From Vicinamibacterales bacterium (GTDB taxonomy: Bacteria; Acidobacteriota; Vicinamibacteria; Vicinamibacterales; UBA2999), in the NCBI GenBank assembly GCA_965262505.1, contig CBDHFM010000030.1, positions 1,803,244 through 1,867,243 on the forward strand: a stretch of 64,000 nucleotides of DNA, given 5' to 3'. The position numbers and the translations under genes are program-made. This document shows, piece by piece, positions 1-64,000 of the stretch. Below the pieces are notes generated by a model. That model was not told the DNA's origin and ran no database searches. It saw only the letters and a list, made by a program, of their open reading frames with translations. Within the stretch, counting starts at the first letter, position 1. Each line of letters begins with the position of its first letter.

Positions 1-26
1 AAGCCGCTCAGCCAGGTCTCGTAGTT

Positions 27-758
27 TCACGATTGTGGGGACGAATCTACCATGGGCCGCGCCGCCGCGCGCCTGAAGAAGCTCGTGAGATGCGACAGAT
101 GCAGGCGGGCGGCGACGTCGGAAATACGCGCGTCTCGTGCAGGTGGCTCCAGCATGGCCACGTCGCGAAGGTCGGTCAGCGCCGGACACGGGCGGCCCGA
201 CCAGGAGACGCGGCGCAGGCCCTGCGTCGCGCCGCGCATCGACAGCCAGTGGCCGACGACGCCAAACGCAAAGTAGTACGCCAGCAGGTTTGGTCCCGGC
301 ACGAGCGCGAAAGGACCGGACACCACCAGCCCCAACGCGTGGACCACGAACCACAGGCGATGGCGCTCGTATTCGCGCTGGAGCGTGCGACGGACCAGCG
401 CGAGCACCTGATCGAACGTCATGTCCTGCGGATGCACCGCGACCGCCGATGTCTGACGCCGCAGGGTCCACAGTAGACGCTGCTCCGAGATGCGCCGCGC
501 GACCCATCCCAGAATCCGGCCCTGCAACGTTTTGAGAAGGCCGTTCCCCCGTTTGACTCCTCCATCCTCCCGTGCGGCGTGCAGGTCGCCGCGCCGATGC
601 TGCCGGTCTTCGATCGCGCGCAGCATGACGCCAAAACGATGGCGCAATCTGCCGAGCAAGCCGGCGGCTGGGGCCGACTCCAAGGCGTCGGAATCGGTCG
701 AAGTCTCGCAGTACAGCTCGTACCGATCCCGGCTGATCGGGATGACGAAGACGTCCAT
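27..758 (-). CDS. Hypothetical membrane-associated protein resembling the mitochondrial K+/H+ exchange-related (Mit_KHE1-like) family
   Basis: ORF 27..914; likely start ATG at 758 (MDVFVIPISRDRYELYCE). C-terminal hydrophobic segment GPFALVPGPNLLAYYFAFGVVGHW recalls the Mit_KHE1 P-N-x-x-x-Y motif. Confidence 0.55.
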   Translation of the reverse strand: MDVFVIPISRDRYELYCETSTDSDALESAPAAGLLGRLRHRFGVMLRAIEDRQHRRGDLHAAREDGGVKRGNGLLKTLQGRILGWVARRISEQRLLWTLRRQTSAVAVHPQDMTFDQVLALVRRTLQREYERHRLWFVVHALGLVVSGPFALVPGPNLLAYYFAFGVVGHWLSMRGATQGLRRVSWSGRPCPALTDLRDVAMLEPPARDARISDVAARLHLSHLTSFFRRAAARPMVDSSPQS

Positions 759-891
759 TCCTACTGACGATAGCAAATCCTCGCATCGCCGGCTTGAAAC
801 CGCCTGCTCGGCGGTGACGGTCGCGAGCGCGACGGGAGAGACGGCGGCGACCCCCGGTACCCGGCTGCCAAGCAGGCTATAGTGGCCGACC

Positions 892-1803
892 ATGCTCCGC
901 ATTGGCGCACACATGTCCGTGGCCGGCGGCGTCTCGAAGGCGGTCGATCGCGCGTTTCTCCACGGTTGCGAGGCGCTACAGATCTTTTCCAGGAACGCGA
1001 GTCAGTGGCACGGGAAGCCGCTCGATCCGTTGGAGGTCAGGGCGTTCCGGAGGCGCATCGACCAGACCGGCATCACGCCGGTCGTCTCACATGCCAGCTA
1101 TCTGATCAACCTTGCGACGACGTTCAGCACGCTGCGCCAACAGTCGATTGCCGCGTTCGTCGACGAACTTGATCGGGCGGAGACGCTCGGGCTGATGGGC
1201 GTCGTCATCCATCCCGGGACGTGCACCGCCGGCAGCGAGGAGGATGGGCTGCGGTTGATCGCCGACGCGATCCGGCAAGCATTCAAGGCACGGCCGCGCC
1301 GCAAGACGCTGGTCCTCCTTGAGCACACCGCAGGCCAGGGTCGGACGCTTGGCTATCGATTCGAACATCTGGCGGCGATCATCGGGCACCTGCGAGGCTC
1401 CGCCCGCGTCGGGGTCTGCCTCGATACCTGCCACCTCGTCGCGTCCGGCTACGACATCGTCAGTGAATCGGGCTATCGGAAGACATTCGACGCCTTCGAC
1501 CGCCTCGTCGGCATCGGACGGCTCAAGGTGTTTCACGGGAACGATTCGAAGAAGCCGTGCGGGAGCCGCGTCGACCGCCACGAGCACATCGGGCAGGGTC
1601 ATCTGGGCGAAGAACCCTTCCGCCGCCTGCTGCACGATCGCCGTTTCGCGGGACTGCCGATCCTGATCGAGACCGAGAAGTCGGAGAGCAGCGGGAGAGC
1701 CGGGGCCATCGCCGCCGATCCGCTCGACATGCAGAACCTGAACGCGCTCCGCCGATTGCGACAGGACACCGGACTCGCGATGCGCGGCGCTAGAACGCGA
1801 TGA
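892..1803 (+). CDS. nfo: Endonuclease IV (AP endonuclease)
   Basis: IGAHMSVAGG, HASYLINL, HPG, LLEHTAGQG, CLDTCH and DRHEHIG metal-binding motifs of the TIM-barrel AP endonuclease 2 family. Confidence 0.95.
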   Translation: MLRIGAHMSVAGGVSKAVDRAFLHGCEALQIFSRNASQWHGKPLDPLEVRAFRRRIDQTGITPVVSHASYLINLATTFSTLRQQSIAAFVDELDRAETLGLMGVVIHPGTCTAGSEEDGLRLIADAIRQAFKARPRRKTLVLLEHTAGQGRTLGYRFEHLAAIIGHLRGSARVGVCLDTCHLVASGYDIVSESGYRKTFDAFDRLVGIGRLKVFHGNDSKKPCGSRVDRHEHIGQGHLGEEPFRRLLHDRRFAGLPILIETEKSESSGRAGAIAADPLDMQNLNALRRLRQDTGLAMRGARTR

Positions 1804-3958
1804 GATGCGTGTATTTCAGCAACAATGCGCGGCGCGTGTCGCCGGGCAACCGCGTCTCGTTCCAGACGATGTAGATGTCGCTCAGGGGACGATGGATCAG
1901 GTTGAAACGGATGTTGGACAACCACGTATCCGCTTCGCCGCTGTACTGGACGAACGCGTTGAGAAACATCCGCGGCGTGAACGACCAGTCGAGACGGAAC
2001 CGCGCCAAATTGGCGGCGAACGTACCCTGCGGCAAGTCGATGACGTTCCGCGTCACGCTGGCGCTCGCTGCCACATGCTCATTGAACCGGAAACGGACGC
2101 CACCGCCGGCCGCGCGCTGGCTGCCCGTAAAGTATCCGCCGGCTAGCATGCTCACGTTGCCTGAGAGCCTGGCACTCTGGTTCGACTGGTAGCCGATCGA
2201 CACAAACTCGAACGCGTGCTCGCCGGTCTCGATGCGAAGGTTCGACCCGACCGTGAACGGCGTGTCGAGGCGCTCGTAGATGCTGTTGACGCGGGCGTTC
2301 AGCGCCGCACCGTCACGGAACTGCAATGCATACGTCAGCCTCCCGATCCGCGTGAGGGAGCGGTCGTAGCGATCGTCGCTCGTGGCGTCGTACTCAACGC
2401 CGAGGCTGTGCTCGCGCAGGCGCCCGCTCGTATTCGCCGGCCGAAACACACGCTCGTAGCCGCCGAACAGCGTGGCGATGCCGCGCCTGGGGACGAACCC
2501 AAGATCGTGACGGAAGGCATCGCCGATGTGAACGAGGCCCATGCGGGCCCGGTGCACGTTCGTATCCATCCGGAAGCTGGTGCGCCCGGCCCAGTCACCC
2601 GCTCCGGTGTCGGTCGAGCTTCGCATCGCGAACGCCTCGACCTCCAGTGCCGGCCTCGGCGTGAGCCGTAGATCGACGCCCGTGACCCTGTTAAAGCTCT
2701 GACTACCTGTCGTCTCGCGGCCGAAGTAGAAGCCGCCGATGGCGGCCGTGCTCGTGACGTCCCGACTCACGCGGGCGACCGTAAAATTGGCCCCCGGCTG
2801 ATCTTCAGTTCCGTCGGTCTGCATCGACAGCAGGCCAATGCCAACGCCTGCCGGCCGGCCCGTCAATCGCAGACCTCCGACAACCGGTATCGGCTGGCCC
2901 GAGGCGGAGAGACCGATCCTCCGGCTGAAGAATGGGACGAGATCCCGCCGTTGTGTCTCGACCGCGCCGAGGCCCACCTGGAAGCTCGCCTGGTTCTCCA
3001 GGAAGAACTGGCGCTTCTCCGGAAAGAAGAGACTGAAACGGGTCAGGTTGATCTGCTGCTCGTCGGCTTCGACCTGGGAGAAATCGGTGCGGTAGCTTGC
3101 ATCGAGGAGCAGCGATGAGGTCAGTCCCCACTTCAAGTCCACGCCGGCGTCGCCGTCGCCGTCCCATGCCCCCGTCCCGGCCGGTCTGGACCTGAGCTGC
3201 CCAGTCGTAAACGGTGTGACCCGCAGATCAGTGCCGCTCTCGACGCCGGTGATGCCGGTCAGCAGCCCGGCGAATCCGACGGAGTAATGCGAAAACTCGC
3301 GAGGCACCGGCGACCATGTCGTGAATTCATTCTTGCGGCGGATGATGCGCTGCAGGTTGAGCCCCCACTGCTGCACGTCACCAGCCGGAAAGCGGAGGGT
3401 CTTGAAGGGCACCGCGATCTCCGTGCTCCAGCCGTTCTCGAGGACCGCCGAGCGGACGATCCACGCGCCGTTCCAGTTGAAATCATTGCGTCGGCCGTTG
3501 TCGAACGTCTGCCCATCGCGCTGCGCGCCCGCGGCATTGGTGTTGAATCCGTACCCGCTGCGCTGATCGAGAAAGGTGTCAAGGACGACGAGGAAGGAGT
3601 CGGATTGAAAATTCGAGAAGTCGCGCTGTAGCGAGTTGATGATGAGCCCGTCCGGTTCGCCGTCGTACAGCATCGCGCCGACGTACAGCATCTCGTCGTC
3701 GTACAGAAAACGCACCTCGCTGCGCTCGGTGGCGGGGGCGAATTCGTCGGGGAACTGCTGATGGAAATCCACCGCAGGCTCGGCCGCGACCCAAGCCGCC
3801 TCGTCGAGCACTCCGTCGACCACGATTGGTTCCGTGATGCGCACCGCGGCCACGCGCTTCGATGCGCGGACCGCGTCAAGGTTGAAGTCTTGCGGGGAGG
3901 CGGCGGCAATCAGCGGCAGGCCAAGGACACAGCTCACACTCAGCACCCGTAAACGCAT
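1790..3958 (-). CDS. Secreted/outer-membrane protein, CBM9-like plus DUF5916-type
   Basis: Signal peptide MRLRVLSVSCVLGLPLIAAA; VDGVLDEAAW, WSTEIAVPFKTLRF and TDFSQVEADEQQINLTRFSLFFPEKRQFFLE motifs; ends in aromatic F like a beta-barrel. Start placed at ATG 3958 rather than 4003. Confidence 0.75.
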   Translation of the reverse strand: MRLRVLSVSCVLGLPLIAAASPQDFNLDAVRASKRVAAVRITEPIVVDGVLDEAAWVAAEPAVDFHQQFPDEFAPATERSEVRFLYDDEMLYVGAMLYDGEPDGLIINSLQRDFSNFQSDSFLVVLDTFLDQRSGYGFNTNAAGAQRDGQTFDNGRRNDFNWNGAWIVRSAVLENGWSTEIAVPFKTLRFPAGDVQQWGLNLQRIIRRKNEFTTWSPVPREFSHYSVGFAGLLTGITGVESGTDLRVTPFTTGQLRSRPAGTGAWDGDGDAGVDLKWGLTSSLLLDASYRTDFSQVEADEQQINLTRFSLFFPEKRQFFLENQASFQVGLGAVETQRRDLVPFFSRRIGLSASGQPIPVVGGLRLTGRPAGVGIGLLSMQTDGTEDQPGANFTVARVSRDVTSTAAIGGFYFGRETTGSQSFNRVTGVDLRLTPRPALEVEAFAMRSSTDTGAGDWAGRTSFRMDTNVHRARMGLVHIGDAFRHDLGFVPRRGIATLFGGYERVFRPANTSGRLREHSLGVEYDATSDDRYDRSLTRIGRLTYALQFRDGAALNARVNSIYERLDTPFTVGSNLRIETGEHAFEFVSIGYQSNQSARLSGNVSMLAGGYFTGSQRAAGGGVRFRFNEHVAASASVTRNVIDLPQGTFAANLARFRLDWSFTPRMFLNAFVQYSGEADTWLSNIRFNLIHRPLSDIYIVWNETRLPGDTRRALLLKYTHLIAF

Positions 3959-3959
3959 G

Positions 3960-4037
3960 CACCTCCCCCATCCCGCCCACGCCGATCTGGGCGGTGATCT
4001 CATACGGGCCGAGGCGGGTACCTGAAGCCAGCGCCGT
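3960..4037 (-). pseudogene. 26-codon remnant of the N-terminus of a Ser/Thr protein kinase
   Basis: Minus strand reads (ACG)ALASGTRLGPYEITAQIGVGGMGEV, a Hanks-kinase start with glycine-rich loop; start codon is ACG; TATAAT lies at 4052-4057. Confidence 0.75.
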
Positions 4038-4057
4038 CGGAGTTGGGCCTGATTATA

Positions 4058-4207
4058 GAGGCGGTTTCAGCACCTCGTCGCGGGTGGCCGCGGACGGGGC
4101 CGCCCCGTTCGCGCCGCAGGCGCCTCTCCCGTGAGGGTGCTTGTGGAGCCGAGCACGAATGGGGCTGTCCGCGGTCAGGACCCGCCTGGAGGTCATGAAA
4201 TCGGCTC
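4058..4207. mobile_element. 150-bp MITE with IS630-like ends
   Basis: TA-GAGGCGGTTTCA ... TGAAATCGGCTC-TA imperfect terminal inverted repeats with TA on both sides; right end GGTCATGAAATCGGCTCTA resembles the IS630 end GGTCATGAAAAGCGCTTTA. Confidence 0.6.
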
Positions 4208-4209
4208 TA

Positions 4210-5233
4210 AAGCGCTTTTCATGACCGTGTGGCGGCCGCGTACCCGCAGTGCCGAACATAGTTGCGGCATTCGTCAGGGCTGAAGTGCGCCAAGCACTCG
4301 CCGAGGAACGGCCAGAGCGTCTCGGTGCTGCGACAGCGAGCGGTGCGAACGAGGGCCTTGAGCTTCGCGAAGCAGAGCTCGATGGGATTGAGGTCCGGGC
4401 TGTAGGGTGGCAAGTACCAGAGGGTGGCCCCGGCGGCCTGGATGGCGCGTTGGATGCCGGCGACCTTGTGGGCCCCGAGATTGTCGGCAATGACGATGTC
4501 GCCGGGCTGCAGGGTCGGCACCAGGATCTGTTCGATGTAGGCGCGGAAGCTCTCGCCATCGATCGCGCCGTCGAAGACCCCCGGTGCGGTCAGCCCCGTG
4601 ACCCGCAACGCGGCGAGAAACGTGCTGGTCTGCCAGCGCCCGCAGGGGGCGTGGTCGTGGACGCGCGCGCCGCGCGGTGCCCGGCCGTACCGCCGAAGCA
4701 GATTGGTGGTGATGCCGGTTTCGTCCAGAAACACGAGGTGGGCGACATCCCAGGTCGGCGCCGCCGCGTGCCACGCGACCCGCGCGGCCGCGACGTCAGG
4801 CCGATCGTGTTCGGACGGGCGGACCGTGTTTTTTAACGGTCAGGCCGAGGGCCCGCACGGCGCGCCAGACCGTCGGCACACTCGCGGGCGTGGCGAGGGC
4901 GTCCTTCAGCTCAGCCAGCGTGCGATCCGGTTGCGCCGCAATCAGCGCGGCCAAGGTGTGTAGGTGCGGCTCAAGCATGCCGCGCCGTCCATGTCGCTGG
5001 ACGCGAGGCGCCACCTCGCCCGTGTCGCGCCGCCGCTGTTTCAGTAGCCGCACCCACGACCCGCTCACGCGGTACTTCGCCGCCACCTCGGCCGCCGTCA
5101 TCCCGGCATCGCTGTCGAGGAGCGCCCGCTCTCGCAGATCCATCGAATAGGCACGCATCGGGCCTCCTGCATCGGTGCGCGCAGAAGTACCACGACCGCC
5201 CCAGGTAGTACAAGGCCTATTTGAAAAGCGCTT
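4210..5233 (-). mobile_element. IS630-family element, copy 1 (1024 bp)
   Basis: 12-bp TIR AAGCGCTTTTCA, TA duplication inside CTAG; orfA 4796..5158 (HTH) and orfB to 4219 (FLDETG, DNL, LPPYSPDLNPIE DDE motifs) joined by an A6C slippery site. Confidence 0.95.
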
Positions 5234-5295
5234 TAGCGCCGGTGCCGCTGAACCGGAAGCGGCGCCGGATCGGTGGGCACGGCGGGCCGGCCGGG
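5233..5295 (-). pseudogene. Diverged duplicate of the last ~20 codons of the nuclease/PLC gene at 5848..6735
   Basis: Reads GRPAVPTDPAPLPVQRHRR* versus GRPAVPSDPPPLPVQRRRR* at 5848-5910. Confidence 0.65.
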
Positions 5296-5333
5296 CGGCC
5301 GAACAGCTGCGTCGGCCTGACGACCGAGCCCGC

Positions 5334-5660
5334 TCAGCGTGCCGCGATAATCGAGTCCACCTGGATCGTCCTGGTGTCGGCGTCGAGCGTCCCTGTGACC
5401 AGGACCTTCTGTGCCGCGAACTTTTCCGGCGTCTGCTGATCGCTCAGCTCGTAGACATCCTTGCCGTCATGCAGCACGTACGCGGCGCCGTGGGCGACGA
5501 CGCAGGCAACGGTGCAGTCGGCATCGGTCGGTCCCATTTGCATGTGAGAATGATCGGTGTCGGCGCACTCGCTATCCGTAATCGTGCCGGTGAACGTCTG
5601 CGTGTCCTGCGCTGCGGCCACCGCGGCAATGACGAACACACTCAAGATCAGAGGTCTCAT
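5334..5660 (-). CDS. Small secreted Cys/His protein (DUF5818-like)
   Basis: Signal peptide followed by FTGTITDSEC...H...C..AC...GAAYVL...KVLVTGTLD, a pattern common in Acidobacteria. Confidence 0.6.
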   Translation of the reverse strand: MRPLILSVFVIAAVAAAQDTQTFTGTITDSECADTDHSHMQMGPTDADCTVACVVAHGAAYVLHDGKDVYELSDQQTPEKFAAQKVLVTGTLDADTRTIQVDSIIAAR

Positions 5661-5721
5661 AACCGCTCCTGCTCAGTCGTGTTGGGGGAATTCTACGCCA
5701 CACCGCATCCCGCAGGCAGCT

Positions 5722-5805
5722 CCGTCATGTGCGGAGAAAAACCCGTTCGTCAGAAACGGCAAGGATCAAAGGCAGACCCATGGGTTTTTCGGAGTCACAT
5801 GACGG
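5722..5805. repeat. 84-bp element bounded by bipartite inverted repeats
   Basis: CCGTCATGTG-cgga-GAAAAACCC ... GGGTTTTTC-ggagt-CACATGACGG. Confidence 0.55.
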
Positions 5806-5847
5806 CGTTGACTGCGCTACATCTTCCAAATTGAGACGTCGCAGTGC

Positions 5848-6735
5848 TTAGCGTCGGCGCCGCTGAACCGGAAGTGGTGGCGGATCGCTGGGCACGGCGG
5901 GTCGGCCGGCCGCCTCCCATGCGCCGGCAATCATGGCCGCTGTCGCGGCCATCGACTCGTCGAGCCGCCGTTCGAGCACGCGGCGGTTCGCGGCGAACAA
6001 CGCGCTGAAATACGCGTCGTCATAAACGTCGCGAGTCCCGATCGCGCCCAGATCCGCCTGCAAGATCTCCGGAACGAGCCGCGTGCTCTCGATGAGCACG
6101 TCGAACATGAAATCGCGCGGATTCCCGATTGGCCCGATCGAGGTCGGCGCGGTCGTGAGCTGCCCGCGGTACCGCTCGAACAGCGCTGACTCGAATCGCG
6201 CATGAATGCCGCGCTGCCCGGTGAGCTGTCCGTCGTGATTGATGACCGCGTGGAACGGCACGTGGGCGTCCGAGACGTAGTGCGCCAGTACGGCGGAAAA
6301 GAAGAGCAGGTCGAAGCGTCCGGAGGCGCCCCGTCGCCCGTACGATTCGAAGGCGCGCCGCAGACGGTCGTGGTATTCCTCGACGCGCCACGGCAGCGTC
6401 CCGTTCGCGTCGATGCGTTCCTGTCCGAACCTGGCGACCGCCGCCGTGTGATCCCGTGGCAATTCCCCAAACGGATACTCCCCGTAGCCTTCCCAATCCA
6501 GGTTGAGGAAGTGATTCTTGCCTTCCTCCCCGAATCCGGCCGTGCGCCACGTGTCAGGATCGACCACGCGCTCGACGACCGTGACGCGGTTCTTCTCGAA
6601 CAGCGGGCGGAGTTCCGCAGGCAGCAGCGCGATCGCGCGGTCCATGATGAACCTGTGGGCCTCAAAGCCCCAGGCCGCGGCTGGAGCGGGCACGCCGATC
6701 ACGACCAGGGCGAGCGCGACGACGACTCTGCGCAT
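5848..6735 (-). CDS. Secreted zinc-dependent phospholipase C / S1-P1 nuclease-like protein
   Basis: Signal peptide then WGFEAH, DPD, NHFLNLD, AHYVSDAHVPFH and GIHARFE Zn ligands. Start ATG 6735. Confidence 0.8.
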   Translation of the reverse strand: MRRVVVALALVVIGVPAPAAAWGFEAHRFIMDRAIALLPAELRPLFEKNRVTVVERVVDPDTWRTAGFGEEGKNHFLNLDWEGYGEYPFGELPRDHTAAVARFGQERIDANGTLPWRVEEYHDRLRRAFESYGRRGASGRFDLLFFSAVLAHYVSDAHVPFHAVINHDGQLTGQRGIHARFESALFERYRGQLTTAPTSIGPIGNPRDFMFDVLIESTRLVPEILQADLGAIGTRDVYDDAYFSALFAANRRVLERRLDESMAATAAMIAGAWEAAGRPAVPSDPPPLPVQRRRR

Positions 6736-6788
6736 ACCTGAATTATAGAGAACAACCAGGGCCCTCAATAACCGAGGGGCATGCGACC

Positions 6789-7700
6789 TCATGGCAAGAG
6801 GACGCTTTGAACGAACGGGCTCCCCCGTCCGACGAAACGCATGTCACCGACGGTGACGCGCGTGCCACCGGGCACCTCTTCGAGCGTCCAGAATGGAAAT
6901 CGCGACCAGACGAGAAAGCCCAGGATCTGCGGCGCCTCGCGCGCCCGCACCAGCCGGGGATCCCTGTCATTCTTCGGTACCCTGTCCGACTCAAACGTCA
7001 CCTCTGCCGGAAACCACTCCAGCGTGCCGGTCTCATAGTGCGTGCCCGCATCGACGATGACCTGGCGTCGAAGCGGCGTGACGGGACTCGGCCCGACCAT
7101 GAGGCGTACCGGCTCCACGCCGCGCGCCGTCCGCCATTCATCGAGCGCGACGCCATGGGCCAGTCGTGCCGTCACGCTCATGGCGGCGATGTAGATCGCC
7201 GCGACGACGAGGGCGCGGCGTGCCAACGCTGGTGCGCCTCGACGACGCGCGAACCAGACACCGGCGCCGAGCGCCAGCCACAGCCAGGGATCGATGATGA
7301 ACAGGGCGTCGCCGTAGAACCAGCGGCCGTCGAACGGCATCAGCAACCGCGTACCGTACGTGTTCAGCAGGTCGAGTCCGACGTGCGAGAGGACGCCGAC
7401 GTACGAGAGCAGCAACAGCGACCGGACATGGAGCGGTGACCGATCGTCACGAGCGGGCCGCATCCGGCTCACGGCCCACACGGCGGCCGTCAAGGCCATG
7501 GGCAGGAGCACCTGCGCGATGGTGCCGTGCGTCCACCCTCGGCGAAACGCCACCGACGGGACGTCCGTGGCGAACACCAGCACATCGAGGTCGGGGAGAT
7601 TCGCCGCGATCATGAGCGTCGCGCTGCCGAAGCGTGTTCGGCGCTTGAGCCCCGCTTCCCCGAATGCGGCGCCGACGAGCGTGTGACACACGTTGTCCAT
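6789..7700 (-). CDS. Inner-membrane metal-dependent hydrolase (YdjM/DUF457-like)
   Basis: MDNVCHTLVG, ANLPDLD, RRGWTHG, SHVGLDLLNTYGTRLLMPF and IIDPW motifs with several TM segments. Confidence 0.85.
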   Translation of the reverse strand: MDNVCHTLVGAAFGEAGLKRRTRFGSATLMIAANLPDLDVLVFATDVPSVAFRRGWTHGTIAQVLLPMALTAAVWAVSRMRPARDDRSPLHVRSLLLLSYVGVLSHVGLDLLNTYGTRLLMPFDGRWFYGDALFIIDPWLWLALGAGVWFARRRGAPALARRALVVAAIYIAAMSVTARLAHGVALDEWRTARGVEPVRLMVGPSPVTPLRRQVIVDAGTHYETGTLEWFPAEVTFESDRVPKNDRDPRLVRAREAPQILGFLVWSRFPFWTLEEVPGGTRVTVGDMRFVGRGSPFVQSVLLP

Positions 7701-7724
7701 CAGGGAACAGGCCGGAAAGCCAGC

Positions 7725-8264
7725 CTACCTCTGTTCACCGAAGACCTGCGCTTCGAACACCAGCATCCGCGTCTCCTCGCGCCACGCATCGGCGGGGAGC
7801 GCAGCCTTGAGACACGTCTGGGACGCAAAGGTCAGCGCATCCCATCCGTGTTCGGTCGCCACTTGCGGCAGGAGGAGCCCACGCCGGGACCCCCGCTCGA
7901 CGATCAGCCCGTGACGCCCAACCTCAATGTCGTCGACGGAGTGGATCTCGCGCCCGGGCGTCAGCACCGAAATCTCCAGGGCAATCCCGTCCAGTTCGAG
8001 CGCCGAGACGGCATCGAAGCGGGGATCGGAGTCCGAAACGGACGCCGCAAGTTGCGCAATGGTGTCCGCCAGCGGAGCCTCGGTCTCGACGTGACCCAGG
8101 CACCCGCGCAGATCCCCGCGGCAATGAAGGGTGACGAAGGCTCCGCGCGTCCAGTCGAGGGCGCCCCCACGCTCGGCGCGGGGCGGCGACTGCCGCCGTA
8201 CGCGCGCCTCGAGCGCGCGTCGCGCGAGCGCCAGCAGCCGCTGCCGATCCCCGGGGCCGATCAT
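7725..8264 (-). CDS. amrA: AmmeMemoRadiSam system protein A (AMMECR1 domain)
   Basis: GAFVTLH, LRGCLG, DPRF, LEISVLT, GRHGLIV, GLLLPQVA and CLKA motifs. Confidence 0.92.
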   Translation of the reverse strand: MIGPGDRQRLLALARRALEARVRRQSPPRAERGGALDWTRGAFVTLHCRGDLRGCLGHVETEAPLADTIAQLAASVSDSDPRFDAVSALELDGIALEISVLTPGREIHSVDDIEVGRHGLIVERGSRRGLLLPQVATEHGWDALTFASQTCLKAALPADAWREETRMLVFEAQVFGEQR

Positions 8265-8365
8265 GTCAAATCCCAAAGTCCACGATCCACGGCCCCAGTC
8301 TTACCATCGCAACTCCCAAATCCCGCATCTCACATCACCAATCGCGACTCGCGAATCGTCCATCC
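8265..8365. repeat. Degenerate 7-bp periodic tandem array
   Basis: Units such as CCCAAAT, CCCGCAT, CTCACAT, CACCAAT, CGCGACT, CGCGAAT between amrB and amrA. Confidence 0.65.
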
Positions 8366-8366
8366 C

Positions 8367-9203
8367 TCACCAGATCGCCGCCGCCAGGTATCCGACGACC
8401 GACGACTTATCGCCAGACACGTCCCCCGAGTCCGCGTATCGCAGTACGCGGGCGCGCGTGCCTCCGAGCAGCGCGGCCGCGCGCATCACCGAGACCATCG
8501 GTCCGCCGCCGCACGCATGACGCGGTTCACGCTCGAGCGCGTCCATGAGACCGCCGGCATCGAGTGCCTCGACGTGCCGCACCACGACGGCGTCAAGGCG
8601 CGACGCCGCCGCCGTATCCTCGTAATGCGACAGGTCGCTGCTGGCCACGAGCAGGATCTCGCCTGGGTGCCGCGCCCCGTGCGACGTGACCGCCCGCGCG
8701 AGCGCATCGCCAAGCGCCATGGCTGTTTCCCGCTGCTGATGCCCCATTACGAGCGGGACGATCGGCACACCCGGGAGCAGGCGGGCGACGAATGGCAGCT
8801 GCATTTCGAGCGAGTGCTCGCGCCCGTGCGCCGCCGGGTGCTCGATGATCGCACGCGACTCGGCGGCCAGCGCGTCGGCCAGACCGTCCGCCACCTGCAC
8901 CGCGCCCAGCGGTGTCCCCCACGCACCACGCGGCCAGATGGAGACGCCCTCGAAACCCACGAAATGGGAGGGCCCGACCAGCACGGCCGCCGTGTACTTG
9001 CATTGACGCACCAGCGTGTACGCGTACGCGGCTACCGGCCCCGAGTACATCAAGCCCGCGTGGGGGGCGATGATCGCGCGCGGGCACCGTTCGACCTCGT
9101 CGACCGCAGCGGAGGCCAGGTGCGCATCGACCGCCTCGGTCAGACGCGCCCCAGTCGCCGGATACCAGCTACCTGCTACAGCCGATGGCCTGACATCGCG
9201 CAT
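8367..9203 (-). CDS. amrB: AmmeMemoRadiSam system protein B (MEMO1 family)
   Basis: RPSAVAGSWYP, IIAPHAGLMYSG, GPSH, EHSLEMQLPF, SSDLSHY, CGGGP and VVGY motifs; start ATG 9203. Confidence 0.93.
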   Translation of the reverse strand: MRDVRPSAVAGSWYPATGARLTEAVDAHLASAAVDEVERCPRAIIAPHAGLMYSGPVAAYAYTLVRQCKYTAAVLVGPSHFVGFEGVSIWPRGAWGTPLGAVQVADGLADALAAESRAIIEHPAAHGREHSLEMQLPFVARLLPGVPIVPLVMGHQQRETAMALGDALARAVTSHGARHPGEILLVASSDLSHYEDTAAASRLDAVVVRHVEALDAGGLMDALEREPRHACGGGPMVSVMRAAALLGGTRARVLRYADSGDVSGDKSSVVGYLAAAIW

Positions 9204-9241
9204 GGCGTCGCTCCGACGGAGCGATGATAGCATCGACGATC

Positions 9242-9544
9242 ATGGCTCCCGCCCTCACGATTGCCGACGTGGAACGTATCGCCGCGTTGGCGCATCTCGA
9301 ACTCACGGCCGAAGAAAAGATCCTCTTCACCCGTCAGCTCGCCGACATCCTCGCATACGCCAAGCAGGTGCAGGCGATCGACACGAGCGGCGTTCCGGCG
9401 ACGGCACACGTGCATGCCGGCCAGCAAACCGAGCGCGAAGACGACCCGCACGATTCGTTGTCGCTGGCCGACACGCTTCGCAACGCACCCGACGCAGCCC
9501 CCGACGCGGGGCTCTTCCGTGTACCGCGTGTGATCGGCGGCTGA
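9242..9544 (+). CDS. gatC: Asp/Glu-tRNA amidotransferase subunit C
   Basis: [12 protein letters not shown]...REDD...NAP...FRVPRVI, directly upstream of gatA. Confidence 0.93.
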
Positions 9545-9545
9545 C

Positions 9546-11018
9546 ATGCTGAATAGCAGCGCACGCGTCATCCGCGACGAGATCGCGGCCGGCAAGGTTT
9601 CGGCCGTTGAAGTCTGCCGTGCCTTCCTCGAACGGATCGAGGCGGTCAATCCATCACTCAACGCCTTCAACCTCGTCGCCGCCGATCGCGCACTCGCCCG
9701 CGCCGACAACCTGGACCGGCGGCGCGCGAAGGGCGAGTCCGCCGGTCCGCTCGCGGGGGTGCCCGTCGCGATCAAGGACAATTTCTGCGTGCGCGGGATG
9801 CGGACGACGGCCTCGTCGCGCATTCTGGATCGGTTCGTCCCACCCTACGACGCCACGGCCGTGAGGCGGATCGAGGCCGCAGGAGCCGTTATCGTCGGCA
9901 AGACCAACTGCGACGAGTTCGCCATGGGATCGTCCAACGAAAATTCCGCGTACGGCGCTGTGCGAAATCCGTGGGCGCCTGATCGCACGCCTGGGGGCTC
10001 GAGCGGCGGCTCGGCCGCGGCAGTCGCCGCGCGATGCACGCCGCTGGCGCTCGGCTCGGACACCGGCGGATCGATCCGCCAGCCGGCGTCGTTCTGTGGC
10101 GTCGTCGGGTTGAAGCCGACGTACGGCCGTGTCTCGCGCTATGGCCTGCTGGCGTTCGCGTCTTCGCTCGATCAAATCGGACCGATCGCCGGAACAGCGT
10201 CGGACGCGGCGCTCGCCCTCAGCGCCCTCGCCGGACCGGATCCGGCAGACGCCACGTCATCGCAGCAGCCAGTGCCTGATTTCACGGCGGCGTTGACGGG
10301 CGACGTCAAGGGGCTGCGAATCGGCGTCCCACGCGCGTTCGTCGCCGAGGGTGTCGACGAAAGTGTACGTCGTGCATTCGACGAGGCACTCGATGCGCTG
10401 CGACGTGCGGGCGCGACACTCGTCGACATCGACCTGCCGTACGCCAAGTACGCCATCCCTGTCTACTACCTGGTGGCAACCGCGGAAGCGAGCTCGAACC
10501 TGGCGCGCTACGACGGCGTACGATACGGACACCGCGCCGCAAGCGACGGGAATCTGGAACTGAAGGACATGTACAGCCGGACGCGCGACGAGGGATTCGG
10601 GGCGGAGGTCAAACGGCGCATCATGCTCGGTACCTACGTCCTGAGCGCCGGCTACTACGACGCGTTCTACCTGAAAGCACAGCAGGTGCGGACGCTGCTG
10701 CGCCAGGACTACGACGCGGCGTTCGAGAAGGCCGATGTGGTGGCGACGCCCACGACGCCGACGCCGCCCTTCCGCCTGGGCGAAAAGATGGACGACCCAC
10801 TGCAGATGTATCTAGCCGACGTGTTCACGGTAAGCGCGCCGCTGGTGGGCCTGCCGGCGATCAGCGTGCCGTGCGGCTTCGCCGAAGGCTCGGAACGATC
10901 CGAACGTCTTCCTGTGGGGCTGCAGCTGACCGGCCGGCTGTTCGACGAATCAGCGTTGCTGAACGCGGCCGACGCCTACGAGCGGCTCACCGACTGGCAC
11001 ACCGAGCGGCCTACTTGA
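9546..11018 (+). CDS. gatA: Asp/Glu-tRNA amidotransferase subunit A
   Basis: Amidase signature [32 protein letters not shown] and [11 protein letters not shown]. Confidence 0.97.
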
Positions 11019-11862
11019 AGATCGCCCTGAGCGGCTCCATCTGACTCTGATCGGCCTCGCCGACCCGCATCGGCGTGACTGACGTGTAGCCATTCTCGAT
11101 CGCCCAGATGTCGGTGCCCTCGGGCTGCGGCGCATTACGTTCCTCGAAGACGCTCCAGTACACAGTGCGGCCCGCAGGATGCTGCATCTCCGCGAAGCTT
11201 TGCTCGCCGCCGCGAACCATCGCCTGCGTGGTGATCGTGTAGCCCTTGTAGCCGCCGGCCGGAACGGCGCCGGGCACGTTCACGTTCAGGAACGTGTTCG
11301 GCGCCAGGCCGTATTGCTTCACCCGCCGTGCGACGCCAAACACCTCTTCGGCGGCGAACACGAGATCGGCGGCGGTGGCCGAAGCCGGCAACGACGCGGC
11401 AATCGCCGGCACGCCGTGGAACGCGGCCTCGCGGGCGGCGCCCACCGTTCCCGACAGGTACGCCGACAGGCCGAGGTTGTGTCCGCGGTTGATGCCCGCA
11501 ACGACGAGGTCCGGGCGAGGCACGACGATATTCCGGAGGGCGATGTTGATCGTACTGGCCGGCGTCGCCGTCAGGCCGATCGCCTCGAGACCGTTGGAGA
11601 GCGTGAGGTCCTGACGAAATACCGCCTCGGACATGACGATCGAATGCCCTTTCCCGCTCTGAGGCCCGGAGGGCGCCACGATGATCGGCGTGCCGATGGC
11701 CTGCAGAATCTGCGCAAGAGCGGCGATGCCTGGCGTGCGCACGCCGTCGTCGTTCGTCACGAGAATCCGATACGGCGGAGGCTGACTGAACTGCTGCGCG
11801 GCTGCCGGCGCAAGCAGACAGACGGCCAGCAGCAGGGCGAGCAGGACGCGGCACTTGTGCAT
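11011..11862 (-). CDS. surE: SurE-family 5'/3'-nucleotidase with an N-terminal signal peptide
   Basis: [29 protein letters not shown] and [10 protein letters not shown] motifs, preceded by a hydrophobic leader ending AAAQ. Confidence 0.85.
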
Positions 11863-11910
11863 GCCGCCGAGACTATCAGATTGCCGGTGGGATGCGCGTG
11901 GACCGGGATG

Positions 11911-12204
11911 TCAACCGGCGTCCTCTTCGAGCGGCAGCACGTCGTAGAGGACGAGCCCGCGGCGGACCTCCTCCATCGCGATCCGCTCGGCCTTGTGCGG
12001 GTCCGGCCGGTGTGCCTCGGACGAGTGCGGATCGCCGTCCAGGCGAGGCAGTGCACCACGACGCAATTGCTTGGCCCGCATGGCGGCCACGTCAACAAAC
12101 AGGAAGCGGCTGTGGATCGGCTCCGCCTTCGGACGAGGCTCCGGCGGCGCCTCAGGCTCCAGCCCAGGCTCGGCGGCAGGGTCTACAGCGTCAATGGTGT
12201 CCAT
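11911..12204 (-). CDS. rpoZ: RNA polymerase omega subunit
   Basis: SRFLFVDVAAMRAKQLRRGA and KAERIAMEEV motifs; likely start ATG 12204. Confidence 0.85.
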   Translation of the reverse strand: MDTIDAVDPAAEPGLEPEAPPEPRPKAEPIHSRFLFVDVAAMRAKQLRRGALPRLDGDPHSSEAHRPDPHKAERIAMEEVRRGLVLYDVLPLEEDAG

Positions 12205-12224
12205 GGGGAAACAGATTAGCACAG

Positions 12225-12325
12225 GGGCAAGGGGCCCAGGCTGGGAGAGTCGGAGACCAGGGACCGGGGCTCTGGGGCCGGAGGGCCACATTCGGGTCCC
12301 CGGTCCCCAGCCCCCGCATCCCTGA
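12225..12325. repeat. Degenerate 7-bp periodic array with inverted halves
   Basis: G-rich units (GGGGCAA, GGGGCCC, CAGGGAC, CGGGGCT) followed by complementary C-rich units (CCGGTCC, CCAGCCC). Confidence 0.55.
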
Positions 12326-12331
12326 TTTCCA

Positions 12332-12778
12332 TCAAGCTGCGACTTCGACGTTGATAGTGCGCGGCCTGGCTTCCTCGCGGAAGGGCAACCTCACCGTCAG
12401 GACGCCGTTCTTGTGTTCGGCGCTGACCTTGGACGCGTTAACCGTTTTTGGCAGCGTGAACGACCGGGTGAATGGGCCGTAGCGACGTTCCACGCGGCGG
12501 AACTGCTCCTCCTTGACGTCGCTCGGCGCCTTGCGGGTGCCCCGCAGCGTCAGGGTGTCGTGCTCAACGGTGACCTCTATCTCCTCGCGCGTCACGTCGG
12601 GCAGATCCGCCGTGATGACGAGATCGTGGCTGTCGGTTTCGTAGATGTCGACCAGCGGGACCCAACTCCCGGGGGCGGTCACGCCCTCATCCCTCAGTGG
12701 CACGCCGCCGAAGAGGCGGTCCACCCGGCCCTGCAGGGTCGCAAACTCATGAAACGGATCGAATCGGACAATAGCCAT
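12332..12778 (-). CDS. Small heat-shock protein (Hsp20/alpha-crystallin)
   Basis: WVPLVDIYET, ADLPDV, ERRYGPFTRSFTLP and NGVLTVRLP; SD AGGAG upstream. Confidence 0.95.
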   Translation of the reverse strand: MAIVRFDPFHEFATLQGRVDRLFGGVPLRDEGVTAPGSWVPLVDIYETDSHDLVITADLPDVTREEIEVTVEHDTLTLRGTRKAPSDVKEEQFRRVERRYGPFTRSFTLPKTVNASKVSAEHKNGVLTVRLPFREEARPRTINVEVAA

Positions 12779-12852
12779 TGTTGTTCTCCTATTTGCGTGA
12801 AGGTCTGCCTGTCAGCGGCTCCCAGCCTTCCTTGAAGGGAATCATAACACTA

Positions 12853-12896
12853 TATTAGTCTTCATACATCATTCAATATGAGTGTATGTACATCAT
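12853..12896. promoter_or_regulatory. AT-rich promoter region of hsp20 with two 20-bp direct repeats (candidate operator)
   Basis: TATTAGTCTTCATACATCAT (12853) and TATGAGTGTATGTACATCAT (12877), 24 bp apart; the second is also quasi-palindromic. Confidence 0.45.
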
Positions 12897-13184
12897 ATAT
12901 TAACCACGCCGGCTGGCTGAGACCTACGGCAATCGCCCAAGGCCGCCGGTCCTGCCTTTCACGCCAGGATTCCGAGGGCGCGACGAGCGAAAACAGGCCC
13001 GGCGCCGCCGTGCGACCCGTATGGCATCATGGGACCCGCCGATGATTGAGTTCACGTTTCTTCCCTCCGCTTCTCCCCTCTCCGAAGCGACCGACCGGGC
13101 GGCGCTATCCGCAAGCCGTGCCCCCTGCCCGCACAGGGCAGGCGCCCCCGGCCCGGTCGTCGCCGGTTGTCGAAGCCCGATCCC

Positions 13185-14012
13185 ATGAACATTCTCTTCG
13201 TCGGGGACATCGTCGGCCGACCGGGCCGCGAACTCATTCGCAAGGGGCTGCGAGCGCTCATCGACCGGCACAATCTGGATCTCGTTATTGCCAACGCGGA
13301 GAACTCCGCCGCCGGATTCGGCGTCACGAAGGACATCGGCGACACGCTGCTCGACTGGGGAGTCGACGTGATGACGTCCGGCAATCACGTCTGGGACAAG
13401 AAGGAAGGGATTGGCTACATCGCCAGCGAGCCACGTCTCCTTCGCCCGGCGAATTACCCCGCCGGCGTGCCCGGACGCGGCACCTACGTGGCCCGGACAG
13501 GCGATGGGCGCGCCGTCGGCGTGGTCAACGTGATGGGACGGGTGTTCATGTTGAACATCGACGACCCGTTCACGGTCGTGCTTCGCGAAATCGAGGAGAT
13601 CCGCCACCAGGCGCGGGTCATCATCGTCGACTTCCACGCGGAGGCTACGAGCGAGAAGATGGCGATGGGCTGGCATCTGGACGGCAAGGTCACGGCCGTC
13701 ATCGGTACGCACACGCACGTGCAGACCGCCGATGAGCGGGTCCTGCCGAACGGGACGGCGTACCTCACCGACGCGGGCATGACCGGTCCGCACGACTCGA
13801 TCATCGGCATGCAGGTCGAACCCTCGCTAGGGCGGTTTCTGAACGCGATGCCGTCGAGGTTCGAGCCGGCGACCGGGAATCCGCGCCTGAATGGCGTCGT
13901 CATCGAAGCGGATGAGAAGACCGGCCGGGCCACGCGGATCACGCGCATCAACTGCTCGGAGCGTGACTTGACGGAAATGGCAGACGCGCCTCCACGAGCG
14001 ACAATAGCCTAG
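13185..14012 (+). CDS. ymdB: YmdB / TIGR00282-family metallophosphoesterase
   Basis: ILFVGDIVGRPG, ANAENSAAG, TSGNHVWD, LRPANYP, DFHAEATSEK, GTHTHV and TDAGMTGP. Confidence 0.95.
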   Translation: MNILFVGDIVGRPGRELIRKGLRALIDRHNLDLVIANAENSAAGFGVTKDIGDTLLDWGVDVMTSGNHVWDKKEGIGYIASEPRLLRPANYPAGVPGRGTYVARTGDGRAVGVVNVMGRVFMLNIDDPFTVVLREIEEIRHQARVIIVDFHAEATSEKMAMGWHLDGKVTAVIGTHTHVQTADERVLPNGTAYLTDAGMTGPHDSIIGMQVEPSLGRFLNAMPSRFEPATGNPRLNGVVIEADEKTGRATRITRINCSERDLTEMADAPPRATIA

Positions 14013-15440
14013 TACTACTTTGTCAGATTGACGAATTGCCGAGTGGATTCGAGAGTGATCACTTTTGAGGGCATTGTACAAATTCCGCGAGTTCGATACG
14101 CTGCCGTGCGGTGCTCGATCACACCGCGACCGCGTGGCTCCGTCGGTTGCTGGCCTGGCTGGAGCCGTTCGAGGCCGGCTTCGGGCGCGCCAGTCAACGC
14201 GGCGCGTTGCGGCGCTACGTCGCCGGGTTGCTCAACGACAGTTGCCGCAAGTCCATGGAGGCGATGTGGGCGCGGTTGAGCGACCCCGGGACCTATCAGG
14301 CGTTCCAGCACTTCATCACGCATGCGCCGTGGGACGCCGAGACGGTGTGGAAGCAGCTGCGGGCGCGGGTCCCGGAGCGGACCGGCGTGTTGATCCTCGA
14401 CGGCACCAGTTTTCCCAAGCAAGGGACCGCGTCGGTCGGCGTGGCGCGGCAATACTGCGGGGCACGCGGGAAAATCGCGAACTGCCAAACGGCCGTCACG
14501 GTGGCCCTGTGGACGGGGACGCGCGCCTGGATGCTGGGCGCGCAGCTCTATCTGCCGGAGACGTGGCTCACCGCTGCCCAACGGACCCGCGCCCGCATTC
14601 CCGCCGGCGTGCGCTTTCAGCCCAAGTGGCAATTGGCCCTCACGCTGCTGCGACAAGTACGCGCCGCGGGCGTGACGGTGACCGCCGTGTTGGGGGATGC
14701 CGAGTTCGGCGACAACGCCACGCTGCGGCGAACGCTGCATCGGGCCAAACTGTCCTACGCGTTGGGGGTGTCGTCCGATCTCAAGGTCTTCCGTGGAACG
14801 CCGGCCCTCGAGACGCCGCCGCCGCCGACGGGCCGCGGCCGTCCGCGCACGCGGCACGGCCTACCGGTCGGTACACAGACCGTCGAAGCGCGGGCCTGGG
14901 CCGCCACGCAAGCGCCTCGCCAGTGGCGGCTCGTGTCGTGGCGCAACGGCACGCATCCCCCGTGGCGCGCCCGCTTCTGTGCCGTACGGGTCACGCCCGC
15001 CCACGACTGGCGCGAGGGCCGACGGCTCGCCCCCGAGGTGTGGTTGTTGTGTCAACGCGACCTCGGCGCAACGCCTGTCACCAAGTACTACTTGGTCGAT
15101 CTGCCCGCCACCACCGCGCTGCGCGGCCTCGTGCGCCTCGCGCATCAGCGCTGGGCGATCGAGCAGCAATACCAGGAGCTCAAGGACGAGATTGGGCTCG
15201 ACCACTTCGAAGGCCGCAGCCTGCCGGGCTGGCAACGTCACGTGGCGCTGACCGCCCTCGCCTACAGCTTTCTCCAGATGGAACGCCGCCGACGGGGACA
15301 GAAGACACATCTCACGCTGCCGCGCGTCCGCGCCATCATCCAGGAAGTGCTGACCGCCCATTTCTTCATGACGCAACCGCACTACCTGAAGTGGATGCTC
15401 AAGCTCAAAGACGTCAAACTGCAAATCTGACAAAGTAGTA
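14013..15440 (+). mobile_element. IS701-family element
   Basis: Perfect 17-bp TIR TACTACTTTGTCAGATT flanked by CTAG duplication (14009-12, 15441-44); transposase 14111..15430 with ILDGTSFPKQG..SVGVARQYCG, GDAEFG and RWAIEQQYQELK..GLDHFEGR. Confidence 0.95.
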
Positions 15441-15506
15441 CTAGCGGCCCGTGGTGAAAGTCCGTCTATGTTCGACGAGCGACGCCTCCTCGCGGCCTGC
15501 TGACGT

Positions 15507-16913
15507 ATGACCTCTCTCTTTGACCTCCCGTTCGATGAGCCCGAGCCGGCGGCGGCACCGCCGCCGGAGGTGCCGCCGGCTCGGCGCATTCTGACGGTCT
15601 CGGAGCTGACAGGCCGGATCCGGGCGCTCCTCGAGGATCGATTCATCGAGGTCTGGGTCGAAGGTGAGCTGTCGAACACCCGCGTCTGGAACACCGGCCA
15701 CATGTACTTCACGCTGAAGGACGCAGGCGCTCAACTCAAGGGAGTCATGTTCCGGTCTGCCGTGCGCGCCCTCCGGTTCGAGCCAAGCGACGGGCTACGC
15801 GTCGTGGCGCGCGGCCGGGTCAGCGTCTACGACCCGAAGGGCGAGTATCAGATCGTCTGCGAGCATCTCGAGCCGGAGGGGCTCGGCGCGCTGCAACTGG
15901 CCTTCGATCAACTCAAGGAGCGCCTCTCGACCGAGGGACTGTTCGACCCGAGCCGCAAGCGTCCCCTTCCGGCGCTCCCCCGCAAGATCGGCGTCGTGAC
16001 GTCGCTCGACGGCGCCGCCGTCCGCGACATCATCCACGTGTTGCGGCGCCGGTATCCGAATGCGCACATCGTGATCCGCCCGGCGCGGGTCCAGGGTGAC
16101 GGTGCCGCGCTCGACATTGCCCGCGCGCTTGCCGCGATCGGCCGCGTTCCGGGGGTCGACGTCGTCCTCGTCGGACGTGGCGGGGGATCGATCGAGGACC
16201 TCTGGGCGTTCAACGAGGAAGTCGTGGCGAGAGCGATCGCGGCTTGTCCTGTGCCGACGATTTCTGCGGTCGGGCATGAGACCGACGTCACGATCGCCGA
16301 TTTCGTCGCCGATCTCCGCGCACCCACCCCCTCGGCGGCCGCGGAAATGGTCGTCGCCCGAAAGGACGACTTCGGCGCCCGCATCGACCGGCTTGCCCAT
16401 CGCGTGAACACGACCATGGCGGCGCGTATGCACCAGTGCGAGTCGCGCCTGCGCGCCCTCCTGGCCCGCCCGGGATACGCCGGGGTGCACGGCCGCGTCG
16501 CGATGCGAGGCCGCCACGCCGCGGATCTCACGCACGAGCTGCGACGGGGCCTCCGCGCGCAGGTCTCGGCCCGCGAGCGCGCCTATCAATCGCTGCGGCT
16601 GGAGCTCGAGACGTTCGATCTCCGCCGGCGCCTGGGCCGCGTTCGGACACGGCTGGTGGCCGCCGACGGCAGGCTCGCCGGCGCGAGCGCAGACGGGCGA
16701 CACCGCGCCGACCGACGCCTGCGCGGAGCGGCGGCGCGGCTGCACGCGCTCAGCCCGCTCGCCGTCCTCGGCCGGGGCTATGCTGTGTGCTGGAACGCCG
16801 ACCGCACGGTGGTCATCCGCGACTCGGCCGCGGTCGCCAAGGGCGACCGCCTGCGCGTGACGCTGGCACACGGCGAATTGGACTGCCATGTCATCAACCG
16901 ATCCCACGATTAA
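15507..16913 (+). CDS. xseA: Exodeoxyribonuclease VII large subunit
   Basis: VWVEGELSN, GHMYFTLKD, IGVVTS, GRGGGSIEDLWAFN, SAVGHETD and PTPSAAAE. Confidence 0.97.
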   Translation: MTSLFDLPFDEPEPAAAPPPEVPPARRILTVSELTGRIRALLEDRFIEVWVEGELSNTRVWNTGHMYFTLKDAGAQLKGVMFRSAVRALRFEPSDGLRVVARGRVSVYDPKGEYQIVCEHLEPEGLGALQLAFDQLKERLSTEGLFDPSRKRPLPALPRKIGVVTSLDGAAVRDIIHVLRRRYPNAHIVIRPARVQGDGAALDIARALAAIGRVPGVDVVLVGRGGGSIEDLWAFNEEVVARAIAACPVPTISAVGHETDVTIADFVADLRAPTPSAAAEMVVARKDDFGARIDRLAHRVNTTMAARMHQCESRLRALLARPGYAGVHGRVAMRGRHAADLTHELRRGLRAQVSARERAYQSLRLELETFDLRRRLGRVRTRLVAADGRLAGASADGRHRADRRLRGAAARLHALSPLAVLGRGYAVCWNADRTVVIRDSAAVAKGDRLRVTLAHGELDCHVINRSHD

Positions 16914-17154
16914 GGACTTCGAAGCGGCGATCGCCGAACTCGAATCGATCGTCAAGAAGCTCGAGGACGGCGACCTGCCCCTCGAGACGTCGCTGCAGCT
17001 GTACGAGCGCGGCGTGCAGCTCTCCCGCTTCTGTCATTCGAGCCTCGAGGAAGCGGAGCGCCGCATAGAGGTGCTCAACGAGCGCGGGGAACTCAAGCCG
17101 GCGCCTGCGGCGCTGGCCCAAGACGACGACAGTAGCTCAAAGGTCAAAGGTTAA
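16888..17154 (+). CDS. xseB: Exodeoxyribonuclease VII small subunit
   Basis: FEAAIAELESIVKKLEDGDLPLETSLQLYERG, overlapping the end of xseA. Confidence 0.95.
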   Translation: MSSTDPTIKDFEAAIAELESIVKKLEDGDLPLETSLQLYERGVQLSRFCHSSLEEAERRIEVLNERGELKPAPAALAQDDDSSSKVKG

Positions 17155-17158
17155 GGGG

Positions 17159-18082
17159 CTGGCTTCACCTTTCGCCGAATACCTCAGCGCGCGCCGCGCG
17201 GAGATCGAGGCGGCGCTTGCCGGCGCCCTGCCGGTCCCACCGGGATGCCCCGCGGTCGTCGCGGACGCCATGCGCTACAGCGTCACGGCCGGCGGCAAGC
17301 GGCTCCGGCCCGTGCTGTGCCTCGCCAGCGCCGACGCGGTCGGGGGCGATCGCGGCCTCGCGATGCCGGCCGCCTGTGCCATCGAGCTGATTCATACGTA
17401 CTCGCTCATTCATGACGATCTGCCGGCCATGGACAACGACACCCTGCGCCGGGGCCGGCCGACCCTGTATGTGGTGGCCGGCGAAGGCATGGCCATCCTC
17501 GCCGGAGACGGCCTGCTGACCGAGGCGTTCGCGCTGCTGGCGCGCGCGCCGGAAACGACGGATGCGGCGATCGCGGCGCGCAGGCTTCGCGTGGTCGGCC
17601 TGGTCGCCACGGCCGCCGGTCCGATCGGCATGGTCGGGGGACAGGCCATCGACCTCCACTGCAGCATCACCGACCCGGGCGGACAGCGCACACCGCCGCT
17701 TGACGCGGACGGCCTGCGCGTCATGCATTCCAAGAAGACAGGCGCGCTCATCCGCGCGTCGGCGGTCGCCGGCGCGATCATGGGTGGTGCCGGAAACGGT
17801 ACGGTCGACCAGATCGATGCCGCGGCCGCCGAGTTCGGCCTCGCGTTTCAAATCGTCGACGACATCCTCGACGTGGAAGGCGTCTCGGCGGATCTGGGCA
17901 AAACGGCGGGCAAGGATGCGGCAGCGGGCAAGCCGACCTATCCGGCGCTCTACGGCCTTGATGCCGCGCGGCGTATGGCGGCCGAATGCCTCGAGCGAGC
18001 CGAGAGCGCGCTCGGCGCGGCGGGCCTCGTCAACTCGCGGCTGATGGAGATCGGCCGCTGGATCGTCCACAGGTCGAATTGA
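17159..18082 (+). CDS. ispA: Geranyltranstransferase / polyprenyl diphosphate synthase
   Basis: GGKRLRP, HTYSLIHDDLPAMD, LRRGRPT, GQAID, KTGAL and FQIVDDILD. Frame stays open upstream of ATG 17270; start uncertain (CTG 17159 possible). Confidence 0.9.
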   Translation: MASPFAEYLSARRAEIEAALAGALPVPPGCPAVVADAMRYSVTAGGKRLRPVLCLASADAVGGDRGLAMPAACAIELIHTYSLIHDDLPAMDNDTLRRGRPTLYVVAGEGMAILAGDGLLTEAFALLARAPETTDAAIAARRLRVVGLVATAAGPIGMVGGQAIDLHCSITDPGGQRTPPLDADGLRVMHSKKTGALIRASAVAGAIMGGAGNGTVDQIDAAAAEFGLAFQIVDDILDVEGVSADLGKTAGKDAAAGKPTYPALYGLDAARRMAAECLERAESALGAAGLVNSRLMEIGRWIVHRSN

Positions 18083-18810
18083 CGCCCAAGATCCGCCTCG
18101 ATCAGCTGGTCGCCGACAAGGGGCTCGCTCCCTCGCGCGAACGTGCGCGCGCCTTGATCATGGCCGCCCAGGTCAGCGTCGATGGGCGGGTGATCGGCAA
18201 GGCGGGCACCCAGGTCGAATCCGACGCCGATGTCGCCCTGCTTGGGCCCGATCATCCGTACGTCGGCCGCGGTGGCCTCAAGCTGGCGCACGCGCTCGAT
18301 ACGTTCGGGATCACCGTCGCCGGACGCGAGGCGCTCGACATCGGCGCGTCGACCGGCGGGTTCACCGACGTGCTCCTGCAGCGAGGCGCCCCACGCGTCG
18401 TGGCGCTCGACGTCGGCCACGGCCAGTTGGCCTGGAAGCTGCGCAGCGACCCGCGTGTCGTGATCATCGAGCACTTCAACGCGCGGCGCCTCACCCTGGC
18501 CGACCTACCGGGACCGGTGGATATCGCGTGCATCGACGTGTCGTTCATCTCGCTGCGGCAGATCCTCCCGGTGGTTCCGCCGCTTCTTCGTCCCGACGCG
18601 GACGTGGTCGTGCTCGTCAAGCCGCAGTTCGAGGCCGGCCGCGCGGAAGCAGGCAAGGGCGTGATCCACGATGCGGCGATCCATGCGCGCGTGGTCGAAG
18701 AGATTCGCGTCGCGGCCGCTGCGGTAGGATTAACCAGAGCAGCGTCGACGCCCTCGCCGGTTACCGGCCAGAAGGGTAACGTCGAGTTCCTCCTCCATCT
18801 GCGCTCATGA
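18079..18810 (+). CDS. tlyA: TlyA-family rRNA methyltransferase
   Basis: S4 domain RLDQLVADKGLAPSRERA, YVGRGGLKL, DIGASTGGFTD, DVSFISL and VKPQFEAG; TTG start overlaps the ispA stop. Confidence 0.95.
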   Translation: MTPKIRLDQLVADKGLAPSRERARALIMAAQVSVDGRVIGKAGTQVESDADVALLGPDHPYVGRGGLKLAHALDTFGITVAGREALDIGASTGGFTDVLLQRGAPRVVALDVGHGQLAWKLRSDPRVVIIEHFNARRLTLADLPGPVDIACIDVSFISLRQILPVVPPLLRPDADVVVLVKPQFEAGRAEAGKGVIHDAAIHARVVEEIRVAAAAVGLTRAASTPSPVTGQKGNVEFLLHLRS

Positions 18811-19691
18811 CAGTCCACCGCGTCGGCATCGTTGCAAAGCAGGGCCTCGTGGCCGCATCCGAACACCTGTCGCGACTCGGCCCGTGGCTGCGGGAGCGCG
18901 GCATCGAGGCCCTGTACGAGTGCGACACCGCGAAGCTGGCGGGCGGCGCCGCGCATGGGGCGACGACGATGACGCGGGAGGTGCTGCCGCGCAAGGTCGA
19001 CCTCGTGATCGTGCTCGGCGGTGACGGCACCCTGCTCGCCATGGCCGCCCGGATCGCCCAGTCGGGCCGTGACGTCCCGATTCTCGGCGTGAACTTCGGC
19101 AGCCTGGGATTCCTGACCGAGATTCGCATCGACGAGCTGACGTCGTCACTGGAAGGCGTCCTGGACGGCACGGCGTCGATTGACGAGCGCGCCATGCTCA
19201 CGGCCGACGCCTACCGGAAGGGCCAGCAGGTGGACTCGCGCATCGTGCTGAACGACGTCGTGTTCACGAAGGCGGCGCTCTCCCGCATGATTGAACTGTC
19301 TGTCTCGGTCAGCGGAGAGTTCGTGACGCGCGTGAAAGCCGACGGGCTGATCATCGCAAGTGCCACCGGCTCCACCGCCTACAACCTCGCGGCCGGGGGG
19401 CCCATCGTGCACCCGATGGTGGACGCGCTCGTGCTGACGCCCATCGCGCCGCATACCCTCACGAACCGCCCGGTCGTGATTCCCGGCAGCGCCGAGGTCG
19501 AGGTCCACGCGCACGCGAACGGTTCGCCCGGCGATATTTTCGTGACCTGCGACGGTCAATCGGGCTACCCGCTGCACGAAGGCGACATCGTCCAGGTACG
19601 GAAGTCCGAACGCCTTCTGCGCCTGGTGAAAGCCCCCGCGCGCGGCTACTTCGAAGTCCTGAGAGAAAAGCTGAAGTGGGGAGAACGTTGA
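18807..19691 (+). CDS. nadK: NAD kinase
   Basis: LGGDGTLL, GVNFGSLGFL, LNDVV, DGLIIASATGSTAYNLAAGGP. Confidence 0.97.
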   Translation: MTVHRVGIVAKQGLVAASEHLSRLGPWLRERGIEALYECDTAKLAGGAAHGATTMTREVLPRKVDLVIVLGGDGTLLAMAARIAQSGRDVPILGVNFGSLGFLTEIRIDELTSSLEGVLDGTASIDERAMLTADAYRKGQQVDSRIVLNDVVFTKAALSRMIELSVSVSGEFVTRVKADGLIIASATGSTAYNLAAGGPIVHPMVDALVLTPIAPHTLTNRPVVIPGSAEVEVHAHANGSPGDIFVTCDGQSGYPLHEGDIVQVRKSERLLRLVKAPARGYFEVLREKLKWGER

Positions 19692-19736
19692 GGCCCCCCT
19701 TTCCACTCCCCCCATACCCCTTGTATTCTCAAGCTC

Positions 19737-20513
19737 ATGAACCTTGAGTTCGGAGCCGCGACTGACCAGGGGCGCGTACGGGCGCAGAACGAGGACAGCT
19801 TCGTCGCCGATGGGGACTTCGGCTTCTTTGCCGTCGTTGACGGCATGGGCGGGCACGTCGGCGGTGCGCTAGCGTCCGCCACGATCGCGGAGGCGGCCAC
19901 GGCGTTCATCCGGGAAACGGCTGCGGATTCGGACAAGACCTGGCCCATCGGCCTCGATCCCAATCTGTCTGGACTGGGGAATCGCCTCCAGGTAGCGGTT
20001 CGCAGCGCCAACCAGACGCTTGGGAGGCGCGCCAAGGGGAATACGGACCTTGAAGGCGGTGGCGCCACGCTGGCGGCGGCGCTCTTCGGCGACGACAAAC
20101 TCGCTGTGTCCAATGTTGGTGATTGTCGGGCGTATCTGCTGCGCGGAGGCCGCCTCACACAGCTCACGCGCGATCATTCCGTGGTGGCCGAACAGGTCGA
20201 GCAGGGACTGATTGATGCGGAGACCGCCCGCACGCATCCGCTTCGCCACATCGTGACCAGAGCCGTCTCCGGCCAGGCCGGGATGACGGTCGACACGCTC
20301 GAGATGGGGGTCGAGCCCCGTGACCGGCTGATCCTGTGCTCGGACGGCATTCACGGCGTTCTGACCGACAGCGAACTCACGGCGCTCGTCTCGCCGAATG
20401 GACAGTCCCTCGACACAGCCTGCCGCACCGTCATCGACGAAGCGAACGCCCGTGGCGGCCCAGACAACGCAACCGCGATTGTGGTCGAGGTTGTTGAGCG
20501 CGATGCGTCCTAG
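19737..20513 (+). CDS. PP2C-type Ser/Thr protein phosphatase
   Basis: GRVRAQNEDS, VDGMGGH, NVGDCRAY, LTRDHS, LCSDG and GGPDNAT. Confidence 0.95.
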   Translation: MNLEFGAATDQGRVRAQNEDSFVADGDFGFFAVVDGMGGHVGGALASATIAEAATAFIRETAADSDKTWPIGLDPNLSGLGNRLQVAVRSANQTLGRRAKGNTDLEGGGATLAAALFGDDKLAVSNVGDCRAYLLRGGRLTQLTRDHSVVAEQVEQGLIDAETARTHPLRHIVTRAVSGQAGMTVDTLEMGVEPRDRLILCSDGIHGVLTDSELTALVSPNGQSLDTACRTVIDEANARGGPDNATAIVVEVVERDAS

Positions 20514-20535
20514 CTAATTCCCGATACAAAGCTTC

Positions 20536-23175
20536 GTGGCTAGCATCCCTTCGCGAATCGGGAACTTCGAGGTCCTCAGCCAGATCGGGTCTGGGGGGAT
20601 GGGCGCGGTCTATCTCGGCCGCGATCCGGAGTTAGGCCGCCAGGTAGCGATCAAGGTGATTCGCGAGGAGGTCCGAGACCAGGAAGTTCTTGAGCGGTTC
20701 TTCCGCGAGGCTCGAGCGGCCGCCGCGCTGCGTCACCCGAACATCATCACCGTCTACGCCAGCGGCCAGCACGAGCACCAGCCGTACATGGTCATGGAGT
20801 ACGTCGAGGGCGATTCGCTGGGGGACATCATCCGGACGCGGCGGACCCTGACCCTGGCCGACAAGATCTCGTACATCGAACAGATCTGCGCCGGCCTCCA
20901 CTTCGCCCATCGCGCGGGGATCGTCCACCGGGACGTCAAACCGGCCAACATCATGGTCGATCAGGAAGGCGTTGTTCGGATTCTCGACTTCGGCATCGCC
21001 CGCGTCGAAGGGTCCGCGATGACGCAGGACGGCTCATTGATGGGATCGCTGAACTACATGTCCCCGGAGCAGATGCTCGGACACCCGATCGATCATCGGA
21101 GCGATATTTTTTCGGTTGGCTCGGTGGCCTACGAGTTGCTGTGCTACCAGCAGGCGTTCAAGGGGGGGCTCACTGACGGACTCCTGCAGCGGCTGCCGCA
21201 CGAGGACCCGCCCCTATTGGCCCAGCTCTATCCCGGGTTGCCGCCCGCGCTCGATCGGGCCGTCATGCGGGCCCTGGAGAAGGAGCCGGACAAGCGGTTT
21301 CAGGATTTGGCGGAAATGCGCAGCGCGATCGTCGGTGGCGGCGCTGGCGGGCACGCCGATCCGCAGCCTGAGGATGACCGCACTATGGTGATTCCGCGGC
21401 CGGGAGCACCGCAACCTGAGCAGGCCATCAACCTCGTCACCGGCCCGGAGCGATTCGCCCAGACAACGGCCGCGCCTGCGCCGCACCTTCCTGCTCCCGA
21501 CCCGACTTCTGCCCCTGCTCTTACTCCCGCGCCGCCCCCGCAGGCGCTGCAACTGAAGAAGGAGGCCGCAGGCAGCGGGAGACCTCTCTCGGGCGGCGAG
21601 AAACCCGCCGCCCCGTCCGTGCCGCCGCGCGCGGCCGTCGTCGGGCCGCCGCCACCGCAGACAGCGCCGCGCGCGTCTTCTCGGAAACGGACCATGGTTA
21701 TTGGCTCCGCTGTGGGCGCCCTGGTTCTCGTCGCGGCAATCGCAATCATTGGGCGGCCTCCGCCGCCGAGCGATCTGGAACGGGAGCGCCCTGGAATCGA
21801 GGAGACCATGGGACGTTTTCGGGTCGCCTATCGGAACCGGAACCTGGAGGGCGTGATGGGCGTGTTTCCGACGCTGCCGGGCGAGACCAGGCAGGCGATG
21901 CAGCGCTCGTTCGACGACTGTCTCGTCTACGAAGTGACGTTCGCCGATATGCAGGTGGAGTTGGATCCGACCGACGCCACACTAAAGCGCTTTTCAAATA
22001 GGCCTTGTACTACCTGGGGCGGTCGTGGTACTTCTGCGCGCACCGATGCAGGAGGCCCGATGCGTGCCTATTCGATGGATCTGCGAGAGCGGGCGCTCCT
22101 CGACAGCGATGCCGGGATGACGGCGGCCGAGGTGGCGGCGAAGTACCGCGTGAGCGGGTCGTGGGTGCGGCTACTGAAACAGCGGCGGCGCGACACGGGC
22201 GAGGTGGCGCCTCGCGTCCAGCGACATGGACGGCGCGGCATGCTTGAGCCGCACCTACACACCTTGGCCGCGCTGATTGCGGCGCACCCGGATCGCACGC
22301 TGGCTGAGCTGAAGGACGCCCTCGCCACGCCCGCGAGTGTGCCGACGGTCTGGCGCGCCGTGCGGGCCCTCGGCCTGACCGTTAAAAAACACGGTCCGCC
22401 CGTCCGAACACGATCGGCCTGACGTCGCGGCCGCGCGGGTCGCGTGGCACGCGGCGGCGCCGACCTGGGATGTCGCCCACCTCGTGTTTCTGGACGAAAC
22501 CGGCATCACCACCAATCTGCTTCGGCGGTACGGCCGGGCACCGCGCGGCGCGCGCGTCCACGACCACGCCCCCTGCGGGCGCTGGCAGACCAGCACGTTT
22601 CTCGCCGCGTTGCGGGTCACGGGGCTGACCGCACCGGGGGTCTTCGACGGCGCGATCGATGGCGAGAGCTTCCGCGCCTACATCGAACAGATCCTGGTGC
22701 CGACCCTGCAGCCCGGCGACATCGTCATTGCCGACAATCTCGGGGCCCACAAGGTCGCCGGCATCCAACGCGCCATCCAGGCCGCCGGGGCCACCCTCTG
22801 GTACTTGCCACCCTACAGCCCGGACCTCAATCCCATCGAGCTCTGCTTCGCGAAGCTCAAGGCCCTCGTTCGCACCGCTCGCTGTCGCAGCACCGAGACG
22901 CTCTGGCCGTTCCTCGGCGAGTGCTTGGCGCACTTCAGCCCTGACGAATGCCGCAACTATGTTCGGCACTGCGGGTACGCGGCCGCCACACGGTCATGAA
23001 AAGCGCTTTAGCCCAGGTCGATGTCAGCAGCACGCATATCTGCACGCCGAACTCCGGAGGCCTACAAATCACGACCGCTCAGCGCGACGTCTTTACCCTG
23101 CGCAGGAGCGGCGACGGCTGGCTCATCGACAGCAGCGTCCAGGCGCCCGACGCGTCAGCCGACCGGACGCAGTAG
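20536..23175 (+). pseudogene. Membrane Ser/Thr protein kinase interrupted by IS630 copy 2 in its extracytoplasmic domain
   Basis: GSGGMGAVY, VAIK, HRDVKPAN, DFG and YMSPE motifs, Pro-rich linker, TM helix; removing 21985..23010 restores DPTDATL-AQVDVSS...RTQ* in frame. Confidence 0.9.
21985..23008 (+). mobile_element. IS630-family element, copy 2 (1024 bp)
   Basis: Same TIRs and TA duplication in CTAG; orfA 22060..22422, orfB to 22999. Confidence 0.95.
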
Positions 23176-24652
23176 GTCCGCCTTCACCGGCACGGCCTCC
23201 CGCTCCTGACGGAGCGCAGAGAACTCCTCCTCGACCGCATCAAACAGCTCGACCGCGGCCGGATCGAACTGCGCGCCGCTGTCGGCCCGTAGGCGTCGCG
23301 CGGCCTCCTCCTCCGGCAGTGCCTCCCGGTAGGGGCGTGCCGAGGTCATCGCATCGTAGCTGTCGGCCACCGCCATGATCCGCGCGTGCGGATGGATATC
23401 GGTGCCACCCAGCCGATCCGGATACCCCTTGCCGTCCCACCGCTCGTGATGGCCGCGCACCGCCGGGAGCGAGGCGCCCAGAAACGGCAGCGGCAGGAGC
23501 ATGTTGTACCCGATGGTGACGTGCGCCTCGATTAACGCGCGCTCGCGTGCGTCGAGACTACCCGGCTTCAACAAATACGGCGTCAGGCACACCGACCTTG
23601 CCGATGTCGTGCAGCAGGCCCCCGCGCCGGAGGGTTTCGACATCAGCTGCGTATTTGCCGCTCTGGCGTGCGAGCACGAGCGTATACGTGGTCACGCGCG
23701 CTGAATGCCCGGCCGTATACGGATCGCGTGCGTCGATCGCCTTGGCGAACGCCTCGAGCGTGGCGCGGAAGTGGCGCTCGCGATCGTCGTACAACTGGGC
23801 CGTCTCCAGCGCGGCCGCCGCGTGACCGGCGAACGCGGCTGCGTACTCCGCGAGATCGGGAGCGAACTGCTCCAAGCCGAGCTTGTCAGCGTAAAGGGCG
23901 CCAATCGGGCCCGACCGGCCGAGGAGCGGCACGCAAATGACCGAGCGTACGCCGGCAACCAGCACGCTGGCCGCGTGCTGCAGCCGCGGATCCAACCGAA
24001 CGTCATGGACAATGAACACATCGCGCGCTTCCATCGCCTGACTCACGACGGTCGAACTGGCAAACTCAGACACCGACGAGTACGCGCCAGAGGGGCGAAC
24101 CGCCCGCGGGACCATCGCGCCCGTTTCGGCGTCGACCAGGAGAATCGCGGCGCGGTCGGGTTTGACGATGGACGACAGACGGTCGAGGACGCGTTCGAGG
24201 AGCACCGGCAGGTCTTCGAACGCCATCATCTCCCGGCTGGTAGCGAGCAGCACTTCCAGCGCAAGCTTGTCGACTTTCGGCGCCTCGCTCATCGCCAGCC
24301 GCCGCAGGACTGTCTGCGACACGACGGGCGCCTCCTCCACGGGCGTCGTCTCGTCGTCGCTACCAACGACGTATTCGACCCGCCCGAAGCTCACAGTGTC
24401 GCCCAGCGTGAGGTATGCGCTCAGCTGTTCGGCGCCGTTGACGAAAATGCCGTTTGTACTCCCGAGGTCGTCGATGCTGAGCTGCCCGTCCTGGTCCACG
24501 GCAATGCGTGCGTGCAGGCGCGACAAACTCGTGTCGTCCACTATCACGTCCGCCTTGCGTCCGCGCCCGACGGTCTTTGACTGGCCGACGTCCAGCCTGA
24601 TGGCGGGCGTGTTCGGCGCGGGAACCTTGGGGTTGAGGCGAAGCCCTGTCAT
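23155..24652 (-). pseudogene. FHA-GAF-HD-GYP phosphodiesterase with a +1 frameshift near 23574 (real or sequencing error)
   Basis: FHA (VGRG, SRLHA, GSTNG), GAF (VICVPL) and HD-GYP (LHDIGK, HHERWDGKGYP, ADSYDAM..RPYR); removing one T from GTATTTGTTG gives VPDAVLLKPG. Confidence 0.88.
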
Positions 24653-24706
24653 GGCCGCAGCCAATATACCTTGAGCAGCCGTCGGATAGAGGCGTAGGTC
24701 ATGGGT

Positions 24707-25729
24707 CTACCGGCGGAAGTACAGGACCTGGAACTCCCGGACGTTGCGATTGTGCTCGGCGAGGGTGCTGGCAAAGGCGTGGGTGCCGTCATTTCGGCTC
24801 ACGAAATAAAGGTAGCCGTCTTGAGAGGGCGTGAGCGCCGCTTCCAGCGACGCCGCTCCTGGCGCGGCAATGGGCCCCGGTGGTAGGCCGGCGTACCGAT
24901 AGGTGTTATACGGGGAGTCGAGCGCCAGATCGTCGCGGCGGATATTGCCGGTGTAGGTGCCCGCCTGGCGCAGGGCGTACACAACCGTCGGGTCGGCCTG
25001 GAGCCGCATGCCGATTCTCAGGCGGTTTCGGTACACGGCGGCGACGATCGGCCGCTCCTCGGGCGTTCCTGTCTCTTCTTCGACGAGTGACGCGAGCGTC
25101 ACCACCTGTCGCATGGTCAGCCCTTGCTCCTCCGCGGCGTGGCGCCACTGGTCTGTATAGATCGCTAGAAAGCGATCGACCATCATGCCGACCAGGCGAG
25201 ACGCCGGGACCGCGCGCGGAAGCGCGTACGTCTCCGGGAAGAGGTACCCTTCGAGATCGACGGCCTGCGCGTCCAGGGCCTGCATGGGCGACGGGTTCGT
25301 GGCGGCTTCGATGAAGTCTGCCGCGGCCCCAAACCCGCGGGACTCGTAAATCCCCGCCATCTCCTGGATCGTGAGCCCTTCCGGAAACGTGATCCTGCGC
25401 GTGTACACGTCTCCCCGCGCGATCCGCTCCACAACGTCGACGGCAGCCAGCGGACGATCGAAGCGGTACTCACCGGCCTGGAGGTCGAGCGCCCGCCCCG
25501 TCCACCAGAGGGCAGCCCTGAACGCGATCTCGTCGCGGATGATGCCGGCGTCCACGAGACGTCGCCGGATGGCCGCGGTTCCCGTGCCCGGCGCGATCAC
25601 AACGAACTGCTCCGCGCCCTCATACCCCTTATACGGGTCGTACAGGCGGCCCCGCAGCGTCATGCCGGCGAATACTGCGCCCACGACGACGACTGCCAGC
25701 GCGATGGCGATAGTGACGTTGCGCATCAC
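24707..25729 (-). CDS. mltG: Endolytic transglycosylase MltG
   Basis: AGEY, ITFPEG, EGYLFPETY, LASLVEEE, LQADPT, SPYNTY..GLPPGPI and YLYFVS. Confidence 0.95.
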   Translation of the reverse strand: MMRNVTIAIALAVVVVGAVFAGMTLRGRLYDPYKGYEGAEQFVVIAPGTGTAAIRRRLVDAGIIRDEIAFRAALWWTGRALDLQAGEYRFDRPLAAVDVVERIARGDVYTRRITFPEGLTIQEMAGIYESRGFGAAADFIEAATNPSPMQALDAQAVDLEGYLFPETYALPRAVPASRLVGMMVDRFLAIYTDQWRHAAEEQGLTMRQVVTLASLVEEETGTPEERPIVAAVYRNRLRIGMRLQADPTVVYALRQAGTYTGNIRRDDLALDSPYNTYRYAGLPPGPIAAPGAASLEAALTPSQDGYLYFVSRNDGTHAFASTLAEHNRNVREFQVLYFRR

Positions 25730-26187
25730 GTTTCGGAATCGGCGGCGAAGGGGGTCGGGCGTCCCGGCCGCACGTCAAGGTAATCCTGGAGGATGATAGC
25801 CGCGGCGGCCGCATCCAGCCGCTTCTTGCGCACGCGCCAATCTTTCTCCGTGACCGCAAGGCGGCTTTCGGCCTCGCGGCTCGTCAGGCGTTCATCCTGC
25901 AGCGTCACCGGGAGACGCGTCAACCGACCCAGCTCCGCCGCGAACGCCGTCACGCGGGCCGTCATGGCGCTCGGCGATCCGTCGAGATGACGGGGCAGGC
26001 CCACCACGATTGATGACACGCCGTCCTCCTCCGAGGCCAGGCGCGCTATTTCCGAGGCGGCGATCCGCGGCGCGTCGCCCCGCGCCGCGGGACACAGCCG
26101 ACCAGCGGGCCGCGCGAGCGTGCAGGTCGCATCGCTGATCGCCACGCCGATCCGCCGCTCGCCAAGGTCGAGGCCGACGATACGCAC
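25726..26187 (-). CDS. ruvX: YqgF/RuvX RNase H-fold nuclease
   Basis: GLDLGERRIGVAISD, IVVGLP, QDERLTS, LDAAAAAIILQDYL. Confidence 0.95.
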   Translation of the reverse strand: MRIVGLDLGERRIGVAISDATCTLARPAGRLCPAARGDAPRIAASEIARLASEEDGVSSIVVGLPRHLDGSPSAMTARVTAFAAELGRLTRLPVTLQDERLTSREAESRLAVTEKDWRVRKKRLDAAAAAIILQDYLDVRPGRPTPFAADSET

Positions 26188-26214
26188 GGTATAATTCTCT
26201 CATCCTTCTACGAC

Positions 26215-27347
26215 ATGACTCCTCGTGCCATCTCGTGCGTCATGGTCGCCGCTCTCAGCGCCGGGCTCGCTGCCCAGACGGTTGACCGCGGCCGTACGGA
26301 AGCCGAAGCGCGTCGAGTCAACGATCGCGCCCGCGCCCTTCAAAGCGAGGCGGATGGCCTGGCCGGCCAGGCACGTACGCTGCTTGGCGACCTCCGAGAA
26401 CTCGAGATCGACCGTGAGCTCCAGATCGAACGGGTACGGCAAGCGGAGGCGGCCGTCGCGCAGGGCCAGGCCGCCGTCGCGAACACCTTCGAACGGCTGG
26501 CGTCGCTCGAAGAGGAGCGCGCCGCCCAACTCCCGGACTTGCAGACGCAACTCGTGGATATCTACAAGCAGGGACGAGCCGGCTACCTCAGATTGTTGTT
26601 CGGGGGGAGCGGCGCCCGCGAGTTCGGCCGCGCGAGTCGGGCTGTCTCGGCGCTGATGAACATCAACCGGCAGCGCATCGCCGAGCACCGCCAGACCCTC
26701 GAGGCGGTACAGCTGGAACGCGAGCGGCTCGACGCCGAGATCCCCGCGCTGCAGGCCAGTGTCGCGGAGGCGCGGCAAGCGCAGGCCGCTGCCGATCGCG
26801 CGCTCGCGGCGCGCTCGTCGCGCAGATCGACGCGCGCCGGGATCTCAACGCCCAGCTCGCGGGCGAGCTGCAAATCGCGTACGAGCAGCTGCAACAGCAG
26901 GTGGCGAACATCGCGGCAGGCCGCCCGGCCGAGTCGGTGGAGGTGCCACTGGCGCCCTTCCGTGGTGCACTCGACTGGCCGGTTGCAGGCCGGATGACGG
27001 TGCTGTTCGGGCAGCCATCCGGGCGCCTGGACAACTCGGCGGCCAGAAACGGGGTCGAAATCGCGGCCCTCGAGGGCAGCGCCGTACACGCGATCCATTC
27101 GGGGACGGTGTCGTTCGCCGATTCCTTCACCGGCTTCGGCAACCTTGTCATCATTGACCACGGCGCCAACGCGTATTCACTGTATGGCTACCTGGGTGCG
27201 GTGTCGGTGGCCCGCGGTGACGCGGTCGACAGCGGGACCGAGATTGCGCGCGTCGGGGCGGCGCCCGTGGGGCCGGCCGCCCTCTACCTGGAAATTCGCG
27301 TCGACGGCCGTTCAGTCGATCCCGTAAAATGGCTGGAGCCGCGCTGA
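26215..27347 (+). pseudogene. envC: EnvC-like murein hydrolase activator (coiled coil + M23 domain) with a frameshift near 26811
   Basis: Signal peptide and coiled coil in one frame; WPVAG, NGVEI, GNLVIIDHG and LYLEIR in another; frames switch inside GCGCGCTCG repeats. Confidence 0.8.
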
Positions 27348-27376
27348 TGCACAGCGTGCAGAACTAGAGGCGATTT

Positions 27377-28543
27377 ATGACATCTCGCAGCCGCACGATC
27401 GTCCTGGCGATATCGGCGCCAATCATCGCTTTCGCGTTCATCGGGGGCTACCTCGGCCAGGCGATGGCGAAGGACGGCACCTACGAGGACCTGCGGATAT
27501 TCGAAGATGTCGTCTCCCTCGTTCTCAAGAACTACGTTGAACCGGTCGACGTCAGCGAGGCCATGGAAGGCGCGATGAAAGGGCTGGCGGATGGCCTGGA
27601 CCCTGAGAGCGCGTACCTGACGCCCGAACTCGTCAGAAGCCGGGAATCCAACGATCCGGGCGGCCCCGCGGAGATCGGACTCGACCTCACGCGGCAGTAT
27701 TACCTCCGCGTCGTCTCCTCCCGTGACGACTCGCCTGCCGCGAAGGCCGGCATCCGTGCCGGGGACTTCATCCGCGCCATCGACAACCGGCCAACCCGCG
27801 ACATGTCCGCCTACGAGGGCGAGCGGTTGCTGCGCGGCGCGGTCGGCACAACCGTAACTCTCCTCGTAATCCGTGGCAATGCCGCGGATCCGCACACGGT
27901 GGATCTCGTGCGCGAAGAGGTAACGGGGTCTGACGTCACGTCACGGATGGCGGATCCGACCACTGGCTACATCCGGGTGCGGCAGTTTTCCGCCGATTCG
28001 GCGTCCCAGATCGAGCAGGCCATCGACGTGATGGCCGGAAGCGGCGCGACCGGGTACATCATCGACCTGCGCGGAACCTCCCGTGGCGATCTGGACGATG
28101 GCGTGGCGGCGGCGCGGCTGTTCGTGAAAGGCGCCACGCTCGCCATCCGCCTCGGCCGCGCTGACGAGCGCGAGCCCATCGCCGGCGAGCCGGCAGACGG
28201 CGCGGTCACGGCGCCGTTGGCGCTGCTCGTCGACAGCGGCACGGCAGGCGCTGCGGAAGTGTTCGCCGCGGCGATCGAAGGAAATGACCGCGCCGATCTC
28301 ATTGGCGCGAACACGCTCGGACTTGCCGCGCGTCAGCGACTGGTGAAGCTGCCGGATCAGAGCGGACTGTGGCTCACGTATCTCCGCTATCTCACGCCCT
28401 CGGGCGATCCCATTCACCAAGAGGGACTCACGCCGGACATTGATGTCGAGCAACCGGAAATCGAATTCGGCGACGAGGCCCCCACACCGGACGAGACGCT
28501 GCAGAGAGCGCTCGAGCATCTCACCGCGCGCAGCGCTGCGTAA
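27377..28543 (+). CDS. ctpA: S41-family carboxy-terminal processing protease (PDZ)
   Basis: DPESAYL, DSPAAKAGIRAGD PDZ, GYIRV, IIDLRG and GLTPDI; the catalytic-Ser region reads GTAGAAEVF, so it may be divergent. Confidence 0.8.
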   Translation: MTSRSRTIVLAISAPIIAFAFIGGYLGQAMAKDGTYEDLRIFEDVVSLVLKNYVEPVDVSEAMEGAMKGLADGLDPESAYLTPELVRSRESNDPGGPAEIGLDLTRQYYLRVVSSRDDSPAAKAGIRAGDFIRAIDNRPTRDMSAYEGERLLRGAVGTTVTLLVIRGNAADPHTVDLVREEVTGSDVTSRMADPTTGYIRVRQFSADSASQIEQAIDVMAGSGATGYIIDLRGTSRGDLDDGVAAARLFVKGATLAIRLGRADEREPIAGEPADGAVTAPLALLVDSGTAGAAEVFAAAIEGNDRADLIGANTLGLAARQRLVKLPDQSGLWLTYLRYLTPSGDPIHQEGLTPDIDVEQPEIEFGDEAPTPDETLQRALEHLTARSAA

Positions 28544-28649
28544 CACCTACGCTACCGGTAGCCCGCGTCTTCTCCCCGTTCCGCCCGCCCTGACGCCCTG
28601 GTGTTTTGTTATACTCGGGGTTCGGTTAAAGCCTGAATTTGCAACAGAT

Positions 28650-28726
28650 AGGCGCGTAGCTCAGTTGGTTAGAGCGCCTCCCTGACACGGAGGAGGTCAG
28701 TGGTTCGAGTCCACCCGCGCCTACCA
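28650..28726 (+). tRNA. tRNA-Val(GAC)
   Basis: Acceptor stem AGGCGCG/CGCGCCT, D-loop AGTTGGTTAGA, anticodon arm CCTCC-CTGACAC-GGAGG, GTTCGAGT T-loop, encoded CCA. Confidence 0.97.
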
Positions 28727-28775
28727 TTTTTGGTCGTTCATCTTTAGTCCTAGAAACTTTCTTCCCGTCATCCCG

Positions 28776-30734
28776 ATGACTGACGTCTCCATCACGCTTC
28801 CGGACGGCTCCAGCCGCGCCGTGCCACCGGGCACGCCGGTCGGTGACGTCGCGGCCGCGATCTCGCCGCGCCTCGCCAAGGCCGCGATGGCCGCAGTGGT
28901 GGACGACCGCCTGGTCGATCTGTCGTTTCCGCTCGAGCACGACGGGAAAGTCAGGGTCGTGACGCCGGACAGCCCGGAAGCGCTGGGTCTCTATAGGCAC
29001 AGCACGGCGCATCTGCTCGCTGCCGCGGTCACGACGCTGTTTCCGGGCGTGCAGTGCGGCATCGGGCCTGCCATCGAAGACGGCTTCTACTACGACTTCG
29101 TCGTGCCCCACCCGTTCGTGCCCGAAGATCTCGAGGCGATCGAGAAGAAGATGCGCGAACTCGCGCAGCAGGATCTCCCCTACGAGCGGCTGATGTGGCC
29201 GCGCGAGGAGGCGAAACAGTTCTTTGGCGACCGCGGCGAGCCGCTCAAGGTGCAGCTGATCGATGAAAAGACGGAAGGCCAGCACGAGGTGTCCTGCTAC
29301 ACGATCAAGGATCGGGATACGTTCGTTGACTTCTGCGCGGGGCCTCACGTGCCGTCGACCGGCAGGCTCAAGGCGTTCAAGCTGCTGAGCACCTCCAATG
29401 CCTACTGGAAGGGCGACGCGCGCAACCAGCCGATGCAGCGGATCTACGGCACGGCCTTCCTCGCCGAGAAAGAGCTGCAGGAGCACCTCCGGCGGCTCGA
29501 GGAAGCGAAGAAGCGTGACCACCGCAGGGTCGGGCGCGACCAGAAGCTGTTCATGTTCCACCCCTGGGCGCCGGGCGCCACGTTCTGGCTCGCCAAGGGA
29601 ACGGTCCTGTACAACACGCTGACTGGCTACATGCGCGAGGTGCTGATCCCGGCGGGCTACGTGGAAGTCAAGACTCCGATCCTGTTCAACAAGTCCCTCT
29701 GGGAGACCTCAGGCCACTGGCAGCACTACCGCGAGAACATGTTTCTTGTCGACAGCGAGGGCGAGCCGCTCGGGCTGAAGGCGATGAACTGCCCGGGGCA
29801 TTTTCTGATGTACGCGAGCGAGGTCCGGAGCTACCGCGATCTACCGCTGCGCCTTCACGAGCAGACGCCGCTGCACCGCAACGAGGCGTCGGGCGTCCTG
29901 TCGGGCCTGACGCGGGTGCGCCAGTTCAGCCAGGACGACGCCCATTGCTTTGTGATGGAGTCGCAGATCGCCGAAGAGGTCGAGCGGCTGTTGCGGCTGG
30001 TGACCCGTGTCTACGGCGACTTCGGCATGAAACCGGAGATGAAGCTCTCGACCCGCCCGCCCGAATTTCTGGGAACGGTCGAGACGTGGAACCGCGCCGA
30101 GGCCGACCTGAAGCGGGCTCTCGACGCTGCCGGCGAGCCGTACACGATTGACGAGGGCGACGGCGCGTTCTACGGTCCCAAGATCGACTTCGACGTGACG
30201 GACGCGATCGGGCGCAAGTGGCAGTGCGCGACGATCCAGCTCGACTACATGCAGGCCAAGCGATTCAACCTGACCTACATCGGCGCGGACAATGCGGAGC
30301 ACCGCCCGGTGATCATCCATCGCGCGATCTTCGGAAGCTTTGAGCGGTTTATCGCCCTTCTGATTGAGCACTTCGCGGGCGCCTGGCCGCTCTGGCTGGC
30401 ACCGGTGCAGACCGTGGTCCTGCCGATTGCCGACCGTCATCTGGCCCGAGCCGGTGCGGTTCGCGACCAGCTGGAGGCGGCAGGACTCCGGGTCGAACTG
30501 GATGAGCGCCAAGAGAAGATTGGCTATAAGATCCGAGAGGCTCAGTTGCAAAAGGTCCCGTACATGCTCGTGATCGGGGACCGGGAAGCGGCAGACGGCA
30601 CAGTGTCGGTCCGGAGCCGCTCGGCGGGCGACGTCGGGACAAGGCCGGTCCACGAGTTCGCCGCGGCGGCCTGCGAGGAGATCAGGACCAAGGCGCTGCT
30701 CCCCGGGGTGCCCGCGGAGAAACAGCCGACGTAG
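28776..30734 (+). CDS. thrS: Threonyl-tRNA synthetase
   Basis: TGS domain, RHSTAHLLA, GFYYDF, CAGPH, RDHRRVG, MNCPGH, RVRQFSQDDAH and IHRAIFGSFERF. Confidence 0.98.
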   Translation: MTDVSITLPDGSSRAVPPGTPVGDVAAAISPRLAKAAMAAVVDDRLVDLSFPLEHDGKVRVVTPDSPEALGLYRHSTAHLLAAAVTTLFPGVQCGIGPAIEDGFYYDFVVPHPFVPEDLEAIEKKMRELAQQDLPYERLMWPREEAKQFFGDRGEPLKVQLIDEKTEGQHEVSCYTIKDRDTFVDFCAGPHVPSTGRLKAFKLLSTSNAYWKGDARNQPMQRIYGTAFLAEKELQEHLRRLEEAKKRDHRRVGRDQKLFMFHPWAPGATFWLAKGTVLYNTLTGYMREVLIPAGYVEVKTPILFNKSLWETSGHWQHYRENMFLVDSEGEPLGLKAMNCPGHFLMYASEVRSYRDLPLRLHEQTPLHRNEASGVLSGLTRVRQFSQDDAHCFVMESQIAEEVERLLRLVTRVYGDFGMKPEMKLSTRPPEFLGTVETWNRAEADLKRALDAAGEPYTIDEGDGAFYGPKIDFDVTDAIGRKWQCATIQLDYMQAKRFNLTYIGADNAEHRPVIIHRAIFGSFERFIALLIEHFAGAWPLWLAPVQTVVLPIADRHLARAGAVRDQLEAAGLRVELDERQEKIGYKIREAQLQKVPYMLVIGDREAADGTVSVRSRSAGDVGTRPVHEFAAAACEEIRTKALLPGVPAEKQPT

Positions 30735-30757
30735 AAGTAGAATTAGGTGCGATAAGC

Positions 30758-30848
30758 GGTCTCTGGGCTCTGGTCTTTAAGTCTTTGGTCTCTGGTGACC
30801 GGGACAAGACACTGGAGACCAAGGACCAGAGACCAGAGACCAAAGACC
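30758..30848. repeat. 7-bp tandem array forming an inverted pair
   Basis: GGTCTCT-type units followed by GGAGACC AAGGACC AGAGACC AGAGACC AAAGACC. Confidence 0.75.
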
Positions 30849-30861
30849 TTCGGAGGACGAT

Positions 30862-31461
30862 ATCGCTTACGACCGTTCGCCCCGACGTGACGATCGCGTG
30901 CGCACCAACGAGCGCATCCGGGTCCGCGAGATTCGGGTGATTGATGAAACCGGCGAACAGCTTGGTATCATGCCTCCCCCGCAGGCACTGGCCATCGCGA
31001 AGCAGAAAGGTCTCGACCTCGTCGAGATCTCTCCCACCGCGGCACCGCCCGTTTGCCGGATCATGGACTTCGGCCAGTACCAGTACCAGGAGCAGAAGCG
31101 GTCTCGCGAGGCCAGGAAGCACCAGCGGATCATCGAGGTCAAGGAGATCAAGTTCCGGCCGAAAGTCGACGTGCACGATTACGATTTCAAGAAGAAGCAC
31201 ATCGAGCGATTCCTGGCCGAGGGTGACAAGGTGAAGGCGACAATCTTCTTCCGCGGCCGCGAGATGGCGCATCCTGAAATCGGGCGCCGCATTCTCGAGC
31301 GGCTGATCGCTGAGCTGGCGGACGTCGCCATCGCCGAAACGATGCCACGGCAGGAGGGCAACCAGATGCACGTGATTCTCAGCCAGCGGGCCGGACGAAA
31401 ATCAGCGAAGCCGAAACCACAGGAGGTGGCTACCGAGCCGGCCGCGATCGCGAAAGAATAA
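30862..31461 (+). CDS. infC: Translation initiation factor IF-3, probable non-canonical ATC start
   Basis: [23 protein letters not shown] and [12 protein letters not shown]; SD GGAGG (30852-56) sits 5 nt before an in-frame ATC at 30862. Confidence 0.95.
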
Positions 31462-31504
31462 GAGACGCCCAGAACCCAGGGCCTCAAGACTGAAGACAAA
31501 CACC

Positions 31505-31702
31505 ATGCCCAAGCTGAAGACACATCGGGGCGCTGCGAAGCGTTTCAAGAAGACCGGAACCGGCAAGATCGTCCGGGCGAGCGCGTTCAGGCGCCATATC
31601 CTGACGAGCAAGACCACGAAGTCGAAGCGACAGATGCGCGGCACCCGGGAAGTGGACCCAGCGGACGCGCCCAAGCTGCAGCGGATGCTGCCGTACAAAT
31701 AA
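31505..31702 (+). CDS. rpmI: 50S ribosomal protein L35
   Basis: [21 protein letters not shown]...RHILT. Confidence 0.97.
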
Positions 31703-31729
31703 GTCAAGGGACGAGGTTTAGACAGCGAG

Positions 31730-32101
31730 ATGCCCAGAGTAAAACGAGGAACGGTTCGTCGCGCCAAACGGAAGAAGCTGCTCGCCCGCGCGAAGGGCTA
31801 CTACCAGACCAAGAGCAAGCTGTACCGTTCGGCGAAGGAATCGGTCGACACCGCGGGCAAGTACGCCTTCGTCGGACGCAAGAGGAAGAAGCGCGACTAC
31901 CGGCGGTTGTGGGTCGTGCGGATCAACGCGGCCGCTCGGGAGAACGGCACCACGTACTCCCAGTTGATGCGCGGGCTGAGGACGGCGGGCGTCACGCTCG
32001 ACCGGAAGATGCTGGCCGATATGGCCGTCACCCAGTCCGCAGCGTTCGCCCGGGTGGCGGCGCAGGCCAAGGCCGCGCTTCCCACCCCAGCGAATGCCTG
32101 A
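31730..32101 (+). CDS. rplT: 50S ribosomal protein L20
   Basis: MPRVKRG...AKGY...[12 protein letters not shown]...LDRKMLAD. Confidence 0.97.
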
Positions 32102-33185
32102 ACCCGTCGACCGATCCGCCATCGAGACGCTGCGCGCGGGTTTCCGTGCGCGGTTCGCCACCACCGCCACCGACCGCGACCTCCAAGCACTGAACGACGA
32201 CTTTCTGGGCCGGCGGAACGGCTCGGTGACGGCGCTCCTCAAGAGCCTCGCGACCGTTCCCGCCGAGGCGCGCCGCGAGTTCGGCCAGCTCGTCAACACC
32301 CTCAAGAGCGACATCGAATCGGCGATTCACGACAAGCGCGCCGCGATCGATTCCGCGCGCCCACCCGCCGGCGCCGTCGACGTCACGCTCCCCGGCCGGG
32401 AGATTCCCGTTGGGCGCATCCATCCGTTGACGGGTGTCCGTCAGCAGGTCGAGGATATTTTCGCGCGCATGGGCTACGAGATCCTCGAGGGGCCGGAAGT
32501 CGAGGACGACTATCACAACTTCGAAGCGCTCAACATGCCGCCCGAGCATCCGGCGCGCGACATGCAGGACACGCTGTACCTGGGTGTGCCGATTGCCGGC
32601 GGCACGTGGGGCGCGCATACGGGACGCCTTCCCGAGGCGCAGGTCCGTGCGGCCACGCTCCTCCGTACGCACACGTCGGCCATGCAGATCCGCTACATGA
32701 AGACGTTTCCCCCACCGGCCCGGCTCATCGTTCCGGGGCGCGTGTACAGGCGGGACAACCTCGACCTGAGCCACACGCCCATGTTCCAGCAGGTCGAAGG
32801 CCTCGTCGTAGGGACCGGCATTACGCTCGCCGATCTGAAGGGCACCTTCGAGACCATGCTGCGCGAATTGTTCGGCGACGTGCGGGTGCGTCTGCGCCCA
32901 AGCTTTTTCCCCTACACCGAGCCGAGCGCGGAGATCGATATCAGCTGCCGGAGCTGCGGCGGCGCCGGGTGCGGCACGTGCAAGCACACTGGTTGGATCG
33001 AGATCCTCGGCAGCGGCATGGTGCATCCGGCCGTGTTCGAGGCCGTCGGCTATGACCCGGAGCAGGTCACGGGCTTTGCCTTCGGCATGGGGATGGAGCG
33101 GGTCGCGATGCTGAAGTACGGGGTCGACGACATCCGGCTCTTCTACGAAAACGACCTGCGGTTTCTGGAGCAGTTCCCGCTGTAA
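32094..33185 (+). CDS. pheS: Phenylalanyl-tRNA synthetase alpha subunit
   Basis: [32 protein letters not shown] and [10 protein letters not shown]. Confidence 0.98.
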
Positions 33186-33209
33186 GAGAAACGCTGTGAG
33201 AAAACCGCT

Positions 33210-35303
33210 GTGAAACTTCTTGTCTCGTGGCTACGGGAATTTGTTGATGTCTCCGACTCGCCCGAAGACATGGCGCGCGCCATGTCGGTGCGTGGGTTTG
33301 CCCTGGAGAGCATCGAGCCGCTCGCGGACGGCGATGCCGTCCTCGATTTCGAGATCACGGCCAACCGGCCTGACTGCATGTCGGTTACGGGGATGGCCCG
33401 TGAAGTGGCCACCGCGTACGGCCTGCCGATCCATGGTGCAGGGCGGCTCGCGGCTGAACCTTCGCCTGCACCCGACCCACGTCCGCCGGGTGCCAGGAAG
33501 GCAGGCGCCGCCGCAGGCGCACGCGCCGGGATCGACGCCGGGATCGACATCGTCATCGAAGATGCCGCCCTGTGCCCGCGCTACGCCGGTGCCGTGGCGG
33601 ACGTGCGCGTGGGGCCGTCTCCCCCCTGGATGCAGACGCGCCTGCAGGCAGCCGGCGTCCGTCCTGTCAGCAACATTGTCGACGTCACCAACTACGTGCT
33701 GCTCGAGCTGGGCCAGCCGATGCACGCCTTCGACCTCGCCAAGCTGGCCGGTGCGCAGATTCGTGTCAGGACCGCCCGGACCGGCGAGACGCTCCGCACG
33801 CTCGACGGTCAGGCACGCGAGCTCTCCCCGGACATACTGGTAATCGCCGACGCGGAGCGCGCAACCGCGGTCGCCGGCGTGATGGGCGGCGCCGATTCGG
33901 AAGTAACGAGCGGGACCGCGGCGATCGTGATCGAGAGCGCCTACTTCAATGCCCTGTCGGTCCGGCGGGCGAGCAGGGCACTGGGACTGAGGACGGAAGC
34001 GAGCATGCGGTTCGAGCGCGGTGCGGACCCAGACCTGCCCGTCACGGCCATGGCGAGAGCGGCGGCGCTGCTCGAGTCGATCGGTGCGGGCCGCGTGCGA
34101 GGGGCGGTTGTCGATCGCTATCCGAAGCGCCTCGAGCCGCGTCTCCTTCGACTGCGCCGCGCCAGACTGGCAGCCGTGCTGGGCGCGGCCATTCCGGACG
34201 CGGATGTCTGCCGTATCCTCGAAGGACTCGGCTTTACGTTGCGTGACGCGCGGGACGGCTGGAAGGTCGAGGTACCGACCCGCCGCGTCGACGTGACGCG
34301 TGAGATCGACGTGATCGAAGAGGTCGCGCGCCATTACGGGTTCGACCGCCTGCCGGTCACCTTTCCTGCCCTCACCGCCGCGCCACGGCCGCTCGATCCG
34401 AGAATCCAGCGGGCGAGGCAATTGCGCGAGATCCTGACGGCGGCCGGTTTTTCCGAGGCGGTGACGTTTGGCTTCCTGGCGGAAGCGGCGGCTGCTCCCT
34501 TCGCCGCCGACGGCGACATCGTGCCGATTGCCAATCCGCTCTCCGAGAGCTTCGCCGTGTTGCGCCCGTCAGCGGTTCCCGGCCTTATCGACGCCGTGGC
34601 GCACAACCGCCGGCGCGAACGACGCGACGTCAGGCTGTTCGAGATCGGCGCCCGCTTCCTGCGCGCGAGTGGCGAGCGTCAGGCGCTGGCCTGCGCCTGG
34701 ACTGGACTGGCGGCCTCCGAGCACGTGAGCGGCAGCGGCCGCGACGTCGATTTCTTCGACATGAAAGCGGTCGTAGAGCGCGTCTGCGAGGTCGCGGGCG
34801 TGGCGATCGAAACGGCGCCGCATCGTGTGGGATGGCTCGTGCCGGGTCGATGCGGGGTCGCGAGCGCCAACGGGACGCGGATCGGGATCCTGGGCCAGCT
34901 CACCCGCGACCTCACACACGCACACGGGTTGCCGGACGAGCCTGTCTACGTCGCCGATATCGACCTCGATGCGCTCGAGCAGGTGGGCGCGGGGCGCCGG
35001 ATCCGGATCGAGCCACTGCCCAGGTATCCCACGGTCACACGCGATATTTCAGTGCTCCTCGATGACACGCTGGCTGCTGCCGACGTGCGGCAAACGATCC
35101 GCGGTGCCGCACCGACGACGCTCGTCCGGATAGTCGAATTCGATCGATACCGGGGCAAGGGAATTCCCGATGCCAAAGTAAGTCTGTCGCTGCGCCTCAC
35201 GTTCCGGTCATCTGACAGAACCCTTACCGATGCAGAGGTCCAGGCGGCGATGGACCAGGTACTCGCCGCGCTCGAAGCCCGTCACGGCGCGGTCCAGCGC
35301 TAG
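33210..35303 (+). CDS. pheT: Phenylalanyl-tRNA synthetase beta subunit, short form
   Basis: EITANRPDC, VDVTNYV..ELGQPMHAFD, SMRFERG, DVIEEVARHYG, RDIS..SLSLRLTFRS..RTL; 697 aa with no B2 OB-fold. Confidence 0.95.
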   Translation: MKLLVSWLREFVDVSDSPEDMARAMSVRGFALESIEPLADGDAVLDFEITANRPDCMSVTGMAREVATAYGLPIHGAGRLAAEPSPAPDPRPPGARKAGAAAGARAGIDAGIDIVIEDAALCPRYAGAVADVRVGPSPPWMQTRLQAAGVRPVSNIVDVTNYVLLELGQPMHAFDLAKLAGAQIRVRTARTGETLRTLDGQARELSPDILVIADAERATAVAGVMGGADSEVTSGTAAIVIESAYFNALSVRRASRALGLRTEASMRFERGADPDLPVTAMARAAALLESIGAGRVRGAVVDRYPKRLEPRLLRLRRARLAAVLGAAIPDADVCRILEGLGFTLRDARDGWKVEVPTRRVDVTREIDVIEEVARHYGFDRLPVTFPALTAAPRPLDPRIQRARQLREILTAAGFSEAVTFGFLAEAAAAPFAADGDIVPIANPLSESFAVLRPSAVPGLIDAVAHNRRRERRDVRLFEIGARFLRASGERQALACAWTGLAASEHVSGSGRDVDFFDMKAVVERVCEVAGVAIETAPHRVGWLVPGRCGVASANGTRIGILGQLTRDLTHAHGLPDEPVYVADIDLDALEQVGAGRRIRIEPLPRYPTVTRDISVLLDDTLAAADVRQTIRGAAPTTLVRIVEFDRYRGKGIPDAKVSLSLRLTFRSSDRTLTDAEVQAAMDQVLAALEARHGAVQR

Positions 35304-35375
35304 CTGGCGAGGCCGGCCTTCGTGCTACCATTCGGCGCGGCGGCACTCTCATATCCCCATAGCGAGGCGGCACGG

Positions 35376-35651
35376 ATGGCAAAGCAGGCGACAGCCCGTA
35401 CGACCGACCTCGATCCGGTCGATCGGCTCGAGGACAAGATCAAGCTGCTCGTACAGATGGTGACACGGCTTCGCGGAGAGCAGGCACAGGCCGCCGAAGA
35501 CCACGCGCGGCTCGCGCAGGAAATCGACACGCTCCGCGCACGCCTCGGTACCGCCAAGGGCGCCCAGGAGGAACTCGACGCGTTGCGCGGCGAACGCGAC
35601 ACGATTCGCGGACGGGTCGCCGACATGCTGTCCCAGCTCGAGTCCATCTAG
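35376..35651 (+). CDS. zapB: ZapB-like coiled-coil cell-division protein
   Basis: DRLEDKIKLLVQMVTRL...RGRVADMLSQLE coiled coil immediately upstream of zapA. Confidence 0.75.
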   Translation: MAKQATARTTDLDPVDRLEDKIKLLVQMVTRLRGEQAQAAEDHARLAQEIDTLRARLGTAKGAQEELDALRGERDTIRGRVADMLSQLESI

Positions 35652-35667
35652 CATCAGAGGGTGTGCG

Positions 35668-35970
35668 ATGAAGAGCCTCGTCACCGTTGACATCTCGGGG
35701 CAGCGGTATCCGATCCGCAGCGGCCTCGACCCGGCGTACGTGACCGAGCTGGCCGCGTACGTCGACACGAAGATGCGCGCGGCCTCGGAAGCCGCTCCCT
35801 CCACTGACATGCTCGGGCTCGCGGTCCTCGTCGCCCTGAACCTGGCCGATGAGTGCTTCCGGGCCCGCCAGCAGGAGTCCTTTTCGCACGGCGAACTGCA
35901 CGAACGGGCGCTCCGCCTCGAGCAGCTCGTGGATACGGTCCTGGACGGCCCTGAGAATGCCCGGACTTAG
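35668..35970 (+). CDS. zapA: Cell division protein ZapA
   Basis: VDISGQRYPIRS, YVTELAAYVDTKM and AVLVALNLADE. Confidence 0.92.
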   Translation: MKSLVTVDISGQRYPIRSGLDPAYVTELAAYVDTKMRAASEAAPSTDMLGLAVLVALNLADECFRARQQESFSHGELHERALRLEQLVDTVLDGPENART

Positions 35971-36037
35971 GTGACCTGGGCGTGTGAGGAATCTCGTCAG
36001 AGCCAATAAAGTCTCTGTTCTTAAACACTTAGATAGC

Positions 36038-36066
36038 TTGACCGACTCCGGCACGCGGACTAAGAT
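36038..36066 (+). promoter_or_regulatory. Sigma70-type promoter of the 6S RNA
   Basis: TTGACC-17 nt-TAAGAT just upstream of the predicted RNA 5' end. Confidence 0.7.
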
Positions 36067-36071
36067 CGCCG

Positions 36072-36254
36072 AGGCTCCTGCTTTGCTCGTGAAGGTTTCG
36101 GAGGCTCGTCTGAGCCAACGTTCAACCCAAGTGAGCCGCGAGGTCGCGTGTTGTGCATGCCTCTGTTGCGAGGAAGCCTGAAGCGCGACTGACAACAGCG
36201 GCTCCACCTGCTTTGCAGGTTCACTCGACCTCCCCACACGGCAAAGCGGGGCTG
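36072..36254 (+). ncRNA. ssrS: 6S RNA
   Basis: About 180 nt directly after zapA (known synteny); ends pair (GCTCCTGCTTTGC / GCAAAGCGGGGC) into a long rod; own promoter. Confidence 0.85.
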
Positions 36255-36304
36255 TTCCTCCCCGCCTTGCGCCGAGTCCGGTGCGAGCCGCACGAAGTTC
36301 ATTC

Positions 36305-37318
36305 ATGATTGCACCGACGTCGCTGCAGAGTCACACCGTGTCCGACCTTGGCGAGCGCGCGCTCATTGCGCGCATCACCGCGCGACTGGCCACGCCTGCG
36401 TGGGTGGTCGTCGGACCTGGTGACGACGCGGCGGTGATCGAGCCGGAGCGCGGCGCGCTCGACGTGCTTACGACCGACACGCAGGTCGAGGGCGTCCACT
36501 TCGATCATCGCTTCGTGCCGCCGGACGCGATCGGCCACCGCGCGCTCGCCGTCAATCTGAGCGACCTCGCCGCGATGGGCGCGATGCCGCGCGCCGTGCT
36601 GCTGTCGCTCGTCCTCCCCGACGCGCTGGATGTGATCATCGTCGATGGCATGCTGGACGGTCTGCTGGCGCTCGCCTCCGCGCACAACGCGGTGGTCGTC
36701 GGCGGTAATATCTCGCGCACGCCAGGGCCGATGATGGTGGATGTGACAGCGGTCGGATCCGTGAGACGGCGCCGCCTGCTGACGCGGGCCGGTGCGCGGC
36801 CAGGCGATGGTGTCTACGTGACGGGAACCATCGGCGACGGATCCGTGGGACTGCGGTCACTGCAGACAGCACGTGGAGCCGCGCCCCACGCGTGCCAGGA
36901 GCGGTACCTGCGCCCGCAGCCACGCGTGCGGGCGGGCATGCTGCTTGGCCGGAATCGCGCGGCGTCCGCGTGCATCGACACGAGCGACGGGCTCGCCGAC
37001 GCCGTGCGGCGGGTGGCAGAGGCGTCACAGGTCGGCATCGCGCTCGACGGGAGCACTTTGCCCATTGGGGACGAGGCCCGCCGGTGGCATGACGCACACG
37101 GCGATAGTGTCGTCGACGCGGCGATCGGCGGCGGAGACGATTACGAGCTGCTGTTCACCGTACGGCCGGCGCACATGGGGCGCTTCCGCGACGTCCGGAA
37201 GAGGCTCGGCGGCCTGCCCGTGACGAAGATCGGCGTGGTGACGAAGGAGCGCCGTGTCACAATCCATTCTGAGGCCGGCGAGCGGCTCCTGCCGGAAGGG
37301 TTCGACCATTTTCGATGA
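36305..37318 (+). CDS. thiL: Thiamine-monophosphate kinase
   Basis: LGERALI, GPGDDAA, VEGVHF, NLSDLAAMG, GGNI, DTSDGL and GGDDYELLFT. Confidence 0.95.
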   Translation: MIAPTSLQSHTVSDLGERALIARITARLATPAWVVVGPGDDAAVIEPERGALDVLTTDTQVEGVHFDHRFVPPDAIGHRALAVNLSDLAAMGAMPRAVLLSLVLPDALDVIIVDGMLDGLLALASAHNAVVVGGNISRTPGPMMVDVTAVGSVRRRRLLTRAGARPGDGVYVTGTIGDGSVGLRSLQTARGAAPHACQERYLRPQPRVRAGMLLGRNRAASACIDTSDGLADAVRRVAEASQVGIALDGSTLPIGDEARRWHDAHGDSVVDAAIGGGDDYELLFTVRPAHMGRFRDVRKRLGGLPVTKIGVVTKERRVTIHSEAGERLLPEGFDHFR

Positions 37319-38082
37319 TACGACCAGTTCTCTCGCGATCGCTCTGGCGCAAACTGACCGTGGTGGCCGTCGCCGTCATCGGCTTCGTGCTGCTGTACGA
37401 GGTCAGTACGTTCGACTCGCGTGAAGCGGCACCGACGCAGCTGGTGAACCCCGCGCCGGTCGCGGGCAGCCGTCTCCTCTTCACGGCAACCGCGTACTGC
37501 AAGGGAACGACAACGGCCTCAGGCGTCCGCGTCCGCAGCGGAATCGCCGCCGCCGACCCGGCGATTCTGCCGCTCGGCAGTGTCGTCAGCATCACCACCG
37601 AGGACCCGAAGTACCAGGGTGTCTACACCATCATGGACACCGGCCCTGCCGTGCAGCGGCGCGTCGTGGATCTCTATATGTGGAGCTGTTACGAAGCGCT
37701 GGAGTTCGGACGGCAACAGATTGAGTTGACCGTGCTTCGCCTCGGCTGGGGCCCGGAGGCGAGCGCGCCGAGCCTCATCGATCGCCTGTTCCAGCGCCGT
37801 GAGGCGGCACGCGAGGCGGCGCCGCCTTCCCCACCCCCGGACGCCACGGGGGCGGCGGAAGCCCCCGAACCGCTGGAACCGGAAGAACCCGAGGACCCAC
37901 AGGAGCCCACCGGACCCGTGGAACCTGTGGAGGTCGCGGACCCCGTGGAACCTGCGGCAGTCGCTGAACCCGCAAGACCGCAGACTGATCCCACTCCAGT
38001 CGACGGCGGCGACGGCGAGGGCGAGGTGACGGTCCAGCCTGAAGCGGAGCCGGTCGCGGCCGAAGGCACACCCGTTCCCTAG
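37315..38082 (+). CDS. 3D-domain protein with Pro/Glu-rich tail
   Basis: N-terminal TM, then TATAYC, TASG, IAAADP..LPLGS and DTG.AV..VVDLYM. Confidence 0.85.
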   Translation: MIRPVLSRSLWRKLTVVAVAVIGFVLLYEVSTFDSREAAPTQLVNPAPVAGSRLLFTATAYCKGTTTASGVRVRSGIAAADPAILPLGSVVSITTEDPKYQGVYTIMDTGPAVQRRVVDLYMWSCYEALEFGRQQIELTVLRLGWGPEASAPSLIDRLFQRREAAREAAPPSPPPDATGAAEAPEPLEPEEPEDPQEPTGPVEPVEVADPVEPAAVAEPARPQTDPTPVDGGDGEGEVTVQPEAEPVAAEGTPVP

Positions 38083-38108
38083 CAGTCCGTGCGGCGAGCC
38101 TGCCGTGC

Positions 38109-39965
38109 CTAGGCCGGCGAGGTCACCGGGTTCGGCCCGCTGCTGGCGCCGCGGGTGGCACCCGACTCCGGGACCTTGAACTGCAGTTGATAGAGCCGAT
38201 GGTAGATGCCACGGGCCGCGAGCAGCTCCTGATGCGTGCCCGATTCGCGGAGCTGCCCCTTGTGCAGGACCAGGATGCGGTCCATCCCCTGAATCGTCGA
38301 CAGGCGATGGGCGATCGCAATCGTGGTGCGGCCGCGCATGACCACCTGGAGCGCGTCGCGGATCAAGAGCTCTGTCTCCGTGTCGACGCTCGATGTCGCC
38401 TCGTCCAGGATCAACACAGGCGGATCGAAGGCGAGCGCGCGTGCGAACGACAGAAGCTGTTTCTGTCCTACCGACAATGTGGCGCCCCGCTCCGCGACCG
38501 GCGTGGCCAGCCCGTGAGGCAGCCGGTCGATGAATCGGTCGGCGTTCACGGCCTTGACGGCGCGCCGCACGGCTTCGTCGTCGATTGCTTCGTCACCGAG
38601 CCGGACGTTGCTCGCGACCGTGCCGGAAAAGAGGTGCACATCCTGCAGCACGAGACCGAACAAGGCTCGTAGACGAGTCAGATCCATGTCACGGATGTCG
38701 ACGCCGTCGATGGTGATGCGGCCGCCTTGGACGTCGTAGAACCGCAGCAGCAGGCTGGCAATCGTCGACTTTCCCGCGCCCGTCGCGCCGACAATCGCCA
38801 CCCGCTGGCCGGGCTCCACACGGAACGACACGTCCCGCAGGACAGGCTCGCCGTCGACATAGGAAAAGGTGACCTGCTCGAAGGCGATAGCCCCGATGGT
38901 GTCGGCAGCAGTGCCGGCAGTGGCGCCGGAAGCGGGCGCAGGCGGGAGGACGGCTCTCGTGGTCGTCTCGATCTGCACGGGGGTATCCAGCAACGTGAAG
39001 ATGCGTTCGGACGAGGCCATCGCCCCCTGCAGGATGTTGAACTTCTCCGACATGTCGCTGATCGGCCGGAAGAAGCGCTGGGCGTACATGAGGAACGCCA
39101 CCAGCGACCCGAGCGTCAGCGTGCCTTCGATGACCGAACCGCCTCCTACCCAGAGAATCATCGCGGCCGCGAGCGCACTGACGATCTCGATGGCCGGGTA
39201 GAACACCGCGTAGAAGAAGATCGACCGCACGTTCGCATCGCGGTGCCGCCGGTCGATGTCGTCGAAGGCTGCGAAGTCACGTGCTTCACGGCGGAACAGA
39301 TGCACGGTCGCCATGCCCGTAATCCGCTCCTGCAGGTAGGCGTTGATCCGCGCAATCCAGGTCCGCACGGCCCGGTACGACTCGCGGACGTTGGACCGGA
39401 ACCACTGCGTAATCAGCGCGATGAGCGGCAGCACCGAAAACGCCACCAGCGCCAGGCGCCAGTCGAGCCAGATGAGGACGCCCATGATGCCGACCAGCGT
39501 GAACAGGTCGCCGACGACCGAGACGACGCCCGAGGTGAAGAGTTCGTTCAGGACATCAACGTCGGTCGTCACGCGGGTCATCAGGCGTCCGACTGGGTTC
39601 CGGTCGTAGAAGCGAAGATCGAGGCGCTGGAGATGGCCGTGCAGCTGCATCCGCAGGTCGAACATGATCCGCTGCCCGATCATTTGCAGCGTCGACGTCT
39701 CCAGGTACTCGAGTGCGAACGCTCCGGTCAGCGTGCCGAGAAACACGACGGCAACGATCCCAAGGCCGGAGAGGTCCCCGGCAGGGATGTAGCTGTCGAT
39801 GACCACCTTGGTCAGAAAGGGCGGCGCCAGCTCGAGGAGCGAGTGCGCGACGATCGCCGCGGCCGCGAGCGAGGCCTTGGCCCGGTACGGGTACAGATAG
39901 GTCAGGAGCCGCCGCATCAATCGCGCGTCGTACGCCTTGCCGATGACCTCGTCGTCGTGCGTCAT
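38109..39965 (-). CDS. ABC exporter, fused TMD-NBD subunit 2
   Basis: GATGAGKST, LSVGQKQ, ILDEATSS and AHRLST. Confidence 0.93.
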   Translation of the reverse strand: MTHDDEVIGKAYDARLMRRLLTYLYPYRAKASLAAAAIVAHSLLELAPPFLTKVVIDSYIPAGDLSGLGIVAVVFLGTLTGAFALEYLETSTLQMIGQRIMFDLRMQLHGHLQRLDLRFYDRNPVGRLMTRVTTDVDVLNELFTSGVVSVVGDLFTLVGIMGVLIWLDWRLALVAFSVLPLIALITQWFRSNVRESYRAVRTWIARINAYLQERITGMATVHLFRREARDFAAFDDIDRRHRDANVRSIFFYAVFYPAIEIVSALAAAMILWVGGGSVIEGTLTLGSLVAFLMYAQRFFRPISDMSEKFNILQGAMASSERIFTLLDTPVQIETTTRAVLPPAPASGATAGTAADTIGAIAFEQVTFSYVDGEPVLRDVSFRVEPGQRVAIVGATGAGKSTIASLLLRFYDVQGGRITIDGVDIRDMDLTRLRALFGLVLQDVHLFSGTVASNVRLGDEAIDDEAVRRAVKAVNADRFIDRLPHGLATPVAERGATLSVGQKQLLSFARALAFDPPVLILDEATSSVDTETELLIRDALQVVMRGRTTIAIAHRLSTIQGMDRILVLHKGQLRESGTHQELLAARGIYHRLYQLQFKVPESGATRGASSGPNPVTSPA

Positions 39966-41716
39966 GACGCAGCCAGCTCCTCTTCCAGTAGCTGCTTCCG
40001 GTACAGTTCGGCGTAGACCCCATTGGCGGCCACGAGCTGGTCGTGAGTGCCGCGCTCCACGATACAGCCGTCGGCACAGACGAGAATCTGATCGGCGGAT
40101 CGAACCGTCGACACACGGTGCGACACGATGATCGACGTGCGCTGGCGCATCACCCCCGACAACCGACGGAGAATCTCCTCCTCCGTATAGGTATCCACCG
40201 CCGACAGGGCGTCGTCGAGGATGAGGACCTTCGGATCGACCATCAGTGCACGCGCGATGGCCGTGCGCTGCTTCTGCCCACCCGACAGCGTGATGCCACG
40301 CTCACCGATGATCGTGTCGTAGCCCCCTGGCAGATCGGCCAGATCCTTGTCGAGCCGCGCCACGGCCGCGGCCTCCTCGACGTGCGACCGCCGGTCCTGG
40401 TCGCCGCGAGCGCCGAACGCGATGTTCTCCGCGATCGTCGCGCCGAACAGAAACGGTTCCTGCGGCACGAAGCCGATGGCGCCCCGGAGTACCGGCAACG
40501 GGATCTGGCGTACGTCCACGCCGTCGACGAACACCGTGCCCGCTGGAGGCTCATGGAGGCGCGCCAGGAGGCTCAGCAAGGTCGACTTGCCGGACCCCGT
40601 CGGACCAACGATGGCGGTCGTCGTCCCGGCGGGCAGCACCGCGGAGACATCGCGCAACACGACGGCGTCGCCATACGCGAAGGTGAGATGACGGAACTCG
40701 AGGTGACCGGCGATCGCGTGTGCCGCGTCCACGAGCTGCAGCGTCTCCTCCGCATCCGCGACGTCGGGGCGGCTGTCCAGGACTTCAAGAATCCTCTTCC
40801 ACGACGCCATGCCGCGCTGCAACAGGTTCGTGACCCATCCGAACGCGATCATCGGCCAGGTCAGCATCACGAGGTACGCGTTGAACGCGACCAGTTCGCC
40901 GACCGTCATCTGCCCCGCCACCACCGCCCGACTGCCGAGCCACAGCACGAGGAGCGCGCCGATGCCCATCAGGAATCCCATGCTCGGGAAGTACATCGCC
41001 TGGACGCGGATCAACCACTTGTTGCGCCGTACATACTCTTCGTTGGCGAGCCTGAAGCGCTCGGTCTCAAAGGGTTCCTGGCGGTACGCCCGCACGACGC
41101 GCACGCCGGACAATGTCTCCTGCGTCATCGCACTGATCTCTGACAATTGCTCCTGGATGCGCTCGAACCGCCGGTGGATGATGGTCCCGAAGTACGAGAC
41201 GAACAGGGAGACCAAAGGCAGCGGGACCAACGCGAACAACGTCAACCGAACGTTGATCGAGAGCATGAGCCCGATCGCCACGACAAAGGTGAGCACCGTC
41301 ATGGCGGAGTACATGATGGCGGGTCCGATCATCATGCGCACGGCGCCAAGGTCGTTGGTCGCGCGTGACATGAGGTCTCCAGTGCGGTGGCGCTGGAAGT
41401 ACGCGAGATCGAGCCGCTGCAGGTGCGCGAAGAAGTCGTTGCGGAGGTCGTACTCGATGTCGCGGGAGGCGCCGATGATGATCCGGCGCGACAGAAATCG
41501 GAACACGCCTCCGACGGCGGCGAGCGCCAGCAGCACCATCGCATAGAAGCGGATCGTGCCCGCATCCACGGCGAGCATGAGATCGTCGACGGCGTACTTC
41601 AGCACCCAGGGCCCGGCGAGTCCCACGGCGGCAGTGGCGAAGACGCACACGAGGCCGAGCAGAAACGAGCGGCGATACCTGAGGACGTAGCCCAGCAGCC
41701 GGCGGGCAGGGGTCAT
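39962..41716 (-). CDS. ABC exporter, fused TMD-NBD subunit 1
   Basis: GPTGSGKST, LSGGQKQR, ILDDALSAVD (degenerate site of a heterodimeric exporter); overlaps its partner. Confidence 0.93.
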   Translation of the reverse strand: MTPARRLLGYVLRYRRSFLLGLVCVFATAAVGLAGPWVLKYAVDDLMLAVDAGTIRFYAMVLLALAAVGGVFRFLSRRIIIGASRDIEYDLRNDFFAHLQRLDLAYFQRHRTGDLMSRATNDLGAVRMMIGPAIMYSAMTVLTFVVAIGLMLSINVRLTLFALVPLPLVSLFVSYFGTIIHRRFERIQEQLSEISAMTQETLSGVRVVRAYRQEPFETERFRLANEEYVRRNKWLIRVQAMYFPSMGFLMGIGALLVLWLGSRAVVAGQMTVGELVAFNAYLVMLTWPMIAFGWVTNLLQRGMASWKRILEVLDSRPDVADAEETLQLVDAAHAIAGHLEFRHLTFAYGDAVVLRDVSAVLPAGTTTAIVGPTGSGKSTLLSLLARLHEPPAGTVFVDGVDVRQIPLPVLRGAIGFVPQEPFLFGATIAENIAFGARGDQDRRSHVEEAAAVARLDKDLADLPGGYDTIIGERGITLSGGQKQRTAIARALMVDPKVLILDDALSAVDTYTEEEILRRLSGVMRQRTSIIVSHRVSTVRSADQILVCADGCIVERGTHDQLVAANGVYAELYRKQLLEEELAAS

Positions 41717-41722
41717 CGTTTG

Positions 41723-42481
41723 CTACTTATTGGTCCCTTCGACCTGCGTTTTCCTTGCCACCATCAGCAGGGAACTTCCAAACGGCATGGGCAGGCGGCG
41801 CGCGAGTGCCGCTTCCCCCCTCACCAGTCCGCTGAGGATCGCGTTGACAGGCGCTGCCGGCACGGTCAGGTTCGCATCGCCGCTCGGCTCACGAAGCGGC
41901 CGCAGCATCCGCTGGACCGTTCGAGCCGCCAGGATCATCGGCACGAGCGATGCGAACATGTACGCGATTCGCACGGCCTCCAGGCCGGCGTCCTCGACGA
42001 GCCGCGCGCCACTCAGAAGCGTATAGCGGCGCTGTTCGCCCCACACGTCGCTGTGCTCGCCGCGCAGGAATTTCAGGGCGGTTACGTTCATGACCAGGTA
42101 CCCGCCCGGCTTCAGCACCCGCGACATCTCGCGGAGCGCCTTGTGGTCGTCCGACACGCTGTGCACGACGTTGAACGACGTCACCAGATCGAAGCTACCC
42201 GACCGGAACGGAATGCGCTCCATGTCGGCGCGCACCAGCGGGACGCCTCGTGCGCGCGCGCGCTGGAGAGCGTCGGGGGTCATATCGAACGCGAAGGCCC
42301 GCCCGTACGGCTGCAACAGCGTCTTCAGGTTGTACCCCGTCCCGCAGCCGCAATCGATCATGCGGAGGTCGCGCCGACCTGCGGCGATCTCGCGGACGAC
42401 CGGCGCGACGTACGCGCGAAACCCGCGGAACCAGAAGTGCGTCGGCTCCGCGCGAGCCGTCAGCTCGAGGTTGTAGCCCAT
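41723..42481 (-). CDS. Class I SAM-dependent methyltransferase
   Basis: MIDCGCGTG, ADMERIPF..GSFDLV and VLKPGG. Confidence 0.9.
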   Translation of the reverse strand: MGYNLELTARAEPTHFWFRGFRAYVAPVVREIAAGRRDLRMIDCGCGTGYNLKTLLQPYGRAFAFDMTPDALQRARARGVPLVRADMERIPFRSGSFDLVTSFNVVHSVSDDHKALREMSRVLKPGGYLVMNVTALKFLRGEHSDVWGEQRRYTLLSGARLVEDAGLEAVRIAYMFASLVPMILAARTVQRMLRPLREPSGDANLTVPAAPVNAILSGLVRGEAALARRLPMPFGSSLLMVARKTQVEGTNK

Positions 42482-42484
42482 CGA

Positions 42485-44851
42485 TCAGCGAGGCATCGGC
42501 GCCGCGCTGAGACTGCCGCCGTCGTACAAGCGCCGGTAGTCCTCGGCCGTCCCGAGAATCCGTTTCACGTAGTTCTGCGTTTCCGGGAACGGAATGTCGT
42601 CGATGAACTCATCCTGCTCGAACCCGGGACGCTCGGCGATCCAGCGTGCGATGCGGCGCTCGCCCGCGTTGTAGCTCGCCAGCGCGTAATGCGCGCCGCC
42701 GAATCGATTCATCAAGTCCTTGAAGTAGCGCATGCCGAGCCGGATATTCGTTTCCGGCTGCGTCAGGATCCGGCGCGAGTAGCGAATGCCGAGCCTGGCG
42801 GCGTAGCGCCGTGCTGTTCCTGGAATGAGCTGCATGAGGCCCACCGCGTTGGCCGAGGAGCGGACATCCGCGGTGAACGTCGACTCCTGGGCGACGAGCG
42901 CGGTCATCAGATAGGGGTCGAGGTCATGGGCGTCCGAGTACTGCTTGATGAGCGGCCAGTACTCGAGCGGAAAGATGATACGAAGGACGTCCGGCGGGAG
43001 CTGTTCCCCACCAGCAGCCATGAACTGCGGGTAGGCGCGCCGCATGATCGTAATCGCGCCTCGCAGGTCCAGGAAGCGGTCGGGCGCCTGCGCCTGCAGG
43101 GCGCGATGGTGACGGAGCCAGGCCTCCGTGGCCTGCAGCACCGATGAGTCCCCCCACGCGCGCCTCGCGTACTCGGTTTCCTGGAGCGCCTGGTCGTACA
43201 GCTCGAGCGACGCGAGGACGCGAATGACCATGGCGTTGGGCACGAGCGCCTCCGGTGCCGTGTCGACGGGGCTTGTGATAGGACCGGTGACGACGATCGG
43301 CCGGACGGGCGCCTCGCCGCGCGCGGCCAGCACCTTCGACACCAGACGGCCGTAGTAGGAGTTCAGGTAATCGCCGGCGACGACGCGGTACAGCGCGGCG
43401 GCGGCAGACCCCTCACCCAGCCGGTCGCGTGACCGCGCGGCCCAATAGAGCCACGACGGGCGGTAATTCGCCCGCGGAGAGGCGACGGCCGCCGCCTCGA
43501 ATGTGGCAGCCGCCTCCTCGAACCGGTCGTTCTTGTACGCCAGCCAGCCGATCTCCCAGGCGGCGCGGTCCGCGTACCGCCCGCGCGGAAAACGTCGGAC
43601 CAGTTCCCGGAAGACGCCATCCGCCTCTTCCTCGTCATCGAGTGTGATGTAGTGCGACGCGAGATTATTGAGCGTCTGCTCGGCCCAGCGGCTCTCGGGA
43701 TGATCGGCGGCCAGGCCCCGCGCGAGCGCGACGTAGCGGTCGTGAAGGCCGAGCGCCCGGGTGGCCGTCAGGTAGAAGAAACGCGCCTCGGCTTCCCGCG
43801 ATGCCTGCTGCCGATAGGGTTCGAGCGCGTCCCGCGCCGCACGATGCCGATTGAGATAGTGGTCGCATTCAGCAAGCCGCAGCGCCACCAGCTCCCGATC
43901 GTCGCCCATCGCCAGCGGCAGGAGCGGCGCGAATCCTGCGCGAGCGTCCTCCCAGCGACGGGCCTCGAACAACGTCTCGGCGCGGGCCAGCTCGCGCTGG
44001 AAGCGGTCCGCCGGGGCAAGCGGCGGCATCTTCAACTCTGCGATGGCAGCCTCTGCCTCCAACGCCTGCTCGCTGAGCGGAAACTCGTAGTAGACGCGCT
44101 GATAGGTCCGCTGCGCCTGCTCGGGTTCGCCCGCCGCCTCCAGCGCGGCGCCGAGGCGCATCAGCACCTCTTCGGGCGCGACGAGCGTTTCGTCGCTCGC
44201 CCGCTCCAGGATGCCGACGGCCTCCTCCGGGTCGTCGCGCGAAAGCGCCGCCTCGGTCATCCGAAGCGGCAGCGCCTCCTGCAGGTAGCCCTCCACGCGC
44301 CCGTCCAGCGCCGCGAACGTTGTGGCCGCCTCGTCGGCGCGCCCCAGGCCGAGCATCGCGACGCCGGCATAGTACCGAGCGTACTGCGCGAGCGGCGTCG
44401 CACCCACCGCGGCATTGTTGACGAGCGCGAGGCCGCCCACGAAATCTTCGTCAGCGAGCAACGCCACACCGCGCGCGAACTGCGTGAGGCCGATGGCCGG
44501 CGCCTGACGCGCGGCGCCTGAGGAGGAGGAGGAAGTAGAGGAGGAAGTGGAGGCCGGCGGTTCGGGAACCAGCCAGTACAGCGACGGATCGGCAGGCACG
44601 GGCGGATGCAACGTCGTCGTTACTGGCGTCGCTGTCGGCACCGCCGTCACTGCCGGCGACCCCGCCGCGCTGCCGGCAGTGCTATCGACCGGGGAACCGC
44701 CCTGGGCGCCGGGGGCGGCGTTGACCTCGGTGCCAACCCCGAGGCTGACCCCGAGGCTGACCCCGACGCCGACCCCGGAGCCAACCCCGGAGACAACATA
44801 GAGCGGCACGGCAACCGCGCCCACCGCCATCACCGCCAGACGCCTCACCAT
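42485..44851 (-). CDS. TPR-containing soluble lytic transglycosylase (Slt-like)
   Basis: C-terminal SLT domain (QESTF, AVGLMQL, LASYNAG, ETQNYV) after TPR repeats; real start ATG 44851 overlaps the upstream stop (TGATG). Confidence 0.9.
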   Translation of the reverse strand: MVRRLAVMAVGAVAVPLYVVSGVGSGVGVGVSLGVSLGVGTEVNAAPGAQGGSPVDSTAGSAAGSPAVTAVPTATPVTTTLHPPVPADPSLYWLVPEPPASTSSSTSSSSSGAARQAPAIGLTQFARGVALLADEDFVGGLALVNNAAVGATPLAQYARYYAGVAMLGLGRADEAATTFAALDGRVEGYLQEALPLRMTEAALSRDDPEEAVGILERASDETLVAPEEVLMRLGAALEAAGEPEQAQRTYQRVYYEFPLSEQALEAEAAIAELKMPPLAPADRFQRELARAETLFEARRWEDARAGFAPLLPLAMGDDRELVALRLAECDHYLNRHRAARDALEPYRQQASREAEARFFYLTATRALGLHDRYVALARGLAADHPESRWAEQTLNNLASHYITLDDEEEADGVFRELVRRFPRGRYADRAAWEIGWLAYKNDRFEEAAATFEAAAVASPRANYRPSWLYWAARSRDRLGEGSAAAALYRVVAGDYLNSYYGRLVSKVLAARGEAPVRPIVVTGPITSPVDTAPEALVPNAMVIRVLASLELYDQALQETEYARRAWGDSSVLQATEAWLRHHRALQAQAPDRFLDLRGAITIMRRAYPQFMAAGGEQLPPDVLRIIFPLEYWPLIKQYSDAHDLDPYLMTALVAQESTFTADVRSSANAVGLMQLIPGTARRYAARLGIRYSRRILTQPETNIRLGMRYFKDLMNRFGGAHYALASYNAGERRIARWIAERPGFEQDEFIDDIPFPETQNYVKRILGTAEDYRRLYDGGSLSAAPMPR

Positions 44852-46164
44852 CAGTCGAAGACCGGCGCCGGGAAAAGGATGCCGCCGAACAGCAGGTACG
44901 CCACCACCAGCGTCACCGCGATGTTGAAGGCCTGGGCCCCGAGGAACGCGTAGGCCGGCCGGCCGCCGCCGGTCTTGACCAGCTCGCCCACTGATGTTTC
45001 CAGGCCGATCGAGAGGAAGGCCATCGCGAACCAGGCAGTGCGCACCGCGCCCAGCACGCCCCGTGTGTCGGTCACGTAACGATCCGCCAGGACGAACGAG
45101 AAGACCAGCGACGCCCCCAGGAACCCCAGAACGAACTTGGGAAATCGCTCCCAGATGACCGCCACGCTCGCCTGTTCCCTGGCAGATCCGCCGCGGCGCA
45201 CCGACCACCAGACCGTCAGGATGAATGCCGCGATGCCGATCAGCACGTTCTGCGAGAGCTTCACGACGACAGCCGCGTTCCGGGCCTGCTCGCTGACGAG
45301 CTCGCCCGCCGCCACCACCGACGCGCTGTTGTCGATCGTGCCGCCGAGCCACGCGCCCGCGACCGCATCGGGCATGCCGACCACCCTGACAATCCACGGC
45401 ATCACGAGGATCATCGGCACCGCGACGATCAGCACCAGCGACGTGACATACGACAGCTTCTTCCGGTCGCCCTGTATCGCACCGCACGTCGCAATCGCGG
45501 CGGATACTCCGCAGATCGACACCGCCGACGACATCATCGTCGCCAGCTCGTCGTCCACATGAAAACGCTTCGCCAGCCAGAAGCAGAACGTCCAGACACT
45601 GAGCACGACCAGCAGCGCCTGAGCGACCCCGAGCAGGCCGGCGTCGACCAGCTGCGGGAAAAGGACGCGCGTGCCAAGGATGACCAGCCCGATCTTGATG
45701 TAGTACTCGGTCCGCACCGCCTCGGCGAACCGGCGGCCGAGCGGCGTCGTGTGCCCGAGCAGGAGTCCGATGACAAGTGCGTAGATCACGTATTCGAGTC
45801 CGATGGCGGTCGAGCCCGCATAGCCGGCCAGGATCAGCGAGACAGACGCCAGTCCGTACAGCACGGCAAATCCGACCATGAAGGGGACGAGCCGCGCACC
45901 CATCAGCCGTGCGCCTACGGCAGCGGGGACTAGGATGAGGACGCCAAGTTGCAGCCAGTGCCACACATTGGCTGCGGCGAAGACCGTGGCGGCGAGGTCT
46001 GCCGCCCCGCTCCAGCCAAATTGGGGTACGTCAGGACGTACGCCGACGATGACGAGGGCGATAAGGGCGGCTGCGATCCAGACAGCCACCCAGTCCTCGT
46101 TGTAAGGCGCACCGGTTCGGGGCTTCTCAGCGTCGGGCGGAGCCGTTGTGGACATCCGCGTCAT
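44851..46164 (-). CDS. YeiH/UPF0324 putative sulfate exporter family membrane protein
   Basis: EYYIKIGLVILG, SICGVSAAIA, GAWLGGTID and KLSQNVLIG with many TM helices. Confidence 0.88.
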   Translation of the reverse strand: MTRMSTTAPPDAEKPRTGAPYNEDWVAVWIAAALIALVIVGVRPDVPQFGWSGAADLAATVFAAANVWHWLQLGVLILVPAAVGARLMGARLVPFMVGFAVLYGLASVSLILAGYAGSTAIGLEYVIYALVIGLLLGHTTPLGRRFAEAVRTEYYIKIGLVILGTRVLFPQLVDAGLLGVAQALLVVLSVWTFCFWLAKRFHVDDELATMMSSAVSICGVSAAIATCGAIQGDRKKLSYVTSLVLIVAVPMILVMPWIVRVVGMPDAVAGAWLGGTIDNSASVVAAGELVSEQARNAAVVVKLSQNVLIGIAAFILTVWWSVRRGGSAREQASVAVIWERFPKFVLGFLGASLVFSFVLADRYVTDTRGVLGAVRTAWFAMAFLSIGLETSVGELVKTGGGRPAYAFLGAQAFNIAVTLVVAYLLFGGILFPAPVFD

Positions 46165-46190
46165 GTTGACATCTTTCTAACCGCTGCACC

Positions 46191-46350
46191 GCAAATCCGG
46201 CCATGAAGAGGGCGAGCCGCGCGCCAGGGGCGACGGGGATGAGAGGGAGCACGCCAAGCTGCAGCCAGTGCGACACATTGGCCGCTGCGAAGACCGTGAT
46301 TGGAGAGATCCGCTGCCGCGCTCCAGACGAATCAGGAGGATGCGTACTGC
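46191..46350 (-). pseudogene. Diverged partial duplicate of the 5' part of the YeiH-family gene
   Basis: CAAATCCGGCCATGAAG...CACGCCAAGCTGCAGCCAGTGCGACACATTGGCCGCTGCGAAGACCGTG aligns with about 45867-46040. Confidence 0.7.
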
Positions 46351-46447
46351 TTCAATTACGAAATTGAAATTAAAGTCCTACCCTGTCATACGTTGACATG
46401 TTTCTGCACCATGAAGTAGCCTCAGTTCGTTCCAAACTTCCCAAATC

Positions 46448-48328
46448 GTGAGGATCCCGCCGCGGTCCTACTACGAAGGAGAATCCCCCGATGACACGCA
46501 CACCGCCGACCCGCTTGGCTCGATCGCGAACGGTCCGTTTTCTGACGATCGTTTTTGCGTTAGTTTTCCGCTGAACACCCCGCTGCTGGGACAGACGGCA
46601 CTGCCCGACAGCATCTTCATCGACTCAGGGGCCATCTGCACAGGGGGCAGCGAAACGTTCCCCGTCAAGATTACCCTTCCCCCCGACAGCATCATCGACG
46701 AGGTGGACGTATTCTTTCTCTTCGATGATACGGGCAGCTTCGCCAGTTTCGTCCTGACCGTGACCGGCATTTTCAGCGGTCTCGTGGGGTCGCTCGAGAC
46801 CGCGTTGCCTACTGTGGAATTCGGCTTCGGCGTGGGGCGATTCGAGGATTGCGGCGGCGATGGCGACGGGTTTTCGGGTGAATTTCTTGACGGCCGCCCG
46901 TTTATCTTGAATCAGCCGATTGTGACGGCTGCAGATGCTGGCGGCCCTGCGGCCAGGGACCTGCTCATCGGTGACGCGCTCATCAACGAAGCACCGGGCT
47001 TCGGCGGCGACGGTCCGGAGTCGGACATCGAGACGCTGTCGCAGCTGGCGACCGGCGCCGGGTTCGACGGCAACGGCGACGGGGATACCACCGACAGCGG
47101 GGATGCGGGCGCGCTGGCGACGCAGACGGCGCCTGGAACGAGTGGAGACGTCCCCGCATTTTCGCCTTTGGCGGGCGGAGTGGTGAGCTCAGGAACGCTG
47201 GGAGGCGCCGGCTGGCGATCCGGTGCGCTGCACATCGTCATTCTGGCCACCGACACCTGTTCGGTTTCCCCGTTCCCCGTAGGCGGGATCCCCGCGACGA
47301 TTACCGGCGCGGGCGCTTCTTCGGAGCCGGTCACGGCGTTCGCCTGCACCTCGACCACACCGGGCTCTAGCCGGTTCGGATTCGTGAGCGATTCCAAGAC
47401 GTCGCCGGGTACCGTTGCGGGAGAGGTCGCCCCATCAGAGTCGGCAACGGTTCAGGCAACGGTGGATGCCCTGAACGCCTTGGGCATTCGCGTCATCGGC
47501 ATGGGCCCTGGAGCGTCTCCGACGGGGTCTCCCGGTCCGAGCTCTGGTGAAGACGTCCTCCTGTCGGCGCTCGCCCGCCTCACCGGCGCGGTTGACGGTT
47601 TGGGCAATCCGTTGGTCTTCAGCACGTCTGTTCCGCTCGGGGATTTGTCAGATGCCATCGAGGCTGCCATTGCGACGACCGTTACGGAGCCAGTGGACAT
47701 CACGTTGGCGGCCAGCGCCCTGCCGGCCGGGCTGTCGATGTCGTTCACGCCGAGCCAGGTGGATGACGTGCCGCCAGGCGGTATGGCGCCTTTTGATCTG
47801 ATCCTGACCGGGAACGGCGACCCGATTAACGGCACGCTCGACCTGGACTTTGTAGATGTGAACAGCGGCGCCGTGCTCGGCACGATCCCGGTGACGGTGG
47901 CATGCCCGATCGAGACGAATGCGGCGCCCATCTGCACCGACGCCACGGCAGACCCGTCCCAGCTGTGGCCGCCCAACCACAAGCTCGTGCCTGTCGGCAT
48001 CAGCGGCGTGACCGATCCTGACGGCGACGCGGTCACGATCGTTGCGACGTCCGTTACTCAAGACGAACAGACGACCGGGAAGGGACAGGGAGCCGGCAAC
48101 ACGTCCCCCGACGCCAGCATCGACGGCAACGGGGCTGTCGCCGTCCGCTCCGAGCGGAACGGCAACCCGAAGACCCCGGGCGACGGGCGCGTCTATCACA
48201 TCTCGTTCACGGCGACCGACCCGTCGGGTTTGGCCTGCTCGGGCATCGTGGACGTCTGCGTACCGCACGACCAGGGCAACGGCAACTCCTGCGTCGACGG
48301 CGGCCCGTTGTTCTCCTCAATCCCGTAG
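46448..48328 (+). CDS. vWA-domain protein with C-terminal LWPPNHK-type Ig-like domain
   Basis: MIDAS-like FLFDDTGS, GGDGPES and ILATD; acidic Gly/Thr-rich; Cys-containing C-terminal module; no clear signal peptide. Confidence 0.7.
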   Translation: MRIPPRSYYEGESPDDTHTADPLGSIANGPFSDDRFCVSFPLNTPLLGQTALPDSIFIDSGAICTGGSETFPVKITLPPDSIIDEVDVFFLFDDTGSFASFVLTVTGIFSGLVGSLETALPTVEFGFGVGRFEDCGGDGDGFSGEFLDGRPFILNQPIVTAADAGGPAARDLLIGDALINEAPGFGGDGPESDIETLSQLATGAGFDGNGDGDTTDSGDAGALATQTAPGTSGDVPAFSPLAGGVVSSGTLGGAGWRSGALHIVILATDTCSVSPFPVGGIPATITGAGASSEPVTAFACTSTTPGSSRFGFVSDSKTSPGTVAGEVAPSESATVQATVDALNALGIRVIGMGPGASPTGSPGPSSGEDVLLSALARLTGAVDGLGNPLVFSTSVPLGDLSDAIEAAIATTVTEPVDITLAASALPAGLSMSFTPSQVDDVPPGGMAPFDLILTGNGDPINGTLDLDFVDVNSGAVLGTIPVTVACPIETNAAPICTDATADPSQLWPPNHKLVPVGISGVTDPDGDAVTIVATSVTQDEQTTGKGQGAGNTSPDASIDGNGAVAVRSERNGNPKTPGDGRVYHISFTATDPSGLACSGIVDVCVPHDQGNGNSCVDGGPLFSSIP

Positions 48329-48357
48329 CCTCGCGGCTCACGGGCGGTTGTTGATTT

Positions 48358-48395
48358 CGGGGGCGCTCCGACGGGAGCGCCCCCGTCTTGTTTTC
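48358..48395 (+). terminator. Rho-independent terminator
   Basis: CGGGGGCGCTCC-GACG-GGAGCGCCCCCG stem followed by TCTTGTTTT. Confidence 0.85.
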
Positions 48396-48443
48396 GTTGA
48401 GCAACAAGTCACTAGCTGAGCCCTCGGTTTCGACTAGGCAGCA

Positions 48444-48578
48444 TTCGCGACCTGTCTCGGCGTGACGATTCCCGACGGGAAGATCAAAGTGCTGCACAAG
48501 TTGAGCGGTGTCCTGCCGTTCGCCACGTTCAAATCGACGATTGACGGCCTGCTGGCGAACCCGCCGACCGCCGAATAG
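48444..48578 (+). pseudogene. C-terminal remnant of a DsbA/thioredoxin-like protein
   Basis: Reads FATCLGVTIPDGKIKVLHKLSGVLPFATFKSTIDGLLANPPTAE*, like the G..PF..FK..ID..L end of DsbA proteins; no start codon. Confidence 0.55.
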
Positions 48579-48590
48579 AGGCCTCTGCGC

Positions 48591-49262
48591 GTGAGGGGAT
48601 CCCAGCCCCACCTGAGGCGGCGATGCCTTCTGCTCGGCGTCGCCGTGGCGCTCGCGCTTTCTGGCCGCACAGAGACTCCAAATGCGGCGCTGAGTGCAGC
48701 GCAGAGTGACGCCCAGCCTGACGCCGCGGCCCTCGTCGCGGCGATGCAGGACGGCGGCAAGGTTATCTTTCTGCGGCACGCGGCGACCAATTCCGACGAG
48801 ATCGACACCGGCCGGCTGGGCGACCGCGCCGGTCAGCGCAACCTCTCCGCGGCGGGCATCGAACAGGCGCGGGCCCTCGGGCCCGCGTTCGAGCGACTCG
48901 GCATCCCGCTTGGCGACATTCTCGCGAGTCCCGTCTTCCGTGCACGCGACACCGCCGAGCTGGCCTTCGGCGCCGGTCGCATTACGGTGACGATGGATCT
49001 CGTGGCTGACGATTACGCGGGCTCCGAGCTTCGGGCGATGCTCGACGGCTCCGCGCGGCTGCTCCGCACGCCGCCGCTGCCCGGCACGAACCGGCTCCTC
49101 ATCGGCCACCGGACACCGCTCCAGATGGTGACCGGATCCCGCTTTCCTGACAGCGTGCTGCCTGAAGGGGCCATGGCCGTCTTTCTGCCCGGCACCACGC
49201 CTCGCCTGCTGGGCACGATTTCCGCGGAGCGGCTGATCGAATCGGCCGCCGCTCGCCGCTGA
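48591..49262 (+). CDS. Secreted histidine phosphatase family protein
   Basis: Signal peptide, VIFLRHA, RNLS..G, SPVFRARDTA and LLIGH. Confidence 0.85.
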   Translation: MRGSQPHLRRRCLLLGVAVALALSGRTETPNAALSAAQSDAQPDAAALVAAMQDGGKVIFLRHAATNSDEIDTGRLGDRAGQRNLSAAGIEQARALGPAFERLGIPLGDILASPVFRARDTAELAFGAGRITVTMDLVADDYAGSELRAMLDGSARLLRTPPLPGTNRLLIGHRTPLQMVTGSRFPDSVLPEGAMAVFLPGTTPRLLGTISAERLIESAAARR

Positions 49263-49357
49263 CCGCTACCAGCAGGCCCAGTGGTGCTGGGCGGGGCGCG
49301 CCCGTGATGACGAGCCCGGATCACGTACAATGGGAGACGCGCTGCTGAGCCACTGTC

Positions 49358-49711
49358 GGGGGCGAAATTGGCTTCGACGGGGGTACTGAAGCGTGGGATG
49401 CATGCCGAGCTCCATTGACTCGTTAAACCGATGGAACATCCGTTAACTGCGGATACTCAGTACGCTCTCGCTGCTTAATAAGCAGTGAGCGTCTGCCCTG
49501 ACCTCGCCTGGTGGTTGGGGGCCAGATGTCATTAAGCAGGCTGGCGGTCAGGTGGCGGCTCGGCGCCTGGCCGTGAGATACACCGGGTCTGGTGCCCGGC
49601 GGTTTTCGCCGCTTCCTTGCGCCGGGGACGAGAACTTGAAAGCGGACACGCATGTAGAGTCCTGCGGGGACGTACTTTCGGACGCGGGTTCGACTCCCGC
49701 CGCCTCCACCA
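49358..49711 (+). ncRNA. ssrA: tmRNA; tag (A)ADTQYALAA
   Basis: GGGGGCG...TTCGAC 5' end, tag ORF 49449..49478 ending ALAA-TAA-TAA, T-arm GGTTCGACTCC and CGCCTCCACCA 3' end. Confidence 0.97.
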
Positions 49712-49722
49712 CCTAACTCGTT

Positions 49723-50844
49723 CTACCCGTTCGTCTTCGCGATTCCTCCTCCGCCCGTCTCCAGCATATCTCCACGCCCCCATGCGGGCGTGGCCTGATC
49801 CAGCAACCGAATCGCCCCGTCAATCGCCGCTGGACTCAGGTGCATGTACCGCTGCGTCGTCGACAGGTCCTGGTGCCCAGCCAGTTCCTGAATGGCCCTC
49901 ACGGGGGCGCCTCGCATCGCCAGATGCGAGCAGAAGGTATGTCGCAGGATGTGTACCCCCGGCCGGACATTCGCTCTCCGAGCCGCCCGTGCCACCGCCT
50001 GCTGCACCACCTTCTGGGTCAGCGGGGTCCCACCACACTGGGTGAGCACCCGCCTGCCACGCAGATGTCGGTGCTCCACGAGTACCCGCTCGAGCCGCCG
50101 CGTCAGGGGCACGTAGCGGACCCTCTCCCCCTTGGTGGCGGTCACCTGACCCTTCCAGTCTGACCGAGCCACGCACAGCCGCCGCTGGTCGAGATCCATG
50201 TCTCGCCACTCCAGCGCCATCATCTCCCCGCACCGCAGACCGGCTTCCCCACCCAGCAGCACGAGCAGGAGGGTCGTCCGGTCGAGACGCTCGGCGGCCG
50301 CGATCAGTCGCTCGAACGCCTCGAAGTCGTGAAACTGCGCCTCCGCGCGCGGCGTCTTGAGCAACCGAATCGTGCACGGCACGGTCTCAATGACGTGCCA
50401 CGCCACGGCCTGCTTCAGGAGCGTGTTGAGCACCGTCAGGACGTTGTTGACGGTCTTCGGCGACCGGTTCTCGAGGGCTCGCTTGAGCCGCTGGACGTCC
50501 TCGGTCGTAATGGCGTCCAGGTGCCTAGCCCCGAGCGCCGGCACCAGGTGCACCCGCAGGATCGTCTCCTTCCCCGCGATGCCACTGGGCTTTTGCCGGT
50601 TCGCCCGTGCGTAGCCCTCCAGGAACCGTGGTGCGAAGTCTCTGAGTGTCGGCACCTCCTTCCTAACACGCGCGGGCCCATTGCGCAGCAATTCACGCTC
50701 ACGGGCCTCGCCCCACCGCCGAGCCCCCGTCAGAGAGGACACGGTGGCCTTCTTCCGTTCACGAAACCGGATCCCGTCCGGCAGGAGGACAGCGATGTCC
50801 ACCTCCCAGCCGCCCCGGCGGTATCTGCGCACCTTCACGCTCAT
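49723..50844 (-). CDS. Tyrosine recombinase / phage-type integrase
   Basis: AGLRCGE (R), HILRHTF (HxxR), LAGH and TTQRY (catalytic Y). Confidence 0.95.
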
Positions 50845-50850
50845 CGCCAG

Positions 50851-51051
50851 CTACTCCCCCGGCGATGGCACGCGCTTCTGGTCGAGCCAGTCTACCAAGT
50901 CTTGACGGCAGACGAGGACCCGCCGACCGATTCGGACGACGCCTGGGATCTGGCCGCGAGCGACCATCGCATAGACGGCCGGCCGCGACGTCCGGAGCAG
51001 CTCTGCTACCTCATTGGCGGTCAGGAATTCCGCCACCACTGCTTGCATCAC
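50851..51051 (-). CDS. Excisionase-like helix-turn-helix protein
   Basis: FLTANEVAELLRTSRPAVY...IP..RIGRRVLV...L..WL directly upstream of the integrase. Confidence 0.88.
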   Translation of the reverse strand: MMQAVVAEFLTANEVAELLRTSRPAVYAMVARGQIPGVVRIGRRVLVCRQDLVDWLDQKRVPSPGE

Positions 51052-51238
51052 TGGCCTTCCTCCTCGTTACACGGGGTCAATGTCGCCTCTCCACGAACGC
51101 CCGGCTGGCGTCTGAGGCCGCCAGGGCGATCGCCAGTATCGGCATTGATCCGCGGGGCAAAGAAGATGGGGAACGAGGGGAAAAGACGCGGGGGAACGCA
51201 GGGACCGCGCGCATCGACCCGCATGGGCGTGAATGTGG

Positions 51239-51922
51239 CTAGCTTTGAGGGCGATTCTTGCGGTACTGCTTCTCCCTCAGCACGCGACGAATGTTCCGAT
51301 CACCTGCCTTCGTTCTCCGATGATCATTCCGCTGCCACCGTTGGAACTCCGAGGGGCCCTCGTAGCCTGCCGCACGCCAAATATCCTGCTTGAGGAACCG
51401 TTCCCCCTTCACCGCCTGGGCTGCAGTCAGAAAGGCCTCCACGGCCTGTGCCTTCTGTTTAGGAGTGGCGTGCTCGGGAAGCTCGTCCGCCTGTGCGGGT
51501 ACACGGTTTGCCACGGCGTCTTCCGGGCCGCTGGCCACTCGGGCTTCGGCCAGCGTACGCCGCTCCCCCAAGTGCTGCAGCCACTCCGGTGACTGCTTGA
51601 GACCTACAAAGGCCGCCTCCACCAATGATCTGCTCGACCAGTCGGGACATAACTCCAAGTCTACGTAGACGCGAAGCCGCCTCCAGAACTCCTCGACCGT
51701 CCCGGCGAGCTCCGCGACCGGCCATTCTCCAGCACGCACCGCCTCACAGGTTGCCTGCGCACAGGCTAATGCCACCGTGTGGACGTAACGAGTGATAGCC
51801 CGTTGCACGTCGCACTGGGCGGAAGACATCTCACCGCGACACTCGAACTCCGCAGCAGCGTCAGCCGCCACCACACGGTCAAGGAACGGCTTCGGGAAGT
51901 AATCCGGGAACGTCAGGGCCAT
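51239..51922 (-). CDS. Hypothetical protein with basic, possibly DNA-binding C-terminus
   Basis: ORF 51239..51994, likely ATG 51922 (MALTFPDYFP); co-oriented with xis-int; ends IWRAAGY...FQRWQR...IRRVL. Confidence 0.5.
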   Translation of the reverse strand: MALTFPDYFPKPFLDRVVAADAAAEFECRGEMSSAQCDVQRAITRYVHTVALACAQATCEAVRAGEWPVAELAGTVEEFWRRLRVYVDLELCPDWSSRSLVEAAFVGLKQSPEWLQHLGERRTLAEARVASGPEDAVANRVPAQADELPEHATPKQKAQAVEAFLTAAQAVKGERFLKQDIWRAAGYEGPSEFQRWQRNDHRRTKAGDRNIRRVLREKQYRKNRPQS

Positions 51923-52534
51923 CGCTTCTCGGGACTCCTCAGAGCGGCCTGGCCGCAACCTCGGTAGCGTCGCTCGCCAGGAACACATTCCCAATGCACA
52001 TGGTCCACTCTGGCTGTCGCCTACTCACCACCTGTACAACGCGCTTTTCAAAAGGCCGTTGAACGCGACCTGATGTACGCCGTCAGGGACCTCAGCAAAA
52101 ATGCCCAGCATGGCGTTCTTCTGGGTGTGGCGCGGGTCCGGGGCATGCGGGACATCGTATCCACCTTTCGGAAGATGTCCACCAAACCGGATCAAGCCCA
52201 GATCGCCAAAGCTGTTGAGAATGCACTGAGTCTGGGACCGGATAAATGCGCCCTGTCACGTTTGTGATCTGTCACCTTTCTCCGGCCGGCGCCGCAGGCC
52301 ATCCGGCCAGCTCGCATGAAAGCGGCCGGCGGCGTCCCTGGGCTGCGACTTGGCCGTCTCGGGTGCCGGTCGCGCGCAGCCTGCGACGGGAGATCACGGT
52401 CGGGCCAGACTCCTACGGCTCGGTATCCAGATTCGTCCCTGCCAGGATACTGTTCTCAGCCTGCAAATGTTTGATAATGCAGCTGCGCGCTCTTGAACGA
52501 ATGAAAAGCTGCAATTAGAGGCGGCTCAAAGTAC

Positions 52535-53739
52535 CGACGTCCCCCCCGAATTGAGTAGCACCCGGGTTTAGAGTCCGAGCTCACGAGAAGGGAGATCGGA
52601 CGTGAAGCAACGATTCAGCGAGGCGCAGATCATCGGGTTCCTGCGGGAGTCCGAAGCGGGCCTGCCGGTGAAGGACCTGTGCCGCCGGCACGGGTTCTCG
52701 GAGGCCAGTTACTACCTCTGGCGGAATAAGTTCGGCGGGATGACCGTCTCGGACGCGAAACGCCTGAAGGAGCTGATTGCCGAGAATACGCGGCTGAAGA
52801 AGCTGCTGGCCGAGTCCGTGCTGGACAACGAGGTGACGCGCGATGCGTTGCGAAAAAAGTGGTGACCGCCCCAGCCCGACGGGTGCTGGTGCGGGATATG
52901 ACCGCGCAGGGGGTGAGCGAGCGGCGCGCGCTCGCGCTGGTGCACATGAGTGCCTCGTCGCTGCGATACACCCCGGCGCCGGATACTAACGCGGCGTTGC
53001 GAGCCCGCATCGTGACCTTAGCGCACCGGCACCGTCGCTACGGTGCCGGGATGATCTACCTCAAGCTGCGGCAGGCGGGAACACGGGTCAACCACAAGCG
53101 GGTGGAGCGCCTGTATACCGAGGCTAGGCTGCAGGTACGTCGGCGGCGACGCAAGAAGATCCCGGTGGCGGACCGCCAGCCCCTGGTACGCCCCCAGGCG
53201 CCGAACGAGGTCTGGTCTGCCGACTTCGTCTTCGACCGCACGGCCGAGGGACGGGTGGTGAAGTGCCTGACCGTCGTCGATGACGCGACCACCGAAGCGG
53301 TGGCCATCGTGCCGGCCCGCGCGTTCGGTGGGCTGCCGGTCACCCGCGTGCTCGATCAACTCGCGCTCAAGCGCGGCCTGCCGCGTATCTTGCGCACCGA
53401 CAACGGGAAGGAGTTCTGCGGGCGCGCCATGCTGACATGGGCCCATACGCACGGCGTCACGTTGCGCCTGATCGAGCCGGGCAAGCCGAATCAGAACGCC
53501 TATATCGAATCGTTCAACGGCCGGTTCCGCGACGAGTGCCTCAACGAGCACTGGTTCACGAGTCTGGTCCATACCCAGGTCCTCGTCGAGGCCTGGCGAC
53601 GCGAGTACAACGAGGAGCGGCCGAAGAAGGGACTGGGCGGGCTCACGCCCGCCCAGTACGCCAAGCGGCTGGTCGCGGAACGCAGTACAGTCACCGCCGG
53701 ACTCTAAACCGAAGTGCTACTGAAGACGGGGGGACGTCG
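52535..53739 (+). mobile_element. IS3-family (IS407-group-like) element
   Basis: GTAC duplication (52531-34, 53740-43), TIR CGACGTCCCCCC..AGTAGCAC, orfA 52602..52865 and orfB to 53707 joined at an AAAAAAG site; WSADF, TDNG and [11 protein letters not shown]. Confidence 0.93.
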
Positions 53740-53750
53740 GTACCACTCTC

Positions 53751-54283
53751 ATGACAGAGATCGATCTACGGAACGACAACCGGAATCCGGGCATCCCGCT
53801 GGACCCGCTCGTCGTCGGCCAAGATATCTATCGTCTGCTGGCGATCTTTGGCGCTAGTAGTGAAATTGCCGCTCGACGCAGCGGTGAGGACGACGTGGGC
53901 TCGGTCTATGGGTACAGCATTCGCGCGTTCGAGCTGTCGGAAGTGGGTCGGCTCCTGGTGTCGCTGGCGGCGTGTTGCCGGAACGACTGGGACCACAGGT
54001 CGGAATCGATAGACGACACGCTGGTTGCCTGCGCGGAGTCGTCCGAGGTCGGCGTGCTGTTCAAGGATGTTAGGAGTGGAGAGGAGACGCAGCTGCATGT
54101 ACGCGAATCCTGGCACAAGATTCTCCACTGCGACACGATGAACTTCGACCGGAGCGAGGGGCCATCGATCTACTCAGGGCACCTCGAACCTTTCGTCCAC
54201 CTATACGGGAAGTACCAGGGAAGAACTGGAAAGCCAGGGTCGATATCTACCGCTGGTGCCAAGCCGTTCATGTGTTGACCTGA
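53751..54283 (+). CDS. Orphan protein with HEPN-like R...H motif; probable 1-bp deletion near 54219
   Basis: RESWHKILH; adding one base after TAC CAG GG gives the C-terminus KNWKARVDIYRWCQAVHVLT* (stop 54283). Confidence 0.5.
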
Positions 54284-54434
54284 CGTAGGAATGCCTACCG
54301 TGGACGATGTCCTTCCAGTCCTCTCAGGCCGCTAAAGGCCGACTTCCGGCTTCGCGGTGAGACGCCGGGCTCTGAACGGCCGCCAGACAAGAGCAGGCTG
54401 GCGGCAAGTCCCTATGCAGCAGGCCGCGTGATTT

Positions 54435-55127
54435 TCAGAGTAGCGGTCGAACCGTAGCTTCGATCTTGCCAATGCCCGCTCGCGCCTGCTTGAGAAGCCC
54501 GAATGCCGATACTCCAATGCCGGCAAACTGAAAGTCTACCCAGGTGATACGCTCAACCTTGATTGAAGAATGCGGAACAGGCAATTGCGTCCTTGGGTCC
54601 ACTGGTACACCCATAACCGACACACCGTCCCCGAAGGTGACGCCCGAGCCCCAACTGACCTGACCCCCACCCTGACCAGTAACTTTCGTTTGCTGACTCT
54701 CGGCCCGAGTCTGTTCGACCAAATCGCAATGCTTGTTCTCGTTGTTCACTTGGTTGAATTGACCAAGCCACTCCTGACCAGATTGGAAGGGCTGGACCTC
54801 TTCGAGCGCGGTAACAACTGCCGGTGCTGATTTCTGGAGTCCTGGAAACCATCGGTCGATCCGAGCGTCAAAGGTCTTCTTGTTGGGAAGAATCGGAAAG
54901 TAGAAGCGGTCAGAACTCGACGCCTTCTGGCAGTAGCGATCTCGAATGTCGGCAGCCAAGTAGTCCAGGACGGATCGAAGATTCTCACAGGCGTTCTTGA
55001 GATCGACCCTGAGTTCTGGATCGATTGCCTGCGAATACAGTGACTTCTTGTAATCAGCTTCGATCTTGCCCACTTGGTCATCAATCTTGGCAAGAAGGGC
55101 TCGAATGTTGGCTTGGCGTGAACGCAT
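54435..55127 (-). CDS. Orphan HEPN-like protein
   Basis: 230 aa, low GC; NLRSVLDYLA and NNENKH motifs; SD GGAG before ATG 55127. Confidence 0.55.
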   Translation of the reverse strand: MRSRQANIRALLAKIDDQVGKIEADYKKSLYSQAIDPELRVDLKNACENLRSVLDYLAADIRDRYCQKASSSDRFYFPILPNKKTFDARIDRWFPGLQKSAPAVVTALEEVQPFQSGQEWLGQFNQVNNENKHCDLVEQTRAESQQTKVTGQGGGQVSWGSGVTFGDGVSVMGVPVDPRTQLPVPHSSIKVERITWVDFQFAGIGVSAFGLLKQARAGIGKIEATVRPLL

Positions 55128-55147
55128 GAAGGCTCCGGTTGTTGTCT

Positions 55148-55217
55148 GACTAACGCCCAAGCATCACCAGTGGTGCTTCACGATCGCCGCACGCCGCCTG
55201 CTGCATGCCGTGTTCCC
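55148..55217 (-). other. attC-like (integron cassette) recombination site
   Basis: Minus strand AAC-acg-GCATGCAGCAG...CTGGTGATGC-ttgggc-GTTAGTC: paired arms with one extrahelical base; GTT core 20 nt upstream of an ATG. Confidence 0.5.
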
Positions 55218-55409
55218 GAAGAAACACTTTAATGTTGTAAACTGGAATTTCCGTTTTGCCTGCCCCGGATGGCCCCTTTTATCCATCATCGTTGTTGTGA
55301 ACGAACGAAAGAACAACGGAGACTCAAACAGCGTAGCTAAACCGTCCACCGAATCGGATCAGGCCCAAAGACCCCTTCCGGCCAGCGCCGCCGTGTCGAC
55401 GAGCAGGTC

Positions 55410-56399
55410 TCAGCGTGCATTTCCAGGACGTGCTCGAGAACGGTCGGATACGCTTCGATTACCGATCGCTCCCTGTGCGAGCGGGTCCCCGTGTTCGAGC
55501 GGAGCGTGTGCTATCGAGCGGGTCCCCGTGTTCGCGTTCGGCCCCGCAATGGCGTTCACCTGTTCGCACTCGGCCGAGAACGGCCAGCCGCAGTAGCGTG
55601 CCCCGCGACCTATCTTGTAGGCGAGTTGCGCGTGAAACTGCTCGCGGGCGGTGAAGGTGTCCGACAAGTTGCCCAAGGCCACCATGACTGCGTCCTGAGC
55701 CAGGACATGCTTAAAGCCCATCGCGTGCCCGAACTCGTGGACGAAGACGTGTTTTAGGTAGGCGATTGCATCAGGTCCCCGGCGCTTCATACAGTTATGG
55801 TTGAGAAAGATGGTGTTAGGGTCAGTGCCTACCCGAGTGAAGCCGCAGCTGCTATGTCCATCCGCGTCCGTAAAGTACCTCACGGTGATCCATCCCAACC
55901 GTTCGACGACGTGCTCGGTCCCTGATTCAATGCGGCCGCTGTAGCGTTGCCCTGTGAGTTGCTCGGCGGCGGATGGGATCGCTTCTCGTATGATGTCGCG
56001 GTGTTCATCCGGAATGACCTGGTGTCCGAAGCCTGTATAAATGTAGACGTTCGGGCTTGTGGTGTTCAGCACCTGGATGACTTGATGGTCGAGCGTAAAC
56101 GGCTGATCCTTCTGACCGAAAACAAATTCTTGCCAGAACGCATCATCGAAGCGTGAATCAATAGATGGATCATCCGGCGTCTGCTGTTCGACCGTGACCA
56201 CGATTGATCTCGCGCAGTTCTCGGTATGAGGGGGGGCTGTGCTTTCACGCACGCACGGGAAGTATTCATGGTTAATAATTAGGGACCGACAGGCTTTAGC
56301 CACCCACCGCGCCCATTCAAAATAGTATCCAACGTTGTCGTGGTGTTGCAGCGCGTTGATCCGTCGCCTCGTCTCCCGAAGGGACATCGAACGCTTCAT
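55410..56399 (-). CDS. Metzincin-type zinc metalloprotease
   Basis: HEFGHAMGFKH (HExxHxxGxxH) followed by the AVM Met-turn; the N-terminus looks atypical and the start is uncertain. Confidence 0.7.
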   Translation of the reverse strand: MKRSMSLRETRRRINALQHHDNVGYYFEWARWVAKACRSLIINHEYFPCVRESTAPPHTENCARSIVVTVEQQTPDDPSIDSRFDDAFWQEFVFGQKDQPFTLDHQVIQVLNTTSPNVYIYTGFGHQVIPDEHRDIIREAIPSAAEQLTGQRYSGRIESGTEHVVERLGWITVRYFTDADGHSSCGFTRVGTDPNTIFLNHNCMKRRGPDAIAYLKHVFVHEFGHAMGFKHVLAQDAVMVALGNLSDTFTAREQFHAQLAYKIGRGARYCGWPFSAECEQVNAIAGPNANTGTRSIAHAPLEHGDPLAQGAIGNRSVSDRSRARPGNAR

Positions 56400-56512
56400 C
56401 GGCCATCAACCTCTAATAACGAGTGATGAGGAGTAGAAACGGCTACGCTTATTTAACAGAAGGTGCATATAACCGAGGTCAATTTAAAATATTGACGTGA
56501 TGCAACCATTAA

Positions 56513-59500
56513 CCCGGGATTTCAGTTTTGCCCGCCCAAGATGGACCGCTTATACATCCGAAAGCCGCAGCGCCCACGAGAATCTTCTTCATCGCACATC
56601 GTCCAGGCTCTGAGGCCGTCACTCAGCCCGCGCTGACGTGCAGCGGGCTGGAGATCCGTGCTTCCAGGGCATTCCGTAGACACCGCTTCTCGCTTGTGTC
56701 CTCGCGTTGCCAAGCCGGCGTCCTTGCACTCGCCGCGCGTCAACCTGCCGGCACCGGTAGTGCCCAGATCCTCTGAAGCATCGCCCCGAACAGGTGTCGG
56801 GTCAAGTGACTCTCCGCCAGCAGCAGCCAGTAATAGCGCGCGTGTTTCACCAGCCGGCCACCCGTCTTGACAAGGCGCTGCTGGAGACTGGTCAGCGACC
56901 AGGTGTCGATCCGCTTCGGGAGCACCAGCCGCCGCCAGAGGTTCCCGAGGTTATAGGCCAGTACGCTCAGTTGCAAGCGGACCTCGTTCGCCCGGAACCG
57001 ATGACACGACAGGCGCGTCCAATGCGCGGCCTGCTTGCCTTCCTTGATCCATTGCTCCGCCGTCCCGCGCTTATTGTAAAACCGCACGACGGCACGATGC
57101 TGGAGCGGGAGATTCGTGACGATGACGCCGACGCGCGGGAACAGCTCGCCGACGTGGTGCTCGACTTTTGCCACGACCCGTCGGGGCGTGGTTCCCGCGC
57201 CCCACGATTTCTTTGGACAGCCTTCTGCGAGAAGGAGAATGAGTTATGTCCAAGGGAAAACAGCACGAGGCTGAGGCCTCGGAGGGAGCCCGGAGGGCGA
57301 CCGCAGAGGCCTCAGCCTCGTGGGCGCTCGTCGGCACGGGGCGGTGGTCCGCGCGACGAAAAGTCTCCGTGGTCATCGAGGTCCTCAAGGGGGAATCACT
57401 CGAGAGCCTCAGTCGTCGCCATGGCGTGACGGCGGCGAAGCTCTCGCAGTGGCGTGACGACTTCGTGGCCGGCGGTGAGGCCCGCCTCAAGCATCGCGAG
57501 GTCGCCGTCGAGGGCGCGGACACGCGGCGGCTCAAGCGCGTCGTGGCGGATCTCGCCACCGACAAGGCGTTGCTGGCCGAGAAGATTCGACACCTGGAGG
57601 CCGGCCGCCCTTTGGGCTGGTGGAGGTCGAAGCGATGCGTCACGCGACTTCGCCCTCCACCCACCGGCCGTACGGCATCGCCCGCGTCACGCGCGTGTGG
57701 CAGGTGCCGCGCTCGACGGTCTACGCGCAACGGACCCGGCGCGCCCGGCCGACGCCGGTGGCCAAGCGCGGACCCAAGCCGCCCCAGTCGGATGCGGCGC
57801 TGACGGCCGCGGTCCGGGCCGTGATCGCCGCGAGTCCGTTCCACGGCGAAGGGCACCGCAAGATCTGGGCGCGCTTGCGGGTGCAGGGGCTGCGCACGTC
57901 GAAACGTCGGACGTTGGTCGTGATGCGCGCTGCCGACTTGCTCGGCCCTGCGCGGCTGCCCACGCCGGTCGCCGCCCGTCCCCACGACGGCACCATCGTC
58001 ACCGCCAGTCCCAACGTGATGTGGGGCACCGATGCGACGGCCACCGTGACGCTGGCGGACGGCCACGTCACGATCGTCGGGGCGATCGATCACTGCACGG
58101 CCGAATGTGTGGGACTACACGCGGCGAAGTCCGGCACGCGCTTCGAGGCGTTGGAGCCGGTGCGCCAGGGCGTCCGAGATCACTTCGGGACGATGGCCGC
58201 CGGCGTGGCGAGCGGGCTCACGATGCGCCACGACCACGGCAGTCAGTACATGAGCAACGACTTTCACGCCGAGCTCCGGTTCCTCGGCATCGTGTCATCA
58301 CCGGCCTTCGTCCGCCAGCCCGAGGGGAACGGCTGCATCGAACGGTTCTTCCGCACCCTCAAGGAACAGCTGCTGTGGGTGCGCCACTTTACGGATGTCG
58401 AGGACTTGCAGCAGGCGCTGCGCACCTTCAAGGAGACCTATAACCAGCAGTGGTTGATCGAGCGACTCGGCTTCCGCGCACCCGCCGTCGTCCGTCGCGC
58501 GGTTGCGCTCACCACGGCCGCGTGAATACACTCACCCGGCTGTCCAAAAAATCCGTGGCGGTACACGTCGGGGCGTGGTCCAGCTGTCCGCCTGATAGCG
58601 GACACTCTTGTACCGGACCAATGGCGTGTGGCTTGGCCGTCCCGCCGGACGAAACAGGATGTCTTCGATCTCTCGCTCCAAGCTCTTGTTCGCGGGTATC
58701 CGGATCGCGTACTGGACGCCGCGTGCCTCCAGCGCCTCGTAGATCGCCGGCCGCGCGAAGGCGGCGTCGGCGCGGAAGGCCACGCGTTTGCCCTGCGCCT
58801 GCTGCCGTTCAATCTCCGGCACCAGCAGCTCGTCCCAGTCGTCCGCGCTGGAGACGTTGCCCGGTCGTAGCTTGGCCGCCAGGCAGTCCCCGTCGTCATT
58901 GAACAGAAACAGCGGGTGATAGCAGACCGTCTCGAAGTGCCCGTTGTAGGCACTGCCTTCCTGCTGCCCATGCACCGGGCTCTCGCTGGAGTCCATGTCG
59001 AGCACGACACGATCGGCGTGGGCGAACGTCTCAGCCTGTCCGACCAGGTCGCGATTCACGGCCATCAACCCGACGAGGTTCTCTTCACGGGTCAGCAGCT
59101 CGGTCTCGAACCAATGGAGCGTGGAGGTTAGGGCCGCACTCCGGTCCCACCGCGTCGGCGATCCGATCAGACGAAACGTCGGATCGGTCGAGAGACGCTG
59201 CGCGTCGTTGAGGTCTTCGTAGCCCGCCAAGCGGCTGTACACCGACTGCCGCAGGAGATCGGGTAACCGGAACTGTGTGTGCAATCCGTGGCGGGAGTCG
59301 CGCAGGTACGCGGCGATGAGCCCCGCAAGGCCAAGACGTTACATCCAACTCACGCACCAGAATCAAGCCGGCGTCGGAGGTGATGCGCGACCCCTGAAAC
59401 GCGACCTTCAGAAATCCGTTGAACGTGCACTGAAAGGGCGCGGTTTGTAATTCACCCACTGGGTGTCACCCTCCGTGGCCTGGTTTCTCTCGAGAAACCC

Positions 59501-59565
59501 GCGAAAATCAAGGCGTGACGACTGATCGCATGGGCAAAAGTACCACAGCCAATCGGAAATCCGGG
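56513..59565 (-). mobile_element. IS1380-family element, inactivated by a +1 frameshift (~59341) and a nested IS
   Basis: Ends CCCGG(G)ATTTC; transposase pieces ITSDAGLILVRELD, YEDLND, VLDMDSS, RADAAF and YNKRGTAEQWIKEGK; the frame rejoins as ADSWTTPR-RVVAK. Confidence 0.88.
57193..58565 (+). mobile_element. IS3-like element nested in IS1380
   Basis: orfA from 57246 (HTH) and orfB to 58525 (WGTDAT, DHGSQY, GCIERFFRTLKE); subterminal IR TTTGGACAGCC; flanked by 14-bp direct repeat CGTCGGGGCGTGGT. Confidence 0.85.
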
Positions 59566-59720
59566 TTTATACACCCGAAGGCCGTAGCGCCCACGGGAAT
59601 CTTCTTCATCGCACAATCGTCCAGGTTCTGAGGCCGTCACTCAGCCCGCGCTGACGTCTTGTGGGCTGAATCCCGGGCTTCCAGGGCATTCCTTCGACAC
59701 CGCTCCTCACCTGTGTCTCC
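59566..59720 (-). mobile_element. Remnant 3' end of a second, diverged IS1380 copy
   Basis: Aligns with about 56548-56700 (TTATACA.CCGAA.GCCG.AGCGCCCACG.GAATCTTCTTCATCGCACA...). Confidence 0.75.
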
Positions 59721-59783
59721 CGCCCTTCTCGTCTTCGACGTGGCGATGTGACATTGTGGTTGTCCTCGGAAGCGATCCGCCTA

Positions 59784-60807
59784 AAGCGCTTTTCATGACC
59801 GTGTGGCGGCCGCGTACCCGCAGTGCCGAACATAGTTGCGGCATTCGTCAGGGCTGAAGTGCGCCAAGCACTCGCCGAGGAACGGCCAGAGCGTCTCGGT
59901 GCTGCGACAGCGAGCGGTGCGAACGAGGGCCTTGAGCTTCGCGAAGCAGAGCTCGATGGGATTGAGGTCCGGGCTGTAGGGTGGCAAGTACCAGAGGGTG
60001 GCCCCGGCGGCCTGGATGGCGCGTTGGATGCCGGCGACCTTGTGGGCCCCGAGATTGTCGGCAATGACGATGTCGCCGGGCTGCAGGGTCGGCACCAGGA
60101 TCTGTTCGATGTAGGCGCGGAAGCTCTCGCCATCGATCGCGCCGTCGAAGACCCCCGGTGCGGTCAGCCCCGTGACCCGCAACGCGGCGAGCAACGTGCT
60201 GGTCTGCCAGCGCCCGCAGGGGGCGTGGTCGTGGACGCGCGCGCCGCGCGGTGCCCGGCCGTACCGCCGAAGCAGATTGGTGGTGATGCCGGTTTCGTCC
60301 AGAAACACGAGGTGGGCGACATCCCAGGTCGGCGCCGCCGCGTGCCACGCGACCCGCGCGGCCGCGACGTCAGGCCGATCGTGTTCGGACGGGCGGACCG
60401 TGTTTTTTAACGGTCAGGCCGAGGGCCCGCACGGCGCGCCAGACCGTCGGCACACTCGCGGGCGTGGCGAGGGCGTCCTTCAGCTCAGCCAGCGTGCGAT
60501 CCGGGTGCGCCGCAATCAGCGCGGCCAAGGTGTGTAGGTGCGGCTCAAGCATGCAGCGCCGTCCATGTCGCTGGACGCGAGGCGCCACCTCGCCCGTGTC
60601 GCGCCGCCGCTGTTTCAGTAGCCGCACCCACGACCCGCTCACGCGGTACTTCGCCGCCACCTCGGCCGCCGTCATCCCGGCATCGCTGTCGAGGAGCGCC
60701 CGCTCTCGCAGATCCATCGAATAGGCACGCATCGGGCCTCCTGCATCGGTGCGCGCAGAAGTACCACGACCGCCCCAGGTAGTACAAGGCCTATTTGAAA
60801 AGCGCTT
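59784..60807 (-). mobile_element. IS630-family element, copy 3 (1024 bp)
   Basis: Same TIRs and TA duplication in CTAG; differs from the other copies by only a few substitutions (e.g. RRCML, STLL). Confidence 0.95.
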
Positions 60808-61325
60808 TAGTTGACCGTGCTCACAGGTGTTAATCGAAGAGTCACTTCCGAGCGGCCCGACGCGCCTTCGCGGCAGCAATCTTCGGCGCGTTCTTATCCC
60901 GTCGGGCCAGCGTGCCGTTGAGGATCTCGATCACCTTCTGGTGCTCCGCGATCTCTCCCAGCTCCGTGAGTAAGCCAAAGTGCTTCGTGAAAGATAGCGG
61001 ACCAGAGGCACTTCGGAAGTGGCGCACCAGATTCGCACAGCAGCCTTCTGACGGTGTTTGGGTTCAGACTAAAGGGGACCCACTGAGGCGGTGAAATCAT
61101 AGAGAGCCTTGGCCACACGGGGAGGAGACCCTCAGCTGGAATCGTGCAACAGGAAACGGCGGGACGGCGTTAGACCCTTCTCTGTGGTGGAGATTGGGAC
61201 TGGACGAAGCGCACGCTGGCTGCGGCAGGCGGTGACCCGGTGCGGGCGCTCCGGCTCTATTGGCAAAGCGCAGCGCTGGGTAGTCTACGGATTGATCTTC
61301 GCGCGCGTGCGGTGCCACGTGACAC

Positions 61326-63595
61326 TCACGCCATCGGCAACGGGCTCAGGAGGTTCCGGTTGATCAGCCCTCGGAAATGGCTCGACACGCTCGCGGCCAG
61401 TGCGCGGTCACGGACCAGGAGCCCCATCTCGATGTTCCGGTCGAGCGCGGCCTCGGTGAGGTTGGCGGACGTCACGAACACGGCCTCGTCGTCGACCACG
61501 ACGGCTTTGGCGTGCAAGACGCCAGACGGTCCATCGGCCTCGAGGGACCTGGGATCGTAGTACACGGCTGGCCTTGAGGTTCCCGGCCAGTCTGTGCCCC
61601 AAAAGCGGTCGGCGAATCGCCGCACGAGTGCACTCGGCGCACTGGTGTCGCCCCGGCGGCGCTGGATGTTCAGCAAGAGCGTGACGTGCAGGGTTGGCGT
61701 CGTGTCCATTCTGTTCGCCAGCACCTCGAACGCGCGCGGGCCGTCGAAGTAGGCGTAGCTGGACGCCAGCACCGCGTGCATGGCCGATCCGAGCAGTTCC
61801 TCGTACACGCGACGCGTGTCGCGGGCGTGGACCCCGGGCACCTCCGGCCCGGACCAGACCAGGTCCGGTCGCGGCGTGCGACCAACGGCCTCCTCGACGG
61901 TACGGATCCACGCCGCGCAGGCCGCTCCAGACATCCCCATGCGCCTCAATGCCGTCAAGGCCGCGATCACGTCCTCGCCGCCCACGCGTACACCCAGCAC
62001 GGCCTGGAGGGACGCCAGGGTGGCCGGCACGGTCAGGATGCCAGCATCGAGCGCATCGGCAAGCCGCCGACGCAGATGGGCCGGCAGGGCCCCTAACAGC
62101 CCGTGGTGAAAGTCGATCCATTACAAGTTGATGAAGGTCGAGGGGGTCGACAAGGTCGATCCCGTGTACTACACTGTCGCGCATGGCGATGGGTATTCGA
62201 GAGCGCGAGCAATCGTTGTTGTGGGTCGCGGCCGCGGAACTGCCGAAGTCGCCCGGCCATCCGTTCTACATGCGGCTGAATGCGCTGCTCGACGCGCACG
62301 ACTTCGATCCGTTTGTCGAAGGCCTGTGCCGCGGGTTCTACGCGCAGGTCATGGGCCGACCGAGCTTGGCGCCTGGCCGGTATTTTCGGCTGCTACTGGT
62401 GGGCTACTTCGAGGGCATCGATTCGGAACGAGGGATCGCGTGGCGCGCGACCGACTCGTTGGCGGTGCGCAGCTTTCTGCGGCTCGGCCTGGAGGACGCC
62501 CCGCCCGATCATTCGACGATCTCGCGGACGCGGCGCCTGATCGATGTCGAGACGCACCGCGCCATCTTCACGTGGGTGCAACAACGACTCGTCGAGGCGG
62601 GATTGCTCAAGGGGAAGACCGTGGCGATCGATGCCACCACGCTCGAGGCGAACGCCGCGATGCGCAGCATCGTGCGGCGCGACACCGGCGAGAGCTATCA
62701 GGCGTTTCTGACCGGGCTCGCCACGGCCTCGGGGATCGAGACCCCGACGCGCGAGGACCTGGCACGGGTGGACAAGAAGCGCAAGAAGAAGACGTCGAAC
62801 ACGGAGTGGACCAACCCGCACGACCCCGATGCGAAGGTCACGAAGATGAAAGACGGCCGGACGCATCTGGCCCACAAAGCCGAGCATGCGGTCGACCTGG
62901 ACACCGGCGCCATTGTCGCCGTCACGCTGCAGGGCGCCGACCAAGGCGACACGACGACGATCGTCGAAACGGTGACGGCCGCGGCCGAGCAAGTCGAAGA
63001 CGCGCAGCGGGACGGCGAGGCGCCACAGGCACTGGACGAACTGGTCGGCGACAAGGGGTATCACAGCAACCAGACGATGGTGGACCTCGACGCGGTCGGT
63101 ATCCGGTCGTACATCGCCGAGCCGGACCGAGGCCGCCGCGACTGGTCGGAGGCGCCGGACGCGCAGGCGCCGGTCTATGGCAATCGCCGCCGGATGCATG
63201 GACGACGCGGACGGCGCCTGATGCGGCGACGCGGTGAGACGATCGAACGCTCGTTCGCGCACCTCTATGACACGGGGGGCATGCGCCGTACGCATCTGCG
63301 CGGCCACACGAACATCCTGAAGCGCGTGCTGATTCATGCTGGTGGCTTCAATCTCGGACTCGTCATGCGTCAGCTGATCGGCGCCGGCACGCCGCGTGGG
63401 CTGCAGGGCCGTCTGGCGGCCGTTCTCGCCACGTTGTTGATGTTCATGAGCGCTGCCCAACGACGATTCGCGATGATCACGGCATCGCATCGACTCTTCG
63501 CGGCCATTGGTGGTCGACGCACGCCACAGATCACGTTCGTCGTCAACTCGTCAGCAACAGCGACTTTCGCCACGGGCTGCTAAGGCCTCCGTCAT
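61326..63595 (-). pseudogene. drmC: DISARM phospholipase D DrmC, split after codon 4-5 by an IS
   Basis: LVWSGP, HAKAVVVD (HKD) and TSANLT..A...NIEMG; removing the IS gives MTEALGALPAHL..., 783 nt in frame; ATG overlaps the drmB stop (ATGA). Confidence 0.88.
62097..63579 (+). mobile_element. IS5/IS1182-like element (DUF772 + DDE transposase)
   Basis: 19-bp TIR CAGCCCGTGG(T/C)GAAAGTCG, CTAA duplication (62093-96, 63580-83); transposase 62183..63583 with PDHSTISR, IDAT, GDKGY and IERSFAH. Confidence 0.92.
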
Positions 63596-64000
63596 GCGAC
63601 CGCCCCAAAAAAGGCCGCGCCGGTGACGCCCACGACCGGCACGACGAGGGCACGGTCGAGATAGTCGTTGCGCATCTCGCAGGAGGTCTCCGCCACCAAC
63701 GCACAGCCATGACAGGCCGCCCCGTGGAGCCACCGCTTCTCCAGACTCGTGCCCGGGCTGTGATGGGCGCAGATCGGATCGTTGGAGCACAGCCCTCCCA
63801 TCCGCATCGCTAGGCGCAGATGCGCTTCGATGTGCCGCGCCTCCTGCACCAACCCCCCCAGGGTCCCCTCCGCGTCCGGACTCCCGGTGTAGAGGAGGAT
63901 GCCGAAGCGCTCCGCCGGCGTATCCGCGTAGATGCGCTCCCGGAGGGAGCTCGCCGGATAGCCGCAGCGCATCGCCAGCGACTGGATAAGCAGGTGTGAA
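63592..64000 (-). CDS. drmB: DISARM DrmB (DUF1998 domain), 3' part only
   Basis: HLLIQSL, GILLYTGSPDAEGTLGGL, CSNDPIC, ACHGC..VAETSCE..N.YLDR Cys cluster; directly upstream of drmC. Confidence 0.9.
   Translation of the reverse strand, partial: SHLLIQSLAMRCGYPASSLRERIYADTPAERFGILLYTGSPDAEGTLGGLVQEARHIEAHLRLAMRMGGLCSNDPICAHHSPGTSLEKRWLHGAACHGCALVAETSCEMRNDYLDRALVVPVVGVTGAAFFGAVA

Follow-up and report, generated by a model that had tools for sequence, protein, structure and literature searches.

Does a membrane-bound Ser/Thr kinase control the breakdown of a cyclic dinucleotide at this locus? Between nadK and mltG, the window (the whole stretch of 64,000 nucleotides analyzed here) carries a PP2C-type phosphatase gene, a Hanks-type kinase gene and, converging on the latter, a gene for a putative phosphodiesterase (PDE) with FHA, GAF and HD-GYP domains. 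The original prediction placed three genes and two lesions here, and all are where it put them, as judged from Pfam matches, translation, the ends of an insertion sequence (IS) and a tblastn junction. The features are as follows.

18807..19691, + strand: nadK, left border of the cassette site (NAD_kinase Pfam matches)
19737..20513, + strand: PP2C-type Ser/Thr phosphatase, intact, 258 aa (PF00481, PF13672)
20536..21984, + strand: Hanks-type Ser/Thr kinase, 5' part, codons 1-483 (Pkinase, PF00069, E=1.2e-52)
21983..23010, + strand: IS630-family IS with the duplicated TA at a CTAG target (15-nt perfect inverted repeat, DDE_3)
22060..22422, + strand: N-terminal HTH frame of the IS transposase (HTH_23 match, residues 514-555 of a 628-aa ORF)
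22484..22999, + strand: catalytic part of the IS transposase (DDE_3, PF13358, E=2.7e-34)
23011..23175, + strand: 3' remainder of the kinase gene, 54 codons and a stop, encoding the last NTF2-like strands (the frame continues and aligns with orthologue C-termini)
23155..23574, - strand: C-terminal piece of the PDE, second half of the HD-GYP domain with HHExxDGxGYP (HD_5, PF13487, E=5e-27)
23558..24664, - strand: N-terminal piece of the PDE, with FHA, GAF and the N-terminal half of HD-GYP; ATG at 24652 is the probable start, premature stop at 23558-23560
23573..23575, - strand: PDE frameshift site, TTT on the coding strand versus TT in intact relatives (tblastn junction 23573/23574)
24707..25729, - strand: mltG (YceG), right border of the cassette site (YceG, E=2.9e-86)

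The phosphatase gene begins 45 bp after nadK and ends 22 bp before the kinase gene. Its product matches Pfam PP2C (PF00481, E=4.5e-14, 53.2 bits against a cut-off of 20.3) and PP2C_2 (PF13672, E=3.3e-12, 46.8 bits against a cut-off of 24), and orthologues in the same place are 63-73% identical. The 5' part of the kinase gene encodes, in this order, the kinase domain, a Pro/Ala/Thr-rich linker, one membrane helix and the first two-thirds of an extracytoplasmic NTF2-like domain. The G-loop, VAIK, HRDxKxxN, DFG and SPE motifs are all seen in the translation and are invariant in six orthologues (alignment A2, with K40, D133, K135, N138, D151-F152-G153 and S176-P177-E178 among the invariant residues). 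The linker holds a conserved motif, D[DE]RT[MV]V[IV]xRP, that contains T289. For an orthologous kinase, the outer domain has a predicted fold with pLDDT >90 that Foldseek matches to NTF2-like folds (E 2.5e-6 and below). The IS breaks the kinase frame after codon 483 (window 21984); the frame resumes at 23011 and reaches its stop at 23173-23175, so that the 3' ends of the kinase and PDE genes overlap by 21 bp.

The N-terminal piece of the PDE matches the Pfam FHA (PF00498, E=8.1e-16), GAF_2 (E=2.2e-11) and HD (E=1.1e-7) profiles. The second frame is open from 23643 to 23155 and covers positions 66-169 of the 170 in HD_5; orthologues are unbroken proteins of 498-523 aa. The FHA domain had been said to keep the residues that bind phosphothreonine (GR, SxxH, NG), and all six (G33-R34, S48 and H51, N71-G72) are indeed invariant in 51 orthologues; in 29 diverse sequences G33, R34, S48, H51 and N71 are invariant and G72 is kept in at least 90%. 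The catalytic motifs of the HD-GYP domain are likewise all retained: GHS, HDIGK, EAH, HHERWDGKGYP and ADSYDA are present over the two pieces taken together, and the metal-binding and GYP residues are conserved in the 51 orthologues (A3) and align with those of 4mcw and 5z7c. By profile and contact residues the FHA domain is predicted to read phosphothreonine, and by profile and motifs the HD-GYP part is a predicted cyclic-dinucleotide phosphodiesterase. Its best solved matches are one cGAMP-specific and one c-di-GMP enzyme, with equal E-values.

The genomic surroundings could instead suggest a scaffold or sensor like mycobacterial FhaA, in which the protein is an envelope phosphothreonine adaptor, its gene shares a transcript with ruvX-mltG, and the GAF-HD-GYP part binds a nucleotide without degrading it. 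The PDE gene follows mltG on the same strand after 43-55 bp, genes for M23 and S41 peptidases are near, and in one genome (G004) the FHA domain is all that is left at the site, as an intact 99-aa FHA-only ORF beside the PP2C-kinase pair. We nevertheless regard a scaffold as improbable, given the conservation of every metal-binding and GYP residue, the end-to-end alignment of the GAF-HD-GYP module with the active enzyme PmGH, and the position of the PDE gene away from mltG in G024, G401, G437 and G644.

If kinase and PDE work together, their genes might be expected to stay together in relatives. The PDE orthologues share 56-80% identity and group in a single clade (support 100/100, 12 tree rows). 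A Ser/Thr kinase gene (Pkinase) lies within 5 kb at 13/13 clade loci with usable flanks, although these relatives are kin and represent about four to five independent contexts. For the orthologous clade, then, the anticipated linkage in other genomes holds. The partner kinases are of four unrelated types in at least five arrangements.

Window, G017, G014, G021, G651 and L126: PP2C-kinase pair convergent on the PDE gene
G005, L127 and L128: PP2C-kinase pair and PDE gene with extra genes in between
G024: kinase-TPR gene with a 4-bp overlap with the PDE start; different gene context
G644: kinase gene 13 bp downstream of the PDE gene, its product 75% identical to that of G024
G401: convergent kinase gene, 605 aa
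G437: two PD40-propeller kinase genes downstream of the PDE gene

With the exception of G024/G644, the partner kinases are at most 38% identical to one another, and those of G401, G437 and G644 are not the best matches to the window kinase in their own genomes. G024 also has a window-type kinase orthologue, alone on another contig. The three-gene linkage stood in part: PP2C-kinase-PDE adjacency was met in one sub-clade (8 tree rows, 96/98 support), as a block between nadK and mltG, and tblastn and Pfam searches of selected ORFs found no PP2C in the other four arrangements. The kinase-PDE pair is the general part, and PP2C is limited to one sub-clade.

The linkage is rare in the broad class of FHA-GAF-HD-GYP proteins. 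In this wider class (about 30% identity) a kinase is linked at 2/31 loci, and at distant loci in Acidobacteriota at 0/21, which indicates that the architecture alone does not imply a neighboring kinase. Control HD-GYP loci without FHA have a kinase at 1/74. Of 103 longer homologues, none was a kinase-FHA-PDE fusion, which is weak evidence.

Some genomes of the family to which the window belongs carry the trio in the nadK-mltG interval. In all five same-family genomes that lack the PDE, nadK and mltG are direct convergent neighbors, with no member of the trio in the interval, and thus the three genes are gained or lost together. An orthologue of the window-type kinase was found in only 7 of 28 searched genomes, those with the PDE or its FHA stub. 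Gain or loss as a block argues for the putative link from kinase to second messenger.

Might the genes nevertheless be neighbors without any direct coupling, with the FHA domain reading phosphothreonines made by distant kinases, or dimerizing, and the adjacency reflecting synteny and chance? Most syntenic loci belong to one family with a conserved housekeeping block, the genomes hold 19-58 Pkinase matches each, and distant proteins of the same architecture are so rarely linked; the lineage-varying partners could also represent a loose, non-specific association in kinase-rich genomes. However, adjacency persists through four changes of context and kinase type, and the trio behaves as an indel block at one site. 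By a rough estimate, the chance of a kinase within 3 kb of a random point is 1.7-6.2%, and the similarly rough joint chance for five contexts is ~7e-8. We consider the absence of coupling unlikely.

The domain make-up, the intact motifs, the recurrent kinase adjacency in the clade and the block-wise presence and absence of the trio are direct observations. On sequence grounds, we suspect that the trio is probably a phosphothreonine-controlled cyclic-dinucleotide phosphodiesterase module. In the relay that we propose, the extracytoplasmic NTF2-like domain would act as the sensor of the membrane Hanks kinase, which, once switched on, would autophosphorylate on threonine. Candidate sites are the juxtamembrane T289 (in D[DE]RT[MV]V[IV], with a hydrophobic residue at +3) and T163 in the activation loop. 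The FHA domain of the PDE would dock either on a phosphothreonine of the kinase or on a threonine of the PDE phosphorylated by the kinase, for instance T118 in a linker. Docking would alter the location or activity of the PDE and thereby the level of c-di-GMP or 3'3'-cGAMP, and the PP2C phosphatase would reset the switch. The candidate phosphosites are short motifs and can be of chance origin.

The choice of T118 as the docking site leads to a variant of this relay, an intramolecular switch of the DgcB, GarA or OdhI kind, in which the kinase phosphorylates the PDE itself, the FHA domain folds back and the GAF-HD-GYP part toggles. T118 lies between FHA and GAF in a motif, [SQE]T[IV][LMV]R, that is present in 47/51 orthologues, with Ser in 2 more. 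Of the four deep lineages that have other partner kinases, G024, G401 and G437 keep the threonine and G644 has Ser, and the motif shows no conservation in the distant, mostly unlinked group. There is also structural precedent: the FHA domain matches those of OdhI, GarA and DgcB (E 1e-7 to 2e-6), and DgcB FHA binds its own phosphorylated tail, according to the available part of the report (PMC6733907). Yet T118 has Arg at +3, where DgcB and OdhI carry a hydrophobic residue, and the stretch around it may be nothing more than the opening helix of GAF. Nor is a Thr conserved in the short N-terminal tail, where the window has T but orthologues have L or V. As the sole mode of docking, this switch seems rather doubtful.

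More generally, the relay may not be tied to one kinase. We tentatively suggest, as a possibility that still falls short of likely, that this clade is a portable output device of Hanks kinases, in which whichever kinase is adjacent (NTF2-like, TPR, PD40-propeller or other) would write the phosphothreonine that switches breakdown, with T118 as an internal latch like those of GarA and DgcB. If true, it would be the first direct wire from eukaryote-like Ser/Thr kinases to second-messenger degradation in bacteria.

In the window strain itself, the cassette is predicted to be off, with the PDE truncated within its catalytic domain and the sensor end of the kinase lost to the IS. The PDE frames switch at the AAA run at 23573-23575 (forward strand), between HDIGK and EAH. 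The window reads VPDAVFVEAG and then a stop where all intact orthologues and P0002 read VPDAVLLKPG, which indicates one extra T on the PDE coding strand. P0002 is an intact allele, otherwise identical to the window protein, and P0003 is a 94% identical relative of 376 aa, cut a few codons further on. An assembly error was rejected, given that the frameshift is spanned, with 0 differences and 0 gaps, by contigs from three further public read sets (X15, 22985-24700; X17, 23446-24700; X19, 23443-23786). In read set X1, contigs stop at 23574 and start again at 23584.

The IS proper is 1,024 bp long (21985-23008) and interrupts the kinase sensor domain, with perfect inverted ends of 15 nt at 21982-21996 and 22997-23011. 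Its HTH frame is that of the truncated kinase, and thus the kinase ORF extends to 22422 (628 aa); the DDE_3 frame is reached from the HTH frame via a shift at the A6 run 22384-22389. DDE_3, short terminal inverted repeats, TA duplication at a CTAG-type target and a multicopy state place the element in the IS630 family. The genome holds 71 copies of at least 1,000 bp, most of them 99.4-100% identical, and C-TA...TA-G flanks surround 43 of the 64 end-to-end copies. These copies are a recent burst. A contig of X19 joins 21982 to 23009, as expected for a site without the IS, although with only 28 letters on one side, and the kinase insertion site seems to be IS-free in this read set.

These data bear on the suggestion, made in the original prediction, that the module may be decaying as a unit, discarded in this strain under relaxed selection on all three genes. 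Two of the three genes are damaged within 1.6 kb, some relatives lack the whole block or most of the PDE (G004), and P0003 is also cut. On the other hand, 71 IS copies in 7.0 Mb correspond to a ~5% chance of at least one insertion per 4.9 kb, and the X19 contig, within the limit of its 28 letters, carries the frameshift without the IS, which separates the two lesions in time. No damage is seen in PP2C or in the catalytic domain of the kinase, P0002 preserves an unbroken PDE, and the M23 peptidase gene at 26215-27347, ~3 kb off, is frameshifted as well. The one-base insertion in the PDE and the IS in the kinase look like separate, recent accidents, and decay as a unit is quite unlikely.

From the perspective of known systems, the literature searched contained no characterized system with the PP2C-kinase-FHA-GAF-HD-GYP layout, in agreement with the original prediction, and no paper on an FHA-HD-GYP enzyme. 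The closest characterized system is DgcB (Bd0742) of Bdellovibrio bacteriovorus, an FHA-GGDEF protein. In the part of its description available (PMC6733907), FHA bound to a phosphopeptide gates the c-di-GMP cyclase and an upstream Ser/Thr kinase is postulated. Like the PDE, DgcB has an FHA domain with consensus phosphothreonine-binding residues fused to a c-di-GMP-type enzyme, and its FHA structures (6hc0/6hc1) match the FHA of the window PDE (E ~1.6e-6). Unlike the PDE, with its GAF domain and predicted degradation by HD-GYP, DgcB has no GAF and synthesizes through GGDEF; as far as that description goes, its FHA domain binds the protein's own N-terminal tail and the gene for its kinase lies elsewhere, whereas the PDE clade has a neighboring kinase gene, joined in one sub-clade by a PP2C gene. 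A DgcB-type enzyme gated by its own tail was ruled out, given the HD-GYP output and a tail of ~15 residues without a conserved Thr, and the likeness is an analogy at most. FHA is also fused to c-di-GMP turnover domains in the FHA-GGDEF-EAL hybrids of a Microcystis aeruginosa genome survey (PMC7063779, available part), although these have EAL rather than HD-GYP, are uncharacterized and come with no kinase linkage reported there.

For the output half, PmGH of Persephonella marina (4mcw) aligns over GAF and HD-GYP (query 131-484, chain 10-366, E=9.7e-43), and V-cGAP3 of Vibrio cholerae (5z7c) matches the HD-GYP domain (E=6e-43). The HD, HHE and GYP residues are common to all three proteins. Four positions before the GH histidine, PmGH has an E that binds a third metal, and the PDE and V-cGAP3 have Y. 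Both PmGH and V-cGAP3 lack the FHA domain of the PDE, and no kinase input is known for either.

For the input half, the mycobacterial triad consists of the kinase PknB, PstP and FhaA/FhaB, with GarA. In PknB-PstP-FhaA/FhaB with GarA, and in PpkA-PppA-Fha1 of the T6SS, kinase, PP2C and FHA reader are encoded together, as in the trio, and by sequence the FHA of the PDE comes closest to those of GarA and OdhI. Activation of the T6SS through Fha and phosphothreonine is reported (PMC3953482). The FHA proteins of the triads, however, are adaptors or metabolic inhibitors, whereas here the FHA domain is fused to a predicted cyclic-dinucleotide phosphodiesterase.

Our best reading of the cassette between nadK and mltG is a kinase-controlled phosphodiesterase in which the FHA domain would act as the coupling device. 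The original prediction's observation of three genes and two lesions is confirmed, since the domain matches hold and both the insertion sequence (IS) and the frameshift could be located in the window. The surrounding chromosome has 66% G+C (genome size 7.0 Mb). The kinase gene and the FHA-GAF-HD-GYP gene, hereafter the phosphodiesterase or PDE, converge, and their 3' ends overlap by 21 bp once uninterrupted. The housekeeping block has another mobile element between ymdB and xseA, a DDE_5/IS4-type transposase gene of 439 aa (14111-15430, plus strand).

Features of the window
Ahead of the PP2C gene, plus strand: xseA, xseB, ispA, tlyA and nadK
19737-20513, plus strand: PP2C phosphatase, 258 aa, passing Pfam cut-offs
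From 20536, plus strand: Hanks-type kinase, starting 22 bp past the PP2C gene
24664/24652 down to 23155, minus strand: FHA-GAF-HD-GYP gene, following ruvX and mltG on the same strand
26215-26754 and 26802-27344, plus strand: M23 peptidase in two frames
59793-60308, minus strand: second IS630-family copy

The orthologue alignment shows no variation at the catalytic residues of the kinase. In the FHA domain, the phosphothreonine-contacting residues (G33-R34, S48..H51 and N71-G72) are invariant in all 51 orthologues and, but for a G72 at least 90% conserved, in the alignment of 29 diverse sequences. Over its whole length the GAF-HD-GYP part can be aligned with PmGH, an active enzyme (4mcw; E=9.7e-43), and the cGAMP-specific V-cGAP3 (5z7c) matches the HD-GYP domain equally well (E=6e-43). 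The HD, HHE and GYP residues are all common to the three proteins. Because the two enzymes match equally, the substrate of the phosphodiesterase is not readable from its sequence. The genome has few cyclic-di-GMP genes, with about four GGDEF matches and four HD_5 loci, the window's PDE included.

The reading as a kinase-controlled phosphodiesterase leans on linkage. The window's PDE orthologues (group A, 56-80% identical) form a 100/100-supported clade of 12 tree rows; the outgroup row, L103, sits on a very long branch, probably through poor extraction of its sequence, without effect on the ingroup. Group A occurred in 5/24 same-family genomes in a first sample and, in a second, in 4/30 same-family genomes, 2/30 of a second family and none of 240 genomes from the other 17 families of the order. 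A metagenome scan with the alignment of the 51 orthologues found at least three full and two fragmentary orthologue loci among the matches listed. Conserved linkage holds for kinase and phosphodiesterase, with a Ser/Thr kinase within 5 kb at all 13 group A loci with usable flanks (among the matches listed; the 13 include the window and both L127 and L128, possibly one organism), but PP2C is present only in the first two arrangements below. Two further loci, L129 (1.9 kb) and L130 (4.2 kb), have no kinase domain within the downstream 1.2 and 3.6 kb, respectively, and were left uncounted as too short.

Arrangements at group A loci (G, relatives' genomes; L, loci)
Window, G017, G014, G021, G651 and L126: nadK-PP2C-kinase converging on PDE-mltG-ruvX
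G005, L127 and L128: as in the window, with extra genes between kinase and PDE
G024: 852-aa kinase-TPR gene with a 4-bp overlap at the PDE start; surrounding genes unrelated
G644: kinase 75% identical to the G024 partner, instead 13 bp downstream of the PDE
G401: convergent 605-aa kinase in yet another context
G437: PDE, a small aspartyl-protease-like ORF, then two PD40-propeller kinases

Among the partner kinases, no pair other than G024/G644 exceeds 38% identity (a comparison that includes the 1,069-aa kinase of G437 and leaves out its 966-aa one), and the partners in G401, G437 and G644 are not their genomes' best matches to the window kinase. With 19-58 Pkinase matches per genome, a random point has a kinase domain within 3 kb in 1.7-6.2% of cases, depending on the genome, and the five contexts would arise jointly with a probability of about 7e-8; these figures are rough, since match numbers only approximate gene numbers and related genomes are not independent samples. 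Two genes from the G024 kinase-PDE pair lies a GGDEF diguanylate cyclase gene (L017:5434-6456, plus strand), a possible local source of the PDE substrate.

Kinases are rare beside related enzymes. A contig scan with a generic HD-GYP pattern recovered the full architecture at 5/79 loci, and FHA-less HD-GYP control loci had a kinase at 1/74, both among the matches listed. Many clusters of the same architecture at 25-37% identity (group B), from Acidobacteriota, Planctomycetota and Hydrogenedentota, were kinase-linked at 2/31 loci overall (0/5, 0/21 and 2/5; among the matches listed). The two positives are an operon of FHA, NHL-propeller, kinase and FHA-GAF-HD-GYP genes (L131) and a row of ankyrin, PDE and kinase genes (L162). 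With group A linked and the controls and group B rarely so, kinase linkage belongs to particular clades and not to the architecture itself. A search for fused kinase-FHA-PDE proteins gave weak negative evidence, with Pkinase or FHA listed in 0/103 longer proteins. An apparent paralogue of the PDE in the window's own genome was rejected, as it is an FHA-GAF-SpoIIE gene beside a STAS protein and not an HD-GYP enzyme. This FHA-GAF-SpoIIE(PP2C) and STAS pair (L019:8699-10709, equal to G000:C30:644698-646708) forms a module of the partner-switching type that includes a phosphothreonine reader; another IS630-family copy lies immediately upstream of its FHA-GAF-SpoIIE gene.

In gene content, the cassette acts as a block. 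In all five PDE-less same-family genomes (G011, G016, G012, G002 and G023), nadK and mltG converge directly with synteny intact, and none of PP2C, kinase and PDE lies between them. Orthologues of the window kinase (identity 56% or more, E<=1e-139) occur in 7/28 genomes searched, exactly the same-family genomes with a PDE or a PDE remnant. G004, for instance, has lost the GAF-HD-GYP part and retains an intact 99-aa FHA-only ORF between kinase and mltG. In G024 the PDE has a different kinase beside it, and the window-type kinase lies by itself on a separate contig.

How the FHA domain would couple the two enzymes may be read from two candidate phosphosites. It could dock on T289 in the juxtamembrane segment of the kinase, within the motif D[DE]RT[MV]V[IV]xRP, which is conserved in window-type kinases and places a hydrophobic residue at +3; the other partner kinases have similar acidic-T-x-x-[IV] strings in disordered parts, short motifs that could occur by chance. 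Alternatively, it could dock on T118 in the PDE's own linker, which is kept in 47/51 sequences (Ser in two more) and is specific to group A. By analogy, T118 would fit a putative internal latch of the DgcB/GarA style.

The sensor end of the kinase is where the first lesion falls. Past codon 483 the gene is interrupted by a 1,024-bp element (21983-23010 with its flanking TA) that has 15-nt perfect inverted ends and encodes an HTH frame and a DDE_3 frame, which meet at an A6 run. With the element removed the target reads CTAG, TA being duplicated around the element, and C-TA...TA-G flanks occur in 43/64 end-to-end copies, as expected of IS630-family behaviour. The genome has 71 copies 1,000 bp or longer, mostly 99.4-100% identical, from a recent burst of this element. 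Beyond it the kinase frame resumes for 54 codons that match the C-termini of orthologues; the insertion thus costs the kinase the end of its extracytoplasmic domain and spares the catalytic one. The truncated kinase frame (20536-22422, plus strand) runs stop-free into the IS through the HTH frame, giving a 628-aa chimeric ORF. At IS positions 22390 and 22056 the window copy has C, against A in the contigs of all four public read sets. With A at 22390, most copies have A7 instead of A6 at the site where the transposase shifts frame, so frame shifting may be less efficient in the window copy.

The outer domain itself gave no significant Pfam match (SnoaL_2 at E=0.07 in one orthologue). For an orthologue, a confident fold is predicted from an alignment of five sequences (mean pLDDT 81.6, above 90 over the domain), a cone of three helices and four strands whose best solved matches are NTF2-like, namely the CaMKII hub and ketosteroid-isomerase-like proteins (Foldseek E 2.5e-6 and below).

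The second lesion is a frame switch in the PDE at an AAA run (23573-23575). One extra T makes the window read VPDAVFVEAG-stop, against VPDAVL(L/R)K in five orthologues and in P0002, a homologue of 498 aa otherwise identical to the window PDE's two pieces. Programmed frameshifting was rejected, as the site lacks a slippery heptamer, an in-frame sense codon follows, and intact relatives need no such shift. Contigs of three other public read sets span the site without gaps or differences, and the frameshift is therefore a property of the strain and not an assembly error. In a fourth set, X1, contigs stop and restart exactly there (23574/23584), and the sample may hold a mixture of alleles. The window's own copy of the cassette is inactive. 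One contig from read set X19, which also carries the frameshift, joins 21982 to 23009 and skips 1,026 bases (shorter side 28 letters, depth 4.3), a hint that the IS arrived after the frameshift and has not reached fixation.

Comparative genomics lends partial support to the relay from kinase to phosphodiesterase that had been proposed; the accompanying suggestion, decay of the module as a unit, finds no support. Neither PP2C nor the kinase domain is damaged, the P0002 allele of the PDE is whole, and the lesions do not seem to be of one age. By rough arithmetic, 71 IS copies in 7.0 Mb would strike about 5% of 4.9-kb stretches by chance alone. Frame damage also extends beyond the cassette, as the M23 peptidase gene (26215-27347), 3 kb from the PDE, is frame-split as well, its orthologues at L013, L014 and L121 being single ORFs of 379-430 aa. 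The clade has lost the PDE repeatedly, as in G004, the empty sites and P0003. The last, from a related strain (94% identical, 376 aa, on a 1.47-Mb contig), ends within a few codons of LLKP in residues of unrelated sequence; going by the protein sequence, this seems to be another break, arisen independently and very close to the first. Nature supplies a set of controls: whole and frameshifted alleles of the PDE, a sensor cut by the IS, the G004 stub with FHA alone, and empty sites. The cassette is also relevant to signalling within a soil phylum, the Acidobacteriota, that is abundant but little studied.

Input to cyclic-di-GMP enzymes is mostly described via two-component receivers, PAS/GAF sensors and similar devices, and to our knowledge DgcB is the one studied link between threonine phosphorylation and such enzymes. 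We found neither an FHA-HD-GYP enzyme nor a Hanks kinase acting on a cyclic-di-GMP phosphodiesterase in the full-text literature, which leaves subscription journals mostly outside. DgcB is an FHA-GGDEF cyclase whose activity is gated when its own tail is phosphorylated, by a kinase yet to be identified (PMC6733907), and FHA-GGDEF-EAL proteins are listed for Microcystis (PMC7063779). The window cassette appears to be a variant of known kinase-FHA and FHA-cyclic-di-GMP signalling. Whereas the phospho-link of DgcB is on the synthesis side and lacks an identified kinase, here the phospho-reader is on the degrading enzyme, and a candidate kinase is encoded beside it, as is the phosphatase in one sub-clade. 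Reader, candidate kinase and, in that sub-clade, phosphatase would together make up a complete, directly testable pathway.

Follow-up and report, generated by a model that had tools for sequence, protein, structure and literature searches.

A strain-variable island with a class 1 DISARM operon and a heavy load of insertion sequences, probably integrated at the ssrA 3′ end of an uncultured acidobacterium

What is the DNA that follows the tmRNA gene ssrA in this Vicinamibacterales genome: an inserted element, and if so, of which kind, and does it carry defence genes? The window denotes here the whole stretch of 64,000 nucleotides that was analysed, and the part in question comprises its positions 49712 to 64000. 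The original prediction described this part as an island integrated at ssrA, whose cargo includes DISARM and several low-GC orphan genes. Our analysis indicates that it very probably belongs to an integrative genomic island that sits in the ssrA 3′ end and varies among strains, and that it is the end of this island with the integrase; as a defence island the region is genuine, but ordinary and in decay. The features are listed in Table 1.

Table 1. Features of the tmRNA gene and of the inserted DNA (window coordinates).
Feature	Coordinates	Strand	Basis
ssrA (tmRNA), tag ADTQYALAA, integration target	49358..49711	+	ARAGORN; Rfam RF00023
att core, attL side, at most 27 nt, CGGGTTCGACTCCCGCCGCCTCCACCA	49685..49711	+	sibling and empty-site breakpoints
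Tyrosine integrase, 373 aa, intact	49723..50844	-	PF00589, Phage_int_SAM_3, phrog_1
Excisionase / AlpA-type HTH (Xis), 65-66 aa	50851..51051	-	HTH_17, TIGR01764
Hypothetical protein, 227 aa (second Met of 251-aa ORF)	51239..51922	-	no family match
IS3-family element no. 1 (orfA 52602-52865, orfB 52859-53707)	52536..53739	+	HTH_Tnp_1, rve, rve_3
ORF, 175 aa	53751..54278	+	no family or PDB match
ORF, 230 aa, large uncharacterised family	54435..55127	-	homologue search
ORF, 329 aa, truncated zinc metalloprotease	55410..56399	-	alignment to P0122-P0124; weak Peptidase_M10
IS1380-family element, transposase split (56740-57174 + 58532-59284)	56701..59566	-	NF033539
IS3-family element no. 2, nested in IS1380	57193-58565	+	rve / NF033516 on 57620-58525
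IS630-family element, one of three window copies	59784..60807	-	DDE_3; NF033545
drmC (DISARM PLD-domain gene), codons 6-260, severed from start codon	61326..62096	-	PADLOC, NF038319
IS1182/IS5-like element, 1483 bp, in drmC (transposase 62183-63583)	62097..63579	+	DUF772 + DDE_Tnp_1
drmC start codon and first five codons (MTEAL)	63580..63595	-	sequence read, reconstruction
drmB (DUF1998/MZB), last 135 codons, runs off window	63592..64000	-	MZB, PADLOC, NF038324

The tmRNA gene matches the Rfam model over its full length (190.9 bits, model positions 1-374 of 374), in agreement with ARAGORN. It is kept intact despite the insertion and does not differ, down to its last base, from the gene in empty-site strains. 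Among metagenome contigs of the same species, three (L088, L190 and L191) follow the window without rearrangement as far as base 49711, with identities of 99.955%, 99.928% and 99.990%, respectively. Past this base they continue with TCCCTCACTTCGC..., followed by a gene for a 302-aa protein, a Lactamase_B gene and a DUF6152 gene. No int or xis follows the tmRNA gene in any of the three; the genes there are core genes unrelated to those of the window, and the 302-aa protein is also encoded on the window's own 5.4-Mb contig. Because the three contigs leave the window at the last tmRNA base, the DNA from 49712 onward is an insertion, and its insertion point is exact, directly after that base. Close relatives are thus polymorphic for the presence of this DNA, with an empty attB in the three contigs and the breakpoint at the target gene. 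A more distant relative, L089 (92% identical), diverges at the same point and has different genes there. Integration at ssrA was therefore borne out, and conserved synteny in relatives, named beforehand, together with the lack of a distal att copy, as what would speak against an island, was not found in the three contigs.

The int-xis-hypothetical module expected beside the tmRNA 3′ end is indeed present: the stop codon of the integrase lies 12 nt from the CCA end, so that a site-specific recombinase adjoins the target, and a xis-type HTH gene and the gene of 227 aa accompany it. For the integrase, PF00589 is matched at 1.7e-28, and the translation shows the catalytic motifs R, HxxR and Y. The Xis-like protein matches HTH_17 (1.5e-15) and scores 43.4 bits with TIGR01764 ('excise'; cutoff 28.8), as would a recombination directionality factor. 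Searching for the integrase yielded 302 metagenomic relatives, the best 80 of which are 59-71% identical to it. In the related loci, the gene lies nearly always 15-40 nt from a tmRNA or tRNA 3′ end and together with xis, which in most of these 80 is directly upstream of int. A tmRNA gene was found just past the int stop in 17 of them and a tRNA gene in about 30, one or the other being seen wherever the contig reaches that far. The cargo in 16 related islands includes DruE, DrmD/DrmA, PDC-S68, restriction-modification systems of types I, II and IIG, AbiEii and Mrr. The 227-aa gene is absent from the best 80 of the 302 related int loci and its product has no match in Pfam, PADLOC, NCBIfam, PHROGs or PDB; its exact sequence occurs in the protein collection, in a cluster of six members, and the gene is present in sibling islands. 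Presumably, recombination by the integrase between an attP core and the ssrA 3′ end regenerated the gene, and Xis would direct excision.

The extent of the att core was delimited from both sides. In the sibling islands L171 and L172 identity with the window begins exactly at 49685, next to a left flank that is not tmRNA, and the empty-site contigs diverge past 49711. The identity block common to target and island is therefore at most the last 27 nt of ssrA. In the sibling contigs this 27-nt core lies beside int but is detached from ssrA; these copies belong to a tandem array or occupy a secondary site. The original prediction also called for a distal att repeat; a second copy of the core was looked for and is absent both from the window and from about 39 kb of sequence of the near-identical siblings. 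In the source genome past window position 64000, a copy of the ssrA 3′ end and a junction to TCCCTCACTTCGCTCGG would be expected within a plausible island length.

Almost half of the inserted DNA in the window (6577 of 14289 bp, 46%) consists of insertion sequences, in five elements: two of the IS3 family and one each of IS1380, IS630 and an IS1182-like type. The first IS3 element (NF033516, 226 bits) has terminal inverted repeats, and exactly this interval is missing from the siblings L172 and L174. The IS630 element is likewise absent from these two siblings and is 99.5-99.8% identical to the copies at 4200-5236 and 21981-23011. The two fragments of the IS1380 transposase cover positions 44-289 and 297-418 of the NF033539 profile; the outer boundaries of this element were inferred from flanking 151-nt repeats, and a copy of the IS3 element nested in it is found in L088 at 98.5% identity. 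The IS1182/IS5-like transposase scores 185 bits with NF033551, below the cutoff of that model. Its element has inverted repeats at its ends and is bounded by a 4-bp target duplication, CTAA, at 62093-62096 and 63580-63583. It splits drmC after codon 5, and its removal restores the 260-aa DrmC of the siblings exactly. It is absent from drmC in L171, L172 and L173, while the same IS sits inside int in L172, and it is the newest IS of the region.

The block 53740-56549 has a GC content of 56.4%, compared to 66.4% in the flanking core, and includes three ORFs. The prediction of low-GC orphans held for the block and its ORFs but not for the orphan status of two of them, as the 230-aa protein belongs to a large family and the 329-aa ORF is a metalloprotease fragment. 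The 175-aa ORF has no match in Pfam, PADLOC, NCBIfam, PHROGs or PDB; its exact sequence is found on seven contigs and it belongs to a 56-member cluster at 90% identity. Its single-sequence structure model has a pLDDT of 32, too low for use. That this ORF is the 3′ half of an IS-split gene was ruled out.

The 230-aa protein has 535 homologues, each of about 230 aa and devoid of a Pfam domain. Its gene lies on a recurring DNA segment of about 0.85 kb (54330-55214), which is found at 93.5-97.7% nucleotide identity in three unrelated contexts that are rich in IS, toxin-antitoxin, restriction-modification and Cas3 genes. The AlphaFold model of the protein (pLDDT 93) has one unnamed viral structural match (Foldseek E 1e-7) and no match among solved structures in the PDB (best Foldseek E 0.24). 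There is also a weak match to phrog_13652, and a distant homologue lies near the recombinase of Bacillus phage PK1.

The 329-aa ORF is the catalytic domain (HEFGHAMGFKH) of a metalloprotease with CARDB-like repeats that misses the N-terminal 160-360 residues. Only its amino acids 44-279 can be aligned, with the C-terminal part of the proteins P0122-P0124 (418-597 aa; 82-89% identity), and P0123 and P0126 begin with a lipoprotein-type signal. None of the PADLOC defence models matched the three low-GC ORFs or the 227-aa ORF at E ≤ 0.01. The three low-GC ORFs would be hitch-hiking cargo, comprising one gene fragment and two unknowns, and not DISARM partners.

The predicted DISARM cargo was confirmed, and by gene content and profile matches the operon on the island is assigned to class 1. 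Only two of its five to six genes lie in the window, however, with drmB cut by the window end and drmC interrupted by an IS. The C-terminal 135 aa of DrmB match MZB (2.6e-9), the PADLOC DrmB model (134 bits) and NF038324 (186 bits). They are identical to the C-terminus of the 597-aa DrmB of the siblings, which is encoded in exact form on the window's own contig of 5,416,930 bp together with exact DrmA, GmrSD and DrmD and with DrmMI at no less than 90% identity. The DrmC match region (61326-62030) scores 254 bits with PADLOC and 167 bits with NF038319 (DISARM_DrmC_I; cutoff 133). Joining the larger part of drmC to 63584-63595 yields a DrmC of 260 aa with no mismatch to that of the siblings, and the ATG overlaps the drmB stop codon (ATGA), as it does in the relative L008. 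In the sibling islands the gene order is drmD-drmMI-gmrSD-drmA-drmB-drmC, read toward the integrase, with scores of 1012 bits for DrmD, 1253 bits for DrmMI and 907 bits for DrmA. The core triplet of drmA (helicase), drmB (DUF1998) and drmC (PLD) is thus preceded by drmD (SNF2) and drmMI (N6-adenine methylase), the genes from drmD to drmA lying outside the window.

By analogy with the published system, DrmMI would mark host DNA and DrmAB, assisted by DrmD, would load on unmarked invading DNA, while the GmrSD-type enzyme embedded in the operon would additionally restrict modified DNA. As drmC was reported to be dispensable in both DISARM classes (PMC9142583; bioRxiv 10.1101/2021.12.28.474362), the copy with the split drmC may still defend. 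The gene is broken in two of five island variants, independently, which fits its published dispensability, and decay as well as tolerance. DISARM and GmrSD are the only recognisable defence genes on the island; the remaining sibling cargo consists of Band_7/NfeD, GSDH and a Sel1-repeat protein.

Is the island a single element? It could be a composite, in which a small int-xis element at ssrA, a separately acquired DISARM and the low-GC block were stitched together by IS or tandem integration, a possible but rather doubtful reading. Relatives of DrmB at 74-89% identity were found in many phyla, none with other genes of the island, and only 5 of 80 such loci have a tRNA gene within 10 kb. DISARM moves on its own, and in L008 a separate integrase adjoins the operon. 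A cluster of IS (56.7-60.8 kb) separates the integrase-proximal genes from DISARM, the detachment of the sibling core copy from ssrA suggests tandem arrays, and the segment with the 230-aa gene recurs independently elsewhere. Against this, no internal att copy was found between the parts, and from the core to DISARM and past it the whole block is collinear between the window and the contigs ctg814759 and ctg812084 (97.7-99.97% identity), whose left flanks differ from that of the window. Being collinear in two different left-flank contexts, the block at present acts as a unit.

An integrative conjugative or mobilisable element with its transfer genes further out is unlikely. The island is large, with no end within about 39 kb in the siblings, and such elements typically have int-xis modules, but neither the window nor the gene and Pfam lists of the sibling extensions include a family of relaxases, type IV coupling proteins, T4SS or replication proteins. 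We consider it very unlikely that the block is ancestral and was lost by deletion from the empty-site strains. Presence and absence give by themselves no direction, and a degenerate 27-mer (22 of 27 matches) that starts 72 nt past the tmRNA gene in the empty sites could be a scar. However, the breakpoint coincides with the tmRNA 3′ end beside the integrase, L089 carries other genes at this point, the same block is found in another flank context, and precise excision would itself be an action of the island. A degraded prophage whose structural genes were lost or lie beyond the window is hardly tenable: integrase and excisionase match PHROG integration and excision families and the 230-aa family has the phage PK1 and viral structural links described above, but the window ORFs include no family of capsid, tail, terminase, portal or lysis proteins, Pfam lists none for about 25 kb of the siblings past the window, and no phage structural family is among the top 25 Pfam families of the 16 related islands. 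As the original prediction had it, no phage structural, replication or conjugation families were seen in the sizeable ORFs of the window, on which Pfam, PHROGs, PADLOC and NCBIfam agree.

The integrative island in ssrA, our preferred reading, is a clean natural example of the movement and decay of a defence system in an uncultured soil/sediment acidobacterium: its near-identical variants differ only by IS insertions, and the exact insertion point and empty sites are on hand. The presence of DISARM on an ssrA island is in itself unsurprising. The locus offers two leads: one is the uncharacterised, widespread 230-aa gene, the other a place in class 1 DISARM that takes varying accessory genes. 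Between drmMI and drmA, relatives carry GmrSD, an AAA_21 ATPase, a Macro-domain protein, DUF5131, AAA_14-DUF4143, a helicase, or a fusion of a reverse transcriptase with a trypsin-like domain. Either the 230-aa protein could act alone in defence or addiction, as a new function, or the gap before drmA may be a dedicated docking slot, conjectures to which we give only a small chance; if the latter were true, DISARM operons would be carriers of a second, exchangeable defence gene.

Islands at ssrA include CP4-57 and VPI-1. The present island resembles the tyrosine-integrase islands of ssrA and tRNA genes in that its integrase adjoins the tmRNA 3′ end in convergent orientation, integration would regenerate the target gene, the short identity block corresponds to the T-arm and acceptor 3′ strand, and strains vary in its presence and in its cargo. 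It differs from the named islands in its uncultured acidobacterial host, the class 1 DISARM cargo and the extreme IS load. BREX loci embed a GmrSD type IV restriction enzyme, BrxU. Here, too, a methylation-based defence operon holds a GmrSD-type enzyme, presumably covering phages with modified DNA, but the host operon is DISARM, and the embedded gene is seen outside the window, on the sibling contigs. Integration at ssrA is also known for the vcr islands of Dehalococcoides (PMC3146451).

The operon is similar to the class 1 DISARM of Serratia sp. SCBI (bioRxiv 10.1101/2021.12.28.474362; PMC9142583) in the order drmD-drmMI-...-drmA-drmB-drmC and in the overlap of the drmB stop codon with the drmC start. 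The PADLOC scores of all five proteins are far above noise, and DrmC passes the NCBIfam class I equivalog cutoff. Unlike in Serratia, no drmMII was seen here, a GmrSD-family gene lies between drmMI and drmA, and drmC is interrupted by an IS in the present genome. While its integrase family differs and it has no PolB or other replication module, the island would share with pipolins, integrative elements that carry defence islands (PMC11551731), the plan of an integrative element that lies between t(m)RNA-derived repeats and brings exchangeable defence systems.

Same-species metagenome contigs that lack the island were reached from the proteins on either side of ssrA: the protein encoded just upstream retrieved L088, and one encoded on the downstream side in L088 then retrieved L190 (374 kb) and L191 (904 kb). 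All three are 99.93–99.99% identical to the window as far as base 49711, where the tmRNA ends. Past it they read TCCCTCACTTCGC... (flank sequence TCCCTCACTTCGCTCGGTCTGG), followed by a 302-aa gene, a metallo-beta-lactamase-fold gene, DUF6152 and others, and neither the integrase gene int nor the excisionase-type gene xis is present after the tmRNA in any of them. A more distant relative, L089 (92% identical), diverges at the same base and carries a further, different set of genes there. Position 49712 onward is an insertion, with its exact insertion point at the 3' end of ssrA. The 302-aa protein of the empty-site flank is also encoded on the window's own 5,416,930-bp contig; the core flank is therefore also present in the source genome, at some point past the island. 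Starting 72 nt after the tmRNA end, the empty-site strains (L088:11193-11219; also L190 and L191) have a sequence, CGGGCGCGACGCCCGCCGCCGCCACCC, that matches the 27-nt core described below at 22/27 positions; this degenerate copy could be a chance match or a scar left by an earlier island.

Features of the island and its target gene in the window (window positions)
Feature	Position	Strand	Evidence or remark
tmRNA (ssrA), full-length, tag ADTQYALAA	49358-49711	+	ARAGORN and Rfam
Tyrosine recombinase (int), 373 aa	49723-50844	-	PF00589 1.7e-28; N-terminal SAM-like domain; phrog_1; catalytic motifs
xis, 65-66 aa	50851-51051		Profile matches: HTH_17 / TIGR01764 'excisionase'
227-aa ORF	51239-51922		No family match
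IS3-family no. 1	52536-53739
IS1380-family	56701-59566		Transposase gene in two pieces
IS3-family no. 2	57193-58565		Nested within the IS1380 element
IS630-family	59784-60807		Two further copies at 4200-5236 and 21981-23011
DrmC ORF	61326-62030		PADLOC 254 bits; NCBIfam DISARM_DrmC_I 167 vs cutoff 133
IS1182/IS5-like	62097-63579		Inside drmC
DrmB, last 135 residues	63592-64000		NF038324, 186 bits

The int-xis-hypothetical module that had been proposed to adjoin the tmRNA was borne out by the tmRNA calls, the PF00589 and TIGR01764 matches and the ORF coordinates. Both int and xis are intact, and the int stop codon lies 12 bases beyond the CCA end of the tmRNA. The hypothetical member, the 227-aa ORF, has no match in Pfam, PADLOC, NCBIfam, PHROGs or PDB. 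Upstream of the island, the core region carries a 6S RNA (RF00013, 72 bits) at 36072-36255. ARAGORN also calls a 90-nt tRNA-Arg(gcg) at 37788-37877 on the minus strand, which may be spurious or atypical; Rfam at its gathering threshold gives only a tRNA-Val at 28650.

Near-identical copies of the island (97.7–99.97% identity) were found in four metagenome contigs, ctg814759, ctg812084, ctg564054 and one of 15.6 kb. In ctg814759 and ctg812084 identity with the window begins at 49685, that is, with the last 27 nt of ssrA (CGGGTTCGACTCCCGCCGCCTCCACCA), so element and target have no more than 27 nt in common. We take this block to comprise the T-loop, the 3' T-stem and the acceptor 3' strand of the tRNA-like domain. 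Left of this point both contigs are AT-rich and unrelated to the tmRNA, with a MazE-like gene and IS elements further on; these island copies are either arrayed in tandem or inserted at a secondary site. The block from int through DISARM and beyond is collinear in the two flank contexts, that of the window and that of the siblings. No second copy of the core was found in the window with up to 3 mismatches allowed, and nothing convincing in the ~39 kb of island sequence along ctg814759 with up to 5-6 mismatches.

A metagenome scan returned 302 relatives of the integrase, of which 80 (59–71% identical) were kept. Most of these have a xis homologue directly upstream of int, and wherever the contig reaches far enough a convergent tmRNA (17 loci) or tRNA (Asp, Ser, Met, Leu, Ala; ~30 loci) lies 15-40 nt from the int stop. 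The cargo side of 16 related islands was surveyed through 124 ORFs, with matches to DruE, DrmD/DrmA, PDC-S68, type I/II/IIG restriction-modification, AbiEii, Mrr and a TOTE-type primase. This adjacency and varied cargo identify the family as t(m)RNA-targeting int-xis modules with very variable cargo, often defence genes.

The presence of DISARM in the cargo was confirmed: DrmC and the C-terminus of DrmB lie in the window, and the remaining genes were found in the siblings and on the window's contig. Beyond the window, the siblings continue with drmB (597 aa), drmA (1126 aa), a GmrSD-family gene (605 aa), drmMI (1339 aa) and drmD (1104 aa). The GmrSD-family protein combines Pfam GmrSD_N and GmrSD_C and matches PADLOC 'Orf5' (330 bits) and mREase_IV (253 bits). 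The window's own contig encodes exact DrmB, DrmA, GmrSD and DrmD, and DrmMI at at least 90% identity.

Relatives and sibling islands alike have overlapping drmB stop and drmC start codons (ATGA). In the window this ATGA occupies 63595-63592; five drmC codons (MTEAL) come next, and then the 1483-bp IS1182/IS5-like element, which is flanked by a CTAA duplication; drmC resumes at 62096. Removing the element and one duplicate in silico yields a 260-aa protein with 0 mismatches to the sibling DrmC, which marks the insertion as very recent. Both published studies report drmC to be dispensable for protection (PMC9142583; bioRxiv 10.1101/2021.12.28.474362), and by this analogy the DISARM copy with the split drmC may still work. 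The island variants differ only by IS insertions, and drmC is disrupted independently in two of the five: in the 15.6-kb contig it is cut at window position 61677 by another IS with Y2_Tnp and IS110-type genes. In ctg812084 the IS1182-like element found in the window's drmC sits instead within int, at the equivalent of 50608-50615.

The IS load, which the original prediction did not mention, amounts to 6577 of the 14289 bp (46%) of the island region, with element boundaries set by terminal repeats and by sibling copies without individual elements. The three IS630-family copies within 64 kb are 99.5–99.8% identical, and exact transposases of the IS630-family and IS1182-like elements occur on many contigs; both appear to be currently active in the population. 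A direct repeat of 151 nt (~88% identical; 56550-56700 and 59567-59717) brackets the IS1380::IS3 composite, with both copies in all sibling islands. It is too long to be a target duplication; it could be what is left of a second IS copy, or else a small repeat element.

Many class 1 DISARM relatives have drmMI directly followed by drmA, and at least 10 (including L021, L063, L004, L033, L076, L061, L075 and L060) have a gap of 1-4 kb holding a differing gene; in the sibling island the gap is L181:10001-11818. The gap genes encode GmrSD (two relatives and the present island), an AAA_21 ATPase, a Macro-domain protein, DUF5131, AAA_14-DUF4143, a ResIII/DEAD helicase and a reverse transcriptase with a trypsin-like domain. 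The gap looks like an exchangeable accessory slot within the operon. Distal cargo of the sibling island past DISARM, seen in L184 (5778-9885), includes a kinase-like fragment of 116 aa that resembles the PADLOC PD-T4-6 N-terminus (2e-22), NfeD and Band_7 as a pair, a protein of 236 aa that weakly matches GmrSD_C, and a 509-aa protein with Sel1/TPR repeats. Next to these genes lie others encoding 63 aa and 73 aa, both recorded with identical sequence on the window's own contig. The distal cargo block is bracketed by two pairs of direct repeats (633-715 and 10740-10822, 83 nt, 97.6%; 2762-2976 and 11008-11219, ~217 nt, 86%), which could mark another nested element.

The 'low-GC orphans' of the original prediction held only in part. 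The block 53740-56549 is indeed low in GC (56.4%), and its three ORFs are in every sibling island and thus older than the recent IS activity. The 175-aa ORF has no detectable relatives beyond a tight cluster (56 sequences at at least 90% identity). Its single-sequence structure model has a pLDDT of 32. Nor does it represent the 3' part of a gene interrupted by IS3 no. 1, as no frame crosses the junction after in-silico excision. The 329-aa ORF is, judging from its alignments, a gene fragment and not an orphan: only residues 44-279 align (82–89%), to the HEFGH metalloprotease domain at the C-terminus of 418-597-aa proteins, and the entire N-terminal part of these relatives is missing from it. 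Among its longer relatives, P0123 and the more distant P0126 start with a predicted lipoprotein-type signal, and P0122-P0124 have predicted CARDB-like repeats.

The third ORF, taken to be 241 aa, has a true length of 230 aa and 535 same-length homologues, none of which carries a Pfam domain or an informative name. The gene sits within a DNA stretch of 0.82-0.89 kb (54330-55214) that recurs at 93.5–97.7% identity in three unrelated contigs. Toxin-antitoxin pairs, a type I restriction-modification system, Cas3 and numerous IS elements surround it there, and no neighbour is constant across these three contexts. Its homology boundaries vary by context and a 17-nt inverted repeat is present in only 2/4 copies, arguing against an IS or integron cassette. 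A structure model from a 45-sequence alignment (pLDDT 93) predicts an N-terminal helical bundle, a C-terminal sheet and a terminal helix. The predicted fold has no match in PDB (best E 0.24) and one in BFVD, an unnamed viral protein (E 1e-7); Bacillus phage PK1 encodes a distant homologue close to its recombinase. An assignment as HEPN was rejected, since Foldseek matches to HEPN toxins were insignificant (probability ≤ 0.23) and the Arg that an Rx6H motif would require is not conserved. No PADLOC model matches the protein, and PDB sequence searches with the unknown ORFs were empty.

Could the region have another origin? A composite origin is plausible and compatible with an ssrA-integrated island. 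The 227-aa ORF and other island genes occur in none of the 80 kept int loci. Likewise, the 80 best DrmB relatives (74–89% identity; Gemmatimonadota, Acidobacteriota, Proteobacteria, Planctomycetota, Chloroflexota, Myxococcota and others) have no other island genes beside them. A general link of DISARM to tRNA/tmRNA genes was rejected, with a tRNA within 10 kb at only 5/80 DrmB loci, and DISARM is mobile on its own. A degraded prophage is unlikely; no phage structural family is among the 25 commonest Pfam families of the 16-island cargo. An integrative element of the ICE or IME kind is also unlikely, as is loss of an ancestral region elsewhere. Scans of viral contigs with int and the 230-aa, 227-aa and 175-aa ORFs returned nothing useful, and plasmid tblastn gave weak partial matches only. 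The synteny in relatives that would have spoken against an island is not conserved: L088, L190, L191 and L089 all diverge after 49711.

The prediction of an ssrA-integrated defence island is therefore supported by the exact insertion at ssrA, by int and xis and by the class 1 DISARM set. In such an island, the integrase would recombine attP with attB at the ssrA 3' end and excision would be Xis-dependent. DISARM would act as described for the Serratia and Bacillus systems, the loss of drmC being tolerated, and GmrSD would widen the defence range to modified phage DNA. Two modest leads emerge: the family of the 230-aa protein, and the drmMI-drmA slot with its variable content. The region is of a known kind, a t(m)RNA-integrated island with a known defence system, and a new example in a poorly studied phylum. 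The siblings match the published class 1 DISARM gene set (bioRxiv 10.1101/2021.12.28.474362), to which the embedded type IV-like enzyme is an extra here.
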